DNA from: Patescibacteria group bacterium
GTDB lineage: Bacteria > Patescibacteriota > Minisyncoccia > Phycocordibacterales > UBA9973
Direction of reading: 5' to 3'
Length of the DNA: 64,000 nucleotides
Assembly (NCBI GenBank): GCA_028868715.1
Contig: JAGWUB010000001.1
Coordinates: forward strand, 247,206-311,205
Part shown: one piece after another, positions 1 through 64,000 of the stretch
Layout: every line of letters starts with the position of its first letter
Position numbering within the stretch: position 1 is the stretch's first letter
Made by a program: the position numbers and the translations under genes
The notes under the pieces: model-generated
Told to the model about the DNA's origin: nothing
The model's database searches: none
What the model saw: the letters and a program-made list of their open reading frames with translations, nothing else

Positions 1-1707
1 GCTCACGCCGGAATTCCTTATGATGAGAATGGTAAAATAACCGAAGAGAGAGTAGAAGCTAGACTCAAAACAGAGCCAGGTGTGATTTCCCGTATGGAAA
101 TTGATTTTATAGATGTTGCCGCCAACCAAGCTTTCTCAATCGCAACTTCTCTCATCCCATTCCTAGAACACAACGATGCCAACAGAGCACTGATGGGATC
201 AAATATGCAGAAGCAAGCTGTGCCTTGCGTGCTTCCCGAAGCTCCATTAGTCGCAACGGGTGTTGAGGAATTAGCTTCAAGAGATTCAGGTAGACTAATT
301 ATTGCCCAAGAAGATGGCGTTGTTTCTTATTTAGATGCAAAGAAAATAATAGTTACCAATAAAGCTGACAAAAAGAAAACTTATGACCTTGTTAACTTTA
401 TGAGAAACAACAATTTCTCTGTATTTCATCAACGTCCAGCTGTGGATGTCGGAGATAAAGTTAAAAAGGGTGATGTGCTTGCAGACACCAGCAGTACAGT
501 TGGAGGTCAGATTTCAATCGGGCAAAATATTTTCGTAGCTTTTCTGTCTTGGTCTGGATCAAACTATGAAGATGCGATTATTATTTCGGAGCGTTTGGTT
601 AAAAATAGTAAATTTACCAGTATTTATCTTGAAGAATTTACTTGCGTGGTTCGGGATACTAAGCTAGGGCCCGAAATTACCACTCGCGATATACCAAACA
701 TTGGAGAACTCAAACTAAAAGACTTAGATGAAGACGGAATTGTTCGTATCGGCGCTGAAGTCAGAGAAAATGATATTTTAGTTGGTAAAATTACTCCAAA
801 GGGTGAGACAGAACTTACTCCAGAAGAAAGATTGCTCCGCAGTATCTTTGCTGAGAAAGCTCGTGATGTCAAAGATACATCACTCCGTATGGAGCATGGT
901 AAGCGTGGACGTATTATTGGAGTAAAGATCTTTTCTCGTGATCTTGGACACTCACTCGAGGCTGGGATTATTAAAAAGATTGTTATTGAAGTTGCCCAGA
1001 TAAGAAATATTTCAATCGGAGACAAACTTTCTGGAAGACACGGAAACAAGGGTGTTATCTCAACCATCCTTCCAGAAGAAGACATGCCTTATACTGCGGA
1101 TGGTACTCCTATTGATATTATTCTTTCACCACTCGGTGTTCCTTCTCGTATGAACTTGGGACAGATACTAGAAATGCATTTAGGTATGGCTGCTCACACC
1201 CTCGGCTACCAAGCAATCACTCCACCATTTTTAGGAGCGAGACAAGAGGAAATAACCGAAGAATTGAAAAAGGCTGGATTACCTGAAAATGGCAAATTAA
1301 AACTTTTTGATGGACGCACTGGAGAAGCTTTCAAACAAGATGTGGCCGTAGGTTATATGTATATGTTGAAACTTCACCACATGGTGGAAGACAAAATTCA
1401 CATGCGTTCCATCGGGCCCTACTCACTTATCACCCAACAACCTTTGGGCGGAAAAGCTCAAGGTGGGGGACAGAGATTCGGAGAAATGGAAGTCTGGGCA
1501 CTCGAAGGTTATGGCGCAGCTTATACTTTGCGTGAAATGTTAACTATTAAATCTGATGATATCGCAGGTCGTAGCGCTACTTTTGATTCTATTATCAAAA
1601 ATGAAACAATCAGACCACCTAATTCTCCAGCATCATTTAACGTCTTGTTAAATTATTTGAGAGGACTTGCTCTGGATGTGAACTTAATGAAAAATAAAGA
1701 TAAATAA
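1..1707 (+). CDS. rpoB: DNA-directed RNA polymerase beta subunit, C-terminal part. The gene starts upstream of the window.
   Basis: The frame is open from nt 1. I see RpoB C-terminal motifs such as GEMEVWALEGYGAAYTLREMLTIKSDD and SGRHGNKGVIS. rpoC follows 2 nt later. Confidence 0.95.
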   Translation, partial: AHAGIPYDENGKITEERVEARLKTEPGVISRMEIDFIDVAANQAFSIATSLIPFLEHNDANRALMGSNMQKQAVPCVLPEAPLVATGVEELASRDSGRLIIAQEDGVVSYLDAKKIIVTNKADKKKTYDLVNFMRNNNFSVFHQRPAVDVGDKVKKGDVLADTSSTVGGQISIGQNIFVAFLSWSGSNYEDAIIISERLVKNSKFTSIYLEEFTCVVRDTKLGPEITTRDIPNIGELKLKDLDEDGIVRIGAEVRENDILVGKITPKGETELTPEERLLRSIFAEKARDVKDTSLRMEHGKRGRIIGVKIFSRDLGHSLEAGIIKKIVIEVAQIRNISIGDKLSGRHGNKGVISTILPEEDMPYTADGTPIDIILSPLGVPSRMNLGQILEMHLGMAAHTLGYQAITPPFLGARQEEITEELKKAGLPENGKLKLFDGRTGEAFKQDVAVGYMYMLKLHHMVEDKIHMRSIGPYSLITQQPLGGKAQGGGQRFGEMEVWALEGYGAAYTLREMLTIKSDDIAGRSATFDSIIKNETIRPPNSPASFNVLLNYLRGLALDVNLMKNKDK

Positions 1708-1708
1708 T

Positions 1709-4700
1709 ATGAAAACTCTAAATACAACTGAATTTGATCAAATTGCGCTAAGGCTTGCATCCCCAGAGCAAATCCAAGAATGGTCTTTTGGTGAAGTCAC
1801 AAAACCAGAGACAATAAATTACCGAACTGGTCGCAGTGAACGCGGAGGTCTTTTTGACGAGAAAATCTTTGGTCCAGAGAAAGATTATGAATGTTACTGC
1901 GGAAAATATCGCAGAATTCGTTACAAGGATATTATTTGTGAAAAATGTGGAGTGGAAGTTACTCGTTCTATCGTCAGAAGAGAGCGAATGGGCCATATTG
2001 AGCTCGCTACTCCTGTGTCACATATTTGGTTTTTACGTGGAGTACCTTCTCGTATGAGTATTCTTTTGAATATTTCTGTTTCTGATCTTGAGAAAGTGAT
2101 CTACTTTGCTGGATACATAATTGTTAAAGTTCACGAGGAAGAGAAAAAAACTATAATTTCTAATTTGGAAAAAGAATATAAATCTAAATTAAAAAATTCG
2201 ACCGATGATGACGTCCGCGAAAAATTAAAGAGCCTACTTTCTATTACTAAAAAAGAAATAACAGAAATTTATGAAGGTAAGGTTCTAAATGAAATTTCTT
2301 TTCATCATTATTCTTTAAAATACGGAACTTGCTTTGAAGCTAATATCGGCGCAGAAGCTATTTATTCTATTTTTAAGAATCTAGATTTAAATAAATTAAA
2401 AATTCACACCGAAGCTATGTTGGAGAAGTCTAGTGTAGCTGAAAAAGAAAAATTACAGAAAAGACTTTCCTTAATTCGCGCTATGACTTATGCGGGAATT
2501 CGACCTGAATGGATGTTTTTGACTGTTATTCCCGTTATCCCACCTGTGCTTCGCCCGATGGTGGCGCTAGATGGTGGTAGACATGCAACTTCTGACCTAA
2601 ACGATCTTTATCGTAGAGTTATCAATAGAAATAATCGTTTAAAGAAATTGAAGGAAATAAATGCTCCGGATGTTATTCTTCGAAACGAAAAAAGAATTAT
2701 CCAAGAAGCAGTAGATGCCTTGATCGATAACTCAATTGCTAAACAAAACGACTCTACGGCAATGAGTCAATCCCAGAGACGTCCACTCAAATCTCTTTCT
2801 GATAACCTAAAATCCAAGCAAGGTCTTTTCCGTCAAAACTTACTTGGAAAGCGTGTGGACTATTCAGGTCGTTCAGTTATTGTCGTCGGTCCTGAGCTAA
2901 AGCTTAATCAATGTGGATTGCCGAAACATATGGCGCTGGAACTCTTTAGACCATTTGTAATTTCCAAGATTTTACAAGCTGAACTTGCTTTTAATATTCG
3001 TGGAGCTAACAAACTTATAGAGGAACGTGAAGGAGTTATCTGGGCAATATTGGAAGAAATCATCGAGGGTAAATATGTTCTTCTAAACCGCGCGCCAACC
3101 CTGCACCGTTTAGGTATTCAAGCTTTCAATCCGATTCTAATTGAAGGAAATGCTATTCAAGTACACCCACTAGTCTGTGAAGCTTTCAACGCTGACTTCG
3201 ACGGAGACCAAATGGCTGTCTACGTTCCTCTTTTGGAGGAAGCACAATCTGAAGCAAAGGAATTGATGGCGGCAAACAAAAACTTGCTTAAGCCACAAAA
3301 TGGAGATCCAATCGTTCACCCTAGTAAGGATATAGTGCTTGGAAGTTATTGGATGACCAAAGATATCACTGGAGAAGAAGGAGAAGGAAAATATTTCTCA
3401 AATCCCAACACAGCCATTTTAGCATTTGAATATGGAGTCGTATCTCTCCGAGCTAAAATAAACGTGCTGGCTACTGATCGAGAAAAATACAAAAAATTTA
3501 ATGGAGGAATGTTTGAAACCTCAGTTGGAAAACTTCTTTTCAATAGTATTTTGCCAAATGATTTTTCTTATGTGAATGATGAAATGACTCAAGGAAGACT
3601 ATCCTCACTCTTAGATGAGCTCATTATGCAATACGGCGTAGATGATACCCCTCCAATCTTGGACAAGATTAAAGCTTTCGGCTTTAAGTATTCAACAGTT
3701 TCTGGTACTACTTGGGGATTGGACAATGTCAGTGTGCCTACTCAAAAACCAAAAATTATAGAAAAAAGTAAAATTTTAGAAGAAGAAATTATATCACAAT
3801 GGAGCGACGGTCTGCTTTCAGGGGAAGAAAAATATCAAAAGGTTATTGAAATCTGGGCAAGTGCTAAAAAAGAATTAGAGAAAATTTTGCCAAGTACTCT
3901 TGATATTAATGGATCTACCTATGACCTGTTTACTTCTAAGGCTAGAGGTACCATGACTTCTCTGGTTCAGATGATCGGAATGAAAGGACTTATTCAAAAC
4001 AACCAAGGTAAAACATTGGAATTTCCAATTATTTCTTGTTACCAAGAAGGACTTTCTCCACTCGAATATTTCATAACCACTCACGGAGCTAGAAAAGGAG
4101 CATCAGATACCGCTCTTAATACCGCAAAGGCTGGGTACCTAACTCGAAGATTAGTTGACGTGGCGCAGGACGTGGTTATCACTGAAGAAGACTGTGGCAC
4201 CAAAGAAGGAAAGATAGTCTCAGCTGAAAATATTTCTGGAATTGAAATACCACTTTCAAAAAATATTCGTGGAAGAGTTTTGGCTGGCGATCTAAAAGAT
4301 GAATCTGGTAAAGTTGTCTACAAGAAAGGATTTTTAGTTACTAAAGAAGAAGCTTACAAAATAGAAAAGCAGGGCTTCAAGGAAGTATTTGTTCGTTCTC
4401 CACTTACTTGTCATACAGTGCATGGACTTTGCGTGATGTGTTATGGACTCGATTTGGGGCGAAACCACTTGGTGCAACTAGGTGAAGCTGTCGGGATTAT
4501 TGCGGCTCAAGCCATCGGCGAACCAGGAACCCAGCTTACGCTTCGTACCTTCCACGCTGGAGGTGTCGCCGGTACAGATATCACTACAGGTTTACCACGT
4601 ATTGAAGAAATATTTGAAAGAAGAATTCCTAAAAATCCAGCAATTGTTTCCGAGACAGACGGAGAAGTTATTTCTATCACCTCTAAGGATGGAGAAGAAA

Positions 4701-5317
4701 AGATAATAAAAGTACTTTCTGACACCAAAGCTGATGGTAAGAAAAATGAGATAGAGTATATAGTAGCTTTTCGTAGAATTCCAACAGTAAAAGTTGGTGA
4801 TAAAGTTAAAATGGGTGAACTTCTCACAGATGGTTCCGCAGATATTGCGCAAATATTCAAATTCGGTAATAAGGAATTTGTTGAAAAATATATAATTCGT
4901 GAAATTAATAAAGTTTATGAACTCCAGAACGCATCTATTTCTAGAAAACATACTGAAATAATTGTTCGTCAGATGTTTTCACGCCGAAAAATAAAAGATG
5001 CTGGAGAGACTAATTTCTCTACTGGTGACATCGTGGAACACACTACCTTCATGGAAGAAAATGCTCGCATGTCTGACACTGGTGGCGAAGTCGCTAAGGC
5101 AGAAACCGTGGTTCTAGGTATTACTGAAGTTTCACTGCGTACCAAGAGTTGGCTTTCAGCTGCTTCATTCCAAAACACAAACCGAGTCTTGATTGAAAAT
5201 GCTATCAAAGGCGGAGTAGATTCTCTACGTGGTCTAAAAGAAAATGTCATCATCGGACGATTAATCCCAGCTGGAACTGGATTTAAAAGTAAAGTTTCTT
5301 CCAAAAAAGAGGAATAA
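1709..5317 (+). CDS. rpoC: DNA-directed RNA polymerase beta' subunit
   Basis: 1202 aa with the catalytic [11 protein letters not shown] motif and an N-terminal zinc-binding Cys cluster (CYCGKY...CEKCGVEV). It lies directly downstream of rpoB. Confidence 0.95.
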
Positions 5318-5326
5318 AAAAAGTTT

Positions 5327-7093
5327 ATGAACTCTCCCGTTGATAAAATTAAGGAGAGACTGTCAATCGAAGAAGTAGTCTCTTCTTACATAAAGTTAGA
5401 AAAAGCAGGCGCAAACTTCAAAGCCAAGTGTCCCTTTCATAATGAAAAGACTCCATCGTTTTTTGTGTCGCCAGGGAGGGGAAGCTATTATTGTTTTGGT
5501 TGCAGTGCTTCGGGTGACATCTTTACTTTTGTTGAAGAATTCGAAGGTCTTGATTTTAAAGGCGCCTTAAAACTTTTAGCCAACAAGGCGGGAGTAATAT
5601 TAGAGAACTTTAATCCAAAGGAAGAGAGTGAAAAGGAAAAGATTTATCGGGTAATGGAAGAGGTAACCAAGTTCTTTGAAAATAATCTAAAAGAAAATCA
5701 GGAGGCAGTGGCTTACTTAAAGAGTAGAGGCCTTAATGATGAAAGTATAAAAAATTTCCGTATCGGTTTTATTCCTGAAGCTTGGCGTGACCTGCATGCG
5801 TATCTTACAAAGAAAGGATGGAATGAAGTTGAGATGGAACGTGCTGGTCTGGTCAAAAAAACTGAAAAAGGTTTTTATGATAGGTTTCGTAATCGAATTA
5901 TGTTTCCGATTTCGGACTCCAGCGGACGCGTCATAGCTTTTTCTGGAAGGTTGTTTAAAGATGATGAAAAATCAGCAAAATATTTAAACAGTCCTGATAC
6001 ACCGATTTTTAATAAATCTGCTGTTTTATACGGACTGGATAAAGCCAAAGAATCAATTCGAAAAAATAACTTTTCTATTTTAGTCGAAGGTCAAATGGAT
6101 TTGATATTGTCACATCAGGCTGGTTTTAAAAATACTGTAGCCACTTCTGGCACGGCATTATCTGACGCCACAGTGAGTAAAGAAAATGTAGTCTCCAACC
6201 TAGGCCTCGTACGTAGACTTTCAGAAAATATAGTCTTGGCATTTGATGCTGACAAAGCTGGCTTAAGTGCAACCTTGCGGGCAGGGAAAATTGCTTTATC
6301 ACTTGGCATGGATGTGAAAGTCGCAAACATAGAAGAGGGCATTGACCCCGCAGACTTGATTTCAAAGAACGGGGTGGATGCTTGGCGCGAAGCCATTAGA
6401 GGCTCCAAGCACCTGATAGAGTTTTTGCTTGCCAGAGTATTGAAGGATGCAAAGGAAGACAATCGTAAAGCGGGCAGAGAGATAAAAGATAAAGTACTAC
6501 CTTTTATAGATGCGGTTGATAGCTCTATCGAACAAATGCATTTTATAAAAAAAATATCCGATATTTCGGCAATTCCAGAAGAAGCGCTCAAAGATGATTT
6601 AAAGAAAATACAACAAGAGTTAAAATTTGAAAAACGTGAAATAGATGAGATAAAAAGCACAGGAAGTAAAATATTTAAAAAAGATTATATTGAAAGACAT
6701 TTGCTCGGCATTATCCTTTGGCAGAAAACCATAGCTAGCCCTAGTATTGATATAGATGAGACAATGACAGAGTTAGTTCGCATTTTAAATGTTAAAGAAG
6801 CAATTTTATTAGAAAAAACAACCAACGATAGAGAAGACCTAATTTTTGAAGCAGAAGTTTTCTATGGCGGAGACGAAAAGAATATGAATTTAAAAAAAGA
6901 TGTGAATGAGTTAATGTTAAACTTAGAGGAAGAATATCTAAATGAAGACAGATTTAAAAAAATGCAGGAATTGCATATATATGAAGAAAAACGAGACCTA
7001 GAGAAGGGTAGACAAATATTAAAAGAAATAAATGAGATTAACAACAAAATACAAAATATTAAAAATAGTCGTATAAATACTAAGTTTATCTAA
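5327..7093 (+). CDS. dnaG: DNA primase
   Basis: It has a CHC2 zinc finger ([30 protein letters not shown]) and Toprim-like segments ([19 protein letters not shown]). Confidence 0.9.
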
Positions 7094-7100
7094 AATAGTT

Positions 7101-8321
7101 ATGAAAACAAAAAAGAAAAAAATAAATAAAAAGCCAAAAGGAAAGGTTTTAAAGAAAAAGAAAAAAGTGGCAAAAATCAAGAAAAAGCCTACCAAAAAGC
7201 TTTTAAAGAAAAAAGCCGTAAAGAAACTTCCAAAAAAAATTAGTAAGGGAGAACTAAAAGAACAAAAACTCAACCGCCTTTCGGATGAATTGATAGAAAA
7301 AGGACGCAAACGAGGATTCATAACTTACGATGAGATACTAAAGATTTTTCCAGATATTGAAAACAATATATTCTTTTTAGATGAACTTTATGAGAAATTT
7401 GCTCGAGCCTCTATTGATGTCTTAGAAGGTGGAAACTTACTCGACCTAGATGTTGATCTGACTGACAAGGACCTAAACAAGGGCTCAATGCACGACTCCA
7501 TTCAGATGTATTTGAAGGAAATAGGCCAATACCCACTTATCCGCGCTGGTGAAGAAAAAGATTTGGCTAAACGCATAGAACACGGTGACTTGGAGGCTAA
7601 AAATTTATTAGCCAGAGCTAACCTGCGTTTAGTCGTCTCAATTGCCAAAAAATACGTAGGCAGAAGTGCTAATCTAAACTTGCTTGATTTGATTCAAGAA
7701 GGAAACTTGGGATTATTTAAAGCAGTAGAAAAATTTGATTGGACTAAAGGCTATAAATTTTCAACTTATGCGACATGGTGGATTCGTCAGTCTATAACTC
7801 GTGCTTTAGCAGACCAGAGCCGAACTATCCGCATACCAGTGCACATGGTAGAGACAATTTCTAAATACAAACAAGTGATGAGGAGACTTAGTCAAGATTT
7901 AGGCAGGGAACCACTGGCTGAAGAAATTGCTACCGAGATGGATATTCCCGTAGAAAAAATTCACGTAATTGAAAAAATTAGTCAGGACACTATCTCGCTG
8001 GAGCAACCAATCGGAGACGATGACGATAAATCAACTTTAGAAAACTTTATTCCAGATGATAAAATTTTGCGCCCTGATCAAGAATCTTCTCGTCGAATTC
8101 TTTCTGATCAAATTCGTGAAGTATTAGACGAGCTTAATCCCAAAGAACGCAAAATACTTGAAATGCGCTACGGGCTCCTAGATGGCATTCAACATACTCT
8201 AGAGCGAGTAGGGGAAGAATTTGGTGTGACCCGCGAACGCATTCGTCAGATTGAAGCCAAGGTGCATGAAAAACTCCGTCAGCACGATAAAATCTCTCGT
8301 TTGAAGAATTACTTTGACTAA
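7101..8321 (+). CDS. rpoD: RNA polymerase primary sigma-70 factor with a lysine-rich N-terminal tail
   Basis: Region 2 reads [40 protein letters not shown]. Region 4 reads [10 protein letters not shown]...[20 protein letters not shown]. The N-terminus is a KKKP-rich repeat. Confidence 0.92.
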
Positions 8322-8358
8322 AAAAATCCCGCCCAGTTAAACCAAGGGCGGGATTTTT
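8321..8358. terminator. bidirectional rho-independent terminator between the convergent rpoD and dsbA-like genes
   Basis: The stem is AATCCCGCCC / GGGCGGGATT with a 12-nt loop. It is flanked by an A-run on one side and a T-run on the other. Confidence 0.8.
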
Positions 8359-8374
8359 ACTTCGAGGGTCGGTT

Positions 8375-9064
8375 CTATTTTAAAGCGCTATCTAGTTTTG
8401 TTTTGACTGTGGTAAATGGTTCAGCACCGTCGATGGTGTCAACAACTTTACCACCCACCAAGATAAATCCTTTAGGTGTGCCAGTTACCCCAGCAGTTCC
8501 TCCTTCATTTTTTGCATCATTGATTACTTGGACATATTTTCCAGCATCCAGACATCCATTAAAAGTAGCGCTGTTTAAGCCTAGGTTTTTGGCAAAAGAT
8601 TTCAAGCTTGGATCCGCAAAAGCTCCCTGGTTTTCTCCGCTTTGATGAGTAAAGAGATAGTCATGATATTCCCAAAACTTTCCTTGGTCGCCAGCACATC
8701 TTGCCGCTTGGGCTGCTCTATCTGATTCTGGGCCCAAGAAAGCAAAGTCTCTGTAGACGAACTGCACACTTCCAGTTTGGACATAGGTACTTCTAATAGT
8801 TTCTTCTGATTCCTTGAAGAACTTACCGCAGAAAGGACACTGAAAGTCCTCATACATCACTAAGGTAACTTTTGCTTGTGGATTGCCGATTACTCTATCA
8901 GATGCTCCAACCGGAGCCAAAGCAGTCACGGTAGTGCCAGCATCTTTTATAGGAATATTAGCTGTGGCTGAGGGCTTGCTTCCTTTAAGCAAAATTGCTC
9001 CAGCGATCAAAACTCCAGCTATAATAATTGCACTAATTATTGGTTTTTGGTCTGTATTTGGCAT
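8375..9064 (-). CDS. membrane-anchored DsbA/BdbD-like thiol-disulfide oxidoreductase
   Basis: It has an N-terminal TM helix and an FQCPFCGKF CxxC active site in a thioredoxin-fold context. Confidence 0.8.
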   Translation of the reverse strand: MPNTDQKPIISAIIIAGVLIAGAILLKGSKPSATANIPIKDAGTTVTALAPVGASDRVIGNPQAKVTLVMYEDFQCPFCGKFFKESEETIRSTYVQTGSVQFVYRDFAFLGPESDRAAQAARCAGDQGKFWEYHDYLFTHQSGENQGAFADPSLKSFAKNLGLNSATFNGCLDAGKYVQVINDAKNEGGTAGVTGTPKGFILVGGKVVDTIDGAEPFTTVKTKLDSALK

Positions 9065-9196
9065 ATTTTTTGGTTAAAAATTGTAATGCACTTATTGTAG
9101 CATTTTTCCTAAAATAATAGTATACTTAGGACATTAATAACCAAAGGTCTTTATTAATTTTTAATGCACTTGAGCTCCTAAGGCTCAAAAAAATAT

Positions 9197-9505
9197 ATGA
9201 TGAATTCTGGCTGTAATTGTAAATGGGGTGGATGTGTTCCATCCAAAATTGCTAAGATTCTATTGTTTATAGGAGGATTAAATTGGGGTTTGGTGGGTAT
9301 TGGAATGTTTATGAACACCAATTTAAACATTGTACACATGATCCTAGGATCAGTGCCAATGCTTGAGGCAATCGTCTACATACTTGTAGGTGTTGCAGCC
9401 ATTATGAAAATTTTTGGTTGTAAGTGTAAAAAGTGTAAGGCAAATTGTGCTGCTTGCTCTTGCTCCACTGGTTCCAGTGACAACAAGACGGAAGTTGGCA
9501 TGTAG
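9197..9505 (+). CDS. small membrane protein with a DUF378-like core (GGLNWGLVG) and Cys-rich N- and C-terminal extensions
   Basis: The core GGLNWGLVGIGMF matches the DUF378 signature as I recall it. The extra segments are CNCKWGGC at the N-terminus and GCKCKKCKANCAACSCS at the C-terminus. Confidence 0.55.
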   Translation: MMNSGCNCKWGGCVPSKIAKILLFIGGLNWGLVGIGMFMNTNLNIVHMILGSVPMLEAIVYILVGVAAIMKIFGCKCKKCKANCAACSCSTGSSDNKTEVGM

Positions 9506-9539
9506 TTTTATTTAAGTTTGATAATGTTTTAATGTATAT

Positions 9540-10796
9540 ATGGCTCCAATCGTAAATGTAATATTTTACATATTAATCTTTTTATCTGTCTACGCGCAGG
9601 TGTTTTTTCTCGTTACCTTTCTGGAGAATAGAAAGAAAATAGTTATTCGAGAAGGAAAGATAAAACTTGCGACATACCCAGCGGTAACGATTGTGGTGCC
9701 TTGTTGGAACGAAGAGCGCACGGTATATAAAACAGTACGTTCAGTATTAAATCTAAATTATCCAAAAGACAAGCTAAAAATTTTTCTGATTGACGATGGC
9801 TCCACTGATGGGACCTTGAGTATTATTCAAAAGTTTTCAAAATATCCAAATGTAAAAGTTTTCCATAAAGAAAATGGAGGAAAATATACTGCACTTAACC
9901 TTGGTCTAGAGAATACCGAAACGGATTTCTTTGGTGGCCTAGACGCTGACTCATTTGCTGAGCCCGAATCATTGATGCGGATTATGAGTTATTTTGAGAA
10001 TGACCCTAGTATTATGGCTGTGGCTCCTTCGGTGACCGTGGATAACCCTAAAACCTTTATTCAACATGCTCAGAAAACAGAATACTATATGGGTGTCTAC
10101 TTGAAAAAAATGCTTAGTTTTCTAGGAGCTATCAATGTGACCCCAGGACCGCTTACAATTTTTAGAAAAAAAGTCTTTGATGATTTAGGTCCATATCATC
10201 ATGGTCACAACACAGAAGACATGGAAATCGCTTACCGCATGCAGAAAAACCATTATAAAATTGAGCATTGCAATGATGCTTATGTTTATACCAATACTCC
10301 AAAGACGGTAATGAAACTCTATCGACAACGATTACGCTGGATTTATGGTTTTATTAATAACACCCTTGATTATCGCGACGTTCTTTTCAGAAAGAAATAC
10401 GGAAATTTTTCTATTTTTACATTGCCAACCGGAGTGATATCTATTTTCTCTGTTAGCTATCTTTTCGGCAATATGGTTTACAATCTCGGTGATTTTATAT
10501 ATACAAAATTTATATTTTTTAGAACGGTAGGTTTTCATTTTGGTTCTCCTGGTAAATTTATTTCAAAATTTGATCCTTTCTTTATAAATACCCAGGCACT
10601 TGTATTTTTAGTTATTGTTATCTATGCCTTGGTCATCTTTGCGATGATTTTCGGCAAGAGAATGGCCGATCAAAAATGGTCCTTTTCTTTTTCTATGCTC
10701 TACTTCTTTCCTGTTTTCAGTATCATTGCTCCGTTTTGGCTTTTAAAAGCAGTTTATAATACTATTTTAACGAGGCACCCACCAGCTTGGAGGTAA
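9540..10796 (+). CDS. processive family-2 glycosyltransferase (cellulose/chitin/PNAG synthase-like) with TM helices
   Basis: Motifs: VPCWNEE, DDGSTDGT, DAD, TED and QRLRW (QxxRW). C-terminal TM helices are present. Confidence 0.8.
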   Translation: MAPIVNVIFYILIFLSVYAQVFFLVTFLENRKKIVIREGKIKLATYPAVTIVVPCWNEERTVYKTVRSVLNLNYPKDKLKIFLIDDGSTDGTLSIIQKFSKYPNVKVFHKENGGKYTALNLGLENTETDFFGGLDADSFAEPESLMRIMSYFENDPSIMAVAPSVTVDNPKTFIQHAQKTEYYMGVYLKKMLSFLGAINVTPGPLTIFRKKVFDDLGPYHHGHNTEDMEIAYRMQKNHYKIEHCNDAYVYTNTPKTVMKLYRQRLRWIYGFINNTLDYRDVLFRKKYGNFSIFTLPTGVISIFSVSYLFGNMVYNLGDFIYTKFIFFRTVGFHFGSPGKFISKFDPFFINTQALVFLVIVIYALVIFAMIFGKRMADQKWSFSFSMLYFFPVFSIIAPFWLLKAVYNTILTRHPPAWR

Positions 10797-10800
10797 AATT

Positions 10801-11487
10801 ATGACTAAGATTGATTGGAAAAAATATTTTATTGTATTTTTAATTACTGTCGGACTTTTTTTGACGGCCATTTATTTGAGCAATTATTTTGGTAATAAAA
10901 AAATTGATCAAATTAAATCAATCCAAGACAAGATAGCCATCGATATTCTTTCTTCAGAAACTCAATTTTCTTTGCTGTCAGAACTTTCCTGCAATAATAT
11001 CTCTGATGCTGTTTTTTCAAGTGAACTTGGTGAGCTTGGGAACAAGCTAGAGTGGGGGCAAGAAAACCTTGGTAATAAAGATGAATTGACCTACTTAAAA
11101 AAGTATTATTCATTGCTTGAAATTAAAGATTATATTTTAGCTAAAAAAATCTCTGAACGTTGTAAAGTAAAATCCGCCTTTATTCTTTATTTTTATACAA
11201 CCGTAGAAAACTGCAGTGTTTGTGAGAGGGAAGGGATAGTGCTTTCCAGTCTGCGTGACAAATACCCAGAACTTCGTGTTTACTCTTTTGACTATACGAC
11301 CGATCTTTCAGCTTTGAAAGCCATGCTTCAGATTTATAAAATTAAAGATACTGAGCTTCCAGCTGTCGTCCTAGATGATCAAGTACTGACCGGCTTTCAC
11401 AGCGTAGAAGAGCTAGATGCCATGGTACAAAAGTCTTTTAAACTTCAAGAAGTAAATCCTACACCTACCACTAAAAAGAGTTCTTAA
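10801..11487 (+). CDS. membrane-anchored protein with a CxxC (CSVC) thioredoxin-like C-terminal region
   Basis: It has an N-terminal TM helix. The CSVC motif sits in a beta-alpha context (AFILYFY...CSVCEREGIVL). An SD sequence GGAGGT lies upstream. Confidence 0.45.
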   Translation: MTKIDWKKYFIVFLITVGLFLTAIYLSNYFGNKKIDQIKSIQDKIAIDILSSETQFSLLSELSCNNISDAVFSSELGELGNKLEWGQENLGNKDELTYLKKYYSLLEIKDYILAKKISERCKVKSAFILYFYTTVENCSVCEREGIVLSSLRDKYPELRVYSFDYTTDLSALKAMLQIYKIKDTELPAVVLDDQVLTGFHSVEELDAMVQKSFKLQEVNPTPTTKKSS

Positions 11488-11488
11488 C

Positions 11489-11564
11489 TGGAGCCGGAAG
11501 AGGGATTCGAACCCACGACCTTCGCTTTACAAAAGCGTTGCTCTACCAACTGAGCTATTCCGGC
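11489..11564 (-). tRNA. tRNA, probably tRNA-Thr (anticodon UGU)
   Basis: The minus-strand cloverleaf has acceptor GCCGGAA/TTCCGGC, a GTTCGAATC T-loop, anticodon loop TTTGTAA and an encoded CCA. Confidence 0.8.
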
Positions 11565-11585
11565 TTGATATAAACATTAGCACAC

Positions 11586-11990
11586 TTACGAATTATTTTC
11601 CTCTTCTGTTATCTTATGCTTAATTTCCTTGATTTTATGTGAATAGCCCGAGATTGCCTTCAAAAACTTTGAGACCTCAGCTCTTTCAGACACTTCACCA
11701 TTTGGATGTTTTTTAATATGGATATGCTGTATTTTAATTTTTATTTCTTGAAATTTATTCTTAAAAAAGTTCATTGATTGAATATAAGACTTTACCACTG
11801 CCACCAAGCCCATATGTTCATACTTTTTTATGTTTTCTGTCAGTACGTGCTTGATTTCTTTTAAGTATGGAATTTCAAAAGAAGCACCTTCGTCTATTTG
11901 TCCGTTTTCCAACAACATCAATTTTCTGCCAATCATAAAAATGATGGATACGAGTGATGCAAAGAAAAGAGTTAGAATAAAATAGATCAT
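11586..11990 (-). CDS. hypothetical small membrane protein
   Basis: It has an N-terminal TM helix. It lies downstream of tsf in the same orientation. Confidence 0.4.
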   Translation of the reverse strand: MIYFILTLFFASLVSIIFMIGRKLMLLENGQIDEGASFEIPYLKEIKHVLTENIKKYEHMGLVAVVKSYIQSMNFFKNKFQEIKIKIQHIHIKKHPNGEVSERAEVSKFLKAISGYSHKIKEIKHKITEEENNS

Positions 11991-12009
11991 ATTTTTGTTT
12001 AGTAATATC

Positions 12010-12789
12010 TTATATTGAAGAACGCTTTACTTCCTTTATTTTTGCTCCAGATTTTTCTAAAAGTTTTCCAACTGTTTCCTCTGGGTTCTTAATAAATAAT
12101 TGCTCGGGTAAGGTCTTTTCCTTAAAGTATGTGTTTATTTTTCCTTCCAACATTTTTTTCTTTATATCTGCTGGTTTATCTATTGTCGCTACCTCTTTTT
12201 CAAAAACTTCTGTTATGGTCTTTTTTACGTCTTCACTTATTTCAGATTCGCTCATATATTCAGGTTTCATCGCGGTTATATGCATTGCAATGTCTCTCGC
12301 AAGATCTGGAGTGCCTCCAACTAAGCTCACAATGACCCCAGACTTGTTGTTGTGTACATAAGTACCCAAAACCTCTCCAAGTACTTCATAAACCTCTCCG
12401 AGCTGGATATTCTCTCCAGTTTTTTGGATGACAGGATCGATAAAATCTTTTGATCCTTCTTTCATTTTTGGAATACCATCAGCAATGGCTATGTCCGCTA
12501 GTTTTTGAAGTAAATTTACAAAGTCTTCATTTCTAGACACGAAATCAGTCTCACAGTGGAGTGATACCATTACTGCTTTCTCACCATTAGTTTTTATACA
12601 AACACTTCCATCTTTAACTTCTCGGTCTCCCTTTTTTAAGGCAATATCAGAACTTGTTTTTTTCAAGATAGCCAAGGCCTTTTTCATATCTCCTTCGGCT
12701 TCTTCCAAGGCTCGTTTACACTGCATTACAGAGATGCCAGTGCTATCTCGTAATTCTTTTATAAGTTCTGTTGTTATTTGTATAGCCAT
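12010..12789 (-). CDS. tsf: translation elongation factor Ts
   Basis: The N-terminus reads MAIQITTELIKELRDSTGISVMQCKRALEEAEGDMKKAL. It lies downstream of rpsB. Confidence 0.9.
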   Translation of the reverse strand: MAIQITTELIKELRDSTGISVMQCKRALEEAEGDMKKALAILKKTSSDIALKKGDREVKDGSVCIKTNGEKAVMVSLHCETDFVSRNEDFVNLLQKLADIAIADGIPKMKEGSKDFIDPVIQKTGENIQLGEVYEVLGEVLGTYVHNNKSGVIVSLVGGTPDLARDIAMHITAMKPEYMSESEISEDVKKTITEVFEKEVATIDKPADIKKKMLEGKINTYFKEKTLPEQLFIKNPEETVGKLLEKSGAKIKEVKRSSI

Positions 12790-12839
12790 ATAATATTATT
12801 CCTTCAGTAAATTCCTGAAGAAAGAGTTACTAGTTAATT

Positions 12840-13595
12840 TTATTGAGTCTCTTGTTTCAGTTCTACTTTTTTATCTAGAGCTGGAACTGATAGTGTTCCT
12901 TTTTTATAAGCATTGGCCAAGGCTAAAGTGAAGAATTTAATTGACGGGATGACGCCATCATTAGCCACGATAGGGTAGTCAATGTTTCTGATGTCTGAGT
13001 CAGAATTTACCAAAGAAATCACGGTTACTCCTGACTTTTTGCCTTCAGTTGCCGCAATATGCTCGTTTTTTGCATCTATGATAAACAAAGCATCTGGAAT
13101 TTTTTTCAAACCGATAAGTCCGGAATAATATCTGGAAAGTTTTTCCATTTTCTTTGCCATCATTACTCGTTCCTTCTTTGTATATTTTTCAAGCTCACCC
13201 ATGGCACTATCTTTTTGATAAGTTTCAAGCTCGGTAATTCTTTTTTTGATTTCTGGAAAGTTAGATATCGTGCCTCCAATCCAGCGCTCGGTAACATAGG
13301 GCATACCCAGTGATTCGGCTATCTCCTTTATCGCCACCTTGGCTTCAGGCTTGGTGCCGACGAAAAGCACGATTTTACCTTCTGCGCCCAGGGTCTGTAT
13401 ATGCTTTTTTGCCTCATCAAGCAAAACACTTGTCTTTTCAAGGTCAATTATATCGCCCTTATTTTTAGTCGTGTATATATATGAAGAGACCGAAGGGTGT
13501 CTTCGGGTCTTACTGTAGCCATAATGGGCTCCAGCTTTGAACATTTGTTCTACCACTGTATCATTACTATCTTTCACAATATCTCCTTTTTGCAT
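12840..13595 (-). CDS. rpsB: 30S ribosomal protein S2
   Basis: Conserved segments GAHYGYSKTRRHPSVSSYIY and DALFIIDAKNEHIA. Classic rpsB-tsf gene pair. Confidence 0.9.
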   Translation of the reverse strand: MQKGDIVKDSNDTVVEQMFKAGAHYGYSKTRRHPSVSSYIYTTKNKGDIIDLEKTSVLLDEAKKHIQTLGAEGKIVLFVGTKPEAKVAIKEIAESLGMPYVTERWIGGTISNFPEIKKRITELETYQKDSAMGELEKYTKKERVMMAKKMEKLSRYYSGLIGLKKIPDALFIIDAKNEHIAATEGKKSGVTVISLVNSDSDIRNIDYPIVANDGVIPSIKFFTLALANAYKKGTLSVPALDKKVELKQETQ

Positions 13596-13690
13596 CTGGT
13601 TATTCTAGCAGAAACCAAGGCCTTTTGCAAATCCCAGCTTATTTTTTTAGAAATATTTTAACTTTGCAAAAAAGGCTTTTTTCAGGTAAG

Positions 13691-14959
13691 ATGAGCTCTA
13701 TGAGACAATCTAAACTTTTTACTAAAACTCGCAAAGAAGCCCCAGCAGATGAAATATCCAAAAATGCTCAGCTTCTCATTCGTGGAGGCTTTATAAATAA
13801 AGAAATGGCTGGGGTTTATAGCTATCTACCACTCGGTCTAAAAGTTTTTAAAAAAATAGAAAATATTATTCGCGAGGAAATGAACGCTATTGGCGGGCAA
13901 GAAATTGTTCTTTCTTCACTGCAAGAAAAAGAAACTTGGGAACCGACCGACCAATGGAATGATGAAAACATAGATGTGTGGTTTAAGACAAAATTAAAAA
14001 ATGAAACCGAGCTTGGACTGGCGGTGACGCACGAAGCTGCGATAACGAAAATGCTAAAAAACTTTTTGCAATCTTATCGTGATTTACCACAATACGTTTA
14101 TCAATTTCAGACAAAATTTCGTAACGAAATCAGGGCCAAAAGTGGAATTATGCGTTGCCGTGAATTTGTGATGAAAGATCTGTACTCGTTTGATATTGAC
14201 GAAAAAGCTCACTTGGAGTTTTACGAGAAATCAAAAAAAGCATACAAGACCATATTTGAACGAGTTGGCATCGGGCACCTTACTTACCTCACATTTGCTT
14301 CAGGAGGCATGTTTTCACCTTTTTCACATGAATTTCAGACGCTTACTAGCGCTGGAGAAGATACTATATATGTGGATGAGTCCAAGGGTATCGCTATAAA
14401 TAAAGAAGTAAATAATGACGAAGTTTTAGCAAAACTTGGAGTCAAAAAGGAGGATCTGGTTGAACACCGCGCCGTTGAAGTCGGTAATATATTTACTCTT
14501 GGGACACGGTTTTCAGACGCCCTTGATTTGAAATACCAAACAGAGGAAGGAGAAAAAAAGTCTGTATTCATGGGTTCATATGGAATTGGACCAGGGCGGG
14601 TGATGGGTACAGTTGTAGAAGTTCTCTCTGATGATAAGGGCATAATTTGGCCAGAAGCTATAGCACCTTTTCGTGTTCACTTACTTTCGCTTGGCGAAGA
14701 CGAGGCTATAATAGCTGAAGCAAATAAAGTTTACGAAACTCTGGTAAAAAATAAAGTTGAAGTTTTATTTGATGATCGTATAGGCATGTCAGCTGGAGAG
14801 AAGTTTGCTGATGCTGATTTATTGGGTATGCCACTGCGCGCAGTTGTATCACAAAGGAGTATTAAAGAGCTGGGCATAGAACTTAAAAAACGTACCGAGG
14901 AAAAAGGACAGGTCGTATCACTGGACGAATTATTAAAAATGTTAGAGACGAAAGCCTAG
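13691..14959 (+). CDS. proS: prolyl-tRNA synthetase, short form without the editing insertion
   Basis: Class II aaRS motifs and ProRS N-terminal similarity (LLIRGGFI, FRNEIRAKSGIMRCREFVMKDLYSFD). I chose the internal ATG at 13691 rather than the ORF-track start at 13625. Confidence 0.8.
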   Translation: MSSMRQSKLFTKTRKEAPADEISKNAQLLIRGGFINKEMAGVYSYLPLGLKVFKKIENIIREEMNAIGGQEIVLSSLQEKETWEPTDQWNDENIDVWFKTKLKNETELGLAVTHEAAITKMLKNFLQSYRDLPQYVYQFQTKFRNEIRAKSGIMRCREFVMKDLYSFDIDEKAHLEFYEKSKKAYKTIFERVGIGHLTYLTFASGGMFSPFSHEFQTLTSAGEDTIYVDESKGIAINKEVNNDEVLAKLGVKKEDLVEHRAVEVGNIFTLGTRFSDALDLKYQTEEGEKKSVFMGSYGIGPGRVMGTVVEVLSDDKGIIWPEAIAPFRVHLLSLGEDEAIIAEANKVYETLVKNKVEVLFDDRIGMSAGEKFADADLLGMPLRAVVSQRSIKELGIELKKRTEEKGQVVSLDELLKMLETKA

Positions 14960-14974
14960 AACGTTACATATTTT

Positions 14975-16021
14975 ATGTTTGATAAATTTTATAAATTAAT
15001 TTCTAATGATATTGGCATAGACTTGGGGACATCAAATACCTTGGTGTATTTGAAAGGTCACGGTATCGTGATAAACGAGCCTTCGGTGGTGGCAGTCAAT
15101 ATCAAAACAAATCAAATTCTGGCCGTCGGTATAAAAGCAAAAGAAATGCTCGGCAGAACTCCAGGACACATCAAGGCTGTCCGACCACTAGTCGACGGCG
15201 TTATTTCAGATTTTGAAGTTACGGAAGAAATGCTTTCCTATTTAATAAATAAAGCTGATAAAATTTCTAAAAAGCTTGCCAGGCCTAGAGTTGTCATCGG
15301 AATACCGTCTGGGACAACCAACGTTGAATCCCGAGCTGTGTACGATGCGGCACATTCAGCTGGCGCCAGAGAAGTTTTTTTAGTAGAGGAACCAATGGCA
15401 GCAGCCGTCGGTATCCGTTTACCAATCAAAGAACCAGTCGGCTCTATGGTTATAGATATTGGTGGTGGCACCACAGACATTGCCGTAATTTCATTGGGTG
15501 GAATTGTTAAGTCAAAAAATTTAAAAATAGCTGGTGATAAACTAAACAACGATATTATCACATACATGCGTGATGAGTTTAAGATATTGATTGGTGAAAG
15601 GACTGCTGAAATGGTCAAAATTGCCATTGGCTCTGTTGCCCCAGGCATTTACATGGAAAGCCAAGTTCATGGACGAGATCTGTTGACTGGATTGCCAAGA
15701 GCTGTGGTGGTAACTGATGCTGACATCCGTGAAGCACTTTCACTATCAATCAGGGAATTGGTGGAAGGTATAAAAGATATGTTGGAGACAACACCACCTG
15801 AAATTTTATCCGACATAATGCATACTGGGATTACTCTATCTGGTGGCGGGGCATTGATATCCGGACTTGCTGAATTTTTGCAAAAAGTTCTCAAAATACC
15901 AGTTTACGTGGTAGAAGATCCGCTTTCAGCTGTGGCGAGAGGTACAGGAGTAATTTTAGATAATATGGAATTTTATAAAGAAGTTTTGATTAGTAATCAA
16001 AATGAGCTACCTCCTAGATAA
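14975..16021 (+). CDS. mreB: rod-shape determining protein MreB
   Basis: Actin-fold motifs DIGIDLGTSNTLVY and VIDIGGGTTD. Confidence 0.92.
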   Translation: MFDKFYKLISNDIGIDLGTSNTLVYLKGHGIVINEPSVVAVNIKTNQILAVGIKAKEMLGRTPGHIKAVRPLVDGVISDFEVTEEMLSYLINKADKISKKLARPRVVIGIPSGTTNVESRAVYDAAHSAGAREVFLVEEPMAAAVGIRLPIKEPVGSMVIDIGGGTTDIAVISLGGIVKSKNLKIAGDKLNNDIITYMRDEFKILIGERTAEMVKIAIGSVAPGIYMESQVHGRDLLTGLPRAVVVTDADIREALSLSIRELVEGIKDMLETTPPEILSDIMHTGITLSGGGALISGLAEFLQKVLKIPVYVVEDPLSAVARGTGVILDNMEFYKEVLISNQNELPPR

Positions 16022-16901
16022 AAGCCGAAAAAGGAATAGGTTTCTGAAAATTATTTTTGGTATTTTCTTTTTCATTATTTTATTTTATTTTCGAGCAGGT
16101 ATTTTTAATGGACTTTCGTATATAAGTGGAGGCGTTTTTCGCCCAGTTTTAATTTCTAGCAATGGTATTGGTGGAAAAATTAATGATCTTGGCTCATATT
16201 TTTCTTCTAAGAATTCTCTCTATAAAGAAAATTTGGACTTAAAATCTAAGCTGGACGGCAGTGCTGCAGATAGAGCCAACTATGATTCAGTAGTGGCAGA
16301 GAATCAAAGCCTGAAAGAAATTTTAGGCAGAAAAAATATCCAGGCTAACATGATCTTGGGAGCTATTTTAGCAAAGCCAAATCAGAGTTTATATGATACG
16401 CTCTTAATTGATGTGGGTAGTGAACAAGGCATAAAAATGGCAGACAGAGTTTTTGCTTATGGAAATATTCCGATAGGCTACATAGCAGAAGTTAATTCAA
16501 AATCTTCAAAAGTAATTTTACTTTCAAATAGTGGAGAGGTGACACAAGTCGTGGCTTCTATTACTCATAACCCCGCTGACGAGGCAAACAAGCCAATACA
16601 GAGTGACACAGTGACGGTGGACCAAATTACACCTAGCCCTAGTGTTGTCCCTACTCCCGTTGCGCAAGGTAAAAACGTTTCTTTGGAAATAATTGGACGT
16701 GGTGGTGGAAATTTTGAAATGGCTATACCAAACGGACTTAATTTATTTAAAGGAGATCAAGTCGTTTTGCCAGGTATGTCATCTTATGTAGTTGGTATTG
16801 TAGAGACTATCATTTCTGATCCACGTAATTCTTTCCAAAAAGCCTTATTAGTATCTCCAGTTAATATTCAAGGACTTAAATTTGTGGAAGTGCAAAATTG
16901 A
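16002..16901 (+). CDS. mreC: rod-shape determining protein MreC (likely)
   Basis: It overlaps the mreB stop. It has an N-terminal TM helix, a coiled-coil and a beta-rich C-terminal part. Confidence 0.6.
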   Translation: MSYLLDKSRKRNRFLKIIFGIFFFIILFYFRAGIFNGLSYISGGVFRPVLISSNGIGGKINDLGSYFSSKNSLYKENLDLKSKLDGSAADRANYDSVVAENQSLKEILGRKNIQANMILGAILAKPNQSLYDTLLIDVGSEQGIKMADRVFAYGNIPIGYIAEVNSKSSKVILLSNSGEVTQVVASITHNPADEANKPIQSDTVTVDQITPSPSVVPTPVAQGKNVSLEIIGRGGGNFEMAIPNGLNLFKGDQVVLPGMSSYVVGIVETIISDPRNSFQKALLVSPVNIQGLKFVEVQN

Positions 16902-18199
16902 TGGATTTTAAAATTGAGAAAAAGTTAAAAAATAGTCTTGGGCGGGCTGGGGTATTAAAAACTGCTCATGGGGAAATCCATACTCCAGCTTTCGTGCCCG
17001 TGGGAACGAAAGCTACGATCAAGGCTCTCACTACTGAACAGGTTTTGGAGCTTGGCGCCGAAGTTATTTTAGCTAATACATACCATCTTTATTTACAACC
17101 AGGAGATGAAATTGTAAGAGATGCCGGTGGCTTACATAAATTTATGAACTGGAATGGTCCAATCATCACCGACTCTGGTGGTTTTCAAGTTTTTTCTTTG
17201 GGCGCTGCTTACGGAAAAGAGATTTCCAAGGTAACAAAGATAACTGATCCTTCACTTTTGATCCCAGAACGTTTTGACGACAGCGATGCTCCGCGGCTGG
17301 CAAAAATTGGACAAGATGGAGTTTCCTTTAAGTCACATCTTGATGGCTCGGTGCATTATATTACTCCCGAAAAGTCTATTGAAATTCAACACAACCTAGG
17401 CGCAGATATTATTTTTGCTTTTGATGAATGTACTAGCCCAACTGAGGACTTACGTTATCAAGAAGAAGCACTGGAGCGAACGCATCGATGGGCAGAGAGA
17501 AGTTTAGCGGAGCATGAAAAATTAAAGAATTCAAAAAAGCAACTTTCTCACGACTCGCACTCTGTCCTGAATATGACTGACCGAGCTTTGGATGCGAAGG
17601 TCGAAGAAAGTTCTTTTTCGAATTCTTCTAAAAATTTTTCTTCCGCACTTTTTGGTATTGTGCAGGGTGGGCGGGATGAAAATTTGCGCAAGAAATCAGC
17701 TCATTTTATGAGTAAGCTAGATTTTGATGGATTTGGGATTGGTGGGAGTTTTGCCAAGGAAGATATGTCTACGGCTGTGAAATGGGTAAATAAGATTTTG
17801 CCAGAGGAAAAACCTCGCCATTTACTTGGTATCGGTGAACCAGAAGATTTGTTTATGGGTATAGAAAATGGGGTGGATCTTTTTGACTGCGTAGCGCCAA
17901 CTCGCAACGCCAGAAATGGTTCGCTGTATACCAAAGGTGGAAAAATAAATATTACAAATACGAAATACCGAAATGACTTTTCAAAAATAGAAGAAGCTTG
18001 CGAGTGTTACACCTGCAAAAGCTATACTCGTGCCTATTTAGCACACCTCTTCCACGGTAAAGAAATGTTAGCTGGAACACTCGCCACAATACACAATCTT
18101 TATTTTATTGTTAGCTTAGTTAAAAAAATTCGACGATCAATCATAGACGAAAACTTCTTCGAATTCAAAAAGGAGTTCTTGAGCGAGTATTCACAATAG
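16898..18199 (+). CDS. tgt: queuine tRNA-ribosyltransferase with a roughly 33-aa in-frame insertion
   Basis: The N-terminus reads LKTAHGEIHTPAFVPVGTKA. The zinc site is CECYTCKSYTRAYLAHL. The gene is about 55 aa longer than a typical Tgt. Confidence 0.9.
   Translation: MMDFKIEKKLKNSLGRAGVLKTAHGEIHTPAFVPVGTKATIKALTTEQVLELGAEVILANTYHLYLQPGDEIVRDAGGLHKFMNWNGPIITDSGGFQVFSLGAAYGKEISKVTKITDPSLLIPERFDDSDAPRLAKIGQDGVSFKSHLDGSVHYITPEKSIEIQHNLGADIIFAFDECTSPTEDLRYQEEALERTHRWAERSLAEHEKLKNSKKQLSHDSHSVLNMTDRALDAKVEESSFSNSSKNFSSALFGIVQGGRDENLRKKSAHFMSKLDFDGFGIGGSFAKEDMSTAVKWVNKILPEEKPRHLLGIGEPEDLFMGIENGVDLFDCVAPTRNARNGSLYTKGGKINITNTKYRNDFSKIEEACECYTCKSYTRAYLAHLFHGKEMLAGTLATIHNLYFIVSLVKKIRRSIIDENFFEFKKEFLSEYSQ
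17527..17625. repeat. 99-nt GC-rich palindromic MITE/RPE-like element inserted in frame in tgt
   Basis: Terminal inverted repeats are GAATTCAAAAAAGCAACTTTCTCA and TCGAAGAAAGTTCTTTTTCGAATTC. Length is 33 codons. GC is far above the surrounding sequence. Confidence 0.6.
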
Positions 18200-18289
18200 C
18201 TTTACCCCCACACCTATAGTATACGTGTGGGGGTTTACATTTTGCGTGTGATTGTTATACTATTTTTACGTTTTAATTTTGCCAAAAAA

Positions 18290-19693
18290 GTGAAGAAATC
18301 AAAAAAACCGAAAAAGAAAGTAGGGAAAAACTGGAGGAAGTTTTGGAAGCTCGGAGCAGAAGAGTTTAACACTCAATTTTTTGACGTGAGTAAAGAGGGC
18401 GAACTGCTCGCTAAAGAAGGTCACCATATATATAATTTAAAAAATCTAGCTCAAAAATATGGTACACCCCTACAGGTAGTTTTGCCATTTATTATAGAAG
18501 ACCGTTTGAAAGATTTGATCGGTTATTTTCAGGCGTATATGAAAATATATGGCTACCGGGGTAAATTTTACTATCACTACCCGATGAAGGTTAATCAAAA
18601 TAAAGAATTTATTCTTTCTCTTATTTCTGAGGGAGCAAATCTAGAAGCAACATCTGCCAACGAACTTTGGCTTGTAAAAAAACTTTGGGAAGGAGAAAGG
18701 TTTAATAGTAAAATTCGCGTACTTTGCAATGGTCCAAAAACCGAACAGTATTTGGATTTAATAGAAGAATTGAGAGGTAAGGGAATGAATGTGGTTCCCA
18801 TTATGGAGTCTCTAGATGAGATTGATAGACTTTCAAAATACAAAGGCGACATCGGAGTGCGAGTAGATCTAAATGTTAAGGCTGACTCACACTGGGATAA
18901 AAAATTTGATCGATTTGGACTATCGGAAAAAGATGCCCTTGGTTTGAGCAAGATGAAAAATCTTAAAATTATGCACTACCATATGGGTTCTCAAATAAAA
19001 ACACAAAAAAGTATTTTTGATGGAGTGAAGCATGGATTTGGTATATATAAACAATTACAGAAAACACATCCAAACCTTGATACCCTAGACATCGGTGGAG
19101 GATTTGGTATTCCATATGAAAAGAAAAAGTTTTATACCGCCAAGGGTGTTTCTAGTAAAATTATTAAAATGTTGAAAAATTTATCAGACAAGGAGGGAAT
19201 CCGACATCCAAACTTGGTAATAGAATGGGGGCAATACATTGTAGCTCCGGCGCAGGTGACTATTTACAAAGTGCTTTCTGAAAAATCTATTCCAAAGGCA
19301 AACGCTAAATCTTGGTACATAGTTGATGGTAGTTTTATGAATGATCTAAAGGATACTTGGGCGATTCATCAAAAGTTTTACACAATTCCACTAAACAACA
19401 TGCATAGTCCCTTGAAGACGACTTGGTTTGCCGGTAGTACTTGTGACTCGGATGATAAATATACCGCTGGGGGAAATTACATTTTGATGCCAAAACTTTA
19501 TGAGGACAAAGATCAATATGTAGCTATTTTAGATACCGGTGCCTATCAGGACGGGCTAGCGTCTCACCACTGCCTACTTTCAGCACCAATGAAAATTGTG
19601 GCACAAGACGGTATGATAAAAATTGCTCGTAAGCGCGAAGGTCCAGATGCTATCAGTAAACTTTTTGGTTGGACAAACGGGGACCATAAATAA
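18290..19693 (+). CDS. PLP-dependent decarboxylase of the Orn/DAP/Arg decarboxylase (alanine-racemase fold) family with a Lys-rich N-terminal tail
   Basis: YPMKVNQNKEFIL resembles the PLP-lysine region. Other motifs are DIGGGFGIPY and CDSDD. The start at GTG 18290 is inferred because the ATG at 18227 lies inside a hairpin. Confidence 0.65.
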   Translation: MKKSKKPKKKVGKNWRKFWKLGAEEFNTQFFDVSKEGELLAKEGHHIYNLKNLAQKYGTPLQVVLPFIIEDRLKDLIGYFQAYMKIYGYRGKFYYHYPMKVNQNKEFILSLISEGANLEATSANELWLVKKLWEGERFNSKIRVLCNGPKTEQYLDLIEELRGKGMNVVPIMESLDEIDRLSKYKGDIGVRVDLNVKADSHWDKKFDRFGLSEKDALGLSKMKNLKIMHYHMGSQIKTQKSIFDGVKHGFGIYKQLQKTHPNLDTLDIGGGFGIPYEKKKFYTAKGVSSKIIKMLKNLSDKEGIRHPNLVIEWGQYIVAPAQVTIYKVLSEKSIPKANAKSWYIVDGSFMNDLKDTWAIHQKFYTIPLNNMHSPLKTTWFAGSTCDSDDKYTAGGNYILMPKLYEDKDQYVAILDTGAYQDGLASHHCLLSAPMKIVAQDGMIKIARKREGPDAISKLFGWTNGDHK

Positions 19694-19696
19694 TTT

Positions 19697-20206
19697 ATGA
19701 AAATTAGAAAAGGTTTCATCTACTCTTTTATTGTTGTCATTCTCTTTGTAGTGGCAGGGTTTGTTTTAATTAGCCGTTCTTCGGTAAATGTTAAACCAGA
19801 AATTTTAGAAATTCCAAATAACACCTCGCAAGCAGAAAATATAAAATACGTAAAAATAGCAGGGAAAAATATAAAAGTTGATTTGGCTTTGACTCCAAGT
19901 GAGCAGAGTCAGGGATTATCCGGACGCGCTTCCCTTGATGAAAATACAGGAATGTTGTTTGTTTTTGATCGACCCGATAAATATGCTTTTTGGATGAAAG
20001 ACATGAATTTTTCAATAGATATGATTTGGATTGGAGAGGATAATAAAATAGTTTTTATAAAAAAGAATGCCTTGCCAAAAGATTATCCAGAAACTTACCA
20101 GCCTGGCATGGACAACAATACCGCTAGGTATGTTTTAGAAATCACTGCTGGTTTTTCGGAAAAAAATAATCTAAAAATAGGGGACGAGGTAGTATTTACA
20201 TACTAA
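19697..20206 (+). CDS. DUF192 (COG1430) domain protein
   Basis: Pattern GMLFVFD...AFWMKDMNFSIDMIWIGEDNKIVFI. Confidence 0.65.
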   Translation: MKIRKGFIYSFIVVILFVVAGFVLISRSSVNVKPEILEIPNNTSQAENIKYVKIAGKNIKVDLALTPSEQSQGLSGRASLDENTGMLFVFDRPDKYAFWMKDMNFSIDMIWIGEDNKIVFIKKNALPKDYPETYQPGMDNNTARYVLEITAGFSEKNNLKIGDEVVFTY

Positions 20207-20229
20207 TATTTTATGATATAATGTTAAGT

Positions 20230-20526
20230 AGCCTTGTGTTAGATAGCTACTCTTCGATTTATATCGGAGAGAGGAAAGTCCGAACACATAGCCCTTTGGG
20301 TTAAACGTAGCGGGTAATTCCCGTCGTCCGCAAGGATAGAGGTGCGAACAGAGACGAGCTCCTTTAGTGGAGGTGAAACGGCAAAATCCTTACGCGTGTG
20401 CAAGATCGTGCTCCGACCTCGGTCGGAGAGAATCGCTTGAGTCCTGTAGTAATGCAGGACCTAGACAAATTGCTATCGCTCCGACCTCGGTCGGGGTCAC
20501 AAAATTCGGCTTATAGACACAAGGCT
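20230..20526 (+). ncRNA. rnpB: RNase P RNA (bacterial type, compact)
   Basis: P4 strands GAGAGGAAAGTCCGAACAC and ACAAAATTCGGCTTATA. A GGTGAAACGG motif. The P1 helix closes as AGCCTTGTGT...ACACAAGGCT. Confidence 0.85.
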
Positions 20527-20534
20527 AAAACATG

Positions 20535-20563
20535 AAAAATCCTCTCGCAAGAGAGGATTTTTC
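20535..20563 (+). terminator. rho-independent terminator after rnpB
   Basis: AATCCTCTC-GCAA-GAGAGGATT followed by TTTT. Confidence 0.75.
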
Positions 20564-20599
20564 TACTATACTTGCTTTTTTGTGAGAAGTATGCTATAT

Positions 20600-20692
20600 T
20601 GGCTCCGTGAGTGTAAGGAGTGATTCTTGCATTTATCGTAAACAATATATGTGCCGCAAAGGCCCACCGCAAGGTGGGTCTTTGTTTTTTTC
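20600..20692 (+). ncRNA. candidate small RNA or terminator-containing 5' leader upstream of mltG
   Basis: An extended -10 TGCTATATT lies at 20592-20600. It is followed by about 60 nt and a strong terminator (GCCCACC-GCAA-GGTGGGTC-TTTGTTTTTTT). Confidence 0.35.
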
Positions 20693-20722
20693 TGTTCTTT
20701 TCTGATATAATTATTATGCAAT

Positions 20723-21571
20723 ATGAAAAAACAAAAAATTTCAAGGAAGAGGAGATCTACCTTTGGCCGAAAACTAAAACTTCTTCTTGTGTTATTCTTT
20801 TTCGTAGCTGGCGGATTGTTTTACATAATTTTTCATTATGGTTTTGACCCGGCTCTTTTGGCAAAATTGTCATTTTACATAGATCTAGCTAATCCCTCTG
20901 TAAAAATTGTAAGAGTAGAAGAAGGTTTACGCAAGGAAGAGATTGCACAGGTTATGGCAGACAAGCTTGGCTGGGATGAGAAGGGTAAGTTAAGCTTCAT
21001 CAACGCAGAGCTTGCTCTAAATGACACAAATGCTGAGGGGCACTATTTTCCGGAAACATATCTGATCAACAAAGATGCCACTCCTACTGAAGTTAGTACT
21101 ATGATGTTTGATGAATTCTCAAAACAAACTGATAAAATTTTAAAACCGGCTACCAAAAAATCCAAGCAAATAATTAATCAAGATGCAGTGGTAACGATTG
21201 CCTCTATCATCCAACGAGAGTCTAACGGTAAAGGCGACATGAAATTAATTTCAGGTATTATCTGGAATCGTATTTTTAGCGGAATGAAATTACAAATGGA
21301 TGCCACGTTGCAATATGCAAAGGGAAATGAACAAAATGGTTGGTGGGGACAGGTTTCTCCTGAAGACAAAAAGATAGAATCTGCTTACAATACTTACCTA
21401 CATACTGGCTTTCCACCTGGAGCCATTGCCAATCCGGGGATAGCTGCCATTGACGCCGCCTACAATCCACAAAAAACAGACTGCCTTTTTTACTTACATG
21501 ACAAAAATAGACAAATTCATTGCGCCAAAACCTACGAAGAGCATAAGAAGAACATAGATAAATACTATTAA
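20723..21571 (+). CDS. mltG: endolytic murein transglycosylase (YceG/MltG family)
   Basis: It has an N-terminal TM helix and YceG-like motifs: EGHYFPETY, IASIIQRES, LQMDATLQY and YNTYLHTGFPPGAIANPG. Confidence 0.85.
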   Translation: MKKQKISRKRRSTFGRKLKLLLVLFFFVAGGLFYIIFHYGFDPALLAKLSFYIDLANPSVKIVRVEEGLRKEEIAQVMADKLGWDEKGKLSFINAELALNDTNAEGHYFPETYLINKDATPTEVSTMMFDEFSKQTDKILKPATKKSKQIINQDAVVTIASIIQRESNGKGDMKLISGIIWNRIFSGMKLQMDATLQYAKGNEQNGWWGQVSPEDKKIESAYNTYLHTGFPPGAIANPGIAAIDAAYNPQKTDCLFYLHDKNRQIHCAKTYEEHKKNIDKYY

Positions 21572-21614
21572 ATAGTTTGCTTTTTTATTAAAATGCTATA
21601 AAATGATTTCATCT

Positions 21615-21688
21615 GGGCCCTTAGCTCATCTGGCTAGAGCGCCTCATTTGCAATGAGGAGGTGGCAGGTTCGAGTCCTGTAGGGTCCA
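21615..21688 (+). tRNA. tRNA-Ala (anticodon UGC)
   Basis: Cloverleaf with acceptor GGGCCCT/AGGGTCC including the G3:U70 Ala identity pair. Anticodon loop TTTGCAA. Confidence 0.88.
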
Positions 21689-21708
21689 CCGAAAAGTTAG
21701 TTATTTTT

Positions 21709-21783
21709 TCCGGGGTAGCTCAGCGGTAGAGCGGTCGCCTGTTAAGCGATTGGTCGTAGGTTCGATCCCTACCCCCGGAGCCA
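21709..21783 (+). tRNA. tRNA-Asn (anticodon GUU)
   Basis: Cloverleaf with acceptor TCCGGGG/CCCCGGA, anticodon loop CTGTTAA, T-loop TTCGATC and an encoded CCA. Confidence 0.88.
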
Positions 21784-21876
21784 AGAAGGATGAACATCTG
21801 CGAAAGCAGGTGATTTATACACTCTCAAGGGCATTGAAGTGACGGATGATTTAAATAAGATGATAAACGACATAAA

Positions 21877-22935
21877 CTAGTGTATTGTGCTGAAACTCTG
21901 AATATTGCTATTTATTATGGAGTTAGTAGAATCTTTTGATATTACTTTATAATAGTATTTTGTTGCAATATTTAAATTTGAAAGGTTTACAATATGGCTT
22001 GTGGTAGCACTTAGGCCATTTACAGTGGTCGTATTACCTGTAGGTAGACTTACGTCCGTTGAGTAATCAACCTCGCTTGTGGAAGCCACATTAGTTGTCC
22101 AAATAACAGTTGCAGATTTTTGAGCAATGTTCGTAACCCCAACGTTAGATATGGCAAGCTTTGGCGCTAGTGGCGTAGAGGTTGTACTTGGTAAAGGCAA
22201 GGATTGTATCCCAGAAGATTGGCTTTGCAAATCAACTATCTGTGATTGTACTGTCGCTATGTCGGAATATAACTGCGATATCTGATTTTGTATATCTGTT
22301 GTGTTTGTTGGAATGCCATTAGTGTCTGTTTGCGAAGTTTGATTCTGCAAATCTGGAATAGAGGAAATATCTATAGGCTCAAATGTAGTTGTAGCATTTT
22401 CCTGGTCAAGCTCAATCATTGACTCGTAAAATTTTTCTCTCGTAGTCGAATCAAAAACACCAGTTTCAGTTAACCCTGACTGTGATTGAAATTGCTTCAC
22501 CACTGTCTTTGTTACGGTATCGTATAATCCTGTAACTTTATCTAAAGTAACAGTATCAGAGGAATAAATATCTGGGAATTGAATTAACAATTCTTGAAGC
22601 TTGCTAACATCATCTCCCTTGTCTCCTAACTTTAGGTTTCTTTTAAAAATATTTCTCAAATTTATAATTTCAATCTGGGAACTTAAGTCAGCCAGTTGAG
22701 TATTCTCCGACTGAATCTGATTTTCAAGCTGTCCCAACGCATCTGCAATCGTAAGTGTTTGAGCGGTTCCCTTACTAGTATTATTTGCCGTGGAATCTGC
22801 TCCTTGTATGCCAATTGCACTCAAAGAATCACTAATGAAGCCTGAAAAGTTGCCGATTTTTTTAACCACTACAAAAAAAGTTATTACGAATATAATACAA
22901 ACTAGTGATACACCAAATATAGCCTTCCTTTTCAT
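21877..22935 (-). CDS. membrane-anchored surface protein with a peptidoglycan-binding (PG_binding_1-like) domain, a Ser/Thr/Gln-rich linker and a C-terminal FN3-like domain
   Basis: It has an N-terminal TM helix. The PG-binding pattern is LKLGDKGDDVSKLQELL...TVVKQFQSQSGLTETGVFD. The C-terminus is beta-rich. Confidence 0.55.
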   Translation of the reverse strand: MKRKAIFGVSLVCIIFVITFFVVVKKIGNFSGFISDSLSAIGIQGADSTANNTSKGTAQTLTIADALGQLENQIQSENTQLADLSSQIEIINLRNIFKRNLKLGDKGDDVSKLQELLIQFPDIYSSDTVTLDKVTGLYDTVTKTVVKQFQSQSGLTETGVFDSTTREKFYESMIELDQENATTTFEPIDISSIPDLQNQTSQTDTNGIPTNTTDIQNQISQLYSDIATVQSQIVDLQSQSSGIQSLPLPSTTSTPLAPKLAISNVGVTNIAQKSATVIWTTNVASTSEVDYSTDVSLPTGNTTTVNGLSATTSHIVNLSNLNIATKYYYKVISKDSTNSIINSNIQSFSTIH

Positions 22936-23254
22936 AATTGTTTATTATATCACAACTATTAAAGATCTATATTATACGCAATAACTACTTTGACGGATCG
23001 AGCTGAAACTCTCTCAAGTCTGGAGCCATATCTCTTATGTATAATGACCAAGGGGAGTAATTTACATAATTTAGAAAAATCAGTTAGTGATATCTCAAAG
23101 CTAGTTTACACTGAAGTAAACGCAGGTACCGATTAATATAAAATAATACTCAGATCCCACATTTGGTTTTTTGTATTTATGTGGTATAAACAAGGAGAAT
23201 TTAGTTCCTAATTTTTTGACAATTTAGTGGCATAGGCCACAAAAGGAGGTTAAT

Positions 23255-23617
23255 ATGTATAGCAATTTTAGAGTTATACTTATTTTCGACATAGAAGCAA
23301 AGCTAAGCAGACGACTCCAAAATTGGATGGAGGAGAATTTCCTGTTAGCGATTCAAAGGACAGAGTGCTTCTTTGTGGGATTTGATAAGGGTATGGACAG
23401 AGAAACCAAGAGTCGGGAATTTCTCCACACGCTTATTTATATACTCAAGCCAAAGGACGAAGATCACTGGCAGGTGTTTAAAGAAGAATTTAGACCAAGC
23501 TTCCAACAGCAATTTTTGGAAGAGTGGGGAAATCTCTTGAACACCAACCGGCTAGTCGCCCACAAGGAAGTGGTCTGCTGGCTTCGAGAAGACGGTAATG
23601 TTTCCTTGGACCACTAG
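23255..23617 (+). CDS. hypothetical protein in a higher-GC islet
   Basis: A perfect SD AAGGAGGT lies 7 nt upstream of the ATG. It is followed by a terminator hairpin. I recognise no domain. Confidence 0.5.
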   Translation: MYSNFRVILIFDIEAKLSRRLQNWMEENFLLAIQRTECFFVGFDKGMDRETKSREFLHTLIYILKPKDEDHWQVFKEEFRPSFQQQFLEEWGNLLNTNRLVAHKEVVCWLREDGNVSLDH

Positions 23618-23627
23618 CCACATCATC

Positions 23628-23681
23628 AAGCCACCCACACAAGAAAGCCTACTGGCATATCTTGCGGGTGGCTTTTCTTTT
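23628..23681 (+). terminator. terminator hairpin
   Basis: AAGCCACCC...GGGTGGCTT stem followed by TTTCTTTTT. Confidence 0.6.
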
Positions 23682-23754
23682 TAAGATAAAGTATTTGAGT
23701 TTATTAATTTGCCTTTAGCCACTATAGGTATATAGTTAAGCTGGAGGTGAATAA

Positions 23755-24150
23755 ATGAAAGCCAAATTAAAAATTTTGGCGACATTTTTCGCCAAAATAT
23801 CAGTAATAATTGTTCTCTTTAGTTTTGTGGTTGCTGGGCAAAAAAGCCCCGCAGCAATAAGGACGATCCTGATCCCAGTTTTGACTCATAACAGTCTTCA
23901 CACAGACGAAGAGGAATTGTGGTCAAGTGTCGAAGTAGAGTATATAACTTTAGTCGACATTCAAAATGGTGGGTTTATGCACTACAGAGACCCCCAAGGG
24001 GAGTTTCTGGCAATGGGTTGGGACCTAGGAACAACCTTTGATGTTCCGAAGAACAGAGGACGATTTACTCTTGAGGGATGCTTCTTGATGCTTTATTGCA
24101 AGAAGCACAAAATGGCCTATCTTCTCAGGCAGGTTCAGTGCCTAGAGTAG
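23755..24150 (+). CDS. hypothetical secreted or membrane protein in a higher-GC islet
   Basis: An SD GGAGGTG lies upstream. It has an N-terminal signal or TM segment. A 12-bp perfect hairpin terminator follows at 24165-24200. Confidence 0.5.
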   Translation: MKAKLKILATFFAKISVIIVLFSFVVAGQKSPAAIRTILIPVLTHNSLHTDEEELWSSVEVEYITLVDIQNGGFMHYRDPQGEFLAMGWDLGTTFDVPKNRGRFTLEGCFLMLYCKKHKMAYLLRQVQCLE

Positions 24151-24164
24151 ATTTTATTACAACA

Positions 24165-24200
24165 AGCTACATTGAGAACCAATCTCAATGTAGCTTTTCT
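24165..24200 (+). terminator. rho-independent terminator
   Basis: AGCTACATTGAG-AACCAAT-CTCAATGTAGCT followed by TTTTCT. Confidence 0.75.
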
Positions 24201-24248
24201 ATTTAAGGGAGGATTGCTAAAATTTACTCATTTTAATACAATATATCT

Positions 24249-24440
24249 ATGGAAAAAATGCCACAAAAAGATGAAGAGAAATTTAAAATTAAGTGCGCAA
24301 ATTGCTCAAAAGAGGTGGAAGTAGCGTTGTTTCCTTGGAGTGGTGGTGGTTATACAGCAATTTGTCCAGTCTGCGGAAAGCTTGCTTATAACAGTAAAGA
24401 AAAACCACGCTTGAATTTAATTCAAGATAACATCAAATAG
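24249..24440 (+). CDS. small zinc-ribbon protein (two CxxC pairs)
   Basis: CANCSKE...CPVCGK. Confidence 0.45.
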   Translation: MEKMPQKDEEKFKIKCANCSKEVEVALFPWSGGGYTAICPVCGKLAYNSKEKPRLNLIQDNIK

Positions 24441-24441
24441 C

Positions 24442-24684
24442 ATGCTTGAAAAACTTTTTCCACATACCCATCATCACCCAGGAGAATCATTTCGTAGATC
24501 CGTAGTTAAAACAGTCACCTATAGAGTGGCCATTTTAATTATAGACTTTACCGTAATTTATTTATTTACTAGGCAGGTAAAGATAGCCGTAGGATTTATG
24601 ATTTTGAGTAATATTTATACTTCAATTTCTTATTTTTTCCACGAGAGAATATGGGACAATATTAAGTGGGGTAAAATTACTTAA
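24442..24684 (+). CDS. DUF2061-like small membrane protein
   Basis: Pattern SFRRSVVKTVTYRVAILIIDFTVIYLFT...ISYFFHERIWDNIKWG. Confidence 0.55.
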   Translation: MLEKLFPHTHHHPGESFRRSVVKTVTYRVAILIIDFTVIYLFTRQVKIAVGFMILSNIYTSISYFFHERIWDNIKWGKIT

Positions 24685-24690
24685 ACATTC

Positions 24691-26529
24691 TTAACCACCA
24701 AAAAATTCTTTGTGCCAGATAGCAAGCATCAAAAGTGTGAAAACTTTTCTAGAATTTTTACCTACAGATGTTTGATGGAAAGCTAGCATTTCTTCGATAG
24801 TCTTCAGATTGAAGTTGGTTTTTATATAAGTATTTTCAAGTATAATTTTTTCAATTTCGGAAAATTTCTCTTTGATCATTGATCCGACTGGGGTAGGGAA
24901 GCCTAATTTTTTTCGTGTACGGGTTGCTTCCGGAACAATGTCTTTCATTGATTCTCGCAATAGATACTTGGTTTGACCATTTCTCCATTTCATATCATCC
25001 GCCAAGGTTGAAGCAAAATTTGACACATCTATATCTAGGAATGGCACTCTTAACTCTAAAGAATTCGCCATAGTCATTTTGTCAGCTTTGGCCAATATGT
25101 CTCCGACAAGCCAAGTATTGATATCAACATACTCCATTTTGTCAGAATCAGAAAAATCTTTTACTTGGTCATAGTAATTTTTTAAATTCATTCTTTCTAG
25201 TTTTTCTCCTTTCCAAAGTTTTTCAACTTCGCCTTGGTTGAAGATGGAAGCATTGCCGATGTACCAATCTTCTGTTTTTTGTAATGATCTTTTTAAAAAC
25301 TTTACCCCGCGCAAATTTGGGGAAATTTTATTTAAAATTACGATAAAAATTTTCCTTACAAATACAGGAATAATTTGTAATTTTTTTCTGGCTAACGGCT
25401 CTAAATAAATATTGTAGCCACCGAAAAGTTCATCTGCGCCCTCGCCAGAGAGAACAACCTTCACTTTCTTTCTGGCTTCGCGAGCCAGAAAATATAGCTG
25501 AATTGCAGAAGGGTCTGACACTGGTTCATCAAAATGCCAGACAATTTTAGGTAGAATATCAAAATACTCCTTCCAATTTAAAACAATCTCATGATGGTCT
25601 GATTGTATGACTTTTGCTAGGTCACGGGCGTTGTCCCACTCATTGGCTTCTTTAAATCCAACCGTAAAGGTAGATAGTTTTTCGCCTGTTTTCTTTTTCA
25701 CTTTTGAAGCTAGCGAGGCGATGATTCCACTATCAATTCCACCACTTAAAAAAGAACCTACCGGAACATCAGCAATCATATGAGCTGAAACAGAGTCAGC
25801 CATTATATTTTCCAATGTTTTTTTGCCATTTTCTAAATCAATAATTTCTGGTTTGAAACTAAATGACCAATATTTTTTATCTTCAAATGATTGATCAGCC
25901 AGATTTACTTTTAAATAATGCCCAGGCAAAAGCTTGAATATATTTTTAAAAAATGTTTCTGAGAGGGGATTATATTGAAAAAATAAATAATTATATACCG
26001 CTTCGTTATTCATTTCTTTTTTATATACTGGATGTTGCAATAGGCTTTTTATTTCAGAACCAAAGGCTAAAATTTGATTGTTTTGTTTTATATAATAAAG
26101 TGGTTTAATGCCAAAATAATCACGAGCAATAAAAACTGAATTTTCTTTCTTGTTAAAAATTGCAAAGGTAAACATTCCTCGCAATTTGCCCAGCATCAGT
26201 TCTTTCTCGGCTATATAAAGATTTAAAATAACCTCTGTATCAGTTTCTGTTTTAAATTTGAAACCTTTTTCCTGAAGTTCTTTCCGGAGAGCTATATAGT
26301 TATAAATTTCACCATTAAAAATTATTGTGTAATTACCATCATCAGAGCCGATTGGTTGCTTGCCAGTCTTTAGGTCGATAATGGAAAGACGGCGCATAGC
26401 TAAAGCTACATTTTCAGCATAAAAAAAACCATCATCATCCGGACCACGATGAGTTATAAGCTCATTCATTTTTTTGAGAGTTTCTTCTCTGTCTTTTGGG
26501 TTTCCAATTATTCCAACTATGCCACACAT
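24691..26529 (-). CDS. asnB: asparagine synthetase (glutamine-hydrolyzing)
   Basis: The N-terminus has the nucleophile MCGIVGIIG. A PP-loop SGGIDSG is present. Confidence 0.9.
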   Translation of the reverse strand: MCGIVGIIGNPKDREETLKKMNELITHRGPDDDGFFYAENVALAMRRLSIIDLKTGKQPIGSDDGNYTIIFNGEIYNYIALRKELQEKGFKFKTETDTEVILNLYIAEKELMLGKLRGMFTFAIFNKKENSVFIARDYFGIKPLYYIKQNNQILAFGSEIKSLLQHPVYKKEMNNEAVYNYLFFQYNPLSETFFKNIFKLLPGHYLKVNLADQSFEDKKYWSFSFKPEIIDLENGKKTLENIMADSVSAHMIADVPVGSFLSGGIDSGIIASLASKVKKKTGEKLSTFTVGFKEANEWDNARDLAKVIQSDHHEIVLNWKEYFDILPKIVWHFDEPVSDPSAIQLYFLAREARKKVKVVLSGEGADELFGGYNIYLEPLARKKLQIIPVFVRKIFIVILNKISPNLRGVKFLKRSLQKTEDWYIGNASIFNQGEVEKLWKGEKLERMNLKNYYDQVKDFSDSDKMEYVDINTWLVGDILAKADKMTMANSLELRVPFLDIDVSNFASTLADDMKWRNGQTKYLLRESMKDIVPEATRTRKKLGFPTPVGSMIKEKFSEIEKIILENTYIKTNFNLKTIEEMLAFHQTSVGKNSRKVFTLLMLAIWHKEFFGG

Positions 26530-26545
26530 ATATTTTTCATAAAAA

Positions 26546-27445
26546 TTATTCTACCACTACGGCTTGATTAGTAAGATTACCCAGCATGTTCATATGAGTC
26601 ATTAAACGTTTTGTGCTCCAATAAACACTTTCACCAGTCAGGGGATCATTCAAGAAAAAACCAACTGGGTTATCTTTATCACCAACGACCGATGTGATTA
26701 CTCGCACATGTTCTCCACGATAAGCTACGATTTTTTTACCTGCTTCTGTTTTCCATGAATATTTAATTATTGGTGATCCTGGATTAAAAAATCCCCAGAC
26801 AATGACCGGATGTTTTTCGTATATTTCAGAGGCTAAAAAAGTAGCTGAAACCCCGAGATAAGCTTTTGCCGTCCTCCCAAAAGAAATAGCAGCTTTGGCT
26901 ATCGGTGGGGCAAAAGTTCCATAACCACTTTTTGTCGTGTCATCAATAAAACCGACAAACATTTCGTTGGGGTCTCCCCAAATACCGTTGTCTGCGTCAA
27001 ACGCAACTGGGTCATAGCCAACTTGTTTTACGATGTCCATATCAGTCGCTTCAATGTTATAGTAGGCGAGAACCATGCGCAAAGATGCTTCCTCGCAACT
27101 TCTTGCATAACTTTGTTTTAAAATAGGAACGTTTAAGCTAACTACATTAAACAACGAAAGATCGGGAGGCACTTCTTTTTTTAAAGTAGCCATAAATGGG
27201 TCTGGCGGTATTGGCTTGGTGGCAGGTGCTGGCTCACCCTTGGTCGGTGTTTCTACTGGAACCGAAGCTGTACTTGTAGGGCTTATAGGAAGGGTATTAT
27301 CCTCCTTGGCGCTATAAAGCAAAGTTTGGTTTAAAATGGAAATTCTCTGGTGTTCCGCTAGGATATAAACTAGAAAGACTACAACCACCAAAGAAATCAA
27401 TATTTTTATATAAGTTGAAAAACTGGACATATAGTTGCTATTCAT
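26546..27445 (-). CDS. membrane-anchored protein with a papain-like Peptidase_C39-like domain
   Basis: It has an N-terminal TM helix. A YARSCEEASLRMVLAYY Cys pattern resembles the C39_2 catalytic region. Confidence 0.5.
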   Translation of the reverse strand: MNSNYMSSFSTYIKILISLVVVVFLVYILAEHQRISILNQTLLYSAKEDNTLPISPTSTASVPVETPTKGEPAPATKPIPPDPFMATLKKEVPPDLSLFNVVSLNVPILKQSYARSCEEASLRMVLAYYNIEATDMDIVKQVGYDPVAFDADNGIWGDPNEMFVGFIDDTTKSGYGTFAPPIAKAAISFGRTAKAYLGVSATFLASEIYEKHPVIVWGFFNPGSPIIKYSWKTEAGKKIVAYRGEHVRVITSVVGDKDNPVGFFLNDPLTGESVYWSTKRLMTHMNMLGNLTNQAVVVE

Positions 27446-27463
27446 TATACACTTTTTAACGAG

Positions 27464-28021
27464 ATGGAGAAGACTAAAGATATAGATAAAAATATCCTAA
27501 TTCGAGCCAAGACTGGAGACTTGGAAGCTTTCGAGTATATATTGTCTTTTTATGAAAAGGCCATATATAACTATTGTTTGCGGATGATAAAAAATTCTCA
27601 GAATGCAAAAGACATAACTCAAGAAACTTTTATAAAAGTATACACTCATCGTAAAGAAATAGATCCAGAAAAAAATATTAAAACTTGGATATTTACTATC
27701 GCCACAAATACCACGTATGATTTTATTAGAAGTAAAAAAAGAAAACGAGAAACGAGTTTGGATGAAAAAACTGAGAGGAATGAAACAATACCCAATCTCG
27801 AAGCGTATTACCCGAGAGAGGGACTTGTTTCTGATGTCGAGAGGGCTTTGGAGCAAATTAATCCCAAATACGGGGAAGCCCTTATCTTGTTTTATCAACA
27901 GGGTTTTGAATACAAGGAAATAGCCGAGATACTTAATATTCCCATCAATACAATCAAAACGCACATTAGCAGGGGCAAGGATCAATTAAAAGATATACTT
28001 AAAGAATATGGAAAAGATTGA
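27464..28021 (+). CDS. ECF-family sigma-70 factor
   Basis: Region 2 (DITQETFIKVYTH) and region 4 (ALILFYQQGFEYKEIAEILNIPINTIKTHISRGKDQLK). Confidence 0.85.
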   Translation: MEKTKDIDKNILIRAKTGDLEAFEYILSFYEKAIYNYCLRMIKNSQNAKDITQETFIKVYTHRKEIDPEKNIKTWIFTIATNTTYDFIRSKKRKRETSLDEKTERNETIPNLEAYYPREGLVSDVERALEQINPKYGEALILFYQQGFEYKEIAEILNIPINTIKTHISRGKDQLKDILKEYGKD

Positions 28022-28376
28022 CGAACAATTAAATAATCTTTCTTCAATGGAAGTTCCAGACAAGGTACATAACTCTGTGATGCAGAGAATTCACAATAGT
28101 CGCTTGCTACCAATGCTATTTATCATCTTTACTATTCTTGTACTCAGTCTTTTGATAAATATTTTTTATATAAACTCTAAATTAATAGATGTTGAGTTTG
28201 TTGACATGATGCGAGATTTTCTTGATGTCTTTAGTTTTAGTTTTGCTTTTATAAATGTAATGCTGGTAAGTTTTTTTGAAATAATCTCTCCGATGTTTGT
28301 CTTGTTTGCAGTCTTTTGTTTTATAGCGGCAATATATGTTATAAATAAAATTCGATTGTATCGACTTCCTAAATAA
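28008..28376 (+). CDS. putative membrane anti-sigma factor
   Basis: It overlaps the sigma gene stop by 14 nt. It is a small protein with TM helices. Confidence 0.5.
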   Translation: MEKIDEQLNNLSSMEVPDKVHNSVMQRIHNSRLLPMLFIIFTILVLSLLINIFYINSKLIDVEFVDMMRDFLDVFSFSFAFINVMLVSFFEIISPMFVLFAVFCFIAAIYVINKIRLYRLPK

Positions 28377-28385
28377 AGTTTCAAT

Positions 28386-28418
28386 AAAAAAAACACCCTA
28401 GCGAGGGTGTTTTTTTTA
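28386..28418. terminator. bidirectional rho-independent terminator
   Basis: A-run, CACCCT-AGCG-AGGGTG stem, then T-run. Confidence 0.75.
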
Positions 28419-28434
28419 TAATAATTAAGAATAA

Positions 28435-28995
28435 TTATTTCTTTGGGCAAGCTTTAACAGCAGCTGTGTATGCACTCCAAGCAGCTTTCACTGAAGCAGC
28501 TTGTGTAACAGCAATGCTCTTAAGAGCTGACTTGTAAGTCATATTAGCTGTCTTTACAGCAGATGCGTAAGCAGAGTTAGCTGTCTTTACAGCAGATGCG
28601 TAAGCAGAGTTAGCAGCTTTTAATGCAGCCGCACCAGCTACCTTGTCTGTATTTGCCTTAGCAGCAGCTACAGCAGTATCTCTGGTTGCTTTTGCAGCAG
28701 CAACAGCTGAAGTTCTAGCTGCTTTTGCTGTAGCAATAGCAGAATCTCTAGCAGTCTTTGCAGTATCTTTAGCTGCTTTTGCTGTATCGGAAGCCGCCTT
28801 AACAGCAGCGACACGAGCAGTTCTAGCGTTAGCTACACATACTTTTGGAGTTATAACTGTTGTATTACCTGTAGTTCCACCTGTTGTGCCTTGGGCAAAA
28901 GCAGATCCTGAGCTACCAAGTAAAAGGGCAATAGCTAAAACTGGGATCGCAAATTTCATTTTATTTGTCATATTTTTAGTAAGATTTATTAACAT
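28435..28995 (-). CDS. secreted alanine-rich repeat protein (amphipathic 11-residue repeats)
   Basis: Signal peptide MTNKMKFAIPVLAIALLLGSSGSAFA. Repeats of the A-K-A-A-x-D-T-A / SAYASAVKTAN type. Confidence 0.7.
   Translation of the reverse strand: MLINLTKNMTNKMKFAIPVLAIALLLGSSGSAFAQGTTGGTTGNTTVITPKVCVANARTARVAAVKAASDTAKAAKDTAKTARDSAIATAKAARTSAVAAAKATRDTAVAAAKANTDKVAGAAALKAANSAYASAVKTANSAYASAVKTANMTYKSALKSIAVTQAASVKAAWSAYTAAVKACPKK
28545..28610. repeat. perfect 33-nt tandem duplication inside the Ala-rich protein gene
   Basis: TTAGCTGTCTTTACAGCAGATGCGTAAGCAGAG occurs twice. It encodes SAYASAVKTAN twice. Confidence 0.85.
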
Positions 28996-29048
28996 ATTAA
29001 TTCGACCTTACCCTTAATACGTCAAGGTATACCATTTTGTTTCAATAT

Positions 29049-29057
29049 TGATATAAT
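29049..29057 (+). promoter_or_regulatory. extended -10 element (TGATATAAT) 9 nt upstream of the start codon, implying a leaderless transcript
   Basis: TGnTATAAT consensus. The ATG is at 29067. Confidence 0.5.
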
Positions 29058-29066
29058 ACAGACATA

Positions 29067-29582
29067 ATGCAAAAAGAGGTTATAAATAACGACAAAGTTC
29101 TATCTGAACAAAAGATAGAACACGAATTGTTTGATATTGGTATTTTACTTAAAGGTATTCATGCGCTCATAGAAATTATTGGTGGCGCGTTTACTTTTTT
29201 GATAAGCCCCCATTTTGTCTTGCGGATCGTTACCAAGATTACCCAAGGAGAACTTTTTGAAGATCCTAATGATTTTTTGACACGATATTTTGTTGACTTT
29301 GCTCACAGTATTTCGGTTGGCACCAAGCAATTTATCGCATTCTACTTACTTTCACACGGAATTACTAACTTGATCTTAGTGATAGGTCTTTTTAAAAAAA
29401 AGATTTGGGCGTATCATGCTTCATTTGTTGTGCTCACACTTTTTGCCCTTTATCAAATATACAGGTATATTTATCACCCCAGTATTTGGATGATTATATT
29501 AACTATCTTTGACTTCATAGTTCTATGGTTGATCTGGAGAGAGTATGAAAGAATAAAGGGTAAGTGGAAACCAATAATCTAG
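29067..29582 (+). CDS. DUF2127-like membrane protein
   Basis: Four TM helices. The C-terminus reads FDFIVLWLIWREYER. Confidence 0.5.
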   Translation: MQKEVINNDKVLSEQKIEHELFDIGILLKGIHALIEIIGGAFTFLISPHFVLRIVTKITQGELFEDPNDFLTRYFVDFAHSISVGTKQFIAFYLLSHGITNLILVIGLFKKKIWAYHASFVVLTLFALYQIYRYIYHPSIWMIILTIFDFIVLWLIWREYERIKGKWKPII

Positions 29583-29588
29583 AGAGTT

Positions 29589-29969
29589 TTACTTCTTCTT
29601 TATAATTTCCAAAATTTTGTCTAACTTGTCATTCTCAATTGAGTCCAATCTTTTCATTAAGGTTTCGATATCTTTTTTTGCTTCTAGGTTTGTCTCATAA
29701 TCTGCATCTGCTCGTAATTCTGAATGTTTGCTTTGCAAATTCTGCCCCACCATAATTATTGATAACAGGACGAGTTGTAGAAAAGTCTGAGCTATCCATG
29801 AAATTGTAGTGGCTGTGCCTCCGTGTACTGCCTCTGGCAGGCTGATTAAGGCCAAGACCGTGAAAGCTATCGCACACCACATTGTGCCGACTATGTTGGT
29901 TATAAAAATAGCAGCTTTATCAAGCAGAGTTAATCTATCCCTATGCTCTTTGTTTACATTTCTGACCAT
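29589..29969 (-). CDS. DUF1003 membrane protein
   Basis: IIMVGQNLQSKHSELRADADYETNLEAKKDIE matches the DUF1003 ILMsQNRQ...dyevNl region. Confidence 0.6.
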   Translation of the reverse strand: MVRNVNKEHRDRLTLLDKAAIFITNIVGTMWCAIAFTVLALISLPEAVHGGTATTISWIAQTFLQLVLLSIIMVGQNLQSKHSELRADADYETNLEAKKDIETLMKRLDSIENDKLDKILEIIKKK

Positions 29970-30089
29970 AGCTTAATTATATATTAAAAATAAAGCTTAA
30001 CAAGCAAAACAGGGGAGCTAGTTGACAAAAGGGTTGATTTAGAATATACTTAGGCTACCTAACTATTAGGTAGTTAAATATTAATATAT

Positions 30090-30512
30090 ATGGCAAACAA
30101 AGGCCCAAAATACAACCTCGAAGAATTACTGCTCCTTTTTAAAAGGAGTATTCGAGATATAATTAAAAAGGAAGGATTTAAAGATGATCTTACCTTTTCG
30201 CAAGTAGAAGTTTTACGTTTTGTTGGTCTTTCTGGGAAAAGGACAATGAAGAACATCGCTGACTATTTAAAAATTACTCCACCGTCAGCCAGCCAAATAA
30301 TTTCTGAAATGGAAAAGAAAAACTTGATCAAAAGAAAAAGTGACGAAAATGACCGCAGAGTTGTATTTATCATTTTATCCGATAAGGCCAAAAAACTTTT
30401 TACTTCACTATCCGACCACAAAGATGCTGTTTTTGAAAAAATGATTTCAAAATTAAATGGTTCGGATCGAAAAACCCTTGAACGTATTATTAGAATTCTT
30501 ATTACAGAATAA
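30090..30512 (+). CDS. MarR-family transcriptional regulator
   Basis: Winged helix motif SQVEVLRFVGLSGKRTMKNIADYLKITPPSASQIISEMEKKNLIKRKSDENDRRVV. Confidence 0.85.
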   Translation: MANKGPKYNLEELLLLFKRSIRDIIKKEGFKDDLTFSQVEVLRFVGLSGKRTMKNIADYLKITPPSASQIISEMEKKNLIKRKSDENDRRVVFIILSDKAKKLFTSLSDHKDAVFEKMISKLNGSDRKTLERIIRILITE

Positions 30513-30552
30513 TTCCAGTAGTAGAATAAGTTCACTACAGGACAAACAATTT

Positions 30553-31641
30553 ATGAAACAACACATTAAAACTTTACATCATCATCCTAAACGAGTAATT
30601 ATTATTTCTTTGACAATTGCTCTTATTATAGGATTTTTAGGCTACTTGGCAATAAGTAAAAGTCGAAATTTTACTCCAAGTGATAACAGTGCATTGATAA
30701 ACCCAAACGAAAATTCTCCTTCCGTACGTAACCTTACTCTTGGATTTCTTGCTGCTGGCAGAATTAAATCTGTCTCGGTTAAAGCAGGTGATGTAGTCAA
30801 AAAAGGTCAAGTTCTAGCCACTCTCGACGCCGGAAATGTAGTGGGAGCCCTAGACCAAGCTAAAGCCTCTTATGCCATAGCCCAGGCTAATTATCAAAAA
30901 ATAATTAACGGAGCAACAGGCCCGACCATTGATGTGGCCAAAGCTACCGTGAATACCGCTAAAGTTAGTTTAAATGAAATAACCAAACAACAAGAAGTTT
31001 TAGTGAACAATGCCTATAAGTCTCTCCTTAATTCTTCCATTCAAGCGGTAGCCGTGAGTGATTATGGTGCTATCACTGCTCCAGTGATAACTGGAACTTA
31101 CGACTGTAGCAACGAAGGTGTTTACAACTTAAATACTTACACTTCCTCCAACGGTACTTCTGTATATTACACAGGTCTTGAAACGGGATCAGTATTATCA
31201 ACAAACGCTCCTAAAGCAATTGGAACCTGCGGTTTATTCTTGTCGTATCCTAGTTCAGCCGGAATACTTACACCTGTAGCTCAATTTGTTATTCAAATAC
31301 CAAACAAAAGTGCCGCAAATTATACTAGTAATTTGAACGCCTATCAGCTGGCATTACAGAATAAAGAACAAGCAATTGCCGGAGCACAAGCAACTCTTGA
31401 CCAAGCCAATGCAAATTTAACTTCCATAGTAACTACTGCTCGCCCCGAAGACGTAGCTACGGCTCAAGCTCAAATGGAAAATGCCAACGGAGCACTAAAA
31501 ATCGCACAGGCAGCCTATGACAACACAATTATCGTAGCTCCTGCTGATGGAACTGTGACTTCAGTGGCGATTACTCCCGGACAGATAGCGGTGCCAAATG
31601 CGTCGGCTATAGAATTTATCAGTAATAGTTCTTCAAATTAA
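30553..31641 (+). CDS. membrane-fusion (HlyD-like) protein, N-terminal type: TM helix, lipoyl half and long alpha-hairpin
   Basis: Motifs GRIKSVSVKAGDVVKKGQVLATLD and IVAPADGTVTSV with long coiled-coil segments. I chose the internal ATG at 30553, after the marR stop. Confidence 0.65.
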   Translation: MKQHIKTLHHHPKRVIIISLTIALIIGFLGYLAISKSRNFTPSDNSALINPNENSPSVRNLTLGFLAAGRIKSVSVKAGDVVKKGQVLATLDAGNVVGALDQAKASYAIAQANYQKIINGATGPTIDVAKATVNTAKVSLNEITKQQEVLVNNAYKSLLNSSIQAVAVSDYGAITAPVITGTYDCSNEGVYNLNTYTSSNGTSVYYTGLETGSVLSTNAPKAIGTCGLFLSYPSSAGILTPVAQFVIQIPNKSAANYTSNLNAYQLALQNKEQAIAGAQATLDQANANLTSIVTTARPEDVATAQAQMENANGALKIAQAAYDNTIIVAPADGTVTSVAITPGQIAVPNASAIEFISNSSSN

Positions 31642-31646
31642 AAGTT

Positions 31647-32297
31647 ATGGAAAAAGAAACAAAACAAACTGCAAAAAATGTACACCTTTTTAAAAGGCCT
31701 TGGATGCATAGTCTGATCGCCTTTTTAGTTATCTTTGGATTACTCTCAGTATTTTTGTTTTGGCAGGCAAATCGAAACACAGTTTATATTGAAAATGCAG
31801 ACCTAGAGGCGCCAATCATAAACTTAACTGCTTCTTCACCTGGAGTGTTAAATGCTTTATACGTCAAAGAAGGGGACAATGTGGCAGCTAATACTCAGAT
31901 AGCCTTAGTTGGTTCACAAATTATTTCTACTCAAAATGCTGGAGTGGTAGCTTCAGCGCCAATGTTACTTGGGGCATACTTTATGCCGGGACAAACCGTA
32001 GTATCCATCGTCAACAATCAAGAAATGAAAGTGGTCGGACAAATAGAAGAAACTAAAGGATTGAGTGATTTAAAAGTAGGACAAAAAGCAGCTTTTTCTG
32101 TGGATGCTTTTCCTGGAAGAATGTATGAAGGCCTAGTGTCTGAAATTAGTCCTGTCTCAAATGACAATGGTATTATTTTTTCTATTTCGGATCAACGTCC
32201 AATCAAAAAATTTGATATTAAAGTAAGCTTTAAGGTGGCAGACTATCCTGAGTTAAAGAGTGGTATGTCTGCCAAGATAACAGTTTATACTAAATAA
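31647..32297 (+). CDS. membrane-fusion (HlyD-like) protein, C-terminal type: TM helix, lipoyl, beta-barrel and membrane-proximal domains
   Basis: Motifs GVLNALYVKEGDNVAANTQIALV, VVGQIEETKGLSDLKVGQKAAFSVDAFPGRMYEGLVSEISP. Confidence 0.65.
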   Translation: MEKETKQTAKNVHLFKRPWMHSLIAFLVIFGLLSVFLFWQANRNTVYIENADLEAPIINLTASSPGVLNALYVKEGDNVAANTQIALVGSQIISTQNAGVVASAPMLLGAYFMPGQTVVSIVNNQEMKVVGQIEETKGLSDLKVGQKAAFSVDAFPGRMYEGLVSEISPVSNDNGIIFSISDQRPIKKFDIKVSFKVADYPELKSGMSAKITVYTK

Positions 32298-32302
32298 AAA
32301 AT

Positions 32303-33799
32303 ATGGAAGGGCTCGATGACAAAAAAAAAGGATCCAACCTGCGTTGGTGGATATTACTTACCGTTATAATTGGAACTTTTTTAGGTCGCCTAGATCAAAC
32401 GATAGTGAACTTGGCTCTGCCAAAAATCATTAATGATTTTGGCATTTCGGTTACCGCGGCTGGATGGATAGCTACAGCTTATATTTTAGCTAATGCTGTT
32501 TTCGTGCCGATTTGGGGTAAATTGGGCGATACTATTGGAAGAAAAAAAGTTTACATTATTGGTTTCAGTATTTTTATTTTCGGTTCTGTCTTGGCGGGAC
32601 TTTCATGGAATCTTTCTTCAATGATTGTCTTTCGGGTGATTCAAGCTATAGCCGGATCAGCTGATTATCCGACAGCCATGGCGATATTAGCCGTGACTTT
32701 CAAAAATGGAAAAGAACGTGCGCAAGCACTCGGCATTTGGTCCTCTTCTTTCGCCGCCGCGGCTGTTTTTGGACCACTTTTAGGTGGTCCTTTGATAGAC
32801 AATTTTGGCTGGCGTTCAGTTTTTCTAATCAATCTTCCAATTGGTATTTTAGGTATCATCATGGCCGTTCGTTTTATCAATGAATCACGTTCAGAACAAA
32901 AAACCACATACTTTGATTGGTGGGGATCGCTTTCATTGGGAGGTATGCTTTCTATGTTGGTGCTCGTTTTAGACAAAGGATTAACTTGGGGTTGGTTTTC
33001 AACCGCAAGTCTAATATGTTACTTTTTGATAATTTTCCTCTTGTGGTTATTTATCAGAATAGAAAAAAATGCCAAAGACCCGATTGTGGATTTGCGTTTT
33101 TTCAAAATTCCTGCTTTTGTCAATACTCTGATTAATAACTTTATTGTTTTTATGGGTATGATTGGCGGAATTTTCTTGATACCTATATTTGCGCAAACGT
33201 TTCTCGGGTATACCGCTACTCAATCAGGATATCTTTTTATTCCGATGGCTGCAGCCTTGATGCTAGCAGCTCCAATAGGAGGCGCACTGACTGGGCGAGT
33301 CCAAGCGCGCTACGTGATTTTTGCCAGTACCTTGGTGGCAGCCATCGGTATTTATTTCTTCTCCTTTCTTGATCCCAAGTCCGGTGCTCTGGCTATAATA
33401 ATTCCGCTTTCGGTCATGGCTTTTGGTCTTGGTTTTGGAATGGCGCAACGAACGAATGTTATTGCTTCCGTAGTAAACCCAAATGAAATCGGCATTGCTT
33501 CTTCAATTTTGGCCCTAGCTCGCAATATTGCTGGCGCTTTTGGAATTGCTATTTTTGGAACAATTTTAACAAACCGAGTTTATACAAACGTAATGTCTAT
33601 AAACAATTTTAGCGTTATTCGTAGTACCAATCCGATTGATATAAGTAAATACGTTGGACTAGTAGAACTAAAAGCTCAAGTCAATGCTTACAACTATGTT
33701 TTTTTGGTTGCATCCATTATAGTTTTTGTCGGAGCCTTTGCGGTGCTCTTTATGAAAATTAAACATGAACGCACGGATATAACTGTGCACGTAGAGTAA
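32303..33799 (+). CDS. MFS drug:H+ antiporter, DHA2 (EmrB/QacA-like, 14 TM helices)
   Basis: Motifs LPKIINDFGISVTAAGWIATAYILANAVFVPIWGKLGDTIGRKKVYIIG and VFRVIQAIAG. 498 aa. Confidence 0.85.
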   Translation: MEGLDDKKKGSNLRWWILLTVIIGTFLGRLDQTIVNLALPKIINDFGISVTAAGWIATAYILANAVFVPIWGKLGDTIGRKKVYIIGFSIFIFGSVLAGLSWNLSSMIVFRVIQAIAGSADYPTAMAILAVTFKNGKERAQALGIWSSSFAAAAVFGPLLGGPLIDNFGWRSVFLINLPIGILGIIMAVRFINESRSEQKTTYFDWWGSLSLGGMLSMLVLVLDKGLTWGWFSTASLICYFLIIFLLWLFIRIEKNAKDPIVDLRFFKIPAFVNTLINNFIVFMGMIGGIFLIPIFAQTFLGYTATQSGYLFIPMAAALMLAAPIGGALTGRVQARYVIFASTLVAAIGIYFFSFLDPKSGALAIIIPLSVMAFGLGFGMAQRTNVIASVVNPNEIGIASSILALARNIAGAFGIAIFGTILTNRVYTNVMSINNFSVIRSTNPIDISKYVGLVELKAQVNAYNYVFLVASIIVFVGAFAVLFMKIKHERTDITVHVE

Positions 33800-33817
33800 T
33801 TTATTTTTTTAATATTT

Positions 33818-35356
33818 CTAGGCGAAGCCAGGGAAGAAATCAATCTTTATATTTTTTCTTTTTACTCCCATAGACCTGAGTGTGTCTTCAAACGCAGTAA
33901 CCATACCACGTGGTCCCGAAATATAAAAAGTTTTATTAAGATAATCAGAAACTTCTCTTTGGATAATTCGTGCATCAACAAAGCCATTGTACATAAAGCT
34001 GCCAACGGGCACCTCGCCCTTATCAGTGACGGCATAAATAGTTTTTATGCCGAGTTCTTTTTGGGCTTTATCAAATACCTCTTTATAGGCTATGTCGGAA
34101 ACTTTTTTATTTGAATAAAGTAAGGTAATATCTCTTTTTTCATTATTATCCAATAAATATTGGATCATACTTCGGAAAGGCGTGATGCCGATACCGCCGG
34201 CGATAAATACCAACCCTCTCTTTTCAGTTGTTGGCAAGACAAAGTCTCCAGACTTTTGAGCAACGACTATTTCTCCCAATTTTGGTAATGCCAATAATCT
34301 ATTTTTAAAACTACTCGGCTCAGGATAGAATTTTACTCCTAGATGTATTTCCGGTTCTGTGGGCGATGAAGCTAAAGTAAAGTAACGACGATTACCACGC
34401 GTATCGGGGCTACGATGCTTGAGTGTCCATTCCATATATTGCCCAGGTCTAAAATTAAACTTTTTATCTTTGTAAAAAATAAAATCAAATGTATCTGTAC
34501 CTACTTTTACACGTTCTTTCAACTTTAGAAAAAGTTTTTCCTTTGGACTGACGATATAGGCAAAAATGTTTCCCACCACCAAAGCCAGTTCTGGCGTAGA
34601 ATAAAATGGCCCGATTTGTAGTGCTGGGGCAGACAAAATACCCACCAATACACCAAAAGCCATACGCCACCACCTAGTGGTGGGAGAGGTGAGTGGTTCC
34701 GTTAACATCACAAAAGCAAAGAAAAGTATGGCTGTATTGTCTAGGGTTGATATCAAAGTATGGACAATATTTTGGGCACTCGCTCCTTTTTGTGCTGACA
34801 AGATGATAATTGTGGTTATTACAGAAATTAAGAAACTAAAAAACAAATCCCAATGACGAAGTTTTCTTATAATTAAAAATCCACCTATAATCACGACAGG
34901 CAACATTGCCGGCGTTCCGATCCACCAACTAGCGGATTGATTTATGGTGAAGGCCACTAGAACAAGAGCAATCGCCGCAGGGTTAAAAATATGTTTTCTC
35001 CCAATTGCAAAAATATACTTTGAAGCCATCGCCCATACGCTAGCCCAAAATGCTAGTGGTAAAAACTGTGAGTACACACCACCTTGAGCGGGGGTGATAA
35101 TAAAAAACAAAATTAAAGCCGTTATATAAATAGATTCTACGTTGGTCGGAGCTTCATAGACATAAGCAAAGATAATATTGGTTATGTAAGATACCAATAA
35201 AATAATCAAAAAAGATGCCATTAGATCAATGGGTGTATACGGTAAAAACTTGAAGATTGATAGAACCACAGCGGAACCCAAAAAGAAACACAGAACATAA
35301 AGAACTATGCGATACATCGTTATTCTATTTAGAAAATTGTCTATGAAATTAAGCAT
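33818..35356 (-). CDS. polytopic membrane protein (about 270 aa, 7-8 TM helices) fused to a cytoplasmic ferredoxin-NADP reductase-like FAD/NAD(P)-binding domain
   Basis: FAD site RRYFTLASSP (RxYS/T). NAD site GGIGITPFRS (GxGxxP). The C-terminal motif is YISGPRGM. The hydrophobic N-terminal half contains HIFNPAAIALVL. Confidence 0.7.
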   Translation of the reverse strand: MLNFIDNFLNRITMYRIVLYVLCFFLGSAVVLSIFKFLPYTPIDLMASFLIILLVSYITNIIFAYVYEAPTNVESIYITALILFFIITPAQGGVYSQFLPLAFWASVWAMASKYIFAIGRKHIFNPAAIALVLVAFTINQSASWWIGTPAMLPVVIIGGFLIIRKLRHWDLFFSFLISVITTIIILSAQKGASAQNIVHTLISTLDNTAILFFAFVMLTEPLTSPTTRWWRMAFGVLVGILSAPALQIGPFYSTPELALVVGNIFAYIVSPKEKLFLKLKERVKVGTDTFDFIFYKDKKFNFRPGQYMEWTLKHRSPDTRGNRRYFTLASSPTEPEIHLGVKFYPEPSSFKNRLLALPKLGEIVVAQKSGDFVLPTTEKRGLVFIAGGIGITPFRSMIQYLLDNNEKRDITLLYSNKKVSDIAYKEVFDKAQKELGIKTIYAVTDKGEVPVGSFMYNGFVDARIIQREVSDYLNKTFYISGPRGMVTAFEDTLRSMGVKRKNIKIDFFPGFA

Positions 35357-35358
35357 TT

Positions 35359-36109
35359 TTATATCTTTGTGTAATTATTAAAACCCTTGGTCATTGTGGC
35401 TATACCATTTTTATCAATTGAGTATCCCTCAAATCCACTCAATTTTTCTATGAAAAATATACCATTTTTACCCATAGCAAAAGCTGCGGTCGCATATTTG
35501 TCAGCTTCCAGAATATTTGGTCCGACAACCGTTATACTTACTATGTCCTTTAAATGATCATTTTTATCCTTGGGATTGTATACGTGTTCTCCGCGAATAT
35601 AGTTGCCAGAGGTGGCTATACCATTATCAGTTAAATAAACTTTTTTTTACAACCTCTCTTTTTTTATTAAAGGGGTTTTGAATGCCAATGCACCATGGTT
35701 CATTTTTATCATTTTTACCGCATGCTTGGATGTCTCCTCCTGCTTCTACATAAAAATTTTTAATACCATGACCCTTTAAAATATTACTGGCATTAAAAAT
35801 AGACCAACCTTTTACCATCCCCGAAGGATCATAAGCTCCTGTTGGGGTAACAATATCAAAATACCCATCTGTTAATTCTTTAGTTTCCTCTGAAAGCCTA
35901 AAGACTGTTTTCATATCCTCGCTCCAGTCTCTCTCATTTATTTTTTTATTGTTAATTGCCGTAATCTCACTATCTTCTTTATAGGTGCTGAATTTTTCAT
36001 CTACATATTTAAAATAATTAAAAACCTCATCAAAAAACTCCTGTTTTGCCTCGGAGTCCCTAACCTCAAGAATAACGGGTGTACCCATAATGATTTGAAC
36101 CTGCTTCAT
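35359..36109 (-). pseudogene. apbE: ApbE-family FAD:protein FMN transferase, interrupted by a +1 frameshift at an A8 homopolymer
   Basis: The N-terminal ORF 35627-36109 (MGTPVILEV...AGGDIQACG) is ApbE-like. The downstream region 35359-35640 encodes the ApbE C-terminus (SITVVGPNILEADKYATAAFAMGKNG) in the -1 frame. The frames meet at the T8 tract at 35641-35648 on the plus strand. Confidence 0.75.
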
Positions 36110-36115
36110 TTTTAT

Positions 36116-36619
36116 TTAATTTAATGCTTGCGAGAGAGCACTTGCTAAAGACTCACGAAATGCGGCACTCGTGAATGATGCTCCAGAAACAGTGTCTACG
36201 TTAGAACCTTGCGCAGTAATAGCCTCACTGATTAGGTATGGCATTGCGAATGAATTTATGCGAATTGAATTCTGTCTATCTTGTGGGTAGTCTAAAAATT
36301 GTACATCGGTGATTTTGCCACCAGAAATTATAGCTTTGACTTGCACATTGCCATAGGTCGCATCTGCCACACTACCGGTATAACTTCCGTTTTTATACTT
36401 TCCAGTATTTGCGATAGGTGTCTGTGTTGGTTTTGGTTTTGTAGAAGTGGGGGATTTTGTTGTCGTTGTATTATTGTATTGTGGGAGCGATAAGGTAACG
36501 TTTGGCTTGTTGGGCTCAGGTGCCAAGGTAACTGGAGCTTCCGTTCCAATGATACGTACATATAATACATATGCCGTAAACGTGAATATTAACAATAAGG
36601 ATAAGGCCGCTTTTTTCAT
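36116..36619 (-). CDS. exported FMN-binding domain protein (ApbE flavinylation substrate; NqrC/RnfG-like FMN_bind)
   Basis: N-terminal signal or anchor, a Thr/Pro-rich linker, then the FMN_bind pattern GSYTGSVADATYGNVQVKAIISGGKITDVQF...AQGSNVDTVSGASFTSAAF. DTVSGAS matches the Dxx(s/t)gA(s/t) flavinylation motif. Confidence 0.75.
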   Translation of the reverse strand: MKKAALSLLLIFTFTAYVLYVRIIGTEAPVTLAPEPNKPNVTLSLPQYNNTTTTKSPTSTKPKPTQTPIANTGKYKNGSYTGSVADATYGNVQVKAIISGGKITDVQFLDYPQDRQNSIRINSFAMPYLISEAITAQGSNVDTVSGASFTSAAFRESLASALSQALN

Positions 36620-36665
36620 AAGTTTTATTATATCACATACCCAATAATGAAATTGGGCCTAATTT

Positions 36666-37844
36666 TTAATCTTCTACGTGAAAATCTGAGTTATCAGATG
36701 ATGACCTAGGGGATTCTATGCCAGGTGTAGTTTGATGGTTTTCATTTTCCAATAGATTATCATCTTCAATATCTCCTCCATTATCAACACCCATATCATC
36801 TTCAATTTCTCCTTTTATTACATTAGATAGCATCAATAATTTTATTGAATTAACGTCAGTTATGACTAGTTGAAATCTATTAATTGCATTTGCGTAATCA
36901 CTGGAAGTCATAAATGTTTTACCTTCCTGTAAAGAAGTTTCTGCTAGCGCAAGCTTGCTATCAATCTGAGTTTGTATATTTGTTGAAAGTTTTAATTTTT
37001 CTTTTTGGTACGAAAGTTTTATTAAATTTAATAAATTTTCTGCCGCAGTTTGTTTACCAAGCGCAGAAGCAGAATCTGGTGTCGTTGATGTAGCAGAGCT
37101 ATCTCCTTCATTTACCCCAAGGTTTAAATCAAACTTTGCTTGGCCGTCCATCTCTTTATTCTTAGACTCCTCTAGGGTAGAAACCAATTTGTCAGTTTCA
37201 TTTTTAGTTTCTGTGTTAGTATTCGACTGCTCTGAAAGATTTTTTAATACATCTTGATAAGCCCTAAGAGAAGCCTGCAATCTTATATTTAAATCAGAAG
37301 AATTTCTAGATTTATCTTTTTCCAAAGCAAGCTCATTTGCGCTTGTGTTAAATTCATCAATCTGACTTTTTATTTTAGTTTCCAAAATAACTCTTTTGGA
37401 TTCGTCAAAATTATTTCTAGCAACAAGCTTTTGGGCTTCTTTGAGCCTACGTTCCACCAGTCTTTCTCGCCATTCTGTTTTTTCTTCTTTTGTTAAAGCA
37501 AATATACCAGCGACTGGTTCATTCACGGATGTTTTTATTCCGTAAAGTAGATCACCAGGCACAGCCCTTTCTGCAAAAGCAGAAGTACCACCAGTGATAA
37601 TGATAATAAGAATTACGATAAATGCGGGAACAAATTTACTTTTATTATTCATAAAATTGTATTTTTTTATGTTTTGATAATAATAATATATACGACTTGT
37701 ATTTGATTTTACTATATTGTCATGCGTTAAATTTTGAACGGGAGAAACTTTATCGAGCAAATTAGTGCGCATTAATGCCTTCTCACTTTCAGTGAGTTTA
37801 ATATTTTTTACCGCCTTAATTATAGATTCAAATTCTTTATCCAT
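36666..37844 (-). CDS. putative anti-sigma factor (single TM helix, extracytoplasmic coiled-coil, acidic C-terminus)
   Basis: It overlaps the ECF sigma stop by 8 nt. TM helix FVPAFIVILIIIITGG. The remainder is long, helical and low-complexity. Confidence 0.5.
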   Translation of the reverse strand: MDKEFESIIKAVKNIKLTESEKALMRTNLLDKVSPVQNLTHDNIVKSNTSRIYYYYQNIKKYNFMNNKSKFVPAFIVILIIIITGGTSAFAERAVPGDLLYGIKTSVNEPVAGIFALTKEEKTEWRERLVERRLKEAQKLVARNNFDESKRVILETKIKSQIDEFNTSANELALEKDKSRNSSDLNIRLQASLRAYQDVLKNLSEQSNTNTETKNETDKLVSTLEESKNKEMDGQAKFDLNLGVNEGDSSATSTTPDSASALGKQTAAENLLNLIKLSYQKEKLKLSTNIQTQIDSKLALAETSLQEGKTFMTSSDYANAINRFQLVITDVNSIKLLMLSNVIKGEIEDDMGVDNGGDIEDDNLLENENHQTTPGIESPRSSSDNSDFHVED

Positions 37845-38355
37845 TTTTATTATCTACATTTTTTAATAATTCTCGAAGTTTTTCTCTTGCTCGGCTTACT
37901 CTTACTGATATTGTATTTTCTCGCTCGTCCAGCAATTCAGCCATATCCTTTGGACTCATATCCTCTACATATCGTAGCACAATAATCTCTCTGTCAGAGG
38001 GTGATAATTTATCCAATAATGAAAGAAAAATTGAATAATCAAGATAAGTTTCCATGTTGTCTTTTGCCGCGATAGATTCAAAAAATCCATCAGGGAGACT
38101 ATTTTCGGTGATACTTTTACTTTTTCTCCAAAAATCAATAACGGTATTTTTTGCAACAGTATAAATAAAACTCTTATGACTGCCTACCTCCTCTTTTTTT
38201 AAATGGTTAAATACTTTTATAAAAACGTCCTGAGCAAGGTCTTTGGCCACCTCTCTATCTCCCGTCTTAAAATAGCAAAAGCGGAAAATAGCATCTCCAT
38301 AGGTGTCATAAAGTTCAATGAACATAGTTCTTTTGTTGTCTTCTTCAGTATCCAT
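37837..38355 (-). CDS. ECF-family sigma-70 factor
   Basis: Region 2 (DLAQDVFIKVFNH) and region 4 (REIIVLRYVEDMSPKDMAELLDERENTISVRVSRAREKLRELL). Confidence 0.85.
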   Translation of the reverse strand: MDTEEDNKRTMFIELYDTYGDAIFRFCYFKTGDREVAKDLAQDVFIKVFNHLKKEEVGSHKSFIYTVAKNTVIDFWRKSKSITENSLPDGFFESIAAKDNMETYLDYSIFLSLLDKLSPSDREIIVLRYVEDMSPKDMAELLDERENTISVRVSRAREKLRELLKNVDNKNG

Positions 38356-38467
38356 AGTTAATTACGATTAGTCACTTGACTTTATTACATTATAATACAT
38401 TTAGCTATTTATGCCTACAGGCTACGCAAAGTAGACAACCAGTCTTGATTTTCATATACTTATACCT

Positions 38468-38932
38468 ATGACATATAACGTTCATCCGATATTTGTTCAC
38501 TTTCCAATTGTTTTGCTTCTGCTTTATTCTATTGTAAAGATATTACCCCTTGATAAATTTTTTCCCAGAGTTTCCTGGAAGCAAATTGAACGTTTTTTAC
38601 TCGTACTAGGATTTTTAGGAGCATTGGCTGCTATTTATACTGGCGGTATTGCTAGACATTTAATCCAGCCAAATCGACAGCTGGTAGGCATGCATTCAAC
38701 TTTCGCTACGGCATCCACTTGGATTTATGGATTTTTATTATTCCTAGAAATTATTGCAATAGTAAAATCAAAGTATGCCAAATTTTCTGATGGATTATTT
38801 TCAAAACTTTTGGCGTTGGTGGGACTCATCAGTATTTCAATCACTGGTCTACTTGGGGGAGTTATCGTTTATGGAGTAACCGCTGATCCTCTCGCGGGCA
38901 TAGTCTTAAAGTTACTTGGAATTAATTTATAA
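38468..38932 (+). CDS. DUF2231-like membrane protein
   Basis: HPIFVHFPIVLLLL...AAIYTGGIARHL. Confidence 0.5.
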   Translation: MTYNVHPIFVHFPIVLLLLYSIVKILPLDKFFPRVSWKQIERFLLVLGFLGALAAIYTGGIARHLIQPNRQLVGMHSTFATASTWIYGFLLFLEIIAIVKSKYAKFSDGLFSKLLALVGLISISITGLLGGVIVYGVTADPLAGIVLKLLGINL

Positions 38933-38936
38933 TTTT

Positions 38937-39101
38937 ATGGATTCAAAACCTCTTATCTGGATTTTTTTATTTATAGGTTCCACAATTGGTGGGTTTATTC
39001 CGACTCTGTGGGGTGCCGGATTTTTTTCAGTATCATCTGTAGTTTTAACGGCGGTCGGAGGAATATTTGGTATCTGGTTGGGCTATAGATTAAGTAATTA
39101 A
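38937..39101 (+). CDS. small two-TM membrane protein
   Basis: Short hydrophobic ORF. Start chosen at the internal ATG. Confidence 0.3.
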   Translation: MDSKPLIWIFLFIGSTIGGFIPTLWGAGFFSVSSVVLTAVGGIFGIWLGYRLSN

Positions 39102-39124
39102 GATTTTTGTGTTAAAATAATTAA

Positions 39125-39709
39125 ATGAAATTTGCTATTGCCATAATTGCTGCGCTGGTTGCAATTGCCGGCAACGCGCCATACCTCCGAGATGTTCTCT
39201 TAGAAAAAGTTAAACCACATCCATATACTTGGTTGGTTTGGTCAATAGTATCTGGGGTAACTTTTTTTGGGCAATTTGCCAAGGGTGCTGGTGTTGGCGC
39301 ACTGCCGACCGCCGTGGCCGAGATTTTTACTCTTATAATTTTTGTGTTCTCATTAAGGTATGGTTTTAAAAATATTAAAAAAATTGATACTTATTTTTTA
39401 ATTTTTGCATTGCTCGGTCTAATTCCATGGGTGCTTACCAAAGATCCTACAATCTCTGTCATTATAGTTGTGGCCATAGACTTAATTGCTTTTATTCCCA
39501 CCTTGCGAAAAACTTGGCATTATCCAAAAACTGAAGCCCCAATTTTATATGGTTCCAACGTCTTGCGCCATATTTTAACCTTATTTTCATTGCAAGCTTA
39601 TAATGTGGCCACAGTTCTCCATTCAATTTCAATGATTATTACCAACTCACTAATGGTGGCCTTTATCTTTTTTCGTCCCTCGAAAACCTTGAAACCAGAT
39701 AAGCAATAG
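39125..39709 (+). CDS. hypothetical polytopic membrane protein
   Basis: Five to six predicted TM helices. I recognise no motif. Confidence 0.45.
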   Translation: MKFAIAIIAALVAIAGNAPYLRDVLLEKVKPHPYTWLVWSIVSGVTFFGQFAKGAGVGALPTAVAEIFTLIIFVFSLRYGFKNIKKIDTYFLIFALLGLIPWVLTKDPTISVIIVVAIDLIAFIPTLRKTWHYPKTEAPILYGSNVLRHILTLFSLQAYNVATVLHSISMIITNSLMVAFIFFRPSKTLKPDKQ

Positions 39710-39721
39710 AGTAAAATTAAA

Positions 39722-40294
39722 TTGTATATGGATAAATTAAAATTTGCCCTTGTTTTAATAATTACTCTTGCAGTAGTAGGAGGAGCGGGTTATTGGGCCG
39801 TTACCACTTTGCAGTCTGGTAGCCAGTATGTAAATAACCAAAAAATAAAAAAACTAGAAAGTGAAAACGAAACACTCAAGCAACAAGCTGACCAACTCAA
39901 TAATCAACTTACGCTACTGCAAGGTTTTGGTACAGATAAAACAATCGTAGATACTACACCAACTCCACCAGTCAAACAAACACCACCTGTTACCCCAGTA
40001 AAAAAACCTACTACTCAAACTACATACAAGAATCAGACGTTGATAAATGAATTACAAAAACTGATCAACGCGAAGATCGTTTTAAAACTTAATTCTACCG
40101 GAGCACAGGTGGGCACAATACAAAAATTTCTAAATATTTATAATAAGACTTCAAATAAAGTTGATAATACCTATAGCGCCAACACCAAGACTGCAGTCAT
40201 AGCCTTTCAGAAAGCCCAAGGTGTAACCGCAACTGGCCAAGTGGGTAGCACCACTCTTGGTAAGATGGTGACTTGGCTTAAAAAACAAGGATAA
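39722..40294 (+). CDS. membrane-anchored coiled-coil protein with a C-terminal peptidoglycan-binding (PG_binding_1-like) domain
   Basis: N-terminal TM helix, coiled-coil, TPPV-rich linker, then GAQVGTIQKFLN...AVIAFQKAQGVTATGQVGSTTLGKM. Confidence 0.55.
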   Translation: MYMDKLKFALVLIITLAVVGGAGYWAVTTLQSGSQYVNNQKIKKLESENETLKQQADQLNNQLTLLQGFGTDKTIVDTTPTPPVKQTPPVTPVKKPTTQTTYKNQTLINELQKLINAKIVLKLNSTGAQVGTIQKFLNIYNKTSNKVDNTYSANTKTAVIAFQKAQGVTATGQVGSTTLGKMVTWLKKQG

Positions 40295-40303
40295 TCACTT
40301 TTA

Positions 40304-40996
40304 ATGAGCAACAACGAGAACAAAATAATAATTGACCCCATTTTTCATGCCAGCTTGATTTTAGAGTGGAATGGAGTAGTGATATATGCTGATCCGATAG
40401 ATGAAGACAAAAAAAATATATATGCAGGCAAACCTGCCCCTGATATAATTTTGATCACTGACATTCACCATGACCACCTTGATATTGAGGTACTAAAAAA
40501 AATTACATTAGAAAAAACTATCCTCATAGTCCCAAAAGTAGTGGCGGATCAAATCTCACCAGAAATTAGTTCGAAAATTTATATCTTAAACAATGACGAG
40601 ACAATGGAACACATGGGATTTAAAATAGAGGCGATCCCTATGTACAATTTACCAGGGCCAAGTGAAAGTTATCACATCAAAGGTAGAGGCAACGGCTATG
40701 TGATAGAGCAGGGTGGTACGCGGGTATATATTTCCGGCGATACTGCTGGAATTCCAGAAATGAGAAATTTAAAAAATATTGACACAGCTTTTGTAGCTAT
40801 GAACTTGCCTTATACGATGGATCCACAAGAAGCAGCTAGTGCCGTGCTCGACTTTAAACCAAAGACAGTATATCCATATCACTATCGCCAACACCCGACA
40901 AACGATTTTAGTGATGTGGCGAAATTCAAGGAAAAAGTGAACAGTCAGAATCCTGAGATAAAGGTCGTTCAGGTAGATTGGTATCACAAAAATTAA
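40304..40996 (+). CDS. metallo-beta-lactamase-fold hydrolase
   Basis: LITDIHHDHLD (HxHxDH) and a downstream GDT...H. Confidence 0.7.
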   Translation: MSNNENKIIIDPIFHASLILEWNGVVIYADPIDEDKKNIYAGKPAPDIILITDIHHDHLDIEVLKKITLEKTILIVPKVVADQISPEISSKIYILNNDETMEHMGFKIEAIPMYNLPGPSESYHIKGRGNGYVIEQGGTRVYISGDTAGIPEMRNLKNIDTAFVAMNLPYTMDPQEAASAVLDFKPKTVYPYHYRQHPTNDFSDVAKFKEKVNSQNPEIKVVQVDWYHKN

Positions 40997-41030
40997 ATAA
41001 AACATTATAAACATTTAAGATAATAAAAAA

Positions 41031-41462
41031 ATGAAAAATGAGAAAATGGTTTATACCATCTTGCGTTATGTAATGAGTTTTATATTTCTTTGGGCATTTT
41101 TTGATAAAGTTTTTGGTTTAGGGTTTGCGACAACAAGTGCACAAGCTTGGATTCATGGAGGATCACCAACCGCGGGCTTTCTTTCTATGGCCGTAAATGC
41201 AAAAAGTCCGTTTGCTTCTTTTTTCCATAGCCTTGCAGGGGTGGTTGTCGTTGACTGGATGTTTATGCTCGGACTTCTTTTCGTCGGTCTGACACTAGCA
41301 TTTAATAAATTTGTTAAATGGGGATGTTTGGCTGGTTCTGCAATGCTGGCGCTAATGTATTTGGCGCTGATGACTCCTCCAAACAATCCAATTATTGACG
41401 ATCATATTGTAAATATTCTAGTGCTTGCACTTATTGGGATGAGAGGAGAATGGTGGAAATAG
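41031..41462 (+). CDS. DoxX-like membrane protein
   Basis: Four TM helices. The N-terminus reads RYVMSFIFLWAFFDKVFGLG. Confidence 0.45.
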   Translation: MKNEKMVYTILRYVMSFIFLWAFFDKVFGLGFATTSAQAWIHGGSPTAGFLSMAVNAKSPFASFFHSLAGVVVVDWMFMLGLLFVGLTLAFNKFVKWGCLAGSAMLALMYLALMTPPNNPIIDDHIVNILVLALIGMRGEWWK

Positions 41463-41549
41463 AAAGGTTGAGTTAGTTGTAGATTTGGTCTATAATGTAG
41501 ATACATAGATTATAAATAACATAAAATACCGCCACAGGCGGCCAAGTAT

Positions 41550-41678
41550 ATGGCAAAAAGAAGTACTACGCTTAGTCCAAAAAAGAAATCTCGACGTTCT
41601 CATAAAACCAAGAAGCGACTAGCTATAAAAAAGACAATGCTAGCTAGTAAGTCTAAAAATAAAAAGAGAAGAGCTTAA
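41550..41678 (+). CDS. rpmH: 42-aa highly basic protein, probably ribosomal protein bL34. It is absent from the ORF track because it is under 60 aa.
   Basis: MAKRSTTLSPKKKSRRSHKTKKRLAIKKTMLASKSKNKKRRA aligns to bL34 ([42 protein letters not shown]), including the RSH motif. It has its own promoter-like TCTATAAT and is followed by a terminator. Confidence 0.55.
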   Translation: MAKRSTTLSPKKKSRRSHKTKKRLAIKKTMLASKSKNKKRRA

Positions 41679-41692
41679 AAAGTTTTAATCAC

Positions 41693-41722
41693 AAAAAAGG
41701 CGAGGAAATCTCGCCTTTTTTG
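41693..41722 (+). terminator. rho-independent terminator
   Basis: AAAAAAGGCGAG-GAAAT-CTCGCCTTTTTT. Confidence 0.8.
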
Positions 41723-41731
41723 TATGATTAT

Positions 41732-41740
41732 TGCTATAAT
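41732..41740 (+). promoter_or_regulatory. extended -10 (TGCTATAAT) 9 nt upstream of the mgtA ATG, implying a leaderless transcript
   Basis: TGnTATAAT consensus at 41732-41740. The ATG is at 41749. Confidence 0.5.
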
Positions 41741-41748
41741 ATAACGAT

Positions 41749-44379
41749 ATGAATTGGTTAAAACACATTTTTGCGAAAAGTAAAAAAGATGATGAGTTAA
41801 CCCAATCTCTCAAAAAAAGTCTTTTTGAAAAATTATATAAATTTGCAAAAAATGACCCAAATTTTTCGTTTAATGAATTAAACTCTAGAGAACAAGGGCT
41901 TGATGATGGGGAAGTACAGAAAAGATTAAAAATCTATGGCTCCAATGATATAGCTGATGAAAAAAAGACTAATCACTTTCTAAAATTGCTTGAAATCATA
42001 AAAAGCCCCTTGAATTTATTACTGTCGGCTCTAGCGCTAGTTTCTCTCTTTGTCGGCGACAAGGAATCCTTTACGGTCATTATAGTCATGGTTCTGTTGA
42101 GTATTTTTTTGAATTTTTACCAAGAAACAAAAGCAGCCATAGCCGCCGATAAACTAAAATCAATAATCCACACCAAGACCACAGTTATTCGGAATAATGT
42201 CAAACAGGAAATTCTTTTGAGAAATGTTGTTCCTGGGGATGTTGTTTATTTGTATTCAGGCACCATTATTCCTGGGGACGTTAGATTAATCTCATCCAAA
42301 GATTTATTTATTAATCAAGCCATGCTTACGGGTGAGTCTTTGCCAGTTGAAAAGCATGTAATAGATTCCAACTTAGACGAAAAAGGAGTAATAGAGTTTT
42401 GTAACTTATGTTTTTTAGGCACCAGCGTTGAGTCTGGAGTAGCTACAGCCCTCGTGTTAAATACCGGGAAGAATACTTATTTAGGAAGTGTGGCTTCTGA
42501 CATTAATAAAAATGACCATGTTTCTGATTTCAATACTGAATTAAAGAAGTTTGTTTTATTGATTTTGAAATTTATGGCCGTTATGGTGCCAGCTGTTTTT
42601 TTATTGAATGGAATTTTCAAAGGGAACTGGTTTGAAGCATTTTTGTTTGCTATTGCGGTAGCTGTCGGAGTTGCCCCAGAGATGATTCCAACCATCGTGG
42701 CTGTAAATTTATCAAAAGGAGCCATGGTTTTATCTAAAAATAAAGTTATCGTCAAACACTTAGATGCCATAGAAAACTTGGGAGTAATGGATATCTTATG
42801 CACCGACAAGACAGGAACACTTACCGAAGGTACGGTTGTTTTAGAAAAGCACTTAGATATTTATGGAAAAGATAGCGTCGAATCCCTACATTACGCATTT
42901 CTCAATAGTTATTTTCAAACTGGCGTAAAAAACATTATAAATGAAGCAATTTTGAAACACGATGAAGCTAAGGAAAAATTGGAAATAAACAATTATGTAA
43001 AAATAGATGAAATTCCGTTTGATTTCAATAGAAGGAAAATGTCTGTCATCGTTTCAGACACCAAAAGCAATAAATCTCTATTGGTTTGCACGGGAGCAGT
43101 AGAGGAAATTATTGCTTCTTGCGAAAGTGTTTTGATTGATGGAAAAATAATTTCCTTAAAAGATTTTACTGATGAGAAAAAAATACTAATTGAAGAAGAA
43201 TTAAACAAAGAAGGTTTTCGAGTGACAGCCGTAGCCTACAAAGAGACTGATTCAGCCAAAAAAGTTTTTTCAACTGACGATGAAGACAAATTGACCCTTG
43301 TCGGCTTTTTAGCCTTTTTTGATCCGCCAAAGCCAAGCGTCATTGAGACTATAAAAGATTTAAAAGAATTGGGCGTAAGTGTAAAAATTTTAACAGGAGA
43401 CAATGAAATAGTAACTAGAAAAATATGTGAAGAAGTTGGTATCGTGGTGGAAAAAATATTACTCGGCAAAGACATTGAAAAATTAAGTGATGAGGAGCTA
43501 AATAAAGAAGTAGAAGAGGTGGTGGTCTATGCCAAGCTGTCTCCATACGACAAAGAAAGAATAATTAAAAGTCTCCGTTCCCAAAATCATGTGGTAGGAT
43601 TTCTAGGTGATGGTATCAATGATTCTCTTTCACTGATCGCCGCTGACGTCGGCATATCGGTCGATACAGCGGCAGACATAGCTAAAGAATCATCTGATTT
43701 GATTTTATTAGAAAAAAGTTTACTGGTTCTCAAAGAAGGAATAAAAGAAGGCAGAAGGATATTTGACAATATAATTAAATACATAAAAATGGCCGCCAGC
43801 TCTAACTTTGGAAATATGTTTAGCGTAGTTGGTGGAAGTATTTTCTTGCCCTTCTTGCCAATGTTGCCGATCCAGATACTTACCAACAACATGCTTTATG
43901 ATTTTTCTCAAATGACCATTCCTACCGACAATGTGGATGAGGAGCGTCTAGTAAAACCTAAAAAATGGGATTTTAAACATATTAAGAGATTTATATTGTT
44001 TTTCGGCCCGATCAGTTCGCTGTTTGACTATGCGACATTTTTTGTAATGATCTTTATATTTCATGCATGGGGTAACCCAGCACTTTTCCACACCGGCTGG
44101 TTTGTGGAATCTCTCCTGACCCAGACTTTTATTGTGCATATTATTAGAACCAGCAAAATCCCATTCTTCCAAAGCTGGGCCAGCTGGCCACTTATAACCT
44201 CTACTTTATGTGTAATTTTAGTGGGGCTTTATTTGCCATTTTCCCCATTTGCCAAAGCCTTTCAATTCTTACCTTTGCCACCGCTTTATTTTGCCCTATT
44301 GTTTATTGGGTTAATATTATACTTCCTGATTACCCAGTTCTTGAAAGTATGGTTTATTAAAAAATATGAGTGGATATAG
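41749..44379 (+). CDS. mgtA: Mg2+-importing P-type ATPase (type IIIB, MgtA/MgtB-like)
   Basis: Motifs CTDKTGTLTEG, TGDN, GDGINDS and ten TM helices. 876 aa. Confidence 0.85.
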   Translation: MNWLKHIFAKSKKDDELTQSLKKSLFEKLYKFAKNDPNFSFNELNSREQGLDDGEVQKRLKIYGSNDIADEKKTNHFLKLLEIIKSPLNLLLSALALVSLFVGDKESFTVIIVMVLLSIFLNFYQETKAAIAADKLKSIIHTKTTVIRNNVKQEILLRNVVPGDVVYLYSGTIIPGDVRLISSKDLFINQAMLTGESLPVEKHVIDSNLDEKGVIEFCNLCFLGTSVESGVATALVLNTGKNTYLGSVASDINKNDHVSDFNTELKKFVLLILKFMAVMVPAVFLLNGIFKGNWFEAFLFAIAVAVGVAPEMIPTIVAVNLSKGAMVLSKNKVIVKHLDAIENLGVMDILCTDKTGTLTEGTVVLEKHLDIYGKDSVESLHYAFLNSYFQTGVKNIINEAILKHDEAKEKLEINNYVKIDEIPFDFNRRKMSVIVSDTKSNKSLLVCTGAVEEIIASCESVLIDGKIISLKDFTDEKKILIEEELNKEGFRVTAVAYKETDSAKKVFSTDDEDKLTLVGFLAFFDPPKPSVIETIKDLKELGVSVKILTGDNEIVTRKICEEVGIVVEKILLGKDIEKLSDEELNKEVEEVVVYAKLSPYDKERIIKSLRSQNHVVGFLGDGINDSLSLIAADVGISVDTAADIAKESSDLILLEKSLLVLKEGIKEGRRIFDNIIKYIKMAASSNFGNMFSVVGGSIFLPFLPMLPIQILTNNMLYDFSQMTIPTDNVDEERLVKPKKWDFKHIKRFILFFGPISSLFDYATFFVMIFIFHAWGNPALFHTGWFVESLLTQTFIVHIIRTSKIPFFQSWASWPLITSTLCVILVGLYLPFSPFAKAFQFLPLPPLYFALLFIGLILYFLITQFLKVWFIKKYEWI

Positions 44380-44409
44380 AATGCTGAAAGGAGTATATTA
44401 TTTAGAGGA

Positions 44410-44874
44410 ATGAAAAAGAAGTTGCCATCAAAAAAAGCGAAGAAAGTGGTGATGGTTAGTGGGGGATTTGACCCAATTCATATTGGGCACGTGCGCATGT
44501 TTCAGGAGGCAAAAAAACTAGGCGATGAACTTGTCGTAGTTATAAATAATGACCACTGGCTAAGATTAAAAAAGGGTTACGTTTTCATGGGAGAAAATGA
44601 ACGCAAAGAAATCATCGAAGCATTTGATTTTGTCGATAAAGTTATCTTAAGCAGTCATAAAAAAAATACAAAAGATATAAGTATTTGCAAAGATTTATTA
44701 ATTGTCCGACCACACATTTTTGCCAAGGGTGGTGATCGGCATTCAGGCAACATTCCCGAAGTTGCAGTTTGCGAAGAGATAGGCTGTTTGATAGTAAACG
44801 ATGTTGGTTTCGGCGGTAAAGTTCAAAGTTCGTCGGATTTAGTAAAAAAAGCAAAATTAAAAACAAAAAAATAA
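44410..44874 (+). CDS. cytidylyltransferase-like nucleotidyltransferase (RfaE domain II / TagD-like HxGH family)
   Basis: SGGFDPIHIGHVRMFQEAKKLGDELVVVINND. Confidence 0.7.
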   Translation: MKKKLPSKKAKKVVMVSGGFDPIHIGHVRMFQEAKKLGDELVVVINNDHWLRLKKGYVFMGENERKEIIEAFDFVDKVILSSHKKNTKDISICKDLLIVRPHIFAKGGDRHSGNIPEVAVCEEIGCLIVNDVGFGGKVQSSSDLVKKAKLKTKK

Positions 44875-44875
44875 A

Positions 44876-45643
44876 ATGAAACCATTAACCCAACTCTCAA
44901 AAAAAGATTTAAGTGAAATTAAAATGATAGTTTTTGATGTTGATGGAGTGATAGTTCCAAGGGGTACTAAAATAAAACAAATTGGAAATACTACTACACT
45001 GGAAACAAAAGTAATTAATCAAAAACAAATAGAACAAATAAAAAAACTAAACAAATTAGGTTTTTTGATAAATATTAGTTCTGGCAGGGGGCTTTATATG
45101 CTACAAGAGATGTTTAGAGATATCTTGCCGTTCATAAGTCTTACCTATGAATGCGGAAGTGCTACTTGGTATAAAGGAAAAATTTATCAACATATCAATA
45201 GCTTTGAACGTACTAAAAATATTTTTCCAAAATTAAAAAAGGTGGCAATTAAAAATAGCAACGTAAAGGGATTTGAACCCAAGGAATTTATTATAACAAT
45301 ACATTGCAAGCGACCAGATAAAAAGATTGAAGCAATAGTTAAAAAAGACAAGGGTTTGGTTACCCTATGGAATGGCGAAGCTTATGATGTTTTAATTAAA
45401 AAGGATCAAACCAAAGCCTTGGGTCTTCGGCATGCAATGGAAATTTTTAAACTTAACAAGAAGAATGTTATGGCCATAGGAGATAATTATAATGACCATG
45501 AATTGCTACAAGAAAGCGGAATACCGATATCTGCCGACAAAAGCAGGGTAAAAGGGAAGTTCTATGTTCCATTAAAAGGTAAATTTCTTCCAGCTGACGA
45601 ATTAATGCAAAAAATTCTGGCACTTAAGGGCGTTAAAAGTTAA
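44876..45643 (+). CDS. HAD-superfamily hydrolase (IIB/Cof-like sugar-phosphate phosphatase type)
   Basis: Motif I FDVDGV. Motif IV GDNYND. Confidence 0.65.
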   Translation: MKPLTQLSKKDLSEIKMIVFDVDGVIVPRGTKIKQIGNTTTLETKVINQKQIEQIKKLNKLGFLINISSGRGLYMLQEMFRDILPFISLTYECGSATWYKGKIYQHINSFERTKNIFPKLKKVAIKNSNVKGFEPKEFIITIHCKRPDKKIEAIVKKDKGLVTLWNGEAYDVLIKKDQTKALGLRHAMEIFKLNKKNVMAIGDNYNDHELLQESGIPISADKSRVKGKFYVPLKGKFLPADELMQKILALKGVKS

Positions 45644-45679
45644 TTGGTTAAAATAGTATTTAATTGTATAATATAAAAT

Positions 45680-46030
45680 ATGCAAGAATTTAAAGTATTT
45701 CAGGAGGAAAGACCATGGGGTAATTTCAGACAATTTACTCACAATACTCTTTCAACTGTAAAAATTCTTACGCTGAAGCCAAACCAAGCATTAAGCCTGC
45801 AAAGCCATGCTAAACGTTCAGAATTTTGCAGAATAATTAGTGGTAGTGGTATTATAGAAATAGGGGATAACAAGTATAATGTAAAGGAGGGCGACGAATA
45901 CAATATTCCCATAAACACCAAACATCGAGTTAGCGCTGGGGCATTAGGGGTTTCTTATTTGGAGATAAGTATTGGAGATTTTGAGGAGAATGATGAAGTT
46001 CGTTACGAAGATCAATATGGCCGCGCCTAA
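45680..46030 (+). CDS. cupin protein resembling the type II phosphomannose isomerase / ManC C-terminal cupin
   Basis: SLQSHAKRSEFCRIISGSG...HR...EISIGDFEENDEVRYEDQYGR. The terminal E-D-D-I-x-R-x-E-D-x-YGR-like signature is present. Confidence 0.65.
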   Translation: MQEFKVFQEERPWGNFRQFTHNTLSTVKILTLKPNQALSLQSHAKRSEFCRIISGSGIIEIGDNKYNVKEGDEYNIPINTKHRVSAGALGVSYLEISIGDFEENDEVRYEDQYGRA

Positions 46031-47222
46031 GAAAAAAACAATAAAAAAACCTGTCCGCAAGACCAAGAAAGTAAAACCCGTTAAGAAAAAAACAGTAGTA
46101 AAAAGAACTACTAAAAAAGTTGCTAAGAAAATACTAAAAAAGCCAATTAGCAGGAAGAAAAAAATTATTCCCCTTATTAAAAAGTTTAAGGGTAACCCAA
46201 TAGTAGGGCCGACCCACAATTCATTCTGGGAAGGGCAGGCAGTTTTCAATCCAGCAGCGATAGTGCACGATGGACGAGTGCATCTTTTTTATCGCGCGTT
46301 GGGGCATGATGGCATATCACGCTTGGGGTATGCTTCAAGCAAAGATGGCATTCATTTTGATGAGCGACTTCCTTATCCTGTTTATGTTGCTGAAAATAAA
46401 ATAGAAGCAGAAAGTCATTATCCATATACTTCACCCGCACGACTTGTTTATGATACGACCCTATATGCCTCTGGTGGTGGATGGGGAGGTTGTGAAGATC
46501 CGAGAGCAGTAAAAATTGAAGGACGTATATACATGACCTTCAACATGTTCAATGGCTGGGAATCCATGCGAGTAGCATTTACTTCTATCGACGAAAAAGA
46601 TTTGTCTCTCAAAAAATGGGATTGGAGTAAGTTTAGTTATCTTTCTCGCCCCGGTGATAGACAAAAAAATTGGGTTTTGTTCCCTGAAAAATTTAATGGG
46701 AAATTTGCTCTTTTCCACAACCTAGACAAAGGAGATCCCCATAAGGTACATATTGCCTTTTTAAATAAGCTTGATATGAAAGAAACGCCCTCCATGAAAG
46801 ACGCTCCAGATCCACATACTTTACCTGATCATATAGTCAAATGGCACAATCGCACACGTAGCGCTGCAGCACCGCCAATAAAGACGAAATATGGTTGGTT
46901 GTTGTTTTACCATGCAATGGACAAAGATGATCCTGGTCGCTATAAATTAGGGGCACTCTTGCTTGATCTCAAGGATCCTACCAAGGTTCTTTATCGATCT
47001 TCACGTCCAGTGCTTGAGCCAAATGAATGGTATGAAAATGACTGGAAGCCGGGAATAATTTATGCGAGCGGAGCGGTCGTGAAGGGAGAAACACTTTTTC
47101 TTTACTATGGTGGCGGTGATAAACATATTGCTGTGGCATCTGTAAATTTAGACGAATTTCTCCGTAAATTAAGAAGCAATGGAAACGCAGTTTTTTCAAA
47201 AAAATCTGTTGTCACTATATAA
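46017..47222 (+). CDS. GH130-family glycoside hydrolase/phosphorylase (beta-mannoside-active family) with a Lys-rich N-terminal tail
   Basis: AVFNPAAIVHDGRVHLFYRALG, GGCEDPRAVKIEGRIYMTFN and WHNRTRSAAAPPIKTKYGWLLFYH. The N-terminal 60 aa are KKP-rich. Confidence 0.75.
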   Translation: MAAPKKKTIKKPVRKTKKVKPVKKKTVVKRTTKKVAKKILKKPISRKKKIIPLIKKFKGNPIVGPTHNSFWEGQAVFNPAAIVHDGRVHLFYRALGHDGISRLGYASSKDGIHFDERLPYPVYVAENKIEAESHYPYTSPARLVYDTTLYASGGGWGGCEDPRAVKIEGRIYMTFNMFNGWESMRVAFTSIDEKDLSLKKWDWSKFSYLSRPGDRQKNWVLFPEKFNGKFALFHNLDKGDPHKVHIAFLNKLDMKETPSMKDAPDPHTLPDHIVKWHNRTRSAAAPPIKTKYGWLLFYHAMDKDDPGRYKLGALLLDLKDPTKVLYRSSRPVLEPNEWYENDWKPGIIYASGAVVKGETLFLYYGGGDKHIAVASVNLDEFLRKLRSNGNAVFSKKSVVTI

Positions 47223-47226
47223 TCTC

Positions 47227-49158
47227 ATGTTTGTTGTAAAAAGATCTCACCACAATCCAATTCTTGTTCCAGATAAAGACCATTACTGGGAGTCTTTTGC
47301 TACGTTTAATATGAGTGTTGTTAAAAAGGGTAAAACTTTTTATGGAGTTTATCGTGCAATTTCAGCCGAAGATGAATTACGTACACCTAAGCGAGTTTCA
47401 ATAATAGGCGTTGGGAAAAGTAAAGATGGTATAGATTTTGAAGACCGAGTTCCACTCATTACCCCAGAAAAAGAATGGGAAAAGTATGGTTGTGAAGATC
47501 CCCGCGTTACTTTTTTTGAAGGAAAATACTATATATTCTATACAGCACTCTCGCATTATCCATTTGACGCCGATGGAATTAAGGTTGCCGTAGCAATAAC
47601 TGATGATTTTAAAAAAATCAAAGAACGTCATTTGGTAACTCCGTTCAATGCCAAAGCTATGTCTCTTTTTCCGGAACGTATCAATGGCAAGGTGACTGTA
47701 ATTGTGGCGATCCATACAGATATGCCTCCAGTGAAAATTGCAGTTGTGCAAGTCGATGAGATAGAGCAATTATGGGACCCAGATTTTTGGAAAGAATGGT
47801 ATAAAGACATAGACAAACACTCCATTGATTTAAAAAGATCTCAGTATGACCACATTGAAGTCGGTGCTTCTCCGGTTAAAACTAAAAGTGGGTGGCTTTT
47901 GGTATACTCACATATCCAGAATTATTTTTCTTCTCCTCGAAATTTGGATCGAATCTTTGGAATTGAAGCCGTGTTGTTGGATTTTGCTAATCCCTTGAAT
48001 ATCTTGGGGCGTACGAATGGCCCAATGCTAGTACCCAGTGAGCCCTATGAACTTTTTGGATACATGAGTAATATTATTTTTCCTTCTAGCGCAATCTTAG
48101 AAAAGAATAAATTGTCTATATATTATGGCGCCACCGATACGACAGTTTGTATGGCTCACGTAAATATAGATGATCTTGTTTCCACAATGCGTACAGAGAC
48201 TAAGGCATCATGGCATTTTGAGCGCTCTGAACTGAACCCCATTATCTCTCCTATTAAGGAAAATCCATGGGAAGCAAAGGCAACTTTTAACCCCGCGGCT
48301 ATTAGGATAGGAGATACAACTCATATATTATATAGGGCACTTTCAGAGGACAATACTTCCTCTATTGGGTATGCATCGTCAAAAGATGGACTACAGATTG
48401 ATGAAAGATTTTCAGAACCTATATATGTCCCAACAGAGAAATTTGAATTAAAAAAAGTTAATGGAGTAAATTCTGGCTGTGAAGATCCACGGTTAACTAA
48501 AATAGGCACGAATATTTATATGTGTTATACAGCATTTGATGGGATTGGCCCACCACGAGTAGCCATTACCTCAATTACAGAGAAAAATTTTTTAAAAAAG
48601 AACTGGCAATGGACAAAACCGATTGTAATTACCCCGGAAGGATTTGACGACAAGGACACCTGTATTTTTCCAGAAAAAGTGAATGGTCAGTATTTTATTC
48701 TGCATCGTGTTGGTGGAGAGATGTGTGGAGATTATTTTAAATCACTTAATTTTAGCACTCAAAAAGTTAAAAAATGTATCAGAATTATTGGTCCTAGAAT
48801 AAATACTTGGGACAGTCTGAGGGTCGGCATATCGGCGCCACCACTAAAGACAAAATACGGTTGGTTACTTTTATATCACGGTATTTCTAAAAGCAGTAAT
48901 ACTTATCGTATCGGGGCAGTACTTTTGGATCTCAATGATCCTGCTATTGTTCTCTCTCGTACTACTGACCCGATATTTGAACCAGAAAAACCATATGAAA
49001 AATCTGGAATTATAAATAACGTTGTTTTTCCATGTGGGATGACCGAGCAGAACGGTGTGCTGTATATTTATTACGGTGGAGCCGATACAGTCGTAGGAGT
49101 TGCTACGATGGAGCTTGATATTATTCTGAAAGCCCTTACCCGAGACATTAAAAAATAA
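47227..49158 (+). CDS. tandem double-GH130-domain protein
   Basis: Two complete GH130-like repeats: HNPILVP...GCEDPRVTFFEGKYYIFYT and ELNPIISP...ATFNPAAIRIGDTTHILYRALS...GCEDPRLTKIGTNIYMCYT. Confidence 0.75.
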   Translation: MFVVKRSHHNPILVPDKDHYWESFATFNMSVVKKGKTFYGVYRAISAEDELRTPKRVSIIGVGKSKDGIDFEDRVPLITPEKEWEKYGCEDPRVTFFEGKYYIFYTALSHYPFDADGIKVAVAITDDFKKIKERHLVTPFNAKAMSLFPERINGKVTVIVAIHTDMPPVKIAVVQVDEIEQLWDPDFWKEWYKDIDKHSIDLKRSQYDHIEVGASPVKTKSGWLLVYSHIQNYFSSPRNLDRIFGIEAVLLDFANPLNILGRTNGPMLVPSEPYELFGYMSNIIFPSSAILEKNKLSIYYGATDTTVCMAHVNIDDLVSTMRTETKASWHFERSELNPIISPIKENPWEAKATFNPAAIRIGDTTHILYRALSEDNTSSIGYASSKDGLQIDERFSEPIYVPTEKFELKKVNGVNSGCEDPRLTKIGTNIYMCYTAFDGIGPPRVAITSITEKNFLKKNWQWTKPIVITPEGFDDKDTCIFPEKVNGQYFILHRVGGEMCGDYFKSLNFSTQKVKKCIRIIGPRINTWDSLRVGISAPPLKTKYGWLLLYHGISKSSNTYRIGAVLLDLNDPAIVLSRTTDPIFEPEKPYEKSGIINNVVFPCGMTEQNGVLYIYYGGADTVVGVATMELDIILKALTRDIKK

Positions 49159-49174
49159 AGGTATAATATTCTTC

Positions 49175-49783
49175 ATGAATGCACCAATTGAATTATTACG
49201 CGTGTTTATTCTGGACCATAGGTCACTGGAATATATCATTATTTTTTTGGGAACAGCCCTGGGAGGGGAACTTGCTCTATTTGCTTTTGGTTTTCTGGCT
49301 GCTCAAAATTTTATTTCGCTTATACCTTTATTCATCTTTGGTTTTTTGGGAACTTTTTTTCCGAATATTTTGTGGTTTTTTATTGGTAAAACAAATACAG
49401 CCAGCCGAGTAATTTTAAATCGTTATGCTGACAATACCACTTCAATGATAACGCAGGCCGTGAGTAATATGAGTAAAGATAATCATTTTACAGCGCTGAT
49501 CATCATTAAATTTATTATAGGAACTCCATTTTTATTGATTATGTATGTGCATAAAACTGGACTATACCTAAAGCAGTTTCTTTACTACGAAACACCAGCA
49601 ATTCTTCTCTCGCTTTTGGTAGTTATTTTGATTGGTTTTATTTCTGGGCTTGGATTTACGATTCTTTCAGATATTTTCAATAATCTATATATAGCCATTG
49701 GGTTTATTCTAATAATTGCAGTAGTTATAATTATGGCTAAATTATGGATCAAAACACAATTTACCAAAAATATTTCAAAGTAA
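49175..49783 (+). CDS. DedA/VTT-domain-like membrane protein
   Basis: LEYIIIFLGTALGGELALFAFGFLAAQNFISLIPLFIFGFLGTFFPNILWFFIGK. Confidence 0.45.
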   Translation: MNAPIELLRVFILDHRSLEYIIIFLGTALGGELALFAFGFLAAQNFISLIPLFIFGFLGTFFPNILWFFIGKTNTASRVILNRYADNTTSMITQAVSNMSKDNHFTALIIIKFIIGTPFLLIMYVHKTGLYLKQFLYYETPAILLSLLVVILIGFISGLGFTILSDIFNNLYIAIGFILIIAVVIIMAKLWIKTQFTKNISK

Positions 49784-49800
49784 ACATGCATAAATATTTA

Positions 49801-49809
49801 TGGTATAAT
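49801..49809 (+). promoter_or_regulatory. extended -10 (TGGTATAAT) 6 nt upstream of the hpf ATG, implying a leaderless transcript
   Basis: TGnTATAAT at 49801-49809. The ATG is at 49816. Confidence 0.5.
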
Positions 49810-49815
49810 TAGGAT

Positions 49816-50214
49816 ATGCGAATAAATTTACAAGGCAAAAATATTGAGTTAACGGAGCCTATCAAAGATTATGTTTTAAAGAGAGTAACTAACTTGGAAA
49901 AATTACTTTCTGGGATTGAAAAAGGGGGAGGGGAAGTAGCAGTCACGTTTGAAGTTGGTAAAAGCACCAAGCATCACAAAGGAACTTCTATTTTTAATGC
50001 TTATTGTTTAATCAATACCAATGGCGAAGAATTTTATTCTAGCGCTGATGAGGAGGATTTATATACCGCGATTGATATAGTTAAAGAAAATCTCTTTAGG
50101 GAAATAAATAAAAACAAAGATCGTAAAAAGACATTGTTTAAACGAGGAGCCATGAGCGTCAAAAAAATGCTCAAAGGTCTTTCCAAGCGAAATCCTTTTA
50201 CTTCTAAGTACTAA
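49816..50214 (+). CDS. hpf: ribosome hibernation-promoting factor / RaiA family
   Basis: MRINLQGKNIELTEPIKDYVLKRVTNLEKLL...EDLYTAIDIVKENLFREINKNKDRKK. Confidence 0.85.
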   Translation: MRINLQGKNIELTEPIKDYVLKRVTNLEKLLSGIEKGGGEVAVTFEVGKSTKHHKGTSIFNAYCLINTNGEEFYSSADEEDLYTAIDIVKENLFREINKNKDRKKTLFKRGAMSVKKMLKGLSKRNPFTSKY

Positions 50215-51107
50215 TTTTTATAATCCATTTCTTTACCTCCCTCGGGGATAATTTTTTCTATAATGAATTGGTTATTTTCTAATTTTGCTTTAGTAATTAT
50301 TATTCTTTTTCCATCCTTAAAGAAGTAAGTTCTAGGCCAAGTGGCATAGGCACGAAATTTATTGTAATTTTTAACCGAGTCGTCAGAAAGATCTATTAAC
50401 CCATCTTCTTTTTTTATTTTAGTACAATAAGTTGCTTTTGTTTCATCTTGTCGAGTTGTTTTAATTGTTCCAGCTATAAATTCCGGTAGAGTTTTTACCA
50501 GAAGCTCACCTCCAAGTTTTATCAATCGCTTGCGAAGTTCTGGGGATTTTTCATCTGGCATTATTTCTGTCTTATCTATAGCAATGATTGGCCCGGAATC
50601 CATTTTGAATTCCATTTGTTGAATAGTTACCCCCGTCTCTGTGTCGCCATTTAAAATAGCAGATTCCACCGGTGAAGCTCCGCGATATTTAGGAAGCAAA
50701 GAATAGTGAAGGTTTATAGAGCCTAGCTTTGGTAGCTTCAGTATATTTTCTGGAATTATTTTTCCGTAAGCTACGACTAAGAAGAGCTCGGGGATATTTT
50801 TGCTTACACGCATATCCTGCTGGTGCAGGATTGCTTTTCTCGGCTCGTCAGCCTGCGAAGAGATCGCAAAAATATCCCCGAGCTCTTCTTTGAGTTTCTC
50901 TGGTTGTATGTATGGAATATTATTTTCCATAGCCCAAACCTTGGCTGGTGGGGGAGTAATGACCATTTTACGCCCCTGTGGGCGGTCAGGAGCAGTTACA
51001 ATAAGACTAGGTATATATCCAGCACTCTTTAGTATTTCCAAAGTCTCACTGGCCACATCTGGAGTACCCCAAAATACAAAATTTAACTTTTTACTATTAT
51101 CTTGCAT
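50211..51107 (-). CDS. fmt: methionyl-tRNA formyltransferase with a short in-frame repeat-derived insertion
   Basis: NFVFWGTPDVASETL and SINLHYSLLPKYRGASPVESAILNGDTETGVTIQ. Confidence 0.9.
   Translation of the reverse strand: MQDNSKKLNFVFWGTPDVASETLEILKSAGYIPSLIVTAPDRPQGRKMVITPPPAKVWAMENNIPYIQPEKLKEELGDIFAISSQADEPRKAILHQQDMRVSKNIPELFLVVAYGKIIPENILKLPKLGSINLHYSLLPKYRGASPVESAILNGDTETGVTIQQMEFKMDSGPIIAIDKTEIMPDEKSPELRKRLIKLGGELLVKTLPEFIAGTIKTTRQDETKATYCTKIKKEDGLIDLSDDSVKNYNKFRAYATWPRTYFFKDGKRIIITKAKLENNQFIIEKIIPEGGKEMDYKN
50800..50880. repeat. degenerate copy of the GC-rich palindromic element, inserted in frame in fmt
   Basis: TCTCGGCTCGTCAGCCTGCGAAGAGA matches the 25-nt core of the def element at 21/22 positions. 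An adjacent palindrome is ATCCTGCTGGTGCAGGAT. It encodes ..SSQADEPRKAILHQQD.. in fmt. Confidence 0.6.
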
Positions 51108-51111
51108 ATTA

Positions 51112-51693
51112 TTACTTAGGAAGTTCTTCTTTCACCTCCTTGGCATGGTCTATAAACAGTATGCCATTTAGGTGGTCGGTTTCGTGTTGGAAAATTTGAG
51201 CGAGCAAACCAGATGCTCCGCGAGTAAATTTTTTACCGTTTTCATCGTAAGCGGTGACAGTGGCTTTTTTTGATCTATTAACTTTTCCATAAAGCCAGCG
51301 GACAGAAAGGCACCCCTCTGGCAACCATTCCTTTTCACGCGAAAGTTTGGAAATTTTTGGATTGATAAACACCATATCTTTCTCCGCAGACTTTCTCAGA
51401 GCGGGGTCGCTATCTGTGCGTGCTCGCACAGCGCTCCCTCTCGGCTCGTCAACCTGCGAGAGACCCCGCCTTGAGAAGTCTGCTCCGAAAATTTTTCCTG
51501 ATACAACAAAAATTCTCAGGCTGTAACCAATCTGTGGAGCAGCTATGGCTACACCATCATGCTGGCTAGAGAGGGCCACAGACATCTCTTTTAATATCTT
51601 TTTTATTTTCGTAGTTTTAATATCTGGCAAAAGTACCTCTTTGGCAACTTTCCGCAAAGTCTTCTCTTTTTGTTGAAGAATTTTTTTTGGCAT
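51112..51693 (-). CDS. def: peptide deformylase carrying a 32-aa in-frame insertion between motifs 1 and 2
   Basis: Motif 1 GVAIAAPQIG, motif 2 EGCLS and motif 3 QHETDHLNG are present. The motif 1 to motif 2 spacing is about twice the usual. Confidence 0.9.
   Translation of the reverse strand: MPKKILQQKEKTLRKVAKEVLLPDIKTTKIKKILKEMSVALSSQHDGVAIAAPQIGYSLRIFVVSGKIFGADFSRRGLSQVDEPRGSAVRARTDSDPALRKSAEKDMVFINPKISKLSREKEWLPEGCLSVRWLYGKVNRSKKATVTAYDENGKKFTRGASGLLAQIFQHETDHLNGILFIDHAKEVKEELPK
51387..51482. repeat. 96-nt GC-rich MITE/RPE-like element with 22-bp terminal inverted repeats, inserted in frame in def
   Basis: CAGACTTTCTCAGAGCGGGGTC ... GACCCCGCCTTGAGAAGTCTG. An internal palindrome is GTGCGTGCTCGCAC. 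The core is TCTCGGCTCGTCAACCTGCGAGAGA. Length is 32 codons. Confidence 0.7.
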
Positions 51694-51700
51694 CCCAGTT

Positions 51701-53017
51701 TTAAAGCTCTTTTAAATAATCCAGAAGCTTATTTAATTTTACAGTATCTTGAGATCGATTGCCCATGTTTCTGACAATTACCGAATTGTCCAAAGCCTCC
51801 TTTACTCCAAAGATTATAGCGTAGGGGATAGCTAGCTTCTCGGCAATTGCGAGCTGGCTACCCAAGCTGTCCTTAGAGAGCGCTTGAGCTATAGGGACGT
51901 GGGCTTTTCTTAGTATTTCTATTATATTTAAACTTTTCAACTTTGCTTCCGAGCCCAACTGGATGAAATAAATTTTTGGTTTCTTTAATATGCGTGGTGA
52001 AAGTTTTTTATACCAAGGTGATGATACGATTCTGTCTACTCCAATAGAAAACCCCACAGCTGGAACATCACGCTTTGCACCAATTTGTCGGGCTAAATAA
52101 TCATAACGTCCGCCACCAGCGAGTGCCAATGGGGCACTACCTTCTTCTACTCCAGTTTCTATGACCTCAAAGACAGTACGGGTGTAGTAAGAAAGTCCAC
52201 GTACTAAATTTTTATTTATATTATATTGGATCTTCATTTCTTCTAAATACTCCAAAACTTCCTTGAAATGTTTCTTGCAAGAAGGGCAAAGAAATGAGAT
52301 AGAGTCCGGGGCTCGCTCATTGATCTCCTTCGTCTTTTCTTCTTTAGAGTCTAGGATGCGCAGGGGATTTATTTTTAAACGCTCTCTATCTATGGCCGGC
52401 AAGCTGCTTAAATTTTTTTTATAGAAGCTTGTAAGTTCTTTTATATAGGCACCTCTGCATTCTTTGTCACCAATGGAATTTATATCAATTGACAAGTTAG
52501 ATGCCCCAGCTTCTTCTAAGATACTCATACAAGTCTTTATGACTATCGCATCCATGATACTTTTTTCACTCCCAAGCGCGTCCACATCAAATTGCCAAAA
52601 TTGCCTATATCGTCCGCGTTGAGGTTTGTCATGTCTAAAAACTGGACCATAGTGGTAAAGCATCACTGGCTGAGGCATGCTCTGCATTCCGTGTTCGATA
52701 TAAGCGCGCATAACCGGCGCGGTGTGTTCTGGTAAAAGAGCCAAATGATCTCCACTCTTGGTTTTAAGAGTGTACATTTCCTTGTCTATAATGTCTGTGC
52801 CTTCACCAATACTAGATGTAAAAATTTCTTCATCTTCAATTATGTGGGTGGAGATTGGCTTGAAACCGTAATATACTGCCACCTCTTGAGCCTTTTCAAA
52901 AAACCCCTGAAAAGAATAATACTCTTCGTTCATTAAATCTCGCATCCCCTTAGGTGAAGTTATTTCCTTATTTTTATTTTTAACTTTCTTAACTTCGAGG
53001 TGTTTTATTTTTTTCAT
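51701..53017 (-). CDS. hisS: histidyl-tRNA synthetase
   Basis: Class II motifs and the HisRS signature YHYGPVFRHDKPQRGRYRQFWQFDVDALG. Confidence 0.9.
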   Translation of the reverse strand: MKKIKHLEVKKVKNKNKEITSPKGMRDLMNEEYYSFQGFFEKAQEVAVYYGFKPISTHIIEDEEIFTSSIGEGTDIIDKEMYTLKTKSGDHLALLPEHTAPVMRAYIEHGMQSMPQPVMLYHYGPVFRHDKPQRGRYRQFWQFDVDALGSEKSIMDAIVIKTCMSILEEAGASNLSIDINSIGDKECRGAYIKELTSFYKKNLSSLPAIDRERLKINPLRILDSKEEKTKEINERAPDSISFLCPSCKKHFKEVLEYLEEMKIQYNINKNLVRGLSYYTRTVFEVIETGVEEGSAPLALAGGGRYDYLARQIGAKRDVPAVGFSIGVDRIVSSPWYKKLSPRILKKPKIYFIQLGSEAKLKSLNIIEILRKAHVPIAQALSKDSLGSQLAIAEKLAIPYAIIFGVKEALDNSVIVRNMGNRSQDTVKLNKLLDYLKEL

Positions 53018-53022
53018 ATCTT

Positions 53023-53583
53023 TTATTCTGTTGGTTTATATTGACCTGGCATTACACTAATGTCAGTTAGTGGCAATAAACGCAAGAAGGCTTTTCCAAT
53101 TAAAAGATTACTTTTTACCGCACCCCAAAATCTAGAGTCGGAGCTGGCATTTCTGTTGTCACCCATCACAAAGTACTCATCACTCTTTAATACAAAGTGC
53201 GTATTATTATCTGATGGATCTTTTACGAAAGGCTCGTTAAGCTGGAAACCGTCTTTATGTTGGGCGTTGGTTATAGTTATGACACTACCCTTTATGTCTA
53301 CAGTTTCATTTGGTAGGCCAATTATTCTTTTAATAAAAAATTTAGTTTGATCATTAGGATATCTGAACACAACTACATCATCTCGTTTTGGACTTCCAAG
53401 TTCGTATGAAACCTTATCTACGATAAGATAGTCTCCATTCTTGAAAGTAGGGAACATAGAACTGCCTGATACTACGAATGGCTCTATGACATAGACGCGT
53501 ATCGGAATTACTATAATTAATGCAATGATTATAAAACGTACTAGCTCCCAAAACGACTGCTTTAGTGTTTTTTGTTGTTCCAT
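53023..53583 (-). CDS. lepB: signal peptidase I (S26)
   Basis: GSSMFPTF (Ser), KRIIGLPNE (Lys) and MGDNRNASSDSRFWG boxes. Confidence 0.85.
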   Translation of the reverse strand: MEQQKTLKQSFWELVRFIIIALIIVIPIRVYVIEPFVVSGSSMFPTFKNGDYLIVDKVSYELGSPKRDDVVVFRYPNDQTKFFIKRIIGLPNETVDIKGSVITITNAQHKDGFQLNEPFVKDPSDNNTHFVLKSDEYFVMGDNRNASSDSRFWGAVKSNLLIGKAFLRLLPLTDISVMPGQYKPTE

Positions 53584-53683
53584 CGCTATAATATATCATA
53601 CTCTAATATTGACAAAGTATCATGTCTTATTGGCTAATGATAAATTACAAATTAAGAATTACGAATTTTGTTATTATATAACA

Positions 53684-54211
53684 ATGAAAATCGTTGCTGG
53701 TTTAGGAAACCCAGGAAAAGAATATGAAAATACGAGGCACAATACCGGAAGGATTATGGTTTCGTTGGTGGAGAAAAAAATCACTAACTCTAAAATAAAA
53801 TTTATCACTCCGGATACTTTTATGAATAATTCCGGCAAGGCGATAGCACCTCTCGTAAAAACAAAAAAAGACTTAAATGACCTTGTGGTAATTTATGATG
53901 ACATAGATTTACCTCTTGGAAAAATAAAAATATCTTTCAATAAAAGCTCTGGTGGGCATAATGGCCTAGAGTCAATCATCAAGAAATTAAAATCTAGAGA
54001 ATTTGTGCGCATCAGGGTAGGCATAGCTCCAGTGACTCCATCGGGCAAATTACGTAAACCAACTGGTGAAAAAGCTGTGTTAAATTTTTTACTCGGTGAA
54101 TTTAAAAAGTCCGAACTTGAACAAATCAAAAAACTTTCCAAAAAGGTTACTGAAGCGGTGGAAATGATTTTTTCCGAAGGCCGAGAAAAAGCAATGAGTA
54201 TTTATAATTAA
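53684..54211 (+). CDS. pth: peptidyl-tRNA hydrolase
   Basis: MKIVAGLGNPGKEYENTRHNTG. I chose the internal ATG at 53684 rather than the ORF-track start at 53525. An extended -10-like TGTTATTAT lies 6 nt upstream. Confidence 0.85.
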   Translation: MKIVAGLGNPGKEYENTRHNTGRIMVSLVEKKITNSKIKFITPDTFMNNSGKAIAPLVKTKKDLNDLVVIYDDIDLPLGKIKISFNKSSGGHNGLESIIKKLKSREFVRIRVGIAPVTPSGKLRKPTGEKAVLNFLLGEFKKSELEQIKKLSKKVTEAVEMIFSEGREKAMSIYN

Positions 54212-54480
54212 TCTTCGTTTTCTTTTCTTGTAATTTTTTTTATAGCATTTATAAATTCCTGCTCTTCCTTATTTACTTGTCTTTTATTTTGTTTTATAAG
54301 TTTTTGGATTTGAACGCAAAAATCCTTAGCTTCTGCTATTTTGTTTAAGTTATAAGCTGACCAACCACCCTTAAGATATAGTCTCAATACATCTTCAGTT
54401 GCTACACTTTCTGTAGTAATGTTGTTTTCTTTTGTAAAATTTCGTATTACTTCTTTTGAATTTCTTGGTTTTTCTATCAT
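54208..54480 (-). CDS. hypothetical 90-aa protein
   Basis: ORF only. It overlaps the pth stop. Confidence 0.3.
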   Translation of the reverse strand: MIEKPRNSKEVIRNFTKENNITTESVATEDVLRLYLKGGWSAYNLNKIAEAKDFCVQIQKLIKQNKRQVNKEEQEFINAIKKITRKENED

Positions 54481-54509
54481 GGTTCAATAAATTTATATTG
54501 ATAATTGAT

Positions 54510-57500
54510 CTAAATTTCCTTGACTGCTTCTATTATAATGCTTTTTTCACCGTTACGGTTGGATATTTTTCCAGATAGAGCAACACACTTTTCAGAGACC
54601 AGTATATCAATTGTATCTTTAAAGATTGAAGGGAAGGCGACAGCTTCTATAGAATCGGTCAAATCTGAAATTTTTATAAAGGCCATTCGTTCATTGTTTT
54701 TGGTCACGACTTGTCTAGCATTTTCGATTATGCCAGCGATGGTTACAACCATGCCATTGCCAAATTCCTCTTTTATTTTTTTGATATTCACCTTTCTACT
54801 TTCCAGTTTGTCGCGCAGACGATCAAGCGGATGTCCAGAGATATAAAGTCCGAGTAGTTCTTTTTCCCAAAGCAGTTTTTCGGCCTGTGTTGCTTTTTCT
54901 CCTGGTTTGAGCCTAAAAGATGGTGGCTCAATACCTGTTTTCTTTTTTAAATCTCCAAAAAGAGAAATTTGATTTTCGTTTTGCTTAGAATTTTCATGAT
55001 TATATTCGAGCATCCCTTCCAAGTTTGCAAGCATTACTCCACGATCACCCCAATCATCCATACTTCCTGATTTTATCAAGGCTTCCATTGATTTTTTATT
55101 TAAATTTTTATGTTTAATTCTGTCCAAGAAGTCGGTGATTGATTTAAACTTACCATTTAATTTTCGTTCACTGACTATAGCATCTGAAATATCAGTACCT
55201 AAATTTTTTATAGTGTAAAACCCAAATCTAATTTTCTGACTTTTATTTTTCTCACTAATGATAGTATCAACTTTACTAGGTAAACAAGTGAAGCCTCCAT
55301 AGCTTTCATTGATATGTGGAGGCAAAACGGGGATGTTCATATTTTTACATTCTTCAATTATTTCAGATATTTTTTCTACATCGCCAGACTCAGCAGTAAG
55401 TATTGCCGCCATGTATTCAATCGGATAATTTGCTTTCATGTATGCTGTCTGGTAGGCAACCTTGCCATAAGATGCGGCATGAGCTTTATTAAATCCATAA
55501 GCTTGGAATGGTTCAAAAAGTTTCCAAAGTTTTTCGGCGAAAGCGGGTGTTTGACCGTTACTTATGATCCCTGCGGTAAATTTCTCTCTTTGCGCTGCCA
55601 TTTCTTTTGGAATTTTTTTACCGACGGCCTTACGAAATTTATCGGCTTCCTCCCAGTTATAACCCGCTAGCTCAATCGCACAAAAAAGAAGGTCGTCTTG
55701 ATAAACAATCAGCCCGTATGATTCGCCTAGGAATTTTTTCATCCTTGGGTCTAGATATTTTACTAAGTTTGGATTGTGTTTACGTTTAATATATTCTGGG
55801 ATTGATTCCATTGGTCCTGGGCGATAAAGCGCCACCATGGCATTGATATCATGAATTGAAGTAGGCTTTAATTCCTTTAAGTATCTTGTCATTCCACTAC
55901 CATTTAATTGAAACAAGCCCTCAGTCTGACCCTTTGCTAAAAGTGAAAACGTTTTTGGATCGTTTAATGGAATACGCTCTATATTTATATCTATGTTGTA
56001 GAATTTTTTAACTAAACTTATGGCGTCTGCCAAGATTGCCAAATTTCTGATTCCCAAGAAATCAAATTTTAAAAGCCCAGCATCTTCGATGCTGTACATA
56101 TCGTATTGAGTTATAATTTTTCCTCCCTTCGGATCAAACTGCGTTGGAGTGTAGTCAGAAATTTTTGAAGGGGATATGACAACCCCAGCCGCGTGGACTG
56201 AAATATGCCTGACACAACCCTCTAATTTTTTTGCCAAGTCTAATATTTCTTTGGTGTCTTTTTCTTTTTGATAAGCTTCCTTTAGCTCTGGTACTATATC
56301 CATGGCATAATCAATAGTCATCGGCATACCTTGCGAGCCTACAGGAATCATCTTAGAAATTCGGTCACCGATATTATACGGATGACCCAAGGCTCGAGAT
56401 ACATCACGCACGGCGCCACGCGCCATCATCGTACCAAAAGTTCCTATTTGCGCCACCTTATCCTCACCATATTTTCTTTTTGCATATTCAATCATTTCAT
56501 CCCTTCGGTTGTCGGCAAAGTCCATATCTATATCTGGTGGTGAAGGACGAAAAGGATTTAAAAATCTTTCAAAAGGTAGTTTGTATTCTATGGGGTCTAC
56601 ATTTGTAATTCCTATAAGGTAAGTAACCATAGAACCAGCAACGGAGCCTCTGATAGTGGTCAAAATGCCATTTTCTTTTGCGTGTCGTAGCAAGTCTCCG
56701 ACTACTAAAAAGTATGGTGAGTATCCTTTTTCAAAAATAATCTTCAGCTCATATTCTACCCGCTCTTTTATTTCTGCTGTTTCTTTTATATCTAGAGTTT
56801 TAAAACCAGCATAGGCAAGTTCACGTAACTTTTCGTCGTAAGTTTTACCTTTTTCAATTTCAAAATTAGGGAAAACCCATTTTCCTAATTCTAATTCTAA
56901 ATTGCACATATCTGCCACTTTGAGAGTGTTGGCTACAGCTTCCGGAATATCTTTAAAAAGTTCTGTGGCTACATCGCCACTGACAAAGGAATGGTCGTCC
57001 TCGCCAAAAGTAAATCTGTTTTCGTCTTTAATATCAGAATTTGTTTGAATTAAGAGCAGAGTTTCATGCGCCTTGTTGTCATCGGTGCACGGATAGTGCG
57101 AGTCCATAGTGGCGACCAACGGGACATTTAATTTTTTAGCGAGTTTGATTGTACCAGAGCGTACCGCTTCTCCATCAGGGAGTGTGCCATGTTTTTGCAC
57201 CTCCAGAAAATAATTTTCCTTACCAAAAATTTCTTGATATTCTTTGATTACTAATTCTCCTTTTTCTTCGTCATGGTTTGCCAGTGCCCGACCAAGTTCT
57301 CCACCCATACATCCGGACAAGGCAATCAGACCATCAGAATATTTTCGTAATATTTCTTTATCCATCCTAGGTTTGTAGTAGAAACCTTCCAGATTTGAAA
57401 GAGTAACTAATTTTATTAAATTTTTATAACCCTGAATATTTTTTGCGAGCAAGGTTAAATGGTATCTTTTATTATCAACCCCAGGATCTTTATCTAGCCT

Positions 57501-57734
57501 ACTACGATTGGCCACATATGCTTCTACTCCAATGATTGGCTTGATGCCCGCTTTTTTTGCCAGTTTATAAAATTCAATTGCACCATACATGTTGCCATGA
57601 TCAGTGATAGCTAAAGCCGGCATGTTGAATTCTTTTGCAAGTTTGATTAAGTCCTCAAGCTTAGAAAGCCCATCCAAGAGGGAATAATGGCTGTGGGTGT
57701 GTAGATGTATGAAACTCGCTTTATCTTTAGGCAT
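54510..57734 (-). CDS. dnaE: DNA polymerase III alpha subunit
   Basis: PHP domain [13 protein letters not shown], the polymerase core and a C-terminal OB fold. I chose the internal ATG at 57734 rather than the ORF-track start at 57821. Confidence 0.9.
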
Positions 57735-57760
57735 TTTCACTATAATAGCACATTTTTTCT

Positions 57761-57789
57761 TTGTTGTTTTTATTCGTTTTTGGTATAAT
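57761..57789 (+). promoter_or_regulatory. promoter for gap: -35 TTGTTG, 17-nt spacer, extended -10 TGGTATAAT. The ATG lies 6 nt after the -10, implying a leaderless transcript.
   Basis: Sequence geometry only. Confidence 0.5.
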
Positions 57790-57795
57790 TGTAAG

Positions 57796-58821
57796 ATGAA
57801 AAAAACAAGAGTTGGGATCAATGGTTTTGGCAGAATCGGTAGAGCATTTTTAAAGATAGCTTGGGAAAGGCCTGAAATTGAAATCGTAGCCGTAAATGAT
57901 TTGGGTGATGTGGTAAATATGGCTTACTTGCTTAAACACGATACTGTTTACCGAGAATGGAAACACGATATTAAAGTTGATGGACAAAATTTAATAATTG
58001 ATGGCAGGGCCGTAAAAGTTTTAGCTGAAAAAGATCCAGCTAAGCTTCCATGGAAAGATTTAAATATTGACGTTGTGGTGGAATCCACCGGACTCTTTGT
58101 AACCTATGAAAAATCCAAGGCACACTTAGACGCTGGTGCCAAAAAAGTTGTCATATCTGCTCCCGCTAAAGAAGGAGACGGAAGTGTAATGGGAGAAACT
58201 ATTTTACTGGGAGTGAATGAAGAAAAATTTGGCACTTGCGACATTACTTCAAACGCATCTTGTACCACGAACGCTGCTTCTCCACTCATTGCGATACTGG
58301 ATGAAGCGCTAGGTATTGAAAAAGCACTTTTAAATACGGTGCATGGCTATACCGCTAGTCAGTCGATCGTTGATGGACCAAACAAAAAAGATTTTCGGGA
58401 AGGTCGGGCGGCAGCACAAAATATTGTGCCAAGCTCTACCGGTGCGGCCATAGCAGTGACAAAAGCTTTTACAAAACTTTCCGGAATGTTTGATGGTATT
58501 TCCATGCGTGTACCAGTACCAGCCGGATCAATTGTAGACATTACTTTTATTTCTAAGAAAAACACTACCGCTGAAGAGGTGAACGCGATTTTAAAGAAAG
58601 CTGCTCAAGAACCTCGTTGGAAGGGAATTTTCACTGTCACCGAAGAAGAGCTTGTCTCTAGTGATATTTTGGGAAATCCACATGGTTCCATTGCTGACCT
58701 AGGATTTACTCGGGTAGTGGATGGAAACTTGGTAAAAGTTATGGGTTGGTATGACAATGAAATGGGGTATACATATACCCTAGTTGATCACGTTATAAAA
58801 ACAAGTAATACTATAAAATAA
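57796..58821 (+). CDS. gap: glyceraldehyde-3-phosphate dehydrogenase
   Basis: [11 protein letters not shown] and SNASCTTNA (catalytic Cys). Confidence 0.92.
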
Positions 58822-58822
58822 T

Positions 58823-59299
58823 ATGAAAATTTATATTGGTACAGATCATGCAGGGTATGTATTAAAAGAAAAAATTTTGACTTCCTTGAGAGCTCAAGGT
58901 TATGAGGTTATAGATAAAGGTGCCTTTGAATACAACGAAGGAGATGATTACCCAGATTTTGTGGTGCCAGTGGCAAAAGAAGTTTCTATCGATCCGGACA
59001 ATGTTAAGGGAATTATCTTGGGCGCTACCGGTGAAGGTGAAGCTATCACGGCTAACAGGTTTCCTCACGTTCGGGCGGTGGCCTATTATGGAGAATCAAA
59101 ATGTGTGGTGGATGATCACGCTGATATTATCATACGTTCCAGAGAGCACAACAATACAAATGTTTTATCACTAGGAGCTAGATACCTCACTGAAGAAAAT
59201 GTGATGGATGTAGTAAATCTTTGGCTCAATACTCCTTTTAGTAATGGTGAAAGACATATACGTCGTTTAGGTAAGATAGATCAAATTGTTTTGAAATAA
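58823..59299 (+). CDS. rpiB: ribose-5-phosphate isomerase B (RpiB/LacAB family)
   Basis: MKIYIGTDHAGYVLKEKI...GILGATGEGEAITANR. Confidence 0.8.
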   Translation: MKIYIGTDHAGYVLKEKILTSLRAQGYEVIDKGAFEYNEGDDYPDFVVPVAKEVSIDPDNVKGIILGATGEGEAITANRFPHVRAVAYYGESKCVVDDHADIIIRSREHNNTNVLSLGARYLTEENVMDVVNLWLNTPFSNGERHIRRLGKIDQIVLK

Positions 59300-59304
59300 A
59301 ATTC

Positions 59305-59997
59305 ATGGCTGAAATAATTCCGGCAATATTGTCAAAAAATTATGAAGATTTAAAAAATAAAATCTCACTAGTAAGAGGTATCGTTCCGATTGTGCAAATA
59401 GATATCTGCGACGGAATTTTTGTAAAAGCAACTACTTGGCCTTTTGAAACCAAATCACTAGACGAACATTTTACTAGAATTCAAAACGAACAAGAAGGGT
59501 TACCTTTTTGGGAAGATATTGATTTTGAGCTTGATTTGATGGTTCATGACGCAGTTTCCAATTTTGATGTTTACACCAAGCTTGGCCCAAGAAGAATAAT
59601 TTTTCATATCGAGGCTGTTGGCAATTTAGAAGAATTCAAACATTTTCTAGAAGGAATAGAGACTTACACTAGGGACATAATAGAAATCGGCGTGGCCATT
59701 AATCCCAGCACAGACATTGCACAAATTTTTCCACTAGTGAATTGTATTGATTTTGTGCAATGTATGGGCATTGAACATATCGGTTTACAAGGTGAAGGTT
59801 TCAGTGAGCAATGCTTGGAACAAATAAAAAAACTAAAAGAGAAATCTTCAGACCTAGTAGTTTCAGTTGACGGGGGAGTAAATTCAGCCTCGGCGCCAAA
59901 AATAATTGATGCTGGAGCTGATCGTCTGGTAATTGGCTCAGCAATTTTCAATACAGATGATATACTAGAAACAGTGGAGCAATTCAAGAATCTATAA
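59305..59997 (+). CDS. rpe: ribulose-phosphate 3-epimerase family protein
   Basis: IIPAILS, VQIDICDGIFV, MGIEHIGLQGEGF and VDGGVN. Confidence 0.65.
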   Translation: MAEIIPAILSKNYEDLKNKISLVRGIVPIVQIDICDGIFVKATTWPFETKSLDEHFTRIQNEQEGLPFWEDIDFELDLMVHDAVSNFDVYTKLGPRRIIFHIEAVGNLEEFKHFLEGIETYTRDIIEIGVAINPSTDIAQIFPLVNCIDFVQCMGIEHIGLQGEGFSEQCLEQIKKLKEKSSDLVVSVDGGVNSASAPKIIDAGADRLVIGSAIFNTDDILETVEQFKNL

Positions 59998-60002
59998 TTT
60001 TT

Positions 60003-60869
60003 ATGGCGTTTTTATCTGACAAAAAAATAAAAGAGTTGGAAATTACAGCGAACGATATTCGTAAGAGTATTATTGAAATGTTAGTGGAAGCGGGCAGTGG
60101 GCATACCGCTGGCCCACTTGGCATGGCAGATATTTTTACACTTTTTTATTTTCATATTTTAAAACATGATCCCAAGAATCCATTCTGGGAAGAACGCGAT
60201 AGGTTGGTGCTTAGCAACGGGCACATTTGTCCGGTATTTTACGCGACAATGGCCTACGCCGGATATTTTCCAAAGGAAGAATTAAAAACTTTACGTAAAT
60301 TAGGCACTCGACTCCAAGGTCACCCCCACAGAGAATATATGCCTTGGCTAGAAAATAGTTCTGGACCTCTCGGCGCTGGACTTTCACAGGCTGTCGGCAT
60401 GGCACTCGCTGATAAAATAGACAAAAAAGACAAAGACAGATTTATTTATTGTTTTATGTCTGATGGCGAGCTAGATGAAGGAAATTCTTGGGAGGCCATT
60501 ATGCTTGCTGGGAAAAATAAAGTGCGAAATTTAATCGCAGTTGTTGACCGAAACAACATTCAGATTGATGGTTTTACTGAAGATATAATACCACTTGAAC
60601 CACTGGCTGATAAATGGCGAGCTTTCAATTGGCACGTGATAGAAGTTTCGGGTCATGATTTTATGGCCTTAAACGAAGCAGTAGTAGAAGCACAAGCGGT
60701 GTATGAAAAGCCGACGGTTATTATCGCCCACACTATTCCTGGTAAAGGCGTGCACGAATTTGAGAGAGACTTTAGATGGCATGGTAAACCACCAAACAAA
60801 GAAGAAGCTAAAATGGCTTTGAATGAATTGCGGACTCTTGGCGGTAAGATAAAAAGCGAACATCAATAA
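60003..60869 (+). CDS. tkt: transketolase, N-terminal (TPP-binding) subunit
   Basis: GSGHTAGPLGMADI and GHxxP-like region. Split-gene form. Confidence 0.85.
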   Translation: MAFLSDKKIKELEITANDIRKSIIEMLVEAGSGHTAGPLGMADIFTLFYFHILKHDPKNPFWEERDRLVLSNGHICPVFYATMAYAGYFPKEELKTLRKLGTRLQGHPHREYMPWLENSSGPLGAGLSQAVGMALADKIDKKDKDRFIYCFMSDGELDEGNSWEAIMLAGKNKVRNLIAVVDRNNIQIDGFTEDIIPLEPLADKWRAFNWHVIEVSGHDFMALNEAVVEAQAVYEKPTVIIAHTIPGKGVHEFERDFRWHGKPPNKEEAKMALNELRTLGGKIKSEHQ

Positions 60870-60875
60870 AAATAT

Positions 60876-61886
60876 ATGTTAAATCCAGATTTAAAATTAA
60901 ATCCAAAAATTTTCAATGACGATGTCGCGCAAGCACCGATCCGAAAAGGCTTCGGGGAGGGGTTAGTTTTAGCTGGGGATCAGGATAAAAATGTAGTGGC
61001 CCTTTGCGCCGATTTGACCGAGTCCACCCAAATGATTTTTTTTAAAGAAAAGTTTCCAGAGAGATTTGTGGAAATTGGTGTGGCTGAACAAAATCTCGTT
61101 ACGGTTGCTTCTGGGATGGCAGCAATGGGCAAAATTCCTTTTTGTTCTTCTTATGCGATGTTTTCTCCGGGGAGAAATTGGGAACAAATCAGGACAACCA
61201 TAGCTTACAACGACCGACCGGTAAAAATAATTGGTTCACATGCGGGTATTTCTGTCGGACCGGATGGTGGCACACATCAAGCCCTGGAAGACATTGCTCT
61301 CATGCGCGTGGTACCAAACATGGAAGTCATTTCTCCTTGTGATTCAATTGAAGCCAAAAAAGCAACTCAAGCAATTACCAAAACTGGCAAACCAGCATAT
61401 TTACGACTAGCTAGAGAGAAAACTCCCATAGTCACCACAGAAGAAACTCCATTTACGCTTGGCAAGGCCGAAGTTTATTGGATGCCAGATGTGGGCATTC
61501 CTCAGGTAGGAATAATAGTAACTGGTGGGTTGATGCATCGGGCCCTACTCGCTGCTAAAGAATTACAAGACCAAGAGGAGCCACAGCGAATTAAAACAAA
61601 AGTAATGAATCTTTCATGCATCAAGCCGATAGATGTGAAAGCTATTGTGGCTTTAGCAAAAGAATGTAAAGCAATCGTAACTGTGGAGGAGCATCAAGTT
61701 GCTGGTGGAATGGGATCGGTAGTAGCAGAGGTACTCTCGCAAAATTTTCCGGTGCCGATGGAATTTGTCGGCGTGCAAGATAAGTTTGGGCAAAGCGGTA
61801 CACCAGACGAACTCATAGAACATTATGGTATGGGAAAAAATTCTATCAAAGAAGCGGTGAGGAAAGTGCTAAAACGAAAAATCTAG
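60876..61886 (+). CDS. tkt: transketolase, C-terminal (pyrimidine-binding) subunit
   Basis: FVEIGVAEQNLVTVASGMAAMG...SHAGISVGPDGGTHQALEDIALMR. Confidence 0.85.
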   Translation: MLNPDLKLNPKIFNDDVAQAPIRKGFGEGLVLAGDQDKNVVALCADLTESTQMIFFKEKFPERFVEIGVAEQNLVTVASGMAAMGKIPFCSSYAMFSPGRNWEQIRTTIAYNDRPVKIIGSHAGISVGPDGGTHQALEDIALMRVVPNMEVISPCDSIEAKKATQAITKTGKPAYLRLAREKTPIVTTEETPFTLGKAEVYWMPDVGIPQVGIIVTGGLMHRALLAAKELQDQEEPQRIKTKVMNLSCIKPIDVKAIVALAKECKAIVTVEEHQVAGGMGSVVAEVLSQNFPVPMEFVGVQDKFGQSGTPDELIEHYGMGKNSIKEAVRKVLKRKI

Positions 61887-61985
61887 GAAAGAGTTTTTAT
61901 AAAGCAATCTATCTGGCGTTGCTACGCCAGCGAACCTGCTCGGGCCGACGCCCTTGCGCAAGACTTTCTAAAAACTCTTTCCTAG
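61884..61985. mobile_element. 102-nt GC-rich MITE-like palindromic element between convergent tkt and pfkB. It has perfect 17-bp terminal inverted repeats.
   Basis: CTAGGAAAGAGTTTTTA ... TAAAAACTCTTTCCTAG. Internal hairpins are CTGGCG-TTGCTA-CGCCAG and GGGC-CGAC-GCCC. The two CTAG ends supply the TAG stop codons of both flanking genes. Confidence 0.65.
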
Positions 61986-62983
61986 ATCCTATTGGCCTTG
62001 TAGTTTGCAGGTGCGTTTTTTAGATATTCCTCTAGCTTTTCTCTGGATAAAAGTCCTGCTTGAGCACCGACTTTTTGCACTACAGACATAGAATTTACTG
62101 GCCCCCAAGCAAATGCTTCTAGAGGAGATTTTCCCAGAGCGAGTCCTGCTGTAATAGTGGAAGAAAAAGCATCTCCGGCACCAGTGCGCTCTAGTGGTGG
62201 AGCGATGTCAGGATATATTGGGATTTTCCATAGCTCATCATTTAAATATAAATATGCTCCGTTTGGCCCATCGCTAATACAAACTATTTTTGGTCCGAGA
62301 GCCATTAAGCCTTTTGATAAAGTAAGCACGTCTTTGCCTTCAATTCCCAAGATTTTTTCGGCTTCTTCCAGATTGCAGAAAAATATTTCTGTTCGTGCAT
62401 ATATTTCTTTTAATTTTTCTGCACCAAATTTTATTTGAAATGTTCCCGGCTGGAAAGCTAGCTTGGTTTCTGGGTGATTCTTTAAAAATTCTATTATAGC
62501 CAAATGATAGGGCAGGGAATGCTCTGCCAAAGAACTCAAGTAAATCCAGGATATTTTAGGTAATTTTGGAAGTTTGTATTCAAATTCCGTGTGTTTGATT
62601 AAAATTGTTCGATCAATATCGTACCACAAAACATAGTGGTAATTTGTAATTTTGTCTTTTTCAATTGCTATGTATTCTGTCGTTACTTTTTCATTTTTTA
62701 ATGACTCTAAGCAATCATTGCCATGTTTATCATTTCCAATACTGGCCACGAGTCCGACGTTTAGTCCTAGGCGTGAAGCTGAGACTGCCGCATTTGGGCT
62801 ATTGCCAACTGCTGGTACCACGGTTACAGATTCATAGGGAACTTTATCTCCAAAACGAAAACAAAGTTCACACGCATCTGTATCTATTCGGCAATGTACG
62901 TGGGCATCGTTTAATTTTATAAATGCATCTATGACAATGTCTCCAATTGCCAAAAGATCTATTTCACCCTCTTTTTCGTTCAT
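61982..62983 (-). CDS. PfkB-family carbohydrate kinase (ribokinase-like)
   Basis: C-terminal TGAGDAF motif. An N-terminal GG pattern. Confidence 0.75.
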   Translation of the reverse strand: MNEKEGEIDLLAIGDIVIDAFIKLNDAHVHCRIDTDACELCFRFGDKVPYESVTVVPAVGNSPNAAVSASRLGLNVGLVASIGNDKHGNDCLESLKNEKVTTEYIAIEKDKITNYHYVLWYDIDRTILIKHTEFEYKLPKLPKISWIYLSSLAEHSLPYHLAIIEFLKNHPETKLAFQPGTFQIKFGAEKLKEIYARTEIFFCNLEEAEKILGIEGKDVLTLSKGLMALGPKIVCISDGPNGAYLYLNDELWKIPIYPDIAPPLERTGAGDAFSSTITAGLALGKSPLEAFAWGPVNSMSVVQKVGAQAGLLSREKLEEYLKNAPANYKANRI

Positions 62984-63069
62984 GATATCATTGTACCTCG
63001 CAGTGAAACTTTTGTAAAATTCTATTATATGGTGTAATATAAAAAAATATAAGAAATAATAATAAAAAT

Positions 63070-63867
63070 ATGTCTAAAAAAGTAGTTTTATTTTTAGCGT
63101 TTATTATTCTATTAGCTCCGCGTTGTTTTATTTATGCTAACCTTGAAATAAATGAAGTTATGTACGATCTGCCAAGTGGCAGTGATGACGGTAGGGAGTG
63201 GATTGAAGTTTACAATAATTCCGACAGCGTCGTCGATCTCTCCACTTTTAAATTTTCTGAAGGTACCACTAGCGACAAAATTACAAATCACAAACTCATT
63301 CTCTCGCAAGGTGATGCAAATTTAATTGCGCATAATTACGCACTAATTGTTTCCAATCCAACAAAATTTAAAATTGATTATCCAAATTTTTCCGGAATTA
63401 TTTTTGATTCATCTTTTTCTCTAAATAACACTGGAGAAATTTTAATAATCAAAGACAAAAATTTAAATATCGTCGATCAATATATTTACAATTCTAAAAT
63501 GGGTGCCGCGGGCGACGATAACTCTCTGCAAAAAATTAATGGAGTGTGGCTAGCAACGAAACCGACACCAGGGATGGAAAATAAAATTTTTGTTGCGACT
63601 TCTGCAAAAATATCCGACGCAAATGACACAAAAAATATTCCCAAAGGCACTAAAAATAGAATTTTAGATCCTGCGGAGGTATTGACTCCTACACAAAATT
63701 TATTTGGTAATGTTGTTTCAAGTAATCTCCCAGAAAACAACAATTTTTACATTTTTTTAGCTATTCTTATGGTTATTATTGGCGCTGGTAGTGGAGCAGT
63801 CTATTTTGTCAGGAAAAATAAGGCTATTTCCAAAGAAGGGGATGATTTTGATATCCTTGACGAATAG
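63070..63867 (+). CDS. lamin-tail-domain (LTD) protein with an N-terminal signal and a C-terminal TM anchor
   Basis: EINEVMYDLPSGSDDGREWIEVYN...FSLNNTGEILIIKDKNLNIVDQYIY matches the LTD pattern. Confidence 0.6.
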   Translation: MSKKVVLFLAFIILLAPRCFIYANLEINEVMYDLPSGSDDGREWIEVYNNSDSVVDLSTFKFSEGTTSDKITNHKLILSQGDANLIAHNYALIVSNPTKFKIDYPNFSGIIFDSSFSLNNTGEILIIKDKNLNIVDQYIYNSKMGAAGDDNSLQKINGVWLATKPTPGMENKIFVATSAKISDANDTKNIPKGTKNRILDPAEVLTPTQNLFGNVVSSNLPENNNFYIFLAILMVIIGAGSGAVYFVRKNKAISKEGDDFDILDE

Positions 63868-64000
63868 AATTTATATAATAAAAATCCCTCACTATTAAAG
63901 ACTTAACGGGCGATTTTTAATTTGAATTTTTTCTGTGGATAACTGTTAGATATGCTGTATATATCATACTATAATATATAACGTATACGAACATATCGCC

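Follow-up and report, generated by a model that had tools for sequence, protein, structure and literature searches.

Five co-directional genes of a Patescibacteria group bacterium (plus strand, positions 44410-49158 of the 64,000-nucleotide stretch of DNA analysed here, termed the window) probably form a module that joins central sugar-phosphate metabolism to cytoplasmic β-1,2-mannosides and that could operate in either direction. They are predicted to encode a nucleotidyltransferase (NT), a HAD-IIB protein, a stand-alone cupin and two proteins that together contain three GH130 domains, of which one (GH130-C) resembles a phosphorylase and two (GH130-A and GH130-B) would be non-phosphorolytic paralogues. 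The sequence-only reading had counted six genes; the interval carries five, and the features described were otherwise all found in place, with profile matches for each gene. The direction of the cluster is shared by MgtA (41749-44379) upstream and by a membrane protein and HPF downstream. GH130-A probably starts at ATG 46017 (MAAPKKK...) and not at 45972, the start of the longest ORF, and the tandem protein at ATG 47227 (MFVVKRSHHNPIL...) and not at 47179; these starts are preferred because the homologues begin there.

The last gene encodes GH130-B (47227-48201, plus strand) and GH130-C (48202-49158, plus strand) in one polypeptide. PF04041 matches it in two stretches (320.1 bits, E=1.7e-95, cut-off 26), and AlphaFold2 predicted two propellers (pLDDT 93.4, pTM 0.89), the top Foldseek match of the model being 9fj8 (TMt 0.89), in agreement with a five-bladed propeller fold. 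An artefact in which a frameshift or two separate genes simulate a tandem protein is ruled out by the continuous ORF, by more than 120 full-length homologues (640-664 aa, 73-81% identical) and by the two-propeller model, and the double GH130 fusion noted from the sequence is real. GH130-A (128.7 bits, E=3e-37) also lies above the PF04041 cut-off, so that the assignment to GH130 holds for all three domains. By sequence they are old paralogues, with pairwise identities of 27% (A-B), 38% (A-C) and 30% (B-C). Neither protein reaches the curated cut-off of 450 of NCBIfam NF052550, the β-1,2-mannobiose phosphorylase equivalog: GH130-A scores 195.7 and the tandem protein 421.3, summed over its two domains. 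A signal peptide is not visible on either protein.

The domains were classified by published residue criteria (PMC7660257, PMC4599007, PMC12814180). An E/K pair at the positions of UhgbMP Y103 and R150, whose relation to the β-1,2 linkage is a published correlation (PMC7660257, PMC4599007), is invariant in GH130-A, GH130-B and GH130-C. The signature residues point to β-1,2-mannosides, and Teth514_1788 and Teth514_1789 are the closest relatives; no evidence was found for mannosyl-glycerate, which had been considered as a substrate. The combination expected of a phosphorylase, the Arg168/His231 pair and a third basic residue, occurs in GH130-C, is incomplete in GH130-A and is missing from GH130-B. 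GH130-C, identified by Foldseek and by its signature residues, is 41% identical to Teth514_1788 and agrees with Teth514_1788/1789 at every published mechanism and linkage position. Its six signature positions (D, E/K, Arg, Lys/Arg, His) show no exception among 101 sequences, the phosphate site included (R, H and K/R, each 101/101).

GH130-B, which matches PDB 9fj8 with E=1e-36, retains Asp91, Glu90 and Lys143, and the proton-donor Asp is present in 111/111 sequences. Its positions were set by hhalign against the canonical family and by the invariants over a diverse set. None of the 111 sequences has the phosphate-binding Arg or the third basic residue, and the position of H231 is never occupied by His. 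The phosphate-ligand segments contain two carboxylates, D165 (110/111) and E211 (111/111), which fall in the segments of E227 and E268 of BT3780, with a column match made uncertain by indels near Arg168 and the third basic position. The signature of GH130-B is hydrolase-like. Domains of this type also occur as stand-alone proteins (P0136-P0138, P0143, P0145). In GH130-A (catalytic domain 46194-47222, plus strand; PDB 9fj8 match E=1e-44) the proton-donor Asp at the position of UhgbMP D104 is kept in 86/86 orthologues. The position of the phosphate-binding Arg (UhgbMP R168) is Asn in the window and S/N/A/G/T in all 86, never R or K. His231 is kept in the window and in 80 of the 86 orthologues, and an invariant Arg is located one residue past the third basic position. 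A conserved carboxylate of the hydrolase type was not found in the phosphate-ligand segments of GH130-A. The distinction between phosphorylases and hydrolases by phosphate-binding residues, proposed with the sequence-only reading, thus succeeds for GH130-C, which is phosphorylase-type; GH130-A and GH130-B fit neither published class cleanly.

GH130-A is preceded by a polybasic tail (46017-46193, plus strand), recognised by its residue composition, with 47% K+R and no D or E. The lysine-rich tail described previously is present on GH130-A, with a length of 59 rather than 60 aa and at the N-terminus. Such a segment occurs in only 2 of the 64 ORFs of the window. Of 91 orthologues, 59 have a polybasic tail at this position, about 8 have a transmembrane helix instead, and about 19 carry an additional GH130-like domain there. 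Since the helix replaces the tail in about 8 lineages, membrane tethering suits the tail better than the histone-H1-like, nucleic-acid-binding character once ascribed to it, a reading that is weakened by these orthologues. The positive charges that follow the helix predict that the catalytic domain faces the cytoplasm. The tail is accordingly predicted to be a segment for membrane association or for binding of another polyanion.

The cupin (45680-46030, plus strand) is a stand-alone protein of 116 aa that matches the C-terminal isomerase domain of type II phosphomannose isomerases (PF01050, 67.3 bits versus 23.6, E=1.7e-18). It contains both the RPWG and the EDxYGR motif and ends in ...RYEDQYGRA, which bears out the assignment to a PMI-type-II-like cupin made from the ending EDQYGR. 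Its match to TIGR01479 is confined to model positions 360-467 of 467, and the guanylyltransferase domain of the bifunctional enzymes is absent. The metal motif in the window is HxK (H-A-K); most homologues have H-N-H, the usual HxH. The HAD protein (44876-45643, plus strand; 255 aa) is a Cof-type HAD-IIB protein by TIGR01484 (49.1, cut-off 41.8) and PF08282 (58.1 bits), with the sugar phosphatases 1rlm and 2hf2 as its best PDB relatives and no match to the phosphomannomutase (PMM) model PF03332 even at E<=1. The phosphatase call is upheld insofar as the protein is phosphatase-like, but the same slot is occupied in most related genomes by a phosphomannomutase-type gene, encoding either a PMM-type HAD protein (PF03332, 35 bits; 35-36 bits in L006 and L034, cut-off 22.4) or a 534-aa PGM/PMM. 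Three unrelated mutase-type genes take turns in this slot across the loci. NT (44410-44874, plus strand; 154 aa) has a cytidylyltransferase fold with an HxGH (GGFDPIHIGH) and a KGGD motif. It scores above the cut-offs of the general cytidylyltransferase-like models PF01467 (45.7 bits, cut-off 21) and TIGR00125 (53.4 bits), as expected from its description as a cytidylyl/adenylyl-transferase-like protein. The nearest models are those of heptose-1-P adenylyltransferase (RfaE domain II), where NT fails the equivalog TIGR02199 with 78.8 bits over the full length versus a cut-off of 181.5; the nearest models act on β-heptose-1-P or alcohol phosphates, not on α-Man1P. The best PDB match, 3glv (E=6e-13), belongs to a functionally mixed family.

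GH130-A and the tandem protein recur together in 117 related CPR loci, and more than 5400 homologues were found at E<=1e-10. The cluster is, judged by these sequences, a widespread and conserved core feature of ultra-small CPR bacteria of the Nomurabacteria/Paceibacteria type, and its presence in a minimal genome, which had been regarded as unexpected, is not peculiar to this one. Linkage was counted in 55 loci with full flanks (34 close-clade, 21 divergent). GH130-C follows GH130-B in 54/55 loci, and a single GH130 gene lies just 5' of the tandem in 52/55. The cupin accompanies the triad in 30 of 34 loci of the close clade and in 7 of 21 divergent ones, with varying gene orders, and cupin and phosphomannomutase-type gene stay linked to the triad despite shuffling. 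The order cupin-A-B-C-PMM is seen in L081, L083, L088, L100 and L114, and A-B-C-PMM in L107, where a cupin was not detected. In P0121 (971 aa), A, B and C are fused. A dedicated β-mannoside or mannose-phosphate pathway, as the sequence-only reading proposed, is supported because the linkage survives rearrangement and because gene fusions exist. NT accompanies the GH130 genes in 29/34 loci of the close clade and in 0/21 divergent loci; linkage of HPF is likewise limited to the close clade. The flanks also contain housekeeping genes in conserved synteny (fmt, def, hisS, pth). In a crude survey of the recurrent gene families in the 55 loci, neither a transporter for sugar uptake nor a solute-binding protein nor a secreted glycosidase was seen. 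The one transporter that recurs, an ABC protein of the exporter type (PF00664 and PF00005), is encoded directly 3' of the tandem in 10/55 loci.

The proposed route leads from Fru6P through Man6P and Man1P to β-1,2-mannosides, with a single phosphorylase among the three GH130 paralogues. The cupin would interconvert fructose-6-P and mannose-6-P, and the product of the mutase slot, elsewhere a PMM-type HAD protein or PGM/PMM, would interconvert mannose-6-P and mannose-1-P; the Cof-type HAD-IIB protein of the window may instead be a mannose-phosphate phosphatase. GH130-C, as a classical inverting GH130 phosphorylase, would catalyse β-1,2-Man(n) + Pi <-> β-1,2-Man(n-1) + α-Man1P. Since GH130-A and GH130-B have lost the phosphate site while their proton-donor Asp and their subsites for sugar persist, they are proposed not to be phosphorylases. 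GH130-B is most likely a β-1,2-mannosidase-type hydrolase beside GH130-C in the same polypeptide, a role suggested by the two invariant carboxylates at the basic positions of the phosphorylases. GH130-A would be anchored on the cytoplasmic side of the membrane by its tail or, in some lineages, by a transmembrane helix, and its most likely role is mannose transfer to, or trimming of, a β-mannoside close to the membrane. NT may convert Man1P to NDP-mannose. In this scheme the sequences show the identities of the domains, their signature residues, the linkage and fusion of the genes and the variants of the tail, whereas we infer all substrates, the roles of GH130-A, GH130-B, NT and the HAD protein, and the direction of flux. 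That the mannoside is endogenous, synthesised as a reserve or as an envelope glycan and then re-mobilised, is a plausible reading, if short of probable. Its most specific form is speculative: CPR would make and re-mobilise their own β-1,2-mannoside polymer, be it a reserve resembling mannogen or an envelope glycan linked to the membrane, by GH130-fold enzymes only, with an RfaE-II-like NT that supplies NDP-mannose, the tethered GH130-A as synthase, and GH130-B and GH130-C that degrade the polymer to Man1P, which mutase and cupin PMI return to Fru6P.

The genes could also serve purely catabolic salvage, which the sequence-only reading had named first: three GH130 enzymes that differ in preferred chain length or linkage would break down β-mannosides imported from a host or the environment, and Man1P would enter glycolysis via mutase and PMI. 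GP, PMM and PMI constitute a classical energy-saving catabolic route, established for Man1P released by GH130 phosphorolysis, and Thermoanaerobacter has two GH130 enzymes specific for different chain lengths (PMC4264767); CPR bacteria live by scavenging, and GH130-C is a canonical phosphorylase by its residues. Nevertheless, this possibility is somewhat less likely than an endogenous mannoside, since the crude survey of the 55 loci showed no recurrent importer, solute-binding protein or secreted glycosidase and only the exporter-type ABC protein, two of the three GH130 domains have no phosphate site, GH130-A is predicted to be membrane-tethered, and catabolism has no need of NT. In addition, β-1,2-mannans are rare as substrates, yet the proteins are 73-81% identical, like those of housekeeping genes.

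The loss of phosphate ligands, complete in GH130-B, might alternatively mean that GH130-A and/or GH130-B are catalytically dead and serve in carbohydrate binding or as a scaffold, for example as a pseudo-dimer partner of GH130-C, the sole enzyme. GH130 enzymes are active as dimers or hexamers, with active sites shaped by adjacent subunits (PMC12814180), and the high pTM (0.89) suggests that B and C are fixed relative to each other. Against this improbable explanation, neither the proton-donor Asp nor the E/K pair nor the other -1/+1 subsite residues vary among 86 sequences of A and 111 of B that reach down to 45% identity; D165 and E211, specific to GH130-B, are likewise invariant, and GH130-B-type domains exist as stand-alone proteins. 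It is quite improbable that the genes are adjacent by inherited clade synteny without a common pathway, NT being, for instance, a cofactor adenylyltransferase of the FAD/CoA/NAD type. The restriction of NT and HPF linkage to the close clade, the housekeeping genes in the flanks and the mixed family of 3glv agree with such an origin, but cupin, PMM and the three GH130 domains stay linked through reordering and large divergence, and fusions have occurred. Synteny can, however, account for NT alone.

The module resembles several known systems. Teth514_1788 and Teth514_1789 of Thermoanaerobacter sp. X-514 (GH130_6; 9fj8, 7fip; PMC4264767) match all three domains best in sequence and in fold, and both clusters combine several cytoplasmic GH130 paralogues with a nucleotidyltransferase that would take Man1P, a Man1P-nucleotidyltransferase in Thermoanaerobacter (PMC4264767). 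The Thermoanaerobacter enzymes are separate and both canonical phosphorylases, whereas the CPR cluster has the B-C fusion and two paralogues devoid of the phosphate site. The ABC importer, GH5, GT4 and NTP_transferase-type guanylyltransferase of Thermoanaerobacter are absent from the CPR cluster, which instead contains the cupin PMI, the mutase-slot gene and the cytidylyltransferase-fold NT. The Leishmania mannogen enzymes MTP1-7 (GT108; PMC10913872, PMC12814180) have in common with the CPR domains the five-bladed propeller, as seen in matches of the AlphaFold2 model to 6q50 and 6q4y, and the active-site logic. Their paralogues divide non-phosphorolytic and phosphorolytic action on cytoplasmic β-1,2-mannan, and loss of the phosphate-site Arg accompanies loss of phosphorylase activity (PMC10913872, PMC12814180); a comparable division is proposed for CPR. 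Identity to the MTPs is only 13-17%, and their substrate is β-1,2-mannan, which in CPR is a predicted substrate. At the switch position the MTPs that are solely glycosyltransferases have His, GH130-A has S/N/A/G, and GH130-B has T with an adjacent Asp at or near it.

The β-1,2-mannosidases BT3780 and BACOVA_03624 of Bacteroides (GH130_3; PMC4599007) have, like GH130-B, lost the basic phosphate ligands and kept the Lys associated with the β-1,2 linkage, and they possess a conserved carboxylate pair in the region of D165 and E211, where the alignment contains indels. Their identity in the structural alignment by Foldseek is only about 28%, and they are periplasmic, the characterised members of their group having signal peptides, whereas GH130-B is predicted to be cytoplasmic and is fused to a phosphorylase domain. 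Uhgb_MS, a dual glycosyltransferase/phosphorylase (GH130_4; PMC12814180), demonstrates that β-1,2-type GH130 active sites can also accept GDP-mannose. Its K184, R202 and R242 map to the three positions compared and, unlike in GH130-A and GH130-B, all three basic residues are retained. Because R202A completely abolishes its transferase activity (PMC12814180), the missing Arg of GH130-A and GH130-B is by itself no predictor of transferase activity. Two GH130 modules in one polypeptide, as in the tandem protein, were recorded in four CAZy entries in 2018, none of them characterised and each with both modules in the same sequence cluster (PMC7660257); the modules of the CPR tandem are, by contrast, 30% identical and differ in the residues that define the mechanism.

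The interval 44410-49158 holds five genes, all co-directional and spaced by -14 to +36 nt; the six counted in the sequence-only reading were one too many. The first, at 44410-44874 (+), encodes a nucleotidyltransferase of the cytidylyltransferase fold (NT; 154 aa; PF01467, 45.7 bits), whose best full-length model is rfaE domain II (78.8 bits, below the cut-off of 181.5). It is followed by the gene of a Cof-type HAD-IIB protein (44876-45643, +; 255 aa; TIGR01484, 49.1 bits against a cut-off of 41.8) and by that of a cupin (45680-46030, +; 116 aa; PF01050, E=1.7e-18), whose match to type II phosphomannose isomerases is confined to their C-terminal isomerase domain. The last two genes, also on the + strand, encode a single-domain GH130 protein, here called A (PF04041, E=3e-37), and a protein with two GH130 stretches, B-C (PF04041, E=1.7e-95), in which B is the N-terminal domain. 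Homologues indicate that A starts at ATG 46017 (MAAPKKK...) and ends at 47222, and that B-C starts at ATG 47227 (MFVVKRSHHNPIL...) and ends at 49158. MgtA upstream and a membrane protein and HPF downstream are encoded in the same direction as the cluster but are separate matters. A promoter and terminator scan yielded sites no more numerous than in shuffled sequence and, between mgtA and HPF, no + strand terminator outside coding sequence.

The proposal that two GH130 domains reside in one protein was borne out. The ORF is unbroken, the homologues are colinear, and the structure prediction that had been suggested earlier (AlphaFold2) gave a confident model of two beta-propellers with a mean pLDDT of 93.4 and a pTM of 0.89; a frameshift or two-gene origin is thereby ruled out. 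The protein database contains more than 5400 relatives at E<=1e-10, the best 120 of which, from MAGs of Nomurabacteria, Paceibacterota and other Patescibacteria, are 640-664 aa long and 73-81% identical at a query coverage of 99-100%. The structures nearest to the model are the Thermoanaerobacter beta-1,2-mannoside phosphorylases Teth514_1788 (9fj8, TMt 0.89) and Teth514_1789 (7fip); the Leishmania GT108 enzymes stand lower in the list of matches. A, B and C are old paralogues, with identities of 27% (A-B), 38% (A-C) and 30% (B-C); C is 41% identical to Teth514_1788. One homologue (P0122, 1029 aa) extends the B-C tandem by about 400 C-terminal residues with no obvious likeness to anything examined.

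In the numbering of the reference enzyme UhgbMP, the proton donor of GH130 enzymes is D104, phosphate is bound by R168, H231 and a third basic residue, hydrolases have Glu where the phosphate ligands sit (E227 and E268 of BT3780), and the Y103/R150 pair is replaced by E/K in beta-1,2 enzymes (PMC7660257, PMC4599007, PMC12814180). These positions were mapped by HMMER, MAFFT and hhalign, and the residues were counted in 86 A, 111 B and 101 C sequences drawn from 117 related loci. The Asp proton donor and the E/K pair are kept without exception in all three domains. C has Arg, Lys/Arg and His in each of the 101 sequences and, at the positions considered, does not differ from characterised beta-1,2-mannoside phosphorylases. 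The R168 position of A is never occupied by Arg or Lys (S 49, N 22, A 7, G 4, T 1 among the 86 sequences); the His is kept in 80 of them, and a near-invariant Arg lies one residue past the third basic position. B lacks all three phosphate ligands; the same two segments carry T164-D165 (D in 110/111), D208 and E211 (111/111), residues that are invariant also in a set with stand-alone B-type proteins. The sequence-only reading had left the choice between phosphorylase and hydrolase to the phosphate-binding residues, and these set C apart: since A is without the Arg and B without all three ligands, only C qualifies as a phosphorylase. B, which has no signal peptide, resembles the GH130 hydrolases in logic, with carboxylates in place of basic residues; indels block a residue-exact match. 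Judged by these residues, A fits neither the phosphorylases nor the hydrolases, and for A and B alike neither published mechanistic class fits cleanly. In GT108 enzymes and Uhgb_MS, changes at the phosphate-site Arg shift the balance between transferase and phosphorylase, with an outcome that is not predictable from sequence. A-type proteins also have an insertion of about 25 residues (window about 46440-46500), which ends in a conserved SGGGWGG just before the catalytic CEDPR and lies in the region where GH130_4 enzymes have a chain-length-limiting lid loop.

The cluster is strongly conserved in CPR/Patescibacteria. The loci compared comprise 37 from species-representative genomes and 80 more divergent ones from metagenomes; the 55 with full flanks were split into a close clade (B at least 62% identical, n=34) and a divergent set (45-62%, n=21). 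Of the 55, 54 have C after B, and 52 have a single GH130 gene as the immediate upstream neighbour. The cupin is linked in 30/34 loci of the close clade and in 7/21 of the divergent set, and the gene in the place between NT and cupin, the mutase slot, in 25/34 and 6/21 (PMM-type). NT and HPF are linked in 29/34 and 24/34 loci of the close clade, respectively, and in 0/21 divergent loci each, which rules out NT as a universal core member; its link may be clade-specific. In one divergent locus, L103, a cytidylyltransferase-like gene other than NT lies close by. Gene order in the divergent set is often altered, for example to cupin-A-B-C-PMM, A-B-C-cupin or PGM/PMM-cupin-B-C. That linkage outlasts rearrangement argues for a pathway shared by the cupin, the mutase and the GH130 triad of A and B-C. 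A is further tied functionally to B-C by P0121 (971 aa), a protein of the representative library that unites A-, B- and C-type domains in one polypeptide, in the gene order of the window and without the basic tail. In about 25 related loci the cluster is followed in the same order by HPF, fmt, def, hisS and signal peptidase, and thus sits in a conserved housekeeping neighbourhood; in the window, HPF lies at 49816-50214 (+) and genes of the - strand at 50211-53583.

Some loci depart from this arrangement. The protein upstream of B-C is itself a tandem in L023 (8024-9925), L024 (8161-9990), L025 (8099-9982) and L028 (8010-9863), so that four GH130-like domains stand in a row; its N-terminal half is degenerate (PF04041, E=7.7e-15), with the catalytic Asp missing, and is followed by a canonical phosphorylase-type GH130 domain. 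In L013 (6739-8109) cupin and A read as one 456-aa ORF, with the last 20 or so cupin residues lost, which may be a genuine fusion or an erroneous frameshift in the MAG.

The mutase slot is occupied by one of four proteins: the Cof-type HAD protein of the window, either of two PMM-type HAD proteins (PF03332, above the cut-off) or a 534-aa PGM/PMM. Such varied occupants suggest that different genes serve one function, that of a phosphomannomutase. The protein in the window is sugar-phosphatase-like, which makes the phosphomannomutase step the weakest of the module. A mannosylglycerate pathway was dropped, there being no MpgS-like gene and no other trace than a weak HAD match to models of MpgP (E about 1e-4, well short of the cut-off). 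The window cupin reads H-A-K-R-S-E where most homologues have the usual metal motif H-N-H-R-x-E (L006, L010 and L034 were compared); the HAK variant is shared with L015.

The basic segment of A is N-terminal, 59 aa long and 47% Lys+Arg, with no acidic residue. Among the 64 ORFs of the window, a 40-aa stretch with at least 40% Lys+Arg occurs in two, A and the primary sigma factor; with this as the only other case, a strongly polybasic tail is not a genome-wide habit. The sigma-70 factor (7101-8321, +; regions 1.1-4) has a Lys-rich N-terminal tail of about 50 aa with 60% K+R. Of 91 orthologues of A, 59 have a polybasic N-terminal extension and about 19 have an additional propeller-like domain in its place; in about 8 the place is taken by a helix of about 20 residues that is strongly hydrophobic. 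The genes with a transmembrane helix for the tail lie just upstream of the tandem (L079, L081, L083, L087, L088, L100, L108 and L114). Positive charge is absent before the helix and Arg/Lys follow it, an arrangement that should keep the catalytic domain in the cytoplasm. As the polybasic segment swaps with a membrane anchor, the tail is most simply explained by binding to the anionic inner face of the membrane. The histone-like, nucleic-acid-binding character read into the tail earlier is down-weighted in view of the transmembrane helices and extra domains that replace it at the same position; the tail may yet bind nucleic acid or another polyanion.

In the proposed module, Fru6P, Man6P and Man1P would be joined to cytoplasmic beta-1,2-mannosides; C would act as the phosphorylase, B as a hydrolase-like partner in the same polypeptide, and A as a membrane-proximal, non-phosphorolytic paralogue. 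C, the mutase and PMI are fully compatible with the salvage of foreign mannan by a classical catabolic route, which would indicate a specific host-derived nutrient. We lean slightly to an endogenous glycan, reserve or envelope, because, in a crude survey of 55 loci, the gene families that recur near the triad included no importer, binding protein or secreted glycosidase and just one transporter, an exporter-type ABC protein (PF00664 + PF00005) whose gene is the next one downstream of the tandem gene in 10 of the loci, and because the cluster is conserved at housekeeping level, A is predicted to be membrane-tethered and NT is present. The ABC protein is found, for example, at 10040-11818 in L057 and in nine further loci; nine of the 11 copies are on the same strand. 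If the glycan is endogenous, CPR bacteria would have a mannogen-like reserve or a beta-mannosylated envelope component, and glycoenzymology would gain two new GH130 activities. CPR/Patescibacteria account for much of the diversity of bacteria, and little of their carbon and envelope metabolism has been worked out.

Among known systems the Thermoanaerobacter cluster comes closest; in it, Man1P from two canonical GH130 phosphorylases goes to a guanylyltransferase (PMC4264767). For paralogues that divide the labour, the nearest parallel is the mannogen metabolism of Leishmania (PMC10913872). GH130-GH130 fusions recorded in CAZy are uncharacterised and have modules that are alike (PMC7660257). The present cluster combines one textbook beta-1,2-mannoside phosphorylase, C, with two other GH130 types, B fused to C and A predicted to be membrane-tethered, whose active sites have apparently not been described previously. 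Among the papers searched, none connects GH130, mannoside phosphorylases or mannogen to CPR, except for one on a Microgenomates genome that merely counts two GH130 genes.

Upstream of mgtA, an unannotated small ORF at 41552-41680 (+) encodes an extremely basic product of 42 aa (MAKRSTTLSPKKKSRRSHKTKKRLAIKKTMLASKSKNKKRRA), which could be a small ribosomal-type protein. A terminator-like hairpin with a 15-bp stem (41691-41723) lies 3' of it, followed by a TGnTATAAT-like -10 element that closely precedes mgtA; an Rfam search of the mgtA leader returned nothing above chance. A pentose-phosphate block at 58823-62983 comprises an RpiB-like gene, a ribulose-phosphate epimerase-like gene and a transketolase split in two genes, and is adjoined on the - strand by a PfkB-family sugar kinase, the one call based on Pfam.

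Follow-up and report, generated by a model that had tools for sequence, protein, structure and literature searches.

Palindromic DNA elements read in frame through fmt and other housekeeping genes of Patescibacteria

Introduction

To our knowledge, in-frame 'selfish DNA' in housekeeping genes has so far been a hallmark of Rickettsia. The Rickettsia palindromic elements (RPEs) are repeats of 100-150 bp found both between genes and in frame within unrelated housekeeping genes (Ogata et al. 2000, 2002, as summarised in PMC10969869 and PMC1779305), and they are reported to lose their repeat identity over time (PMC6649704). Intragenic REPs of the GTAG and CGTC superfamilies are single stem-loops of 20-40 bp with a tag at the stem foot (PMC3733652), and bacterial MITEs (Correia, ERIC, BOX, Nezha, QMITE) are small, non-autonomous, multicopy elements with terminal inverted repeats, some of which produce in-frame fusions (PMC10969869, PMC5896051). 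Coding palindromes are also known from mitochondrial genes of Nematomorpha. Both arms are coding there and arm identity is apparently actively maintained; template switching or conversion is the suggested cause, and the repeats are proposed to be parasitic (PMC6649704).

Here we analyze an insert in the fmt gene of a 64-kb stretch of Patescibacteria DNA (the window). The insert is probably a Rickettsia-RPE-like, MITE-like palindromic DNA element that is translated as a disordered surface loop. According to this explanation, which we consider a likely one, the family is specific to Patescibacteria, in the Paceibacteria / Nomurabacteria / Kaiserbacteria part of the CPR. The locus resembles RPEs in size and copy number (112 nt with 25-nt arms, three copies in 64 kb) and in being read through in frame (63 of 70 copies in two open frames, in at least 15 host families). 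Both also share an extra translated peptide compatible with the protein fold, old clade-wide insertions, the lack of a known transposase, and occurrence in reduced genomes of host-dependent bacteria. The differences are that the hosts are Patescibacteria and the sequences appear unrelated; that a Y-shaped core with an invariant hairpin is conserved here, whereas the outer arms are site-specific; that the arms stay complementary and even extend (arm identity is 0.82-0.87 within one element versus 0.63-0.78 between orthologous arms); and that the element occurs in both orientations at one orthologous site, with a consistent strand asymmetry. Since all matches lie in Patescibacteria MAGs, the element is at most an analogue of the RPEs and not a member of them.

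Like REPs, the new elements are short GC-rich palindromes within coding sequence, often that of replication and repair genes; a dedicated transposase is missing for CGTC REPs as well, and REP dimers can form long hairpins (PMC3733652). However, there is no stem-foot tag, CGTC being part of the hairpin-2 loop instead, and the whole unit forms a three-way junction of ∼110 nt. More than half of the copies are intragenic, whereas REPs are mostly extragenic. The likeness to MITEs is closest in one subfamily with conserved terminal repeats of ∼40 nt at four sites in one genome, whereas most copies share only ∼10 inner nt of their terminal repeats and the conserved part is internal; in addition, no parent IS was seen in the fetched loci and there is no clear target-site duplication. 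The Nematomorpha palindromes are long perfect repeats without a repeated core or a multicopy family, whereas here a mobile core seeds the palindrome.

Results and Discussion

The palindromic element in fmt

The host gene fmt (50211..51107, minus strand) encodes a methionyl-tRNA formyltransferase of 298 aa, as supported by the Pfam domains Formyl_trans_N and Formyl_trans_C and by homologues. The element occupies 112 nt within it (50779..50890, minus strand) and consists of two perfect 25-nt arms with 62 nt between them. The left arm is AAGAAGAGCTCGGGGATATTTTTGC (50779..50803) and the right arm is GCAAAAATATCCCCGAGCTCTTCTT (50866..50890), and the two are 100% complementary. On the sense strand of fmt, named strand B throughout, the left arm is the 3' arm, encoding SKNIPELFL, and the right arm is the 5' arm, encoding KEELGDIFA. 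The arms enclose hairpin 1 (50814..50831), with a 7-bp stem and a 4-nt loop (TGGT), and hairpin 2, the conserved core (50837..50859), whose 20-mer CTCGGCTCGTCAGCCTGCGA at 50839-50858 encodes SQADEPR on the sense strand. The covariance model of the family matches 50778-50890 with 71 bits (E = 5.5e-20), and the predicted fold is very stable (MFE -65.8 kcal/mol, z = -10.1). The initial annotation had reported a repeat-like segment at this place. That observation is correct and extends further than described: the segment had been given as 80 nt and its most conspicuous feature, the perfect inverted arms, had been overlooked, and the supposed 18-bp perfect palindrome ATCCTGCTGGTGCAGGAT (50814-50831) is really a 7-bp stem with a 4-nt loop, namely the variable hairpin 1 of the family.

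The element is read through as residues K73-L110 (approximately) of Fmt, and the Pfam Formyl_trans_N match runs across the insert. The protein is 23-24 aa longer than insert-free close homologues (275 aa in P0120; 274 aa in P0077 and P0119), in agreement with the earlier estimate of about 20 extra residues. In the AlphaFold model the mean pLDDT is 85, but residues 76-103, corresponding to the insert, fall below 50 in an otherwise confident fold, and the insert is thus predicted to be a disordered loop. Insert-spanning peptides expected from read-through include ...DIFAISSQADEPR, AILHQQDMR and AISSQADEPR; all genomes considered here are MAGs, and there is no transcript or peptide evidence.

Sister copies in def and in an intergenic region

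A second copy, of the main subfamily, lies in the def gene (51112..51693, minus strand), which encodes a peptide deformylase of 193 aa according to Pfam Pep_deformylase and homologues. This element (51378..51491, minus strand; 92 bits, E = 8e-27) has imperfect arms at about 51386-51411 and 51459-51487, contains the core 20-mer at 51440-51459, and is read through as residues ∼G71-A104 of Def. The third copy is intergenic (61877..61990, plus strand; 48 bits, E = 1.5e-12), with 24-nt arms (61881-61904 and 61964-61987) that are complementary at 23 of 24 positions; both convergent genes that flank it have their stop codons within these arms, and its hairpin 2 is the compensatory GGGC/GCCC variant. 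The covariance model finds exactly these three copies in the window and nothing else below E = 0.4. Two further candidates were rejected: 3195-3301 (E = 0.47) lies within a long ORF and has no element features, and the repeat at 33239-33351 has no covariance-model match.

The fmt insert was thus rightly recognized as a second in-frame member of the def repeat family, and no protein-level conservation accounts for the segment. The quoted sequence TCTCGGCTCGTCAGCCTGCGAAGAGA is found at 50838-50863 on the plus strand. The core match to def had been put at 21 of 22 nt, a small overestimate that is in essence correct: 20 of 21 nt, TCTCGGCTCGTCA[G/A]CCTGCGA, are common to the def copy (51439-51459), and the two copies are diverged outside this stretch (20 of 26 over the quoted 26-mer). 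The core similarity persists under careful alignment, which had been proposed as a test, and the covariance model agrees. A match beyond chance is upheld both by GGCTCGTCARCCTGC, which occurs exactly twice in the window, and by the three covariance-model E-values given above. Both coding copies use one frame on the sense (minus) strand, in which they read SQADEPR in Fmt and SQVDEPR in Def. The two copies belong to different subfamilies, and neither arose recently from the other. That adjacent genes carry the same kind of insert holds as a statement of family membership, but their adjacency is not special, as the element occurs in no fewer than 15 housekeeping genes of related genomes.

Taxonomic distribution and host genes

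The 20-nt core occurs at no fewer than 118 loci in ∼100 species-level genomes, nearly all of them Patescibacteria MAGs. Two matches outside this group (L048 and L104) consist of the 20-mer only and were discarded as chance occurrences in GC-rich genomes. In 850 kb of fetched loci the covariance model has 135 matches, including ∼19 additional copies without the exact core. The density is ∼1 copy per 50 kb in related loci; the 64-kb window holds three. Several genomes hold three or four copies, some with identical arms at separate sites. No match was found in IMG/VR viral contigs, and full-text literature searches found no description of such an element for Patescibacteria. Searches against Rfam families (hammerhead, twister, pistol, hatchet and others) gave nothing at the gathering threshold anywhere in the window, and in 50760-51510 no match with E ≤ 10 overlaps the elements. 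Searching the 850 kb of fetched loci, not whole genomes, revealed no split copy, ORF-bearing copy or lone terminal repeat that would indicate an autonomous parent or transposase.

More than half of the copies are intragenic and many others are intergenic. The copies deep in genes reside in UvrD, UvrB, RecG, Fpg, Tgt, TsaD, IleS/LeuS, the CCA enzyme, Dus, RluD, Def and Fmt. Pfam confirms no fewer than 15 families of host genes, and the hosts are intact housekeeping genes. Most related Fmt proteins carry the segment at the same site, and some close relatives do not. The element is missing from Fmt of P0120, P0077 and P0119 and from Def of L070, L117, L116, L028 and L119. The fmt and def insertions are old and common to many species.

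Target-site duplications are not evident at the window copies. Three of four paralogous copies elsewhere have AT-rich direct repeats of 6-8 nt near both ends, at varying offsets, and these are only suggestive of such duplications.

Conserved anatomy and covariation

The family unit is a GC-rich, palindromic ('foldback'), hairpin-forming sequence of ∼85-115 bp, in which two long inverted arms close a three-way junction of two hairpins, the Y-shaped core. Across 28 host sites, the arms are shared only in their inner ∼10 nt (cTTTnnGGGG). Hairpin 1 is variable in sequence but constant in pairing, with the loop YGCU, whereas hairpin 2, CTCGGCTCGTCAGCCTGCGAG, is almost invariant. Its invariance in the 108 aligned copies must be read with caution, since the loci were fetched by the 20-mer core and diverged cores exist. 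The stem of hairpin 2 has compensatory variants (GGCU/AGCC to GGCC/GGCC and to GGGC/GCCC), in contrast to its loop and internal loop, which do not change. By inspection, hairpin 2 is not a K-turn (the bulged strand has no G-A step), and a hammerhead or other ribozyme was rejected: although strand B contains CUGACGAG and GUC, it leaves no space for stem I and lacks GAAA, and Rfam gives no match.

Hairpin 1 covaries, with double changes in 39-62 of 108 sequences per pair and 97% of cells paired, and wobble is scarce (G:U and A:C ∼1% each). In the pairing analysis, 92.7% of cells are paired, compared with 71% in shuffles and 38-47% in slid controls, and double-changed cells number 625 versus 175. 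The arms average 23 nt at 90% complementarity, whereas pairing with the arm of another element gives 8.5 nt. In L119, a diverged copy no longer has the hairpin-2 core and yet retains arm pairing at 24 of 26 positions and a perfect hairpin 1. The covariation, the near absence of wobble and the orientation relative to transcription, which is ∼50:50 overall, favour a pairing constraint at the DNA level over one at the RNA level.

Read-through frames

Among the 70 copies deep in ORFs, the 63 mentioned above use just two of the six possible frames, with LGSSACE in 32 and SQADEPR in 31; none of the 70 contains a stop codon, and there is one codon phase per orientation. This usage bears on the idea that the segment is removed before or during translation, as a tiny intron or as a ribosome-bypass element like the mitochondrial 'byps'. 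The strong flanking hairpins would bring the segment ends together, and mobile GC-rich palindromes that are bypassed have been described in yeast mitochondria (cited in PMC6649704). However, removal would lift the frame constraint that we observe, the arm-to-arm length of 112 nt in fmt is not a multiple of three, and no ribozyme or intron family match was found. We therefore give removal almost no credence, and the segment is treated below as translated DNA of an RPE-like element.

When copies were inverted in silico, the ORF stayed open in 46 of 67, compared with 4 of 67 and 26 of 67 in the other phases. Not every copy is therefore free to flip, and the test is blurred by arm indels. The proposal that a single codon phase stays open whichever way the element lies is only partly true: the TGA frame is always closed, but the in-silico inversions just given limit it.

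Orientation and inversion in place

Def and Fmt homologues nearly always carry the element in the orientation in which strand B is the sense strand, whereas Tgt (13:1), IleS/LeuS (5:0) and TsaD (5:2) mainly have the opposite one. At the fmt site itself, the core and inner arms of L028 and L084 are opposite to those of L070 and L117 within the same site-specific outer arms, and opposite orientations at one orthologous site were also found in def (L122), UvrD, TsaD and Tgt. Fmt proteins with opposite insert orientations are mutually 85% similar, the same as pairs with like orientation. The presence of both orientations at the same orthologous site establishes that the core has inverted in place. 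It follows that unrelated peptides (SQADEPR... versus ...LGSSACE) are encoded at the fmt site; what is conserved is DNA and not amino-acid sequence, so conservation of the Fmt segment at the protein level, raised by the initial annotation as a possible refutation, does not hold.

These orientations allow two further explanations to be weighed. The first is that the element acts in cis as a structure of the hisS-def-fmt mRNA, for example as an RNase III site, a stabiliser or a translational pause, and is selected through its influence on host-gene expression. In def and fmt the sense strand is the better-folding strand B, as it is in nearly all Def and Fmt homologues, and the stem of the fmt copy is a perfect 25 bp. 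Nevertheless, such a role appears very unlikely: the Tgt, IleS/LeuS and TsaD copies are mainly oppositely oriented, many copies are intergenic, at least 15 unrelated genes carry the same element, wobble pairs in hairpin 1 are as rare as A:C, and close relatives manage without the element.

The second is adaptation at the protein level, either as a useful surface loop or as an invertible coding switch that gives two loop isoforms per enzyme. In favour of this, the element never breaks the frame or introduces a stop, the two used frames give hydrophilic, low-complexity peptides, and inversion in place does occur. But the two orientations yield unrelated peptides at one site, the loop is predicted to be disordered, and an identical peptide recurs in no fewer than 15 unrelated enzymes, with the same DNA also present between genes. 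Moreover, paired arm changes alter residues on both sides, which places the constraint on pairing and not on the peptide. We regard protein-level adaptation as highly improbable, and a palindromic DNA element remains the preferred reading.

Arms and host codons

The left arm of the fmt element ends 1 nt short of the VVAYG codons and hence covers the E-L-F-L codons of the native beta-strand. The reach of the 3' arm differs by lineage, including E-L-F-L in the window and P-D-F-F-L-V in L119. The native codons differ between L119 and L121 (GATTTCTTT versus GACCTCTTT), and the other arm differs in step with them (AAAGAAATC versus AAAGAGGTC). The arms thus demonstrably extend into conserved host codons, which co-vary with them.

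An origin of the arms wholly from host flanks at insertion, as an inverted target duplication, is weakened by paralogues in a single genome that share long arms and further by the inner ∼10 nt that are found family-wide. Relative to empty sites, Fmt is longer by 23-24 aa and Def by 15-16 aa, which agrees poorly with either simple model. In def, the 5' arm ADFSRRG resembles native KDFVRGE; this resemblance is ambiguous and could be a coincidence.

Strand asymmetry

Strand B folds better than strand A in 105-106 of 108 copies, and the arms alone do so at 46-48 of 54 independent sites. Arm mismatches of the G:T and purine:purine types amount to 81 and 99 events on strand B and to only 25 and 10 on strand A; the pattern is alike in sense, antisense and intergenic copies, and unpaired positions on strand B are purine-rich. 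The asymmetry observed in both mismatches and folding points to one functional single strand, and it is not predicted by a purely double-stranded process. Integron attC sites and the forked hairpin of the CTX phage are imperfect hairpins of 60-140 nt in which structure counts over sequence and one strand is active. The present family resembles them in its conserved structure, its variable sequence and its favoured strand, but this resemblance is no more than a lead towards explaining the strand asymmetry. No R'/R'' core sites were seen by eye in the element, and no integrase or Xer context was found.

A functional single-stranded device could account for this pattern: strand B, reading TCGCAGGCTGACGAGCCGAG, would adopt the Y-fold, with hairpin 2 as a recognition site and the arms as a clamp. 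In the form of single-stranded DNA, this fold would be acted on by an unidentified structure-specific recombinase or transposase; in the form of DNA or RNA, a conserved host protein would bind it. In addition to the asymmetry in folding and mismatches, such a device is supported by the invariant loop and internal loop of hairpin 2 next to compensatory stem changes, and in the absence of any Rfam match the motif would be undescribed. However, no associated gene was found, the L119 copy persists with intact arms after losing its hairpin-2 core, some close relatives lack the element, and a cis-RNA version is disfavoured by the ∼50:50 orientation relative to host mRNAs. On balance a device of this kind seems unlikely, and it overlaps with the RPE-like explanation if the enzyme is the mobilising machinery of the element itself.

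The near invariance of hairpin 2 and the junction over ∼100 species exceeds what would be expected for a decaying selfish element, although part of it reflects ascertainment. A possible, still doubtful, interpretation is a mobile or self-maintaining DNA defined by its structure, in which the Y-core of strand B is handled by unknown strand-specific machinery and the arm clamp is copied from, and grows into, host flanks. If this were true, essential genes would come to contain coding palindromes that extend themselves and can invert, and both arms of these palindromes would co-evolve with native codons.

Proposed mechanism and implications

In the explanation that we prefer, an RPE-like and MITE-like element, the unit would spread as DNA into intergenic sites and genes. 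In essential genes only in-frame, stop-free insertions in surface loops would survive, and these would be translated as a disordered loop of ∼15-37 residues. Because the same site is occupied in many species, a fixed copy must persist for a long time. The core would invert in place by exchange between the arms, and the arms and hairpin 1 would be held complementary by paired (double) DNA changes. Replication template switching or hairpin-directed conversion is the inferred cause of this pairing, and the same conversion process may let the palindrome grow outward into host codons. The selfish character of the element, the conversion mechanism and the single-stranded intermediate are all inferences, and the mobilising enzyme is unknown.

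If this explanation is correct, in-frame selfish DNA would also be widespread in CPR/Patescibacteria, another reduced, host-dependent lineage, and would account for many hitherto unexplained inserts of 15-35 residues in CPR proteins. Such inserts affect alignments, phylogenies, structure prediction and the annotation of uncultured CPR organisms. The 20-mer core could be used as a marker of this clade, and the family represents a natural experiment on the survival of hairpin DNA in essential genes. Finally, both the invariant hairpin and the asymmetry between the strands point to a mobilising or binding activity that has yet to be discovered.

Element copies in fmt and def

The fmt (50211-51107, minus strand) and def (51112-51693, minus strand) genes, both assigned by Pfam, contain copies of a GC-rich palindromic element of about 110 nt at 50779-50890 and 51378-51491, respectively. 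We refer to the element strand reading CTCGGCTCGTCAGCCTGCGA as strand A and to its complement, reading TCGCAGGCTGACGAGCCGAG, as strand B; strand A is the plus strand of the window at all three copies found there, and fmt and def both have strand B as their sense strand. The initial annotation had described the repeat core in fmt, quoted as a 26-mer (50838-50863), as matching the def core at 21 of 22 nt. The similarity is real, its measured extent being 20 of 21 nt shared with the def copy at 51439-51459, and the sense strand is indeed read in the same frame and orientation in both hosts (SQADEPR in Fmt, SQVDEPR in Def). The extra residues ascribed to Fmt were also recovered, as element-free Fmt homologues are 23-24 aa shorter; Def homologues without the element are 15-16 aa shorter. 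In contrast, the perfect 18-bp palindrome reported beside the core is an imperfect structure, in which the loop TGGT caps a stem of 7 bp (50814-50831). What had gone unnoticed are the perfect 25-nt inverted arms that bound the fmt segment (50779-50803 and 50866-50890); the def arms are similar in length and imperfect. Computed folding gives both segments a Y shape, two hairpins on a long basal stem, with minimum free energies of -65.8 kcal/mol (z = -10) for fmt and -61.1 kcal/mol (z = -6) for def. The in-frame insertion of a repeat family in fmt was thus confirmed as an observation and supported as a reading: the fmt insert is very probably translated and one of a widespread family of palindromic repeats, and our overall reading of it is likely to be correct. 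That def lies next to fmt is incidental.

Other repeats and RNA genes in the window

An inverted-repeat scan yielded a third candidate (61881-61987), a family copy at 61877-61990 between the convergent genes for a transketolase C-terminal part (60876-61886, plus strand) and a PfkB kinase (61982-62983, minus strand). Both neighbors take their last Ile codon and stop codon from its arms (ATCTAG.../...CTAGAT). A 30-nt imperfect inverted repeat with a GC-rich interior (33239-33351, 73% complementary) lies inside the ORF 32303-33799, identified by eye as an MFS-type transporter; the family covariance model has no match there, and the repeat may be a coding palindrome with no tie to the family or a family copy in advanced decay. 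A perfect 16-nt inverted repeat with a 4-nt loop at 28384-28419 (ATAAAAAAAACACCCT / AGGGTGTTTTTTTTAT) looks like a bidirectional intrinsic terminator. The window also encodes a class A RNase P RNA (20231-20529, 122 bits) and three tRNAs, Thr-tgt, Ala-tgc and Asn-gtt (11489-11564; 21615-21783).

Distribution and consensus of the family

Scanning one genome per species, we found the 20-nt core at no fewer than 118 loci (a lower bound), nearly all in Patescibacteria MAGs, labeled Nomurabacteria, Paceibacterota, Kaiserbacteria, Minisyncoccia, Zambryskiibacteriota, Moraniibacteriota and 'Saccharibacteria'. Two loci from GC-rich genomes (L048, L104) were rejected as bare 20-mer matches. Many loci among L003-L117 are labeled 'uncultured Candidatus Saccharibacteria', and L117 'Burkholderiales'; Def/Fmt proteins from L005, L030, L067, L103, L111 and L117 are 47-82% identical to those of the window, and these taxon labels look unreliable.

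The consensus of 108 aligned copies consists of an arm, GGGGTCGCTGTCT, hairpin 1 (5-7-bp stem, loop YGCU), AGCGCTGCCT, CTCGGCTCGTCAGCCTGCGAG (hairpin 2), ACACCCC and the second arm. At least three subfamilies are distinguished: the main type, represented by the def copy; an 'ACGCATA...TTGCTTTT' type, which includes the fmt copy; and an 'AAGCAATCTATCT...AGCGAACTT' type, to which the intergenic window copy is related. In the window, the covariance model derived from the aligned copies detects three copies and no more (E = 8e-27, 5.5e-20 and 1.5e-12). Across 850 kb of related loci it has 135 matches, and about 19 of these lack the exact core; the density in these loci is about one copy per 20-50 kb. 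Unusual forms include a 154-nt copy with an apparently expanded hairpin 1 (L118:7681-7834) and a truncated copy without its 5' half (L098:5401-5504). Neither Rfam, even at E <= 10, nor IMG/VR has a match to the element, and the literature searched contained no description of such an element for Patescibacteria.

Host genes and reading frames

About 60% of copies lie deep within long ORFs. Pfam identifies their hosts as UvrD, Tgt, TsaD, class-I aminoacyl-tRNA synthetases (IleS/LeuS), CCA-adding enzyme, UvrB, RluD-type pseudouridine synthase, GlmM-like mutase, Dus, Fpg, Def and Fmt; two further hosts, RecG and a ComEA-like protein, were recognized by inspection. Among 70 copies deep in ORFs, frame A0 (..GSLS..LPLGSSACETP..) is used by 32 and frame B0 (..GVSQADEPRGSA..DSDP..) by 31, the few others belonging to a subfamily whose junction is 1 nt shorter or to spurious ORFs in GC-rich genomes. 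One strand B frame always contains TGA, and stops are frequent in two other frames. Such strict frame use argues, at the sequence level, for translation of the element and against its removal. The AlphaFold model of the window Fmt is of good overall confidence (mean pLDDT 85); only the element-encoded residues 76-103, between QPEKLKEE and the LFLVV strand, score below 50.

Pairing and concerted evolution of the arms

Pairing in the element is upheld at the level of the DNA. Paired cells make up 92.7% across the 108 copies, compared with 71% in shuffles and 38-47% with slid partners, and double-changed cells number 625 versus 175. Each pair of hairpin 1 shows double changes in 39-62 sequences, with G:U and A:C at about 1% each. 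Hairpin 2 is invariant, a result conditioned by selection of the sample on the core motif; outside this sample it has compensatory variants, GGCC/GGCC in locus L121 and GGGC/GCCC in the third window copy and 'SQGDGPR' Def proteins.

On average, the arms pair over 23 nt and are 90% complementary, dropping to 8.5 nt when matched to the arm of another element, and only their inner ~10 nt are common to the 28 host sites. Likeness between the two arms of an element (0.82-0.87) exceeds that between orthologous arms of different species (0.63-0.78), which shows that the arms evolve in concert. How far the 3' arm in fmt overlaps conserved native codons, those of the (P)(D/E)(L/F)F(L) VVAYG strand, varies by lineage: it ends 1 nt before the VV codons in the window copy, 2 nt into them in L119, 7 nt before them in L116 and 9 nt before them in L028, L084 and L070. 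Native codons GAT TTC TTT (DFF) in L119 versus GAC CTC TTT (DLF) in L121 are matched by a complementary change in the opposite arm, AAA GAA ATC (KEI) versus AAA GAG GTC (KEV). The def arms of L121 are 28 nt long and extend to the conserved KIF codons. The hairpin-2 core is lost from L119, in which 24/26 arm positions still pair and the 9-bp hairpin 1 is perfect.

We infer, without demonstration, that DNA-level conversion would correct and extend the palindrome, by replication template switching at quasi-palindromes or by repair within extruded hairpins, and that selection would then permit changes only on the less constrained side. A process of this kind has also been proposed for Nematomorpha mitochondrial coding palindromes (PMC6649704). 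Our confidence in a selfish, conversion-maintained mechanism is moderate.

Inversion in place and multiplication

The insertions are old. Most of the 120 closest Fmt homologues carry an insert at the same site, in several forms: the fmt type in B orientation, a diverged form (TLGRSDGDGQRKFSAENF), and the main type in B (proteins P0040, P0071) or A orientation (P0025, P0030, P0090). Opposite orientations at one site might reflect independent insertions. However, the site-specific outer arms in fmt (TCYGGYAAGGAT/ATCCTTRCCRGA) are common to loci L028 and L084 (A) and L070 and L117 (B), between which the core and inner arms, asymmetric mismatches included, are reversed; outside the insert, Fmt proteins of A and B type share 85% identity, a value equal to that among A-type proteins. 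Both orientations also occur in UvrD (7 A, 12 B), TsaD (5 A, 2 B) and Tgt (13 A, 1 B), and def of L122 has the A orientation with homologous arms. Taken together, these data identify the opposite orientations as inversions of a resident element. An in-silico flip leaves the ORF open in 46/67 copies, versus 4/67 and 26/67 for the other two phases; the phase used is the most tolerant of both orientations, although arm indels blur this test.

Fmt of L122 (2111-3010) has a different insert at the same site, ..TSPLSRGRIGGGLENLD.., with another hairpin (CCTCCCCC...GGGGGAGG), and the Fmt loop looks like a preferred site for inserts that form hairpins. Two def genes (L103:5709-6290, L005:1134-1682) have AT-rich loops as long as those of element-bearing genes and no recognizable core, possibly fully decayed copies.

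In some genomes, 3-4 copies with identical long arms occupy different sites (L025, L068, L097 and L107 in CAYGDB01; L041, L051 and L063 in CAYVZB01), which shows that the element multiplies together with its arms. In the CAYGDB01 subfamily the arms are conserved over ~40 nt and end in (Y)GTGAATTACGAAACTC; 3/4 copies have AT-rich direct repeats of 6-8 nt (TTTAAAA, TTTATA, ATCAYAGA) near both ends, at inconsistent offsets, which may be target-site duplications. The near-identical CAYVZB01 copies have in common an additional 3' module, with the palindrome AATACAAATGCATTTGTATT at its end, and resemble a composite repeat unit. Within the fetched loci, we saw no autonomous parent.

Strand asymmetry

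Counting each combination of site, position and type once, arm mismatches comprise 81 G:T-type and 99 purine:purine on strand B versus 25 and 10 on strand A, a bias equal in hosts reading strand A, hosts reading strand B and intergenic copies. Strand B gives the better fold in 105/108 copies with RNA parameters and 106/108 with DNA parameters, and for the arms alone at 46-48 of 54 host sites. A structure favored on one strand could serve in cis in the mRNA; this is unlikely, since copies lie with and against host transcription in a ratio of about 50:50. The asymmetry would be better accounted for by a single-stranded DNA intermediate or by a binding activity specific to one strand; no enzyme has been identified.

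Relation to known palindromic elements

By analogy, the closest counterpart would be the Rickettsia palindromic element (RPE), a 100-150-bp palindromic repeat with no known transposase (PMC10969869, PMC1779305), which likewise occurs both between genes and in frame in housekeeping genes, is translated and represents old insertions. Intragenic REPs, many of which sit in repair genes (PMC3733652), offer a second parallel. Unlike either, the present element is found in a different phylum, is apparently unrelated in sequence, is built around a conserved internal three-way junction, inverts in place and shows strand asymmetry; its arms are site-specific and, instead of decaying, are maintained and extended. 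It works like an RPE or MITE, and we regard it as an analogue of these families, not as a member.

What the first reader, a model, noticed from the sequence alone, without database searches (positions are those of the whole stretch)
51387..51482. GC-rich palindromic MITE/RPE-like element inserted in frame inside peptide deformylase
A 96-nt segment (32 codons) inside def is far more GC-rich than its surroundings. It is bounded by 22-bp inverted repeats (CAGACTTTCTCAGAGCGGGGTC / GACCCCGCCTTGAGAAGTCTG). It contains the internal palindrome GTGCGTGCTCGCAC and a 25-nt core TCTCGGCTCGTCAACCTGCGAGAGA. It adds the hydrophilic peptide DFSRRGLSQVDEPRGSAVRARTDSDPALRKSA between Def motif 1 (GVAIAAPQIG) and motif 2 (EGCLS). 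All three catalytic motifs and the reading frame are preserved. This is the hallmark described for Rickettsia palindromic elements (RPEs), which colonise protein-coding genes in frame. Such elements have not, to my knowledge, been described for CPR-type genomes.
Basis: partly seen in the sequence, partly recalled or inferred. Interest (0 to 1): 0.8.

Follow-up and report, generated by a model that had tools for sequence, protein, structure and literature searches.

The report
Palindromic repeat element inside deformylase gene
The GC-rich stretch inside the peptide deformylase gene is one copy of a widespread ~111-base, hairpin-forming repeat of Parcubacteria (CPR bacteria); it sits in frame inside many unrelated housekeeping genes and between genes, much like the palindromic elements of Rickettsia, and appears to be unreported.

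Summary
Window 51379-51489 (minus strand) is a 111-nt element. It has a long outer stem and a conserved 67-nt three-way-junction core with two small hairpins.

A covariance model finds a second copy in frame in the neighbouring fmt gene, and a third between convergent genes. A decayed remnant lies in tgt.

The same element occurs in Def and Fmt of many Nomurabacteria/Paceibacteria. It is also in frame in UvrD, UvrB, UvrC, RecG, TsaD, Tgt, class I tRNA synthetases, RluA-type synthase and DnaE, and in intergenic spacers of GC-richer Parcubacteria.

Across 88 copies 95% of predicted pairs are kept, and 29 of 37 pairs show compensatory changes. Only two of six reading frames are used inside genes, one per orientation. 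Orthologous sites hold the element in either orientation.

The core is as conserved as, or more conserved than, the flanking coding DNA, whereas the outer arms are locus-specific. No transposase, target-site duplication, Rfam family or literature report was found.

Best reading: an RPE-like selfish or semi-domesticated palindromic repeat that is translated as a surface loop. How it spreads remains unknown.

The parts
51379..51489 (-). Whole 111-nt palindromic element (37 codons) inside def; three-way junction with outer stem P1 and hairpins P2 and P3
   Evidence: Covariance model R1 scores 120.4 bits. RNA fold -59.4 kcal/mol, z -5.0. G+C 0.61 against 0.37 for the window.
51387..51408 (.). The inner 8-9 bp (GCGGGGTC) are conserved in the family; the outer part is locus-specific.
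51462..51482 (.). Right arm of outer stem P1 (GACCCCGCCTTGAGAAGTCTG)
51439..51463 (-). Hairpin P2 (CUCUC-GCA-GGUU-GACG-AGCC-GAGAG on the coding strand). This is the most conserved part and is shared 20/21 with the fmt copy.
51409..51435 (-). Hairpin P3 (GCGCUG-UGCG-AGCA-CGCA-CAGAUAGCG). The base is conserved; the tip covaries between copies.
51112..51693 (-). Host gene def (peptide deformylase, 193 aa). The element adds about 26 residues to the loop between the motif-1 and motif-2 blocks.
   Evidence: In the PDB alignment, query residues 66-105 face only residues 65-78 of Leptospira PDF 1szz/1sv2.
50779..50890 (-). Second copy, in frame in fmt (CDS 50211-51107, minus strand). It has a perfect 25-bp outer stem and an AT-drifted core encoding ...ISSQADEPRKAILHQQDMRVS...
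   Evidence: R1 45.4 bits; fold -65.8 kcal/mol, z -10.1. Absent from fmt of the nearest relative L201.
61881..61987 (-). Third copy, intergenic. It fills the spacer between the convergent transketolase C-half gene (60876-61886, plus) and the PfkB kinase gene (61982-62983, minus).
   Evidence: R1 53.8 bits, E 2.6e-12, not in the training set; fold -56.7 kcal/mol, z -7.8.
17523..17628 (-). Probable decayed copy in tgt (CDS 16898-18199, plus strand), in antisense orientation. The 29-bp outer stem is kept and the core is degenerate. It sits at the site where relatives carry intact copies.
   Evidence: R1 14.2 bits; fold -42.6 kcal/mol, z -6.7; Tgt copies in L116, L133, L109, L141, L081; tgt ORF.

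Best explanation
The segment is one copy of a Parcubacteria-wide family of about 111-nt GC-rich palindromic repeats.

Anatomy (shown). Each copy has a nearly invariant 67-nt core that folds, as RNA or as single-stranded DNA, into a tight three-way junction. The junction comprises the inner stem GGGGUC/GACCCC, hairpin P2 and hairpin P3. The core is flanked by about 20-nt outer arms. The arms differ from locus to locus but pair with each other.

Behaviour (shown).
- Copies lie in intergenic spacers and, in the AT-rich lineages, in frame inside many unrelated housekeeping genes.
- Inside genes only two of the six frames occur, one per orientation.
- Orthologous sites can hold the element in either orientation.
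- Copies either stay pristine or drift to AT-rich, unstructured protein loops.

Interpretation (inferred).
- Inside genes the element is not removed. The ribosome reads through it, adding a hydrophilic, probably disordered peptide to a tolerant surface loop. In Def this is the loop between the motif-1 and motif-2 blocks.
- It behaves like the Rickettsia palindromic elements: a selfish or semi-domesticated DNA-level repeat. It was seeded long ago and survives only where the encoded peptide is harmless.
- Its stems are kept complementary by hairpin-templated correction or by selection.
- It can invert in place by recombination between its own arms.

The enzyme or process that copies it is unknown.
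For: Repeat family:
- The window holds three copies, which are also its three most stable 110-nt folds.
- A further 15 copies lie at the def site and about 11 at the fmt site among 80 species genomes.
- A 32-nt pattern gave more than 120 metagenome stretches, and about 80 of the 80 loci examined were confirmed at 42-113 bits.

Structure:
- On 88 copies 95.3% of cells are paired, against 40-48% when partners are slid.
- 29 of 37 pairs show compensatory change, and 686 cells show a double change against 198 in shuffles.
- Ten orthologous fmt-site copies keep a 20-bp stem with almost no broken pair while the arm sequence changes.

Not a Def-specific loop:
- Hosts include UvrD, class I aaRS, LeuRS, UvrB, UvrC, RecG, RluA-type synthase, DnaE, TsaD and Tgt.
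- 31 copies are intergenic, directly after stop codons.

Translated, not spliced:
- All 47 copies in ORFs of at least 190 aa use one sense frame or one antisense frame.
- Unused frames carry stops in about half of the copies.
- No frame-breaking copy inside a gene was seen.

Flipping:
- L038 and L139 fmt copies are 108/111 identical after inversion, while their flanks are about 83% identical.
- At the TsaD site two of nine species have the element inverted.
- Def of L037 and L044 carries it inverted.
- Copies read in one orientation keep the other orientation's frame open in 25/27 and 17/19 cases.

Decay:
- Def loops fall into two classes, GC-rich and strongly folding or AT-rich and unfolded at similar length.
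- A remnant lies in tgt.

Loop position: the PDB alignment splits Def at the insert.
Against: - No target-site duplication, no conserved terminal repeat beyond the inner 8-9 bp, and no clean empty/filled boundary were found.
- No transposase recurs within 2.5 kb of the 31 intergenic copies.
- The core is as conserved as, or more conserved than, the flanking coding DNA at orthologous sites: TsaD 0.84 against 0.73, fmt 0.97 against about 0.83, def 0.70 against 0.72. That is unusual for dead selfish DNA and points to a sequence-level function or to continual renewal.
- Translation through the element is inferred from frame statistics only.
- One def copy (L009) carries an in-frame TAG.
- The AlphaFold model of Def was unusable (pLDDT 37.6), so surface exposure rests on a sequence alignment alone.
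Confidence: 0.7

Rival explanations
1. The conserved core is a functional nucleic-acid module kept by selection, not just selfish DNA. One version is a DNA site or cruciform bound by a host protein, with a role in nucleoid organisation, recombination or DNA uptake, as with REP/BIME or uptake-signal sequences. Another is an RNA structure that stabilises or processes transcripts. Copies in genes would then be tolerated or exploited instances of the same module.
For: - About 45 core positions are nearly invariant across copies from genomes of 30-59% G+C.
- The core is more conserved than the flanking coding DNA at orthologous TsaD and fmt sites.
- G+C of 55-65% is held against AT-rich genomes.
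- Intergenic copies fill spacers directly after stop codons.
- G-U pairs outnumber A-C mismatches on the element's own strand whatever the host gene's direction, by 3.7 to 9.2 fold. This suggests one defined strand folds.
Against: - Many copies decay to unstructured AT-rich loops without loss of the host gene. The fmt copy is absent in the nearest relative. So no single copy is essential.
- An mRNA-level role does not fit use in both orientations inside genes.
- No match to any of 4227 Rfam families.
- The G-U asymmetry could simply be inherited from a master copy.
Confidence: 0.2
2. A lineage-specific Def loop maintained by protein-level selection, with the hairpin a by-product of the coding sequence.
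For: Nearly all of the 120 closest Def homologues are 190-200 aa and carry an insert at this position. A recurrent peptide pattern is RG.SQ.D.PRGSA...DSDP.
Against: - The same nucleotide element occurs in more than 10 unrelated proteins, in intergenic DNA and in inverted orientation, where it encodes a different peptide.
- The peptide is the least conserved part of Def, while base pairs covary.
Confidence: 0.03
3. An intron-like or otherwise excised element that is removed from the mRNA, so that the protein is unaffected.
For: - Structure rather than peptide is conserved.
- One def copy (L009) has an in-frame TAG in the P2 loop.
- CPR bacteria are known (from my own knowledge) to carry unusual insertions in rRNA genes.
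Against: - Copies inside genes are always a multiple of three in effect and stop-free in the host frame (47 of 47). They use only 2 of 6 frames, while unused frames have stops in about half of the copies. An excised element would not be under such constraint.
- No copy interrupts a gene out of frame.
- No ribozyme or intron family matches.
Confidence: 0.04

Closest known systems
Rickettsia palindromic elements (RPE-1 to RPE-10; Ogata et al. 2000, cited in PMC10969869; described in PMC1779305)
   Same: - Interspersed 100-150 bp palindromic repeats abundant in both intergenic and protein-coding regions.
- Inserted in frame in unrelated housekeeping genes of a small-genome bacterium.
- Some insertions are ancient and shared by all species of the clade. 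The RPE-7-like insert in PheT parallels the def and fmt sites here.
- No known transposase.
   Different: - Unrelated host phylum (Patescibacteria against Alphaproteobacteria). Sequence relation to RPEs was not tested.
- GC-rich in an AT-rich genome.
- Only a 67-nt core is conserved, while the outer arms are locus-specific.
- The core is as conserved as, or more conserved than, host coding DNA.
- Orientation flips occur at orthologous sites, and one reading frame is kept open for each orientation.
- Whether RPEs share these last features was not checked here.
[quoted passage not shown]
   Same: Small, non-coding, inverted-repeat-bounded, multi-copy; sometimes intragenic with in-frame fusions (review PMC10969869).
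   Different: - No target-site duplication was detected.
- The terminal repeats are not conserved between copies beyond the inner 8-9 bp.
- No parent insertion sequence or nearby transposase was found.
REP/BIME and REPIN elements with RAYT transposases
   Same: Abundant palindromic repeats that fold as hairpins and lie in spacers right after stop codons. Structure is maintained by compensatory change, and a role as protein-binding or mRNA-stabilising sites has been proposed for them (my own knowledge).
   Different: - REPs are extragenic by definition and shorter (20-40 nt units).
- They carry a conserved 5' tetranucleotide and are associated with a RAYT gene.
- Here many copies are inside genes, the unit is a three-way junction, and no Y1-transposase neighbour was seen.
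DNA uptake signal sequences (Neisseria DUS, Pasteurellaceae USS)
   Same: Conserved nucleotide motifs that occur in genes in the frames and protein regions where the encoded peptide is tolerated, and as inverted pairs between genes (my own knowledge).
   Different: Uptake signals are 9-30 nt and far denser, about one per kb. Here the unit is 111 nt at roughly one per 15-20 kb in the window. No evidence links this element to uptake.

Membership tests
RPE-like in-frame palindromic repeats (kind, not sequence family) | Dispersed multi-copy repeat of about 100-150 bp present in both intergenic and coding DNA | tested here: met
   Three copies in the window. About 80 confirmed copies in metagenome loci: 47 in long ORFs and 31 intergenic.
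RPE-like in-frame palindromic repeats (kind, not sequence family) | Palindromic, with a predicted stable secondary structure | tested here: met
   z -5 to -10 for the window copies. 95.3% of cells paired over 88 copies, with 29/37 covarying pairs.
RPE-like in-frame palindromic repeats (kind, not sequence family) | In-frame insertion in unrelated housekeeping genes with the host ORF and catalytic motifs preserved | tested here: met
   Def, Fmt, Tgt, TsaD, UvrD, UvrB, UvrC, RecG, LeuRS, Ile/Val-type aaRS, RluA-type synthase, DnaE.
RPE-like in-frame palindromic repeats (kind, not sequence family) | Insert lies on the protein surface and is compatible with the fold | tested here: inconclusive
   The PDB alignment places the insert in a loop between two conserved blocks. 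The AlphaFold model was unusable (pLDDT 37.6).
Rickettsia RPE sequence families (RPE-1..10) | Sequence similarity to the published RPE profiles | not tested
Composition and host phylum make homology unlikely, but that is an inference.
MITE | Terminal inverted repeats conserved among copies | tested here: not met
   Outer arms are 38% identical between copies against 76% for the core. Copies with near-identical cores have unrelated arms. Only the inner GCGGGGTC/GACCCCGC is conserved.
MITE | Target-site duplication flanking the element | tested here: inconclusive
   No conserved or per-copy direct repeat was evident at filled sites compared with empty sites (fmt WIN vs L201; UvrD site 1). The boundaries are blurred by age.
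MITE | Cognate autonomous insertion sequence or transposase | tested here: inconclusive
   No transposase family recurs among 124 ORFs within 2.5 kb of 31 intergenic copies. Whole genomes could not be searched.
REP/REPIN-RAYT | Extragenic location and association with a flanked RAYT (Y1 transposase) gene | tested here: not met
   The finding and 47 other copies are intragenic. No Y1 transposase was seen next to intergenic copies.
Any Rfam family (ribozymes, introns, cis-regulatory RNAs) | Covariance-model match | tested here: not met
   No match for the element at E up to 10 in the window. Only sub-threshold microRNA-hairpin hits appeared on canonical intergenic copies.
Self-splicing or excised intervening sequence | Interrupts the gene without constraint on frame or stop codons | tested here: not met
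   47/47 intragenic copies are stop-free in the host frame and use only 2 of 6 frames. Unused frames are open in only about 45% of copies.

The most novel reading that the evidence does not exclude
The 67-nt three-way-junction core is a functional, sequence-constrained module recognised by a conserved Parcubacteria factor, such as a recombinase, a DNA-uptake or nucleoid protein, or an RNA-binding enzyme. It is embedded in locus-specific palindromes that are built and kept perfect by a hairpin-templated process. It can switch orientation in place, a 'flip-flop' element kept readable in both directions. That would make it a general generator of new protein loops in CPR housekeeping enzymes, rather than a passive RPE analogue.
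Probability: 0.25. Interest if true: 0.85.

Novelty: new variant of a known kind. Interest (0 to 1): 0.65.

Why it matters
In-frame palindromic repeats have been regarded as a peculiarity of Rickettsia and a few other lineages. Finding an unrelated, structurally well-defined family throughout Parcubacteria has several consequences.

- The phenomenon evolved independently in another group of reduced-genome bacteria.
- It explains many 'lineage-specific inserts' in CPR core enzymes (Def, Fmt, Tgt, TsaD, UvrD, aaRS) that complicate annotation, alignment and structure prediction.
- It offers a dated series, from pristine copy to AT-drifted loop, for studying how selfish DNA becomes protein sequence.
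- Three features are testable clues to an unknown copying or maintenance mechanism: the conserved core with locus-specific arms, the orientation flips, and the core being more conserved than the coding DNA around it.

Tried and rejected
1. Target-derived arms. I asked whether the outer arms are made by inverted duplication of the target. A logo of 45 copies shows only weak consensus in the arms, and empty/filled comparisons were ambiguous. Arms are inherited between orthologues. The origin stays unresolved and I neither adopt nor exclude the idea.

2. In-phase flip. A simple flip of the codon-aligned 111-nt block would read an antisense frame with a stop. The frame actually used is shifted by one base. 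The L038/L139 comparison needs 1-nt offsets at both junctions. The inversion end points must therefore lie inside the palindromic arms.

3. AlphaFold model of Def with a 25-sequence alignment: pLDDT 37.6, unusable.

4. Rfam at permissive thresholds: nothing relevant.

5. Plasmid and phage collections by blastn: no match.

6. Viral contigs: two pattern hits, neither confirmed by the model.

7. Neighbour-gene survey for a transposase: none recurrent.

8. The inverted repeat at 33239-33351, in an MFS transporter gene, folds well (z -5.7) but scores only 11.8 bits. It encodes typical transmembrane sequence, so I do not count it as a copy.

9. Seven literature searches: no CPR report found, in an incomplete library.

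Full report
**1. The observation**

The def gene lies on the minus strand at 51112-51693. It encodes 193 aa, matches Pfam Pep_deformylase at E 2.4e-42, and has all three catalytic motifs.

The segment 51387-51482 has 62.5% G+C in a window of 37.1%.

The region folds as a long stem closing two small hairpins. The RNA fold is -59.4 kcal/mol (z -5.0) and the DNA fold has z -4.9. I scanned the whole window in 110-nt steps. This locus and two others (50781-50890 and 61881-61990) are the three most stable folds, at -58 to -64 kcal/mol against a mean of -20.3 and sd 5.9.

**2. It is a repeat**

A blastn and pattern search found a 20/21 match of the core inside the neighbouring fmt gene (50838-50858). 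The repeat finder showed that this match is enclosed by a perfect 25-bp inverted repeat at 50779-50803 and 50866-50890. It also showed a third unit with the same geometry at 61881-61987.

The fmt copy is in frame and encodes ...ISSQADEPRKAILHQQDMRVS... The third copy fills the spacer between the convergent transketolase C-half gene and the PfkB kinase gene.

**3. Orthologues**

The 120 closest Def homologues are 71-86% identical and come from Patescibacteria, Paceibacterota and Nomurabacteria MAGs. Nearly all are 190-200 aa with an insert at this position, and the insert is the least conserved part of the protein.

I fetched DNA for 80 species genomes. The Def loop between SGKIF and KDLVFINP ranges from 19 to 50 aa and falls into two classes:

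- GC-rich and strongly folding: 0.53-0.66 G+C, -46 to -89 kcal/mol.
- AT-rich and unfolded: -2 to -15 kcal/mol, often of the same length.

L037 and L044 carry the same nucleotide element in the opposite orientation, encoding ...GSLS..ALPLG.S.CE.PR....

An alignment of 14 copies gives a three-way junction with 37 pairs, 24 of which show compensatory changes.

**4. Family size and hosts**

A covariance model built from that alignment (R1) gave these results:

- Window: the def copy scores 120 bits, the intergenic copy 53.8 bits (E 2.6e-12, not in the training set) and the fmt copy 45 bits.
- 80 genome loci: the model finds the def-site copies. It also finds fmt-site copies in L038 (canonical, 97 bits) and in seven or more further species (an AT-drifted subfamily), plus copies elsewhere.
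About 80 of the 80 loci examined are full-length model matches at 42-113 bits.

Of these metagenome copies, 47 lie in ORFs of at least 190 aa and 31 lie in spacers directly after stop codons.

Hosts confirmed by Pfam are UvrD/PcrA (two copies in one gene), Ile/Val-type and Leu tRNA synthetases, UvrB, UvrC, RecG, an RluA-type pseudouridine synthase, DnaE, TsaD and Tgt.

Contigs of 50-59% G+C carry only intergenic copies. They belong to Kaiserbacteria- or Uhrbacteria-like Parcubacteria.

The window's own tgt gene holds, at the site occupied in relatives, a remnant with a 29-bp stem (z -6.7) but a degenerate core.

**5. Structure conservation**

On 88 copies:

- 95.3% of cells form standard pairs, against 40-48% when partners are slid by 1-3 columns.
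- 29 of 37 pairs show changes on both sides.
- 686 cells show a double change, against 198 in shuffles.

This alignment was fitted to the model and so leans towards the structure, but the margin is very large.

Ten orthologous fmt-site copies were aligned independently. They keep a 20-bp outer stem with almost no broken pair while the arm sequence, and hence the encoded peptide, changes.

**6. What is conserved**

Copies in UvrD, TsaD, Tgt and Def of different organisms differ by only a few bases over a 67-nt core. Their outer 20-nt arms are unrelated between loci, yet self-complementary within each copy. Mean identity is 0.76 for the core and 0.38 for the arms.

Arms are similar between orthologous copies, so they are inherited and the insertions are old.

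Element identity compared with flanking coding DNA at orthologous sites:

| Site | Element identity | Flank identity |
|---|---|---|
| TsaD, 9 species | 0.84 | 0.73 |
| fmt, L038 vs L139 | 0.97 | about 0.83 |
| def | 0.70 | 0.72 |

An unconstrained loop should have diverged much further than this.

**7. Reading frames and flips**

Inside genes only two frames occur:

- Sense: RG[VL]SQADGPRGSA...DSDP.
- Antisense: GSLSP...ALPLGSSACETP.

The other four frames are stop-free in only about 45-55% of copies, and they are rich in Arg, Cys and Trp.

Copies read in one orientation keep the frame of the other orientation open in 25/27 and 17/19 cases. Nothing in their present use requires this.

Orientation differs between orthologues at four sites:

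- def (L037, L044).
- fmt: L038 is sense and L139 is antisense, with 108/111 identical after flipping.
- TsaD: two of nine species are inverted.
- Tgt: L116 against L133, where the two copies differ in sequence.

Recombination between the element's own arms would produce such flips; this is inferred, not shown.

No copy was found that breaks a gene's frame. One def copy (L009) has an in-frame TAG in the P2 loop. It may be an assembly error, a pseudogene or something more interesting.

**8. Presence/absence and hot spots**

The nearest relative, L201 (Def 86% identical), has the def copy at 117.9 bits. It lacks the fmt copy: its Fmt is 274 aa against 298 aa. The boundary is not clean, because a 24-nt linker stands in place of the element.

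The same permissive sites hold other palindromic insert families in other species:

- EPHPNPLLNKERE in Def and UvrD.
- LRGNSPK..FGE and TPSAFGTSPLSRGRLG in Fmt.
- KPARNA.HSDAGG in Def and Fmt.
- An unrelated insert with perfect 22-bp arms at UvrD site 1.
- A second palindrome nested in the P2 loop of L025.

Either selection leaves only a few tolerant loops, or existing palindromes attract further insertions.

**9. Position in the protein**

phmmer against the PDB aligns Def residues 3-65 and 106-188 to residues 3-64 and 79-161 of Leptospira interrogans PDF (1szz, 1sv2). The insert therefore enlarges a 14-residue loop to 40 residues. From memory, that loop is the mobile 'CD loop' next to the substrate pocket; I did not verify this.

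The AlphaFold run failed (pLDDT 37.6).

**10. What it is not**

- No Rfam family matches.
- No match in plasmid or phage collections.
- The two viral pattern hits were not confirmed by the model.
- No transposase recurs near intergenic copies.
- No target-site duplication was found.

**11. Comparison and verdict**

The element behaves like the Rickettsia palindromic elements. Those are 100-150 bp interspersed palindromic repeats found in intergenic and coding DNA. They sit in frame in housekeeping genes, and some insertions are shared by a whole genus (PMC1779305; PMC10969869).

It differs from them in several ways:

- the host phylum;
- being GC-rich in AT-rich genomes;
- having a strongly conserved three-way-junction core with locus-specific arms;
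- the orientation flips with both frames kept open.

It fails the MITE criteria that could be tested.

I found no report of such elements in CPR bacteria in the held literature, which is incomplete.

I therefore rate it a new variant of a known kind. I have high confidence in what it is and only moderate confidence in how it spreads and why its core is so well kept.

Noticed in passing
window 50779-50890 (minus), inside fmt 50211-51107: Second in-frame copy of the same element, with a perfect 25-bp outer stem (fold z -10.1). It is absent from fmt of the nearest relative L201.
   Followed up: yes
window 61881-61987 (minus): Intergenic copy filling the spacer between the convergent transketolase C-half and PfkB kinase genes. 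Both stop codons lie in its arms.
   Followed up: yes
window 17523-17628 (minus), inside tgt 16898-18199: Decayed copy: a 29-bp stem is kept but the core is degenerate (14 bits). It sits at the site where relatives' Tgt genes hold intact copies in either orientation.
   Followed up: partly
window 33239-33351, inside a 498-aa MFS-type transporter gene (32303-33799): A 30-nt imperfect inverted repeat folding as a three-way junction (z -5.7). It scores only 11.8 bits with the model and encodes ordinary transmembrane sequence, so it is probably unrelated.
   Followed up: partly
L009:10199-10309 (def of a Nomurabacteria MAG): The def copy has an in-frame TAG (GACTAGCC where others have GACGAGCC) in the P2 loop. 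It may be an assembly error, a pseudogene or a recoding event.
   Followed up: no
L025:10181-10330: The def copy carries a second GC-rich palindrome of about 39 nt nested in the P2 loop. The whole insert is 150 nt, folds at -88.9 kcal/mol and is still in frame (peptide ...RPPSLRSGESGRG...).
   Followed up: no
Def/Fmt/UvrD of relatives (L033, L070, L062, L079, L042, L153; L069, L052, L071, L032, L039; L005, L006, L078; P0087, P0120, P0061, L139): At least four other in-frame, hairpin-forming insert families use the same permissive loops: EPHPNPLLNKERE, LRGNSPK..FGE, TPSAFGTSPLSRGRLG and KPARNA.HSDAGG.
   Followed up: no
L136 (UvrD, site 1): A different palindromic insert with perfect 22-bp AT-rich arms (AATTTCGTTGGTAATGCTTTTT) and a GC-rich interior. 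It sits where L153 has the canonical element and four other species have none.
   Followed up: no
L201:10575-11563: In the nearest relative two extra genes of unknown function (133 and 194 aa, opposite strand) lie between def and fmt. In the window def and fmt are adjacent.
   Followed up: no
L150 (LeuRS, 1156 aa) and L097/L125 (Ile/Val-type aaRS): These tRNA synthetases carry extra domains: a NUDIX domain inside LeuRS, and a histidine-phosphatase domain inside the Ile/Val-type enzyme. These are in addition to the palindromic element.
   Followed up: no
window 20231-20529; 11492-11564; 21615-21780: Ordinary RNA genes: bacterial RNase P class A and three tRNAs. They account for several of the other stable folds in the window.
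   Followed up: yes
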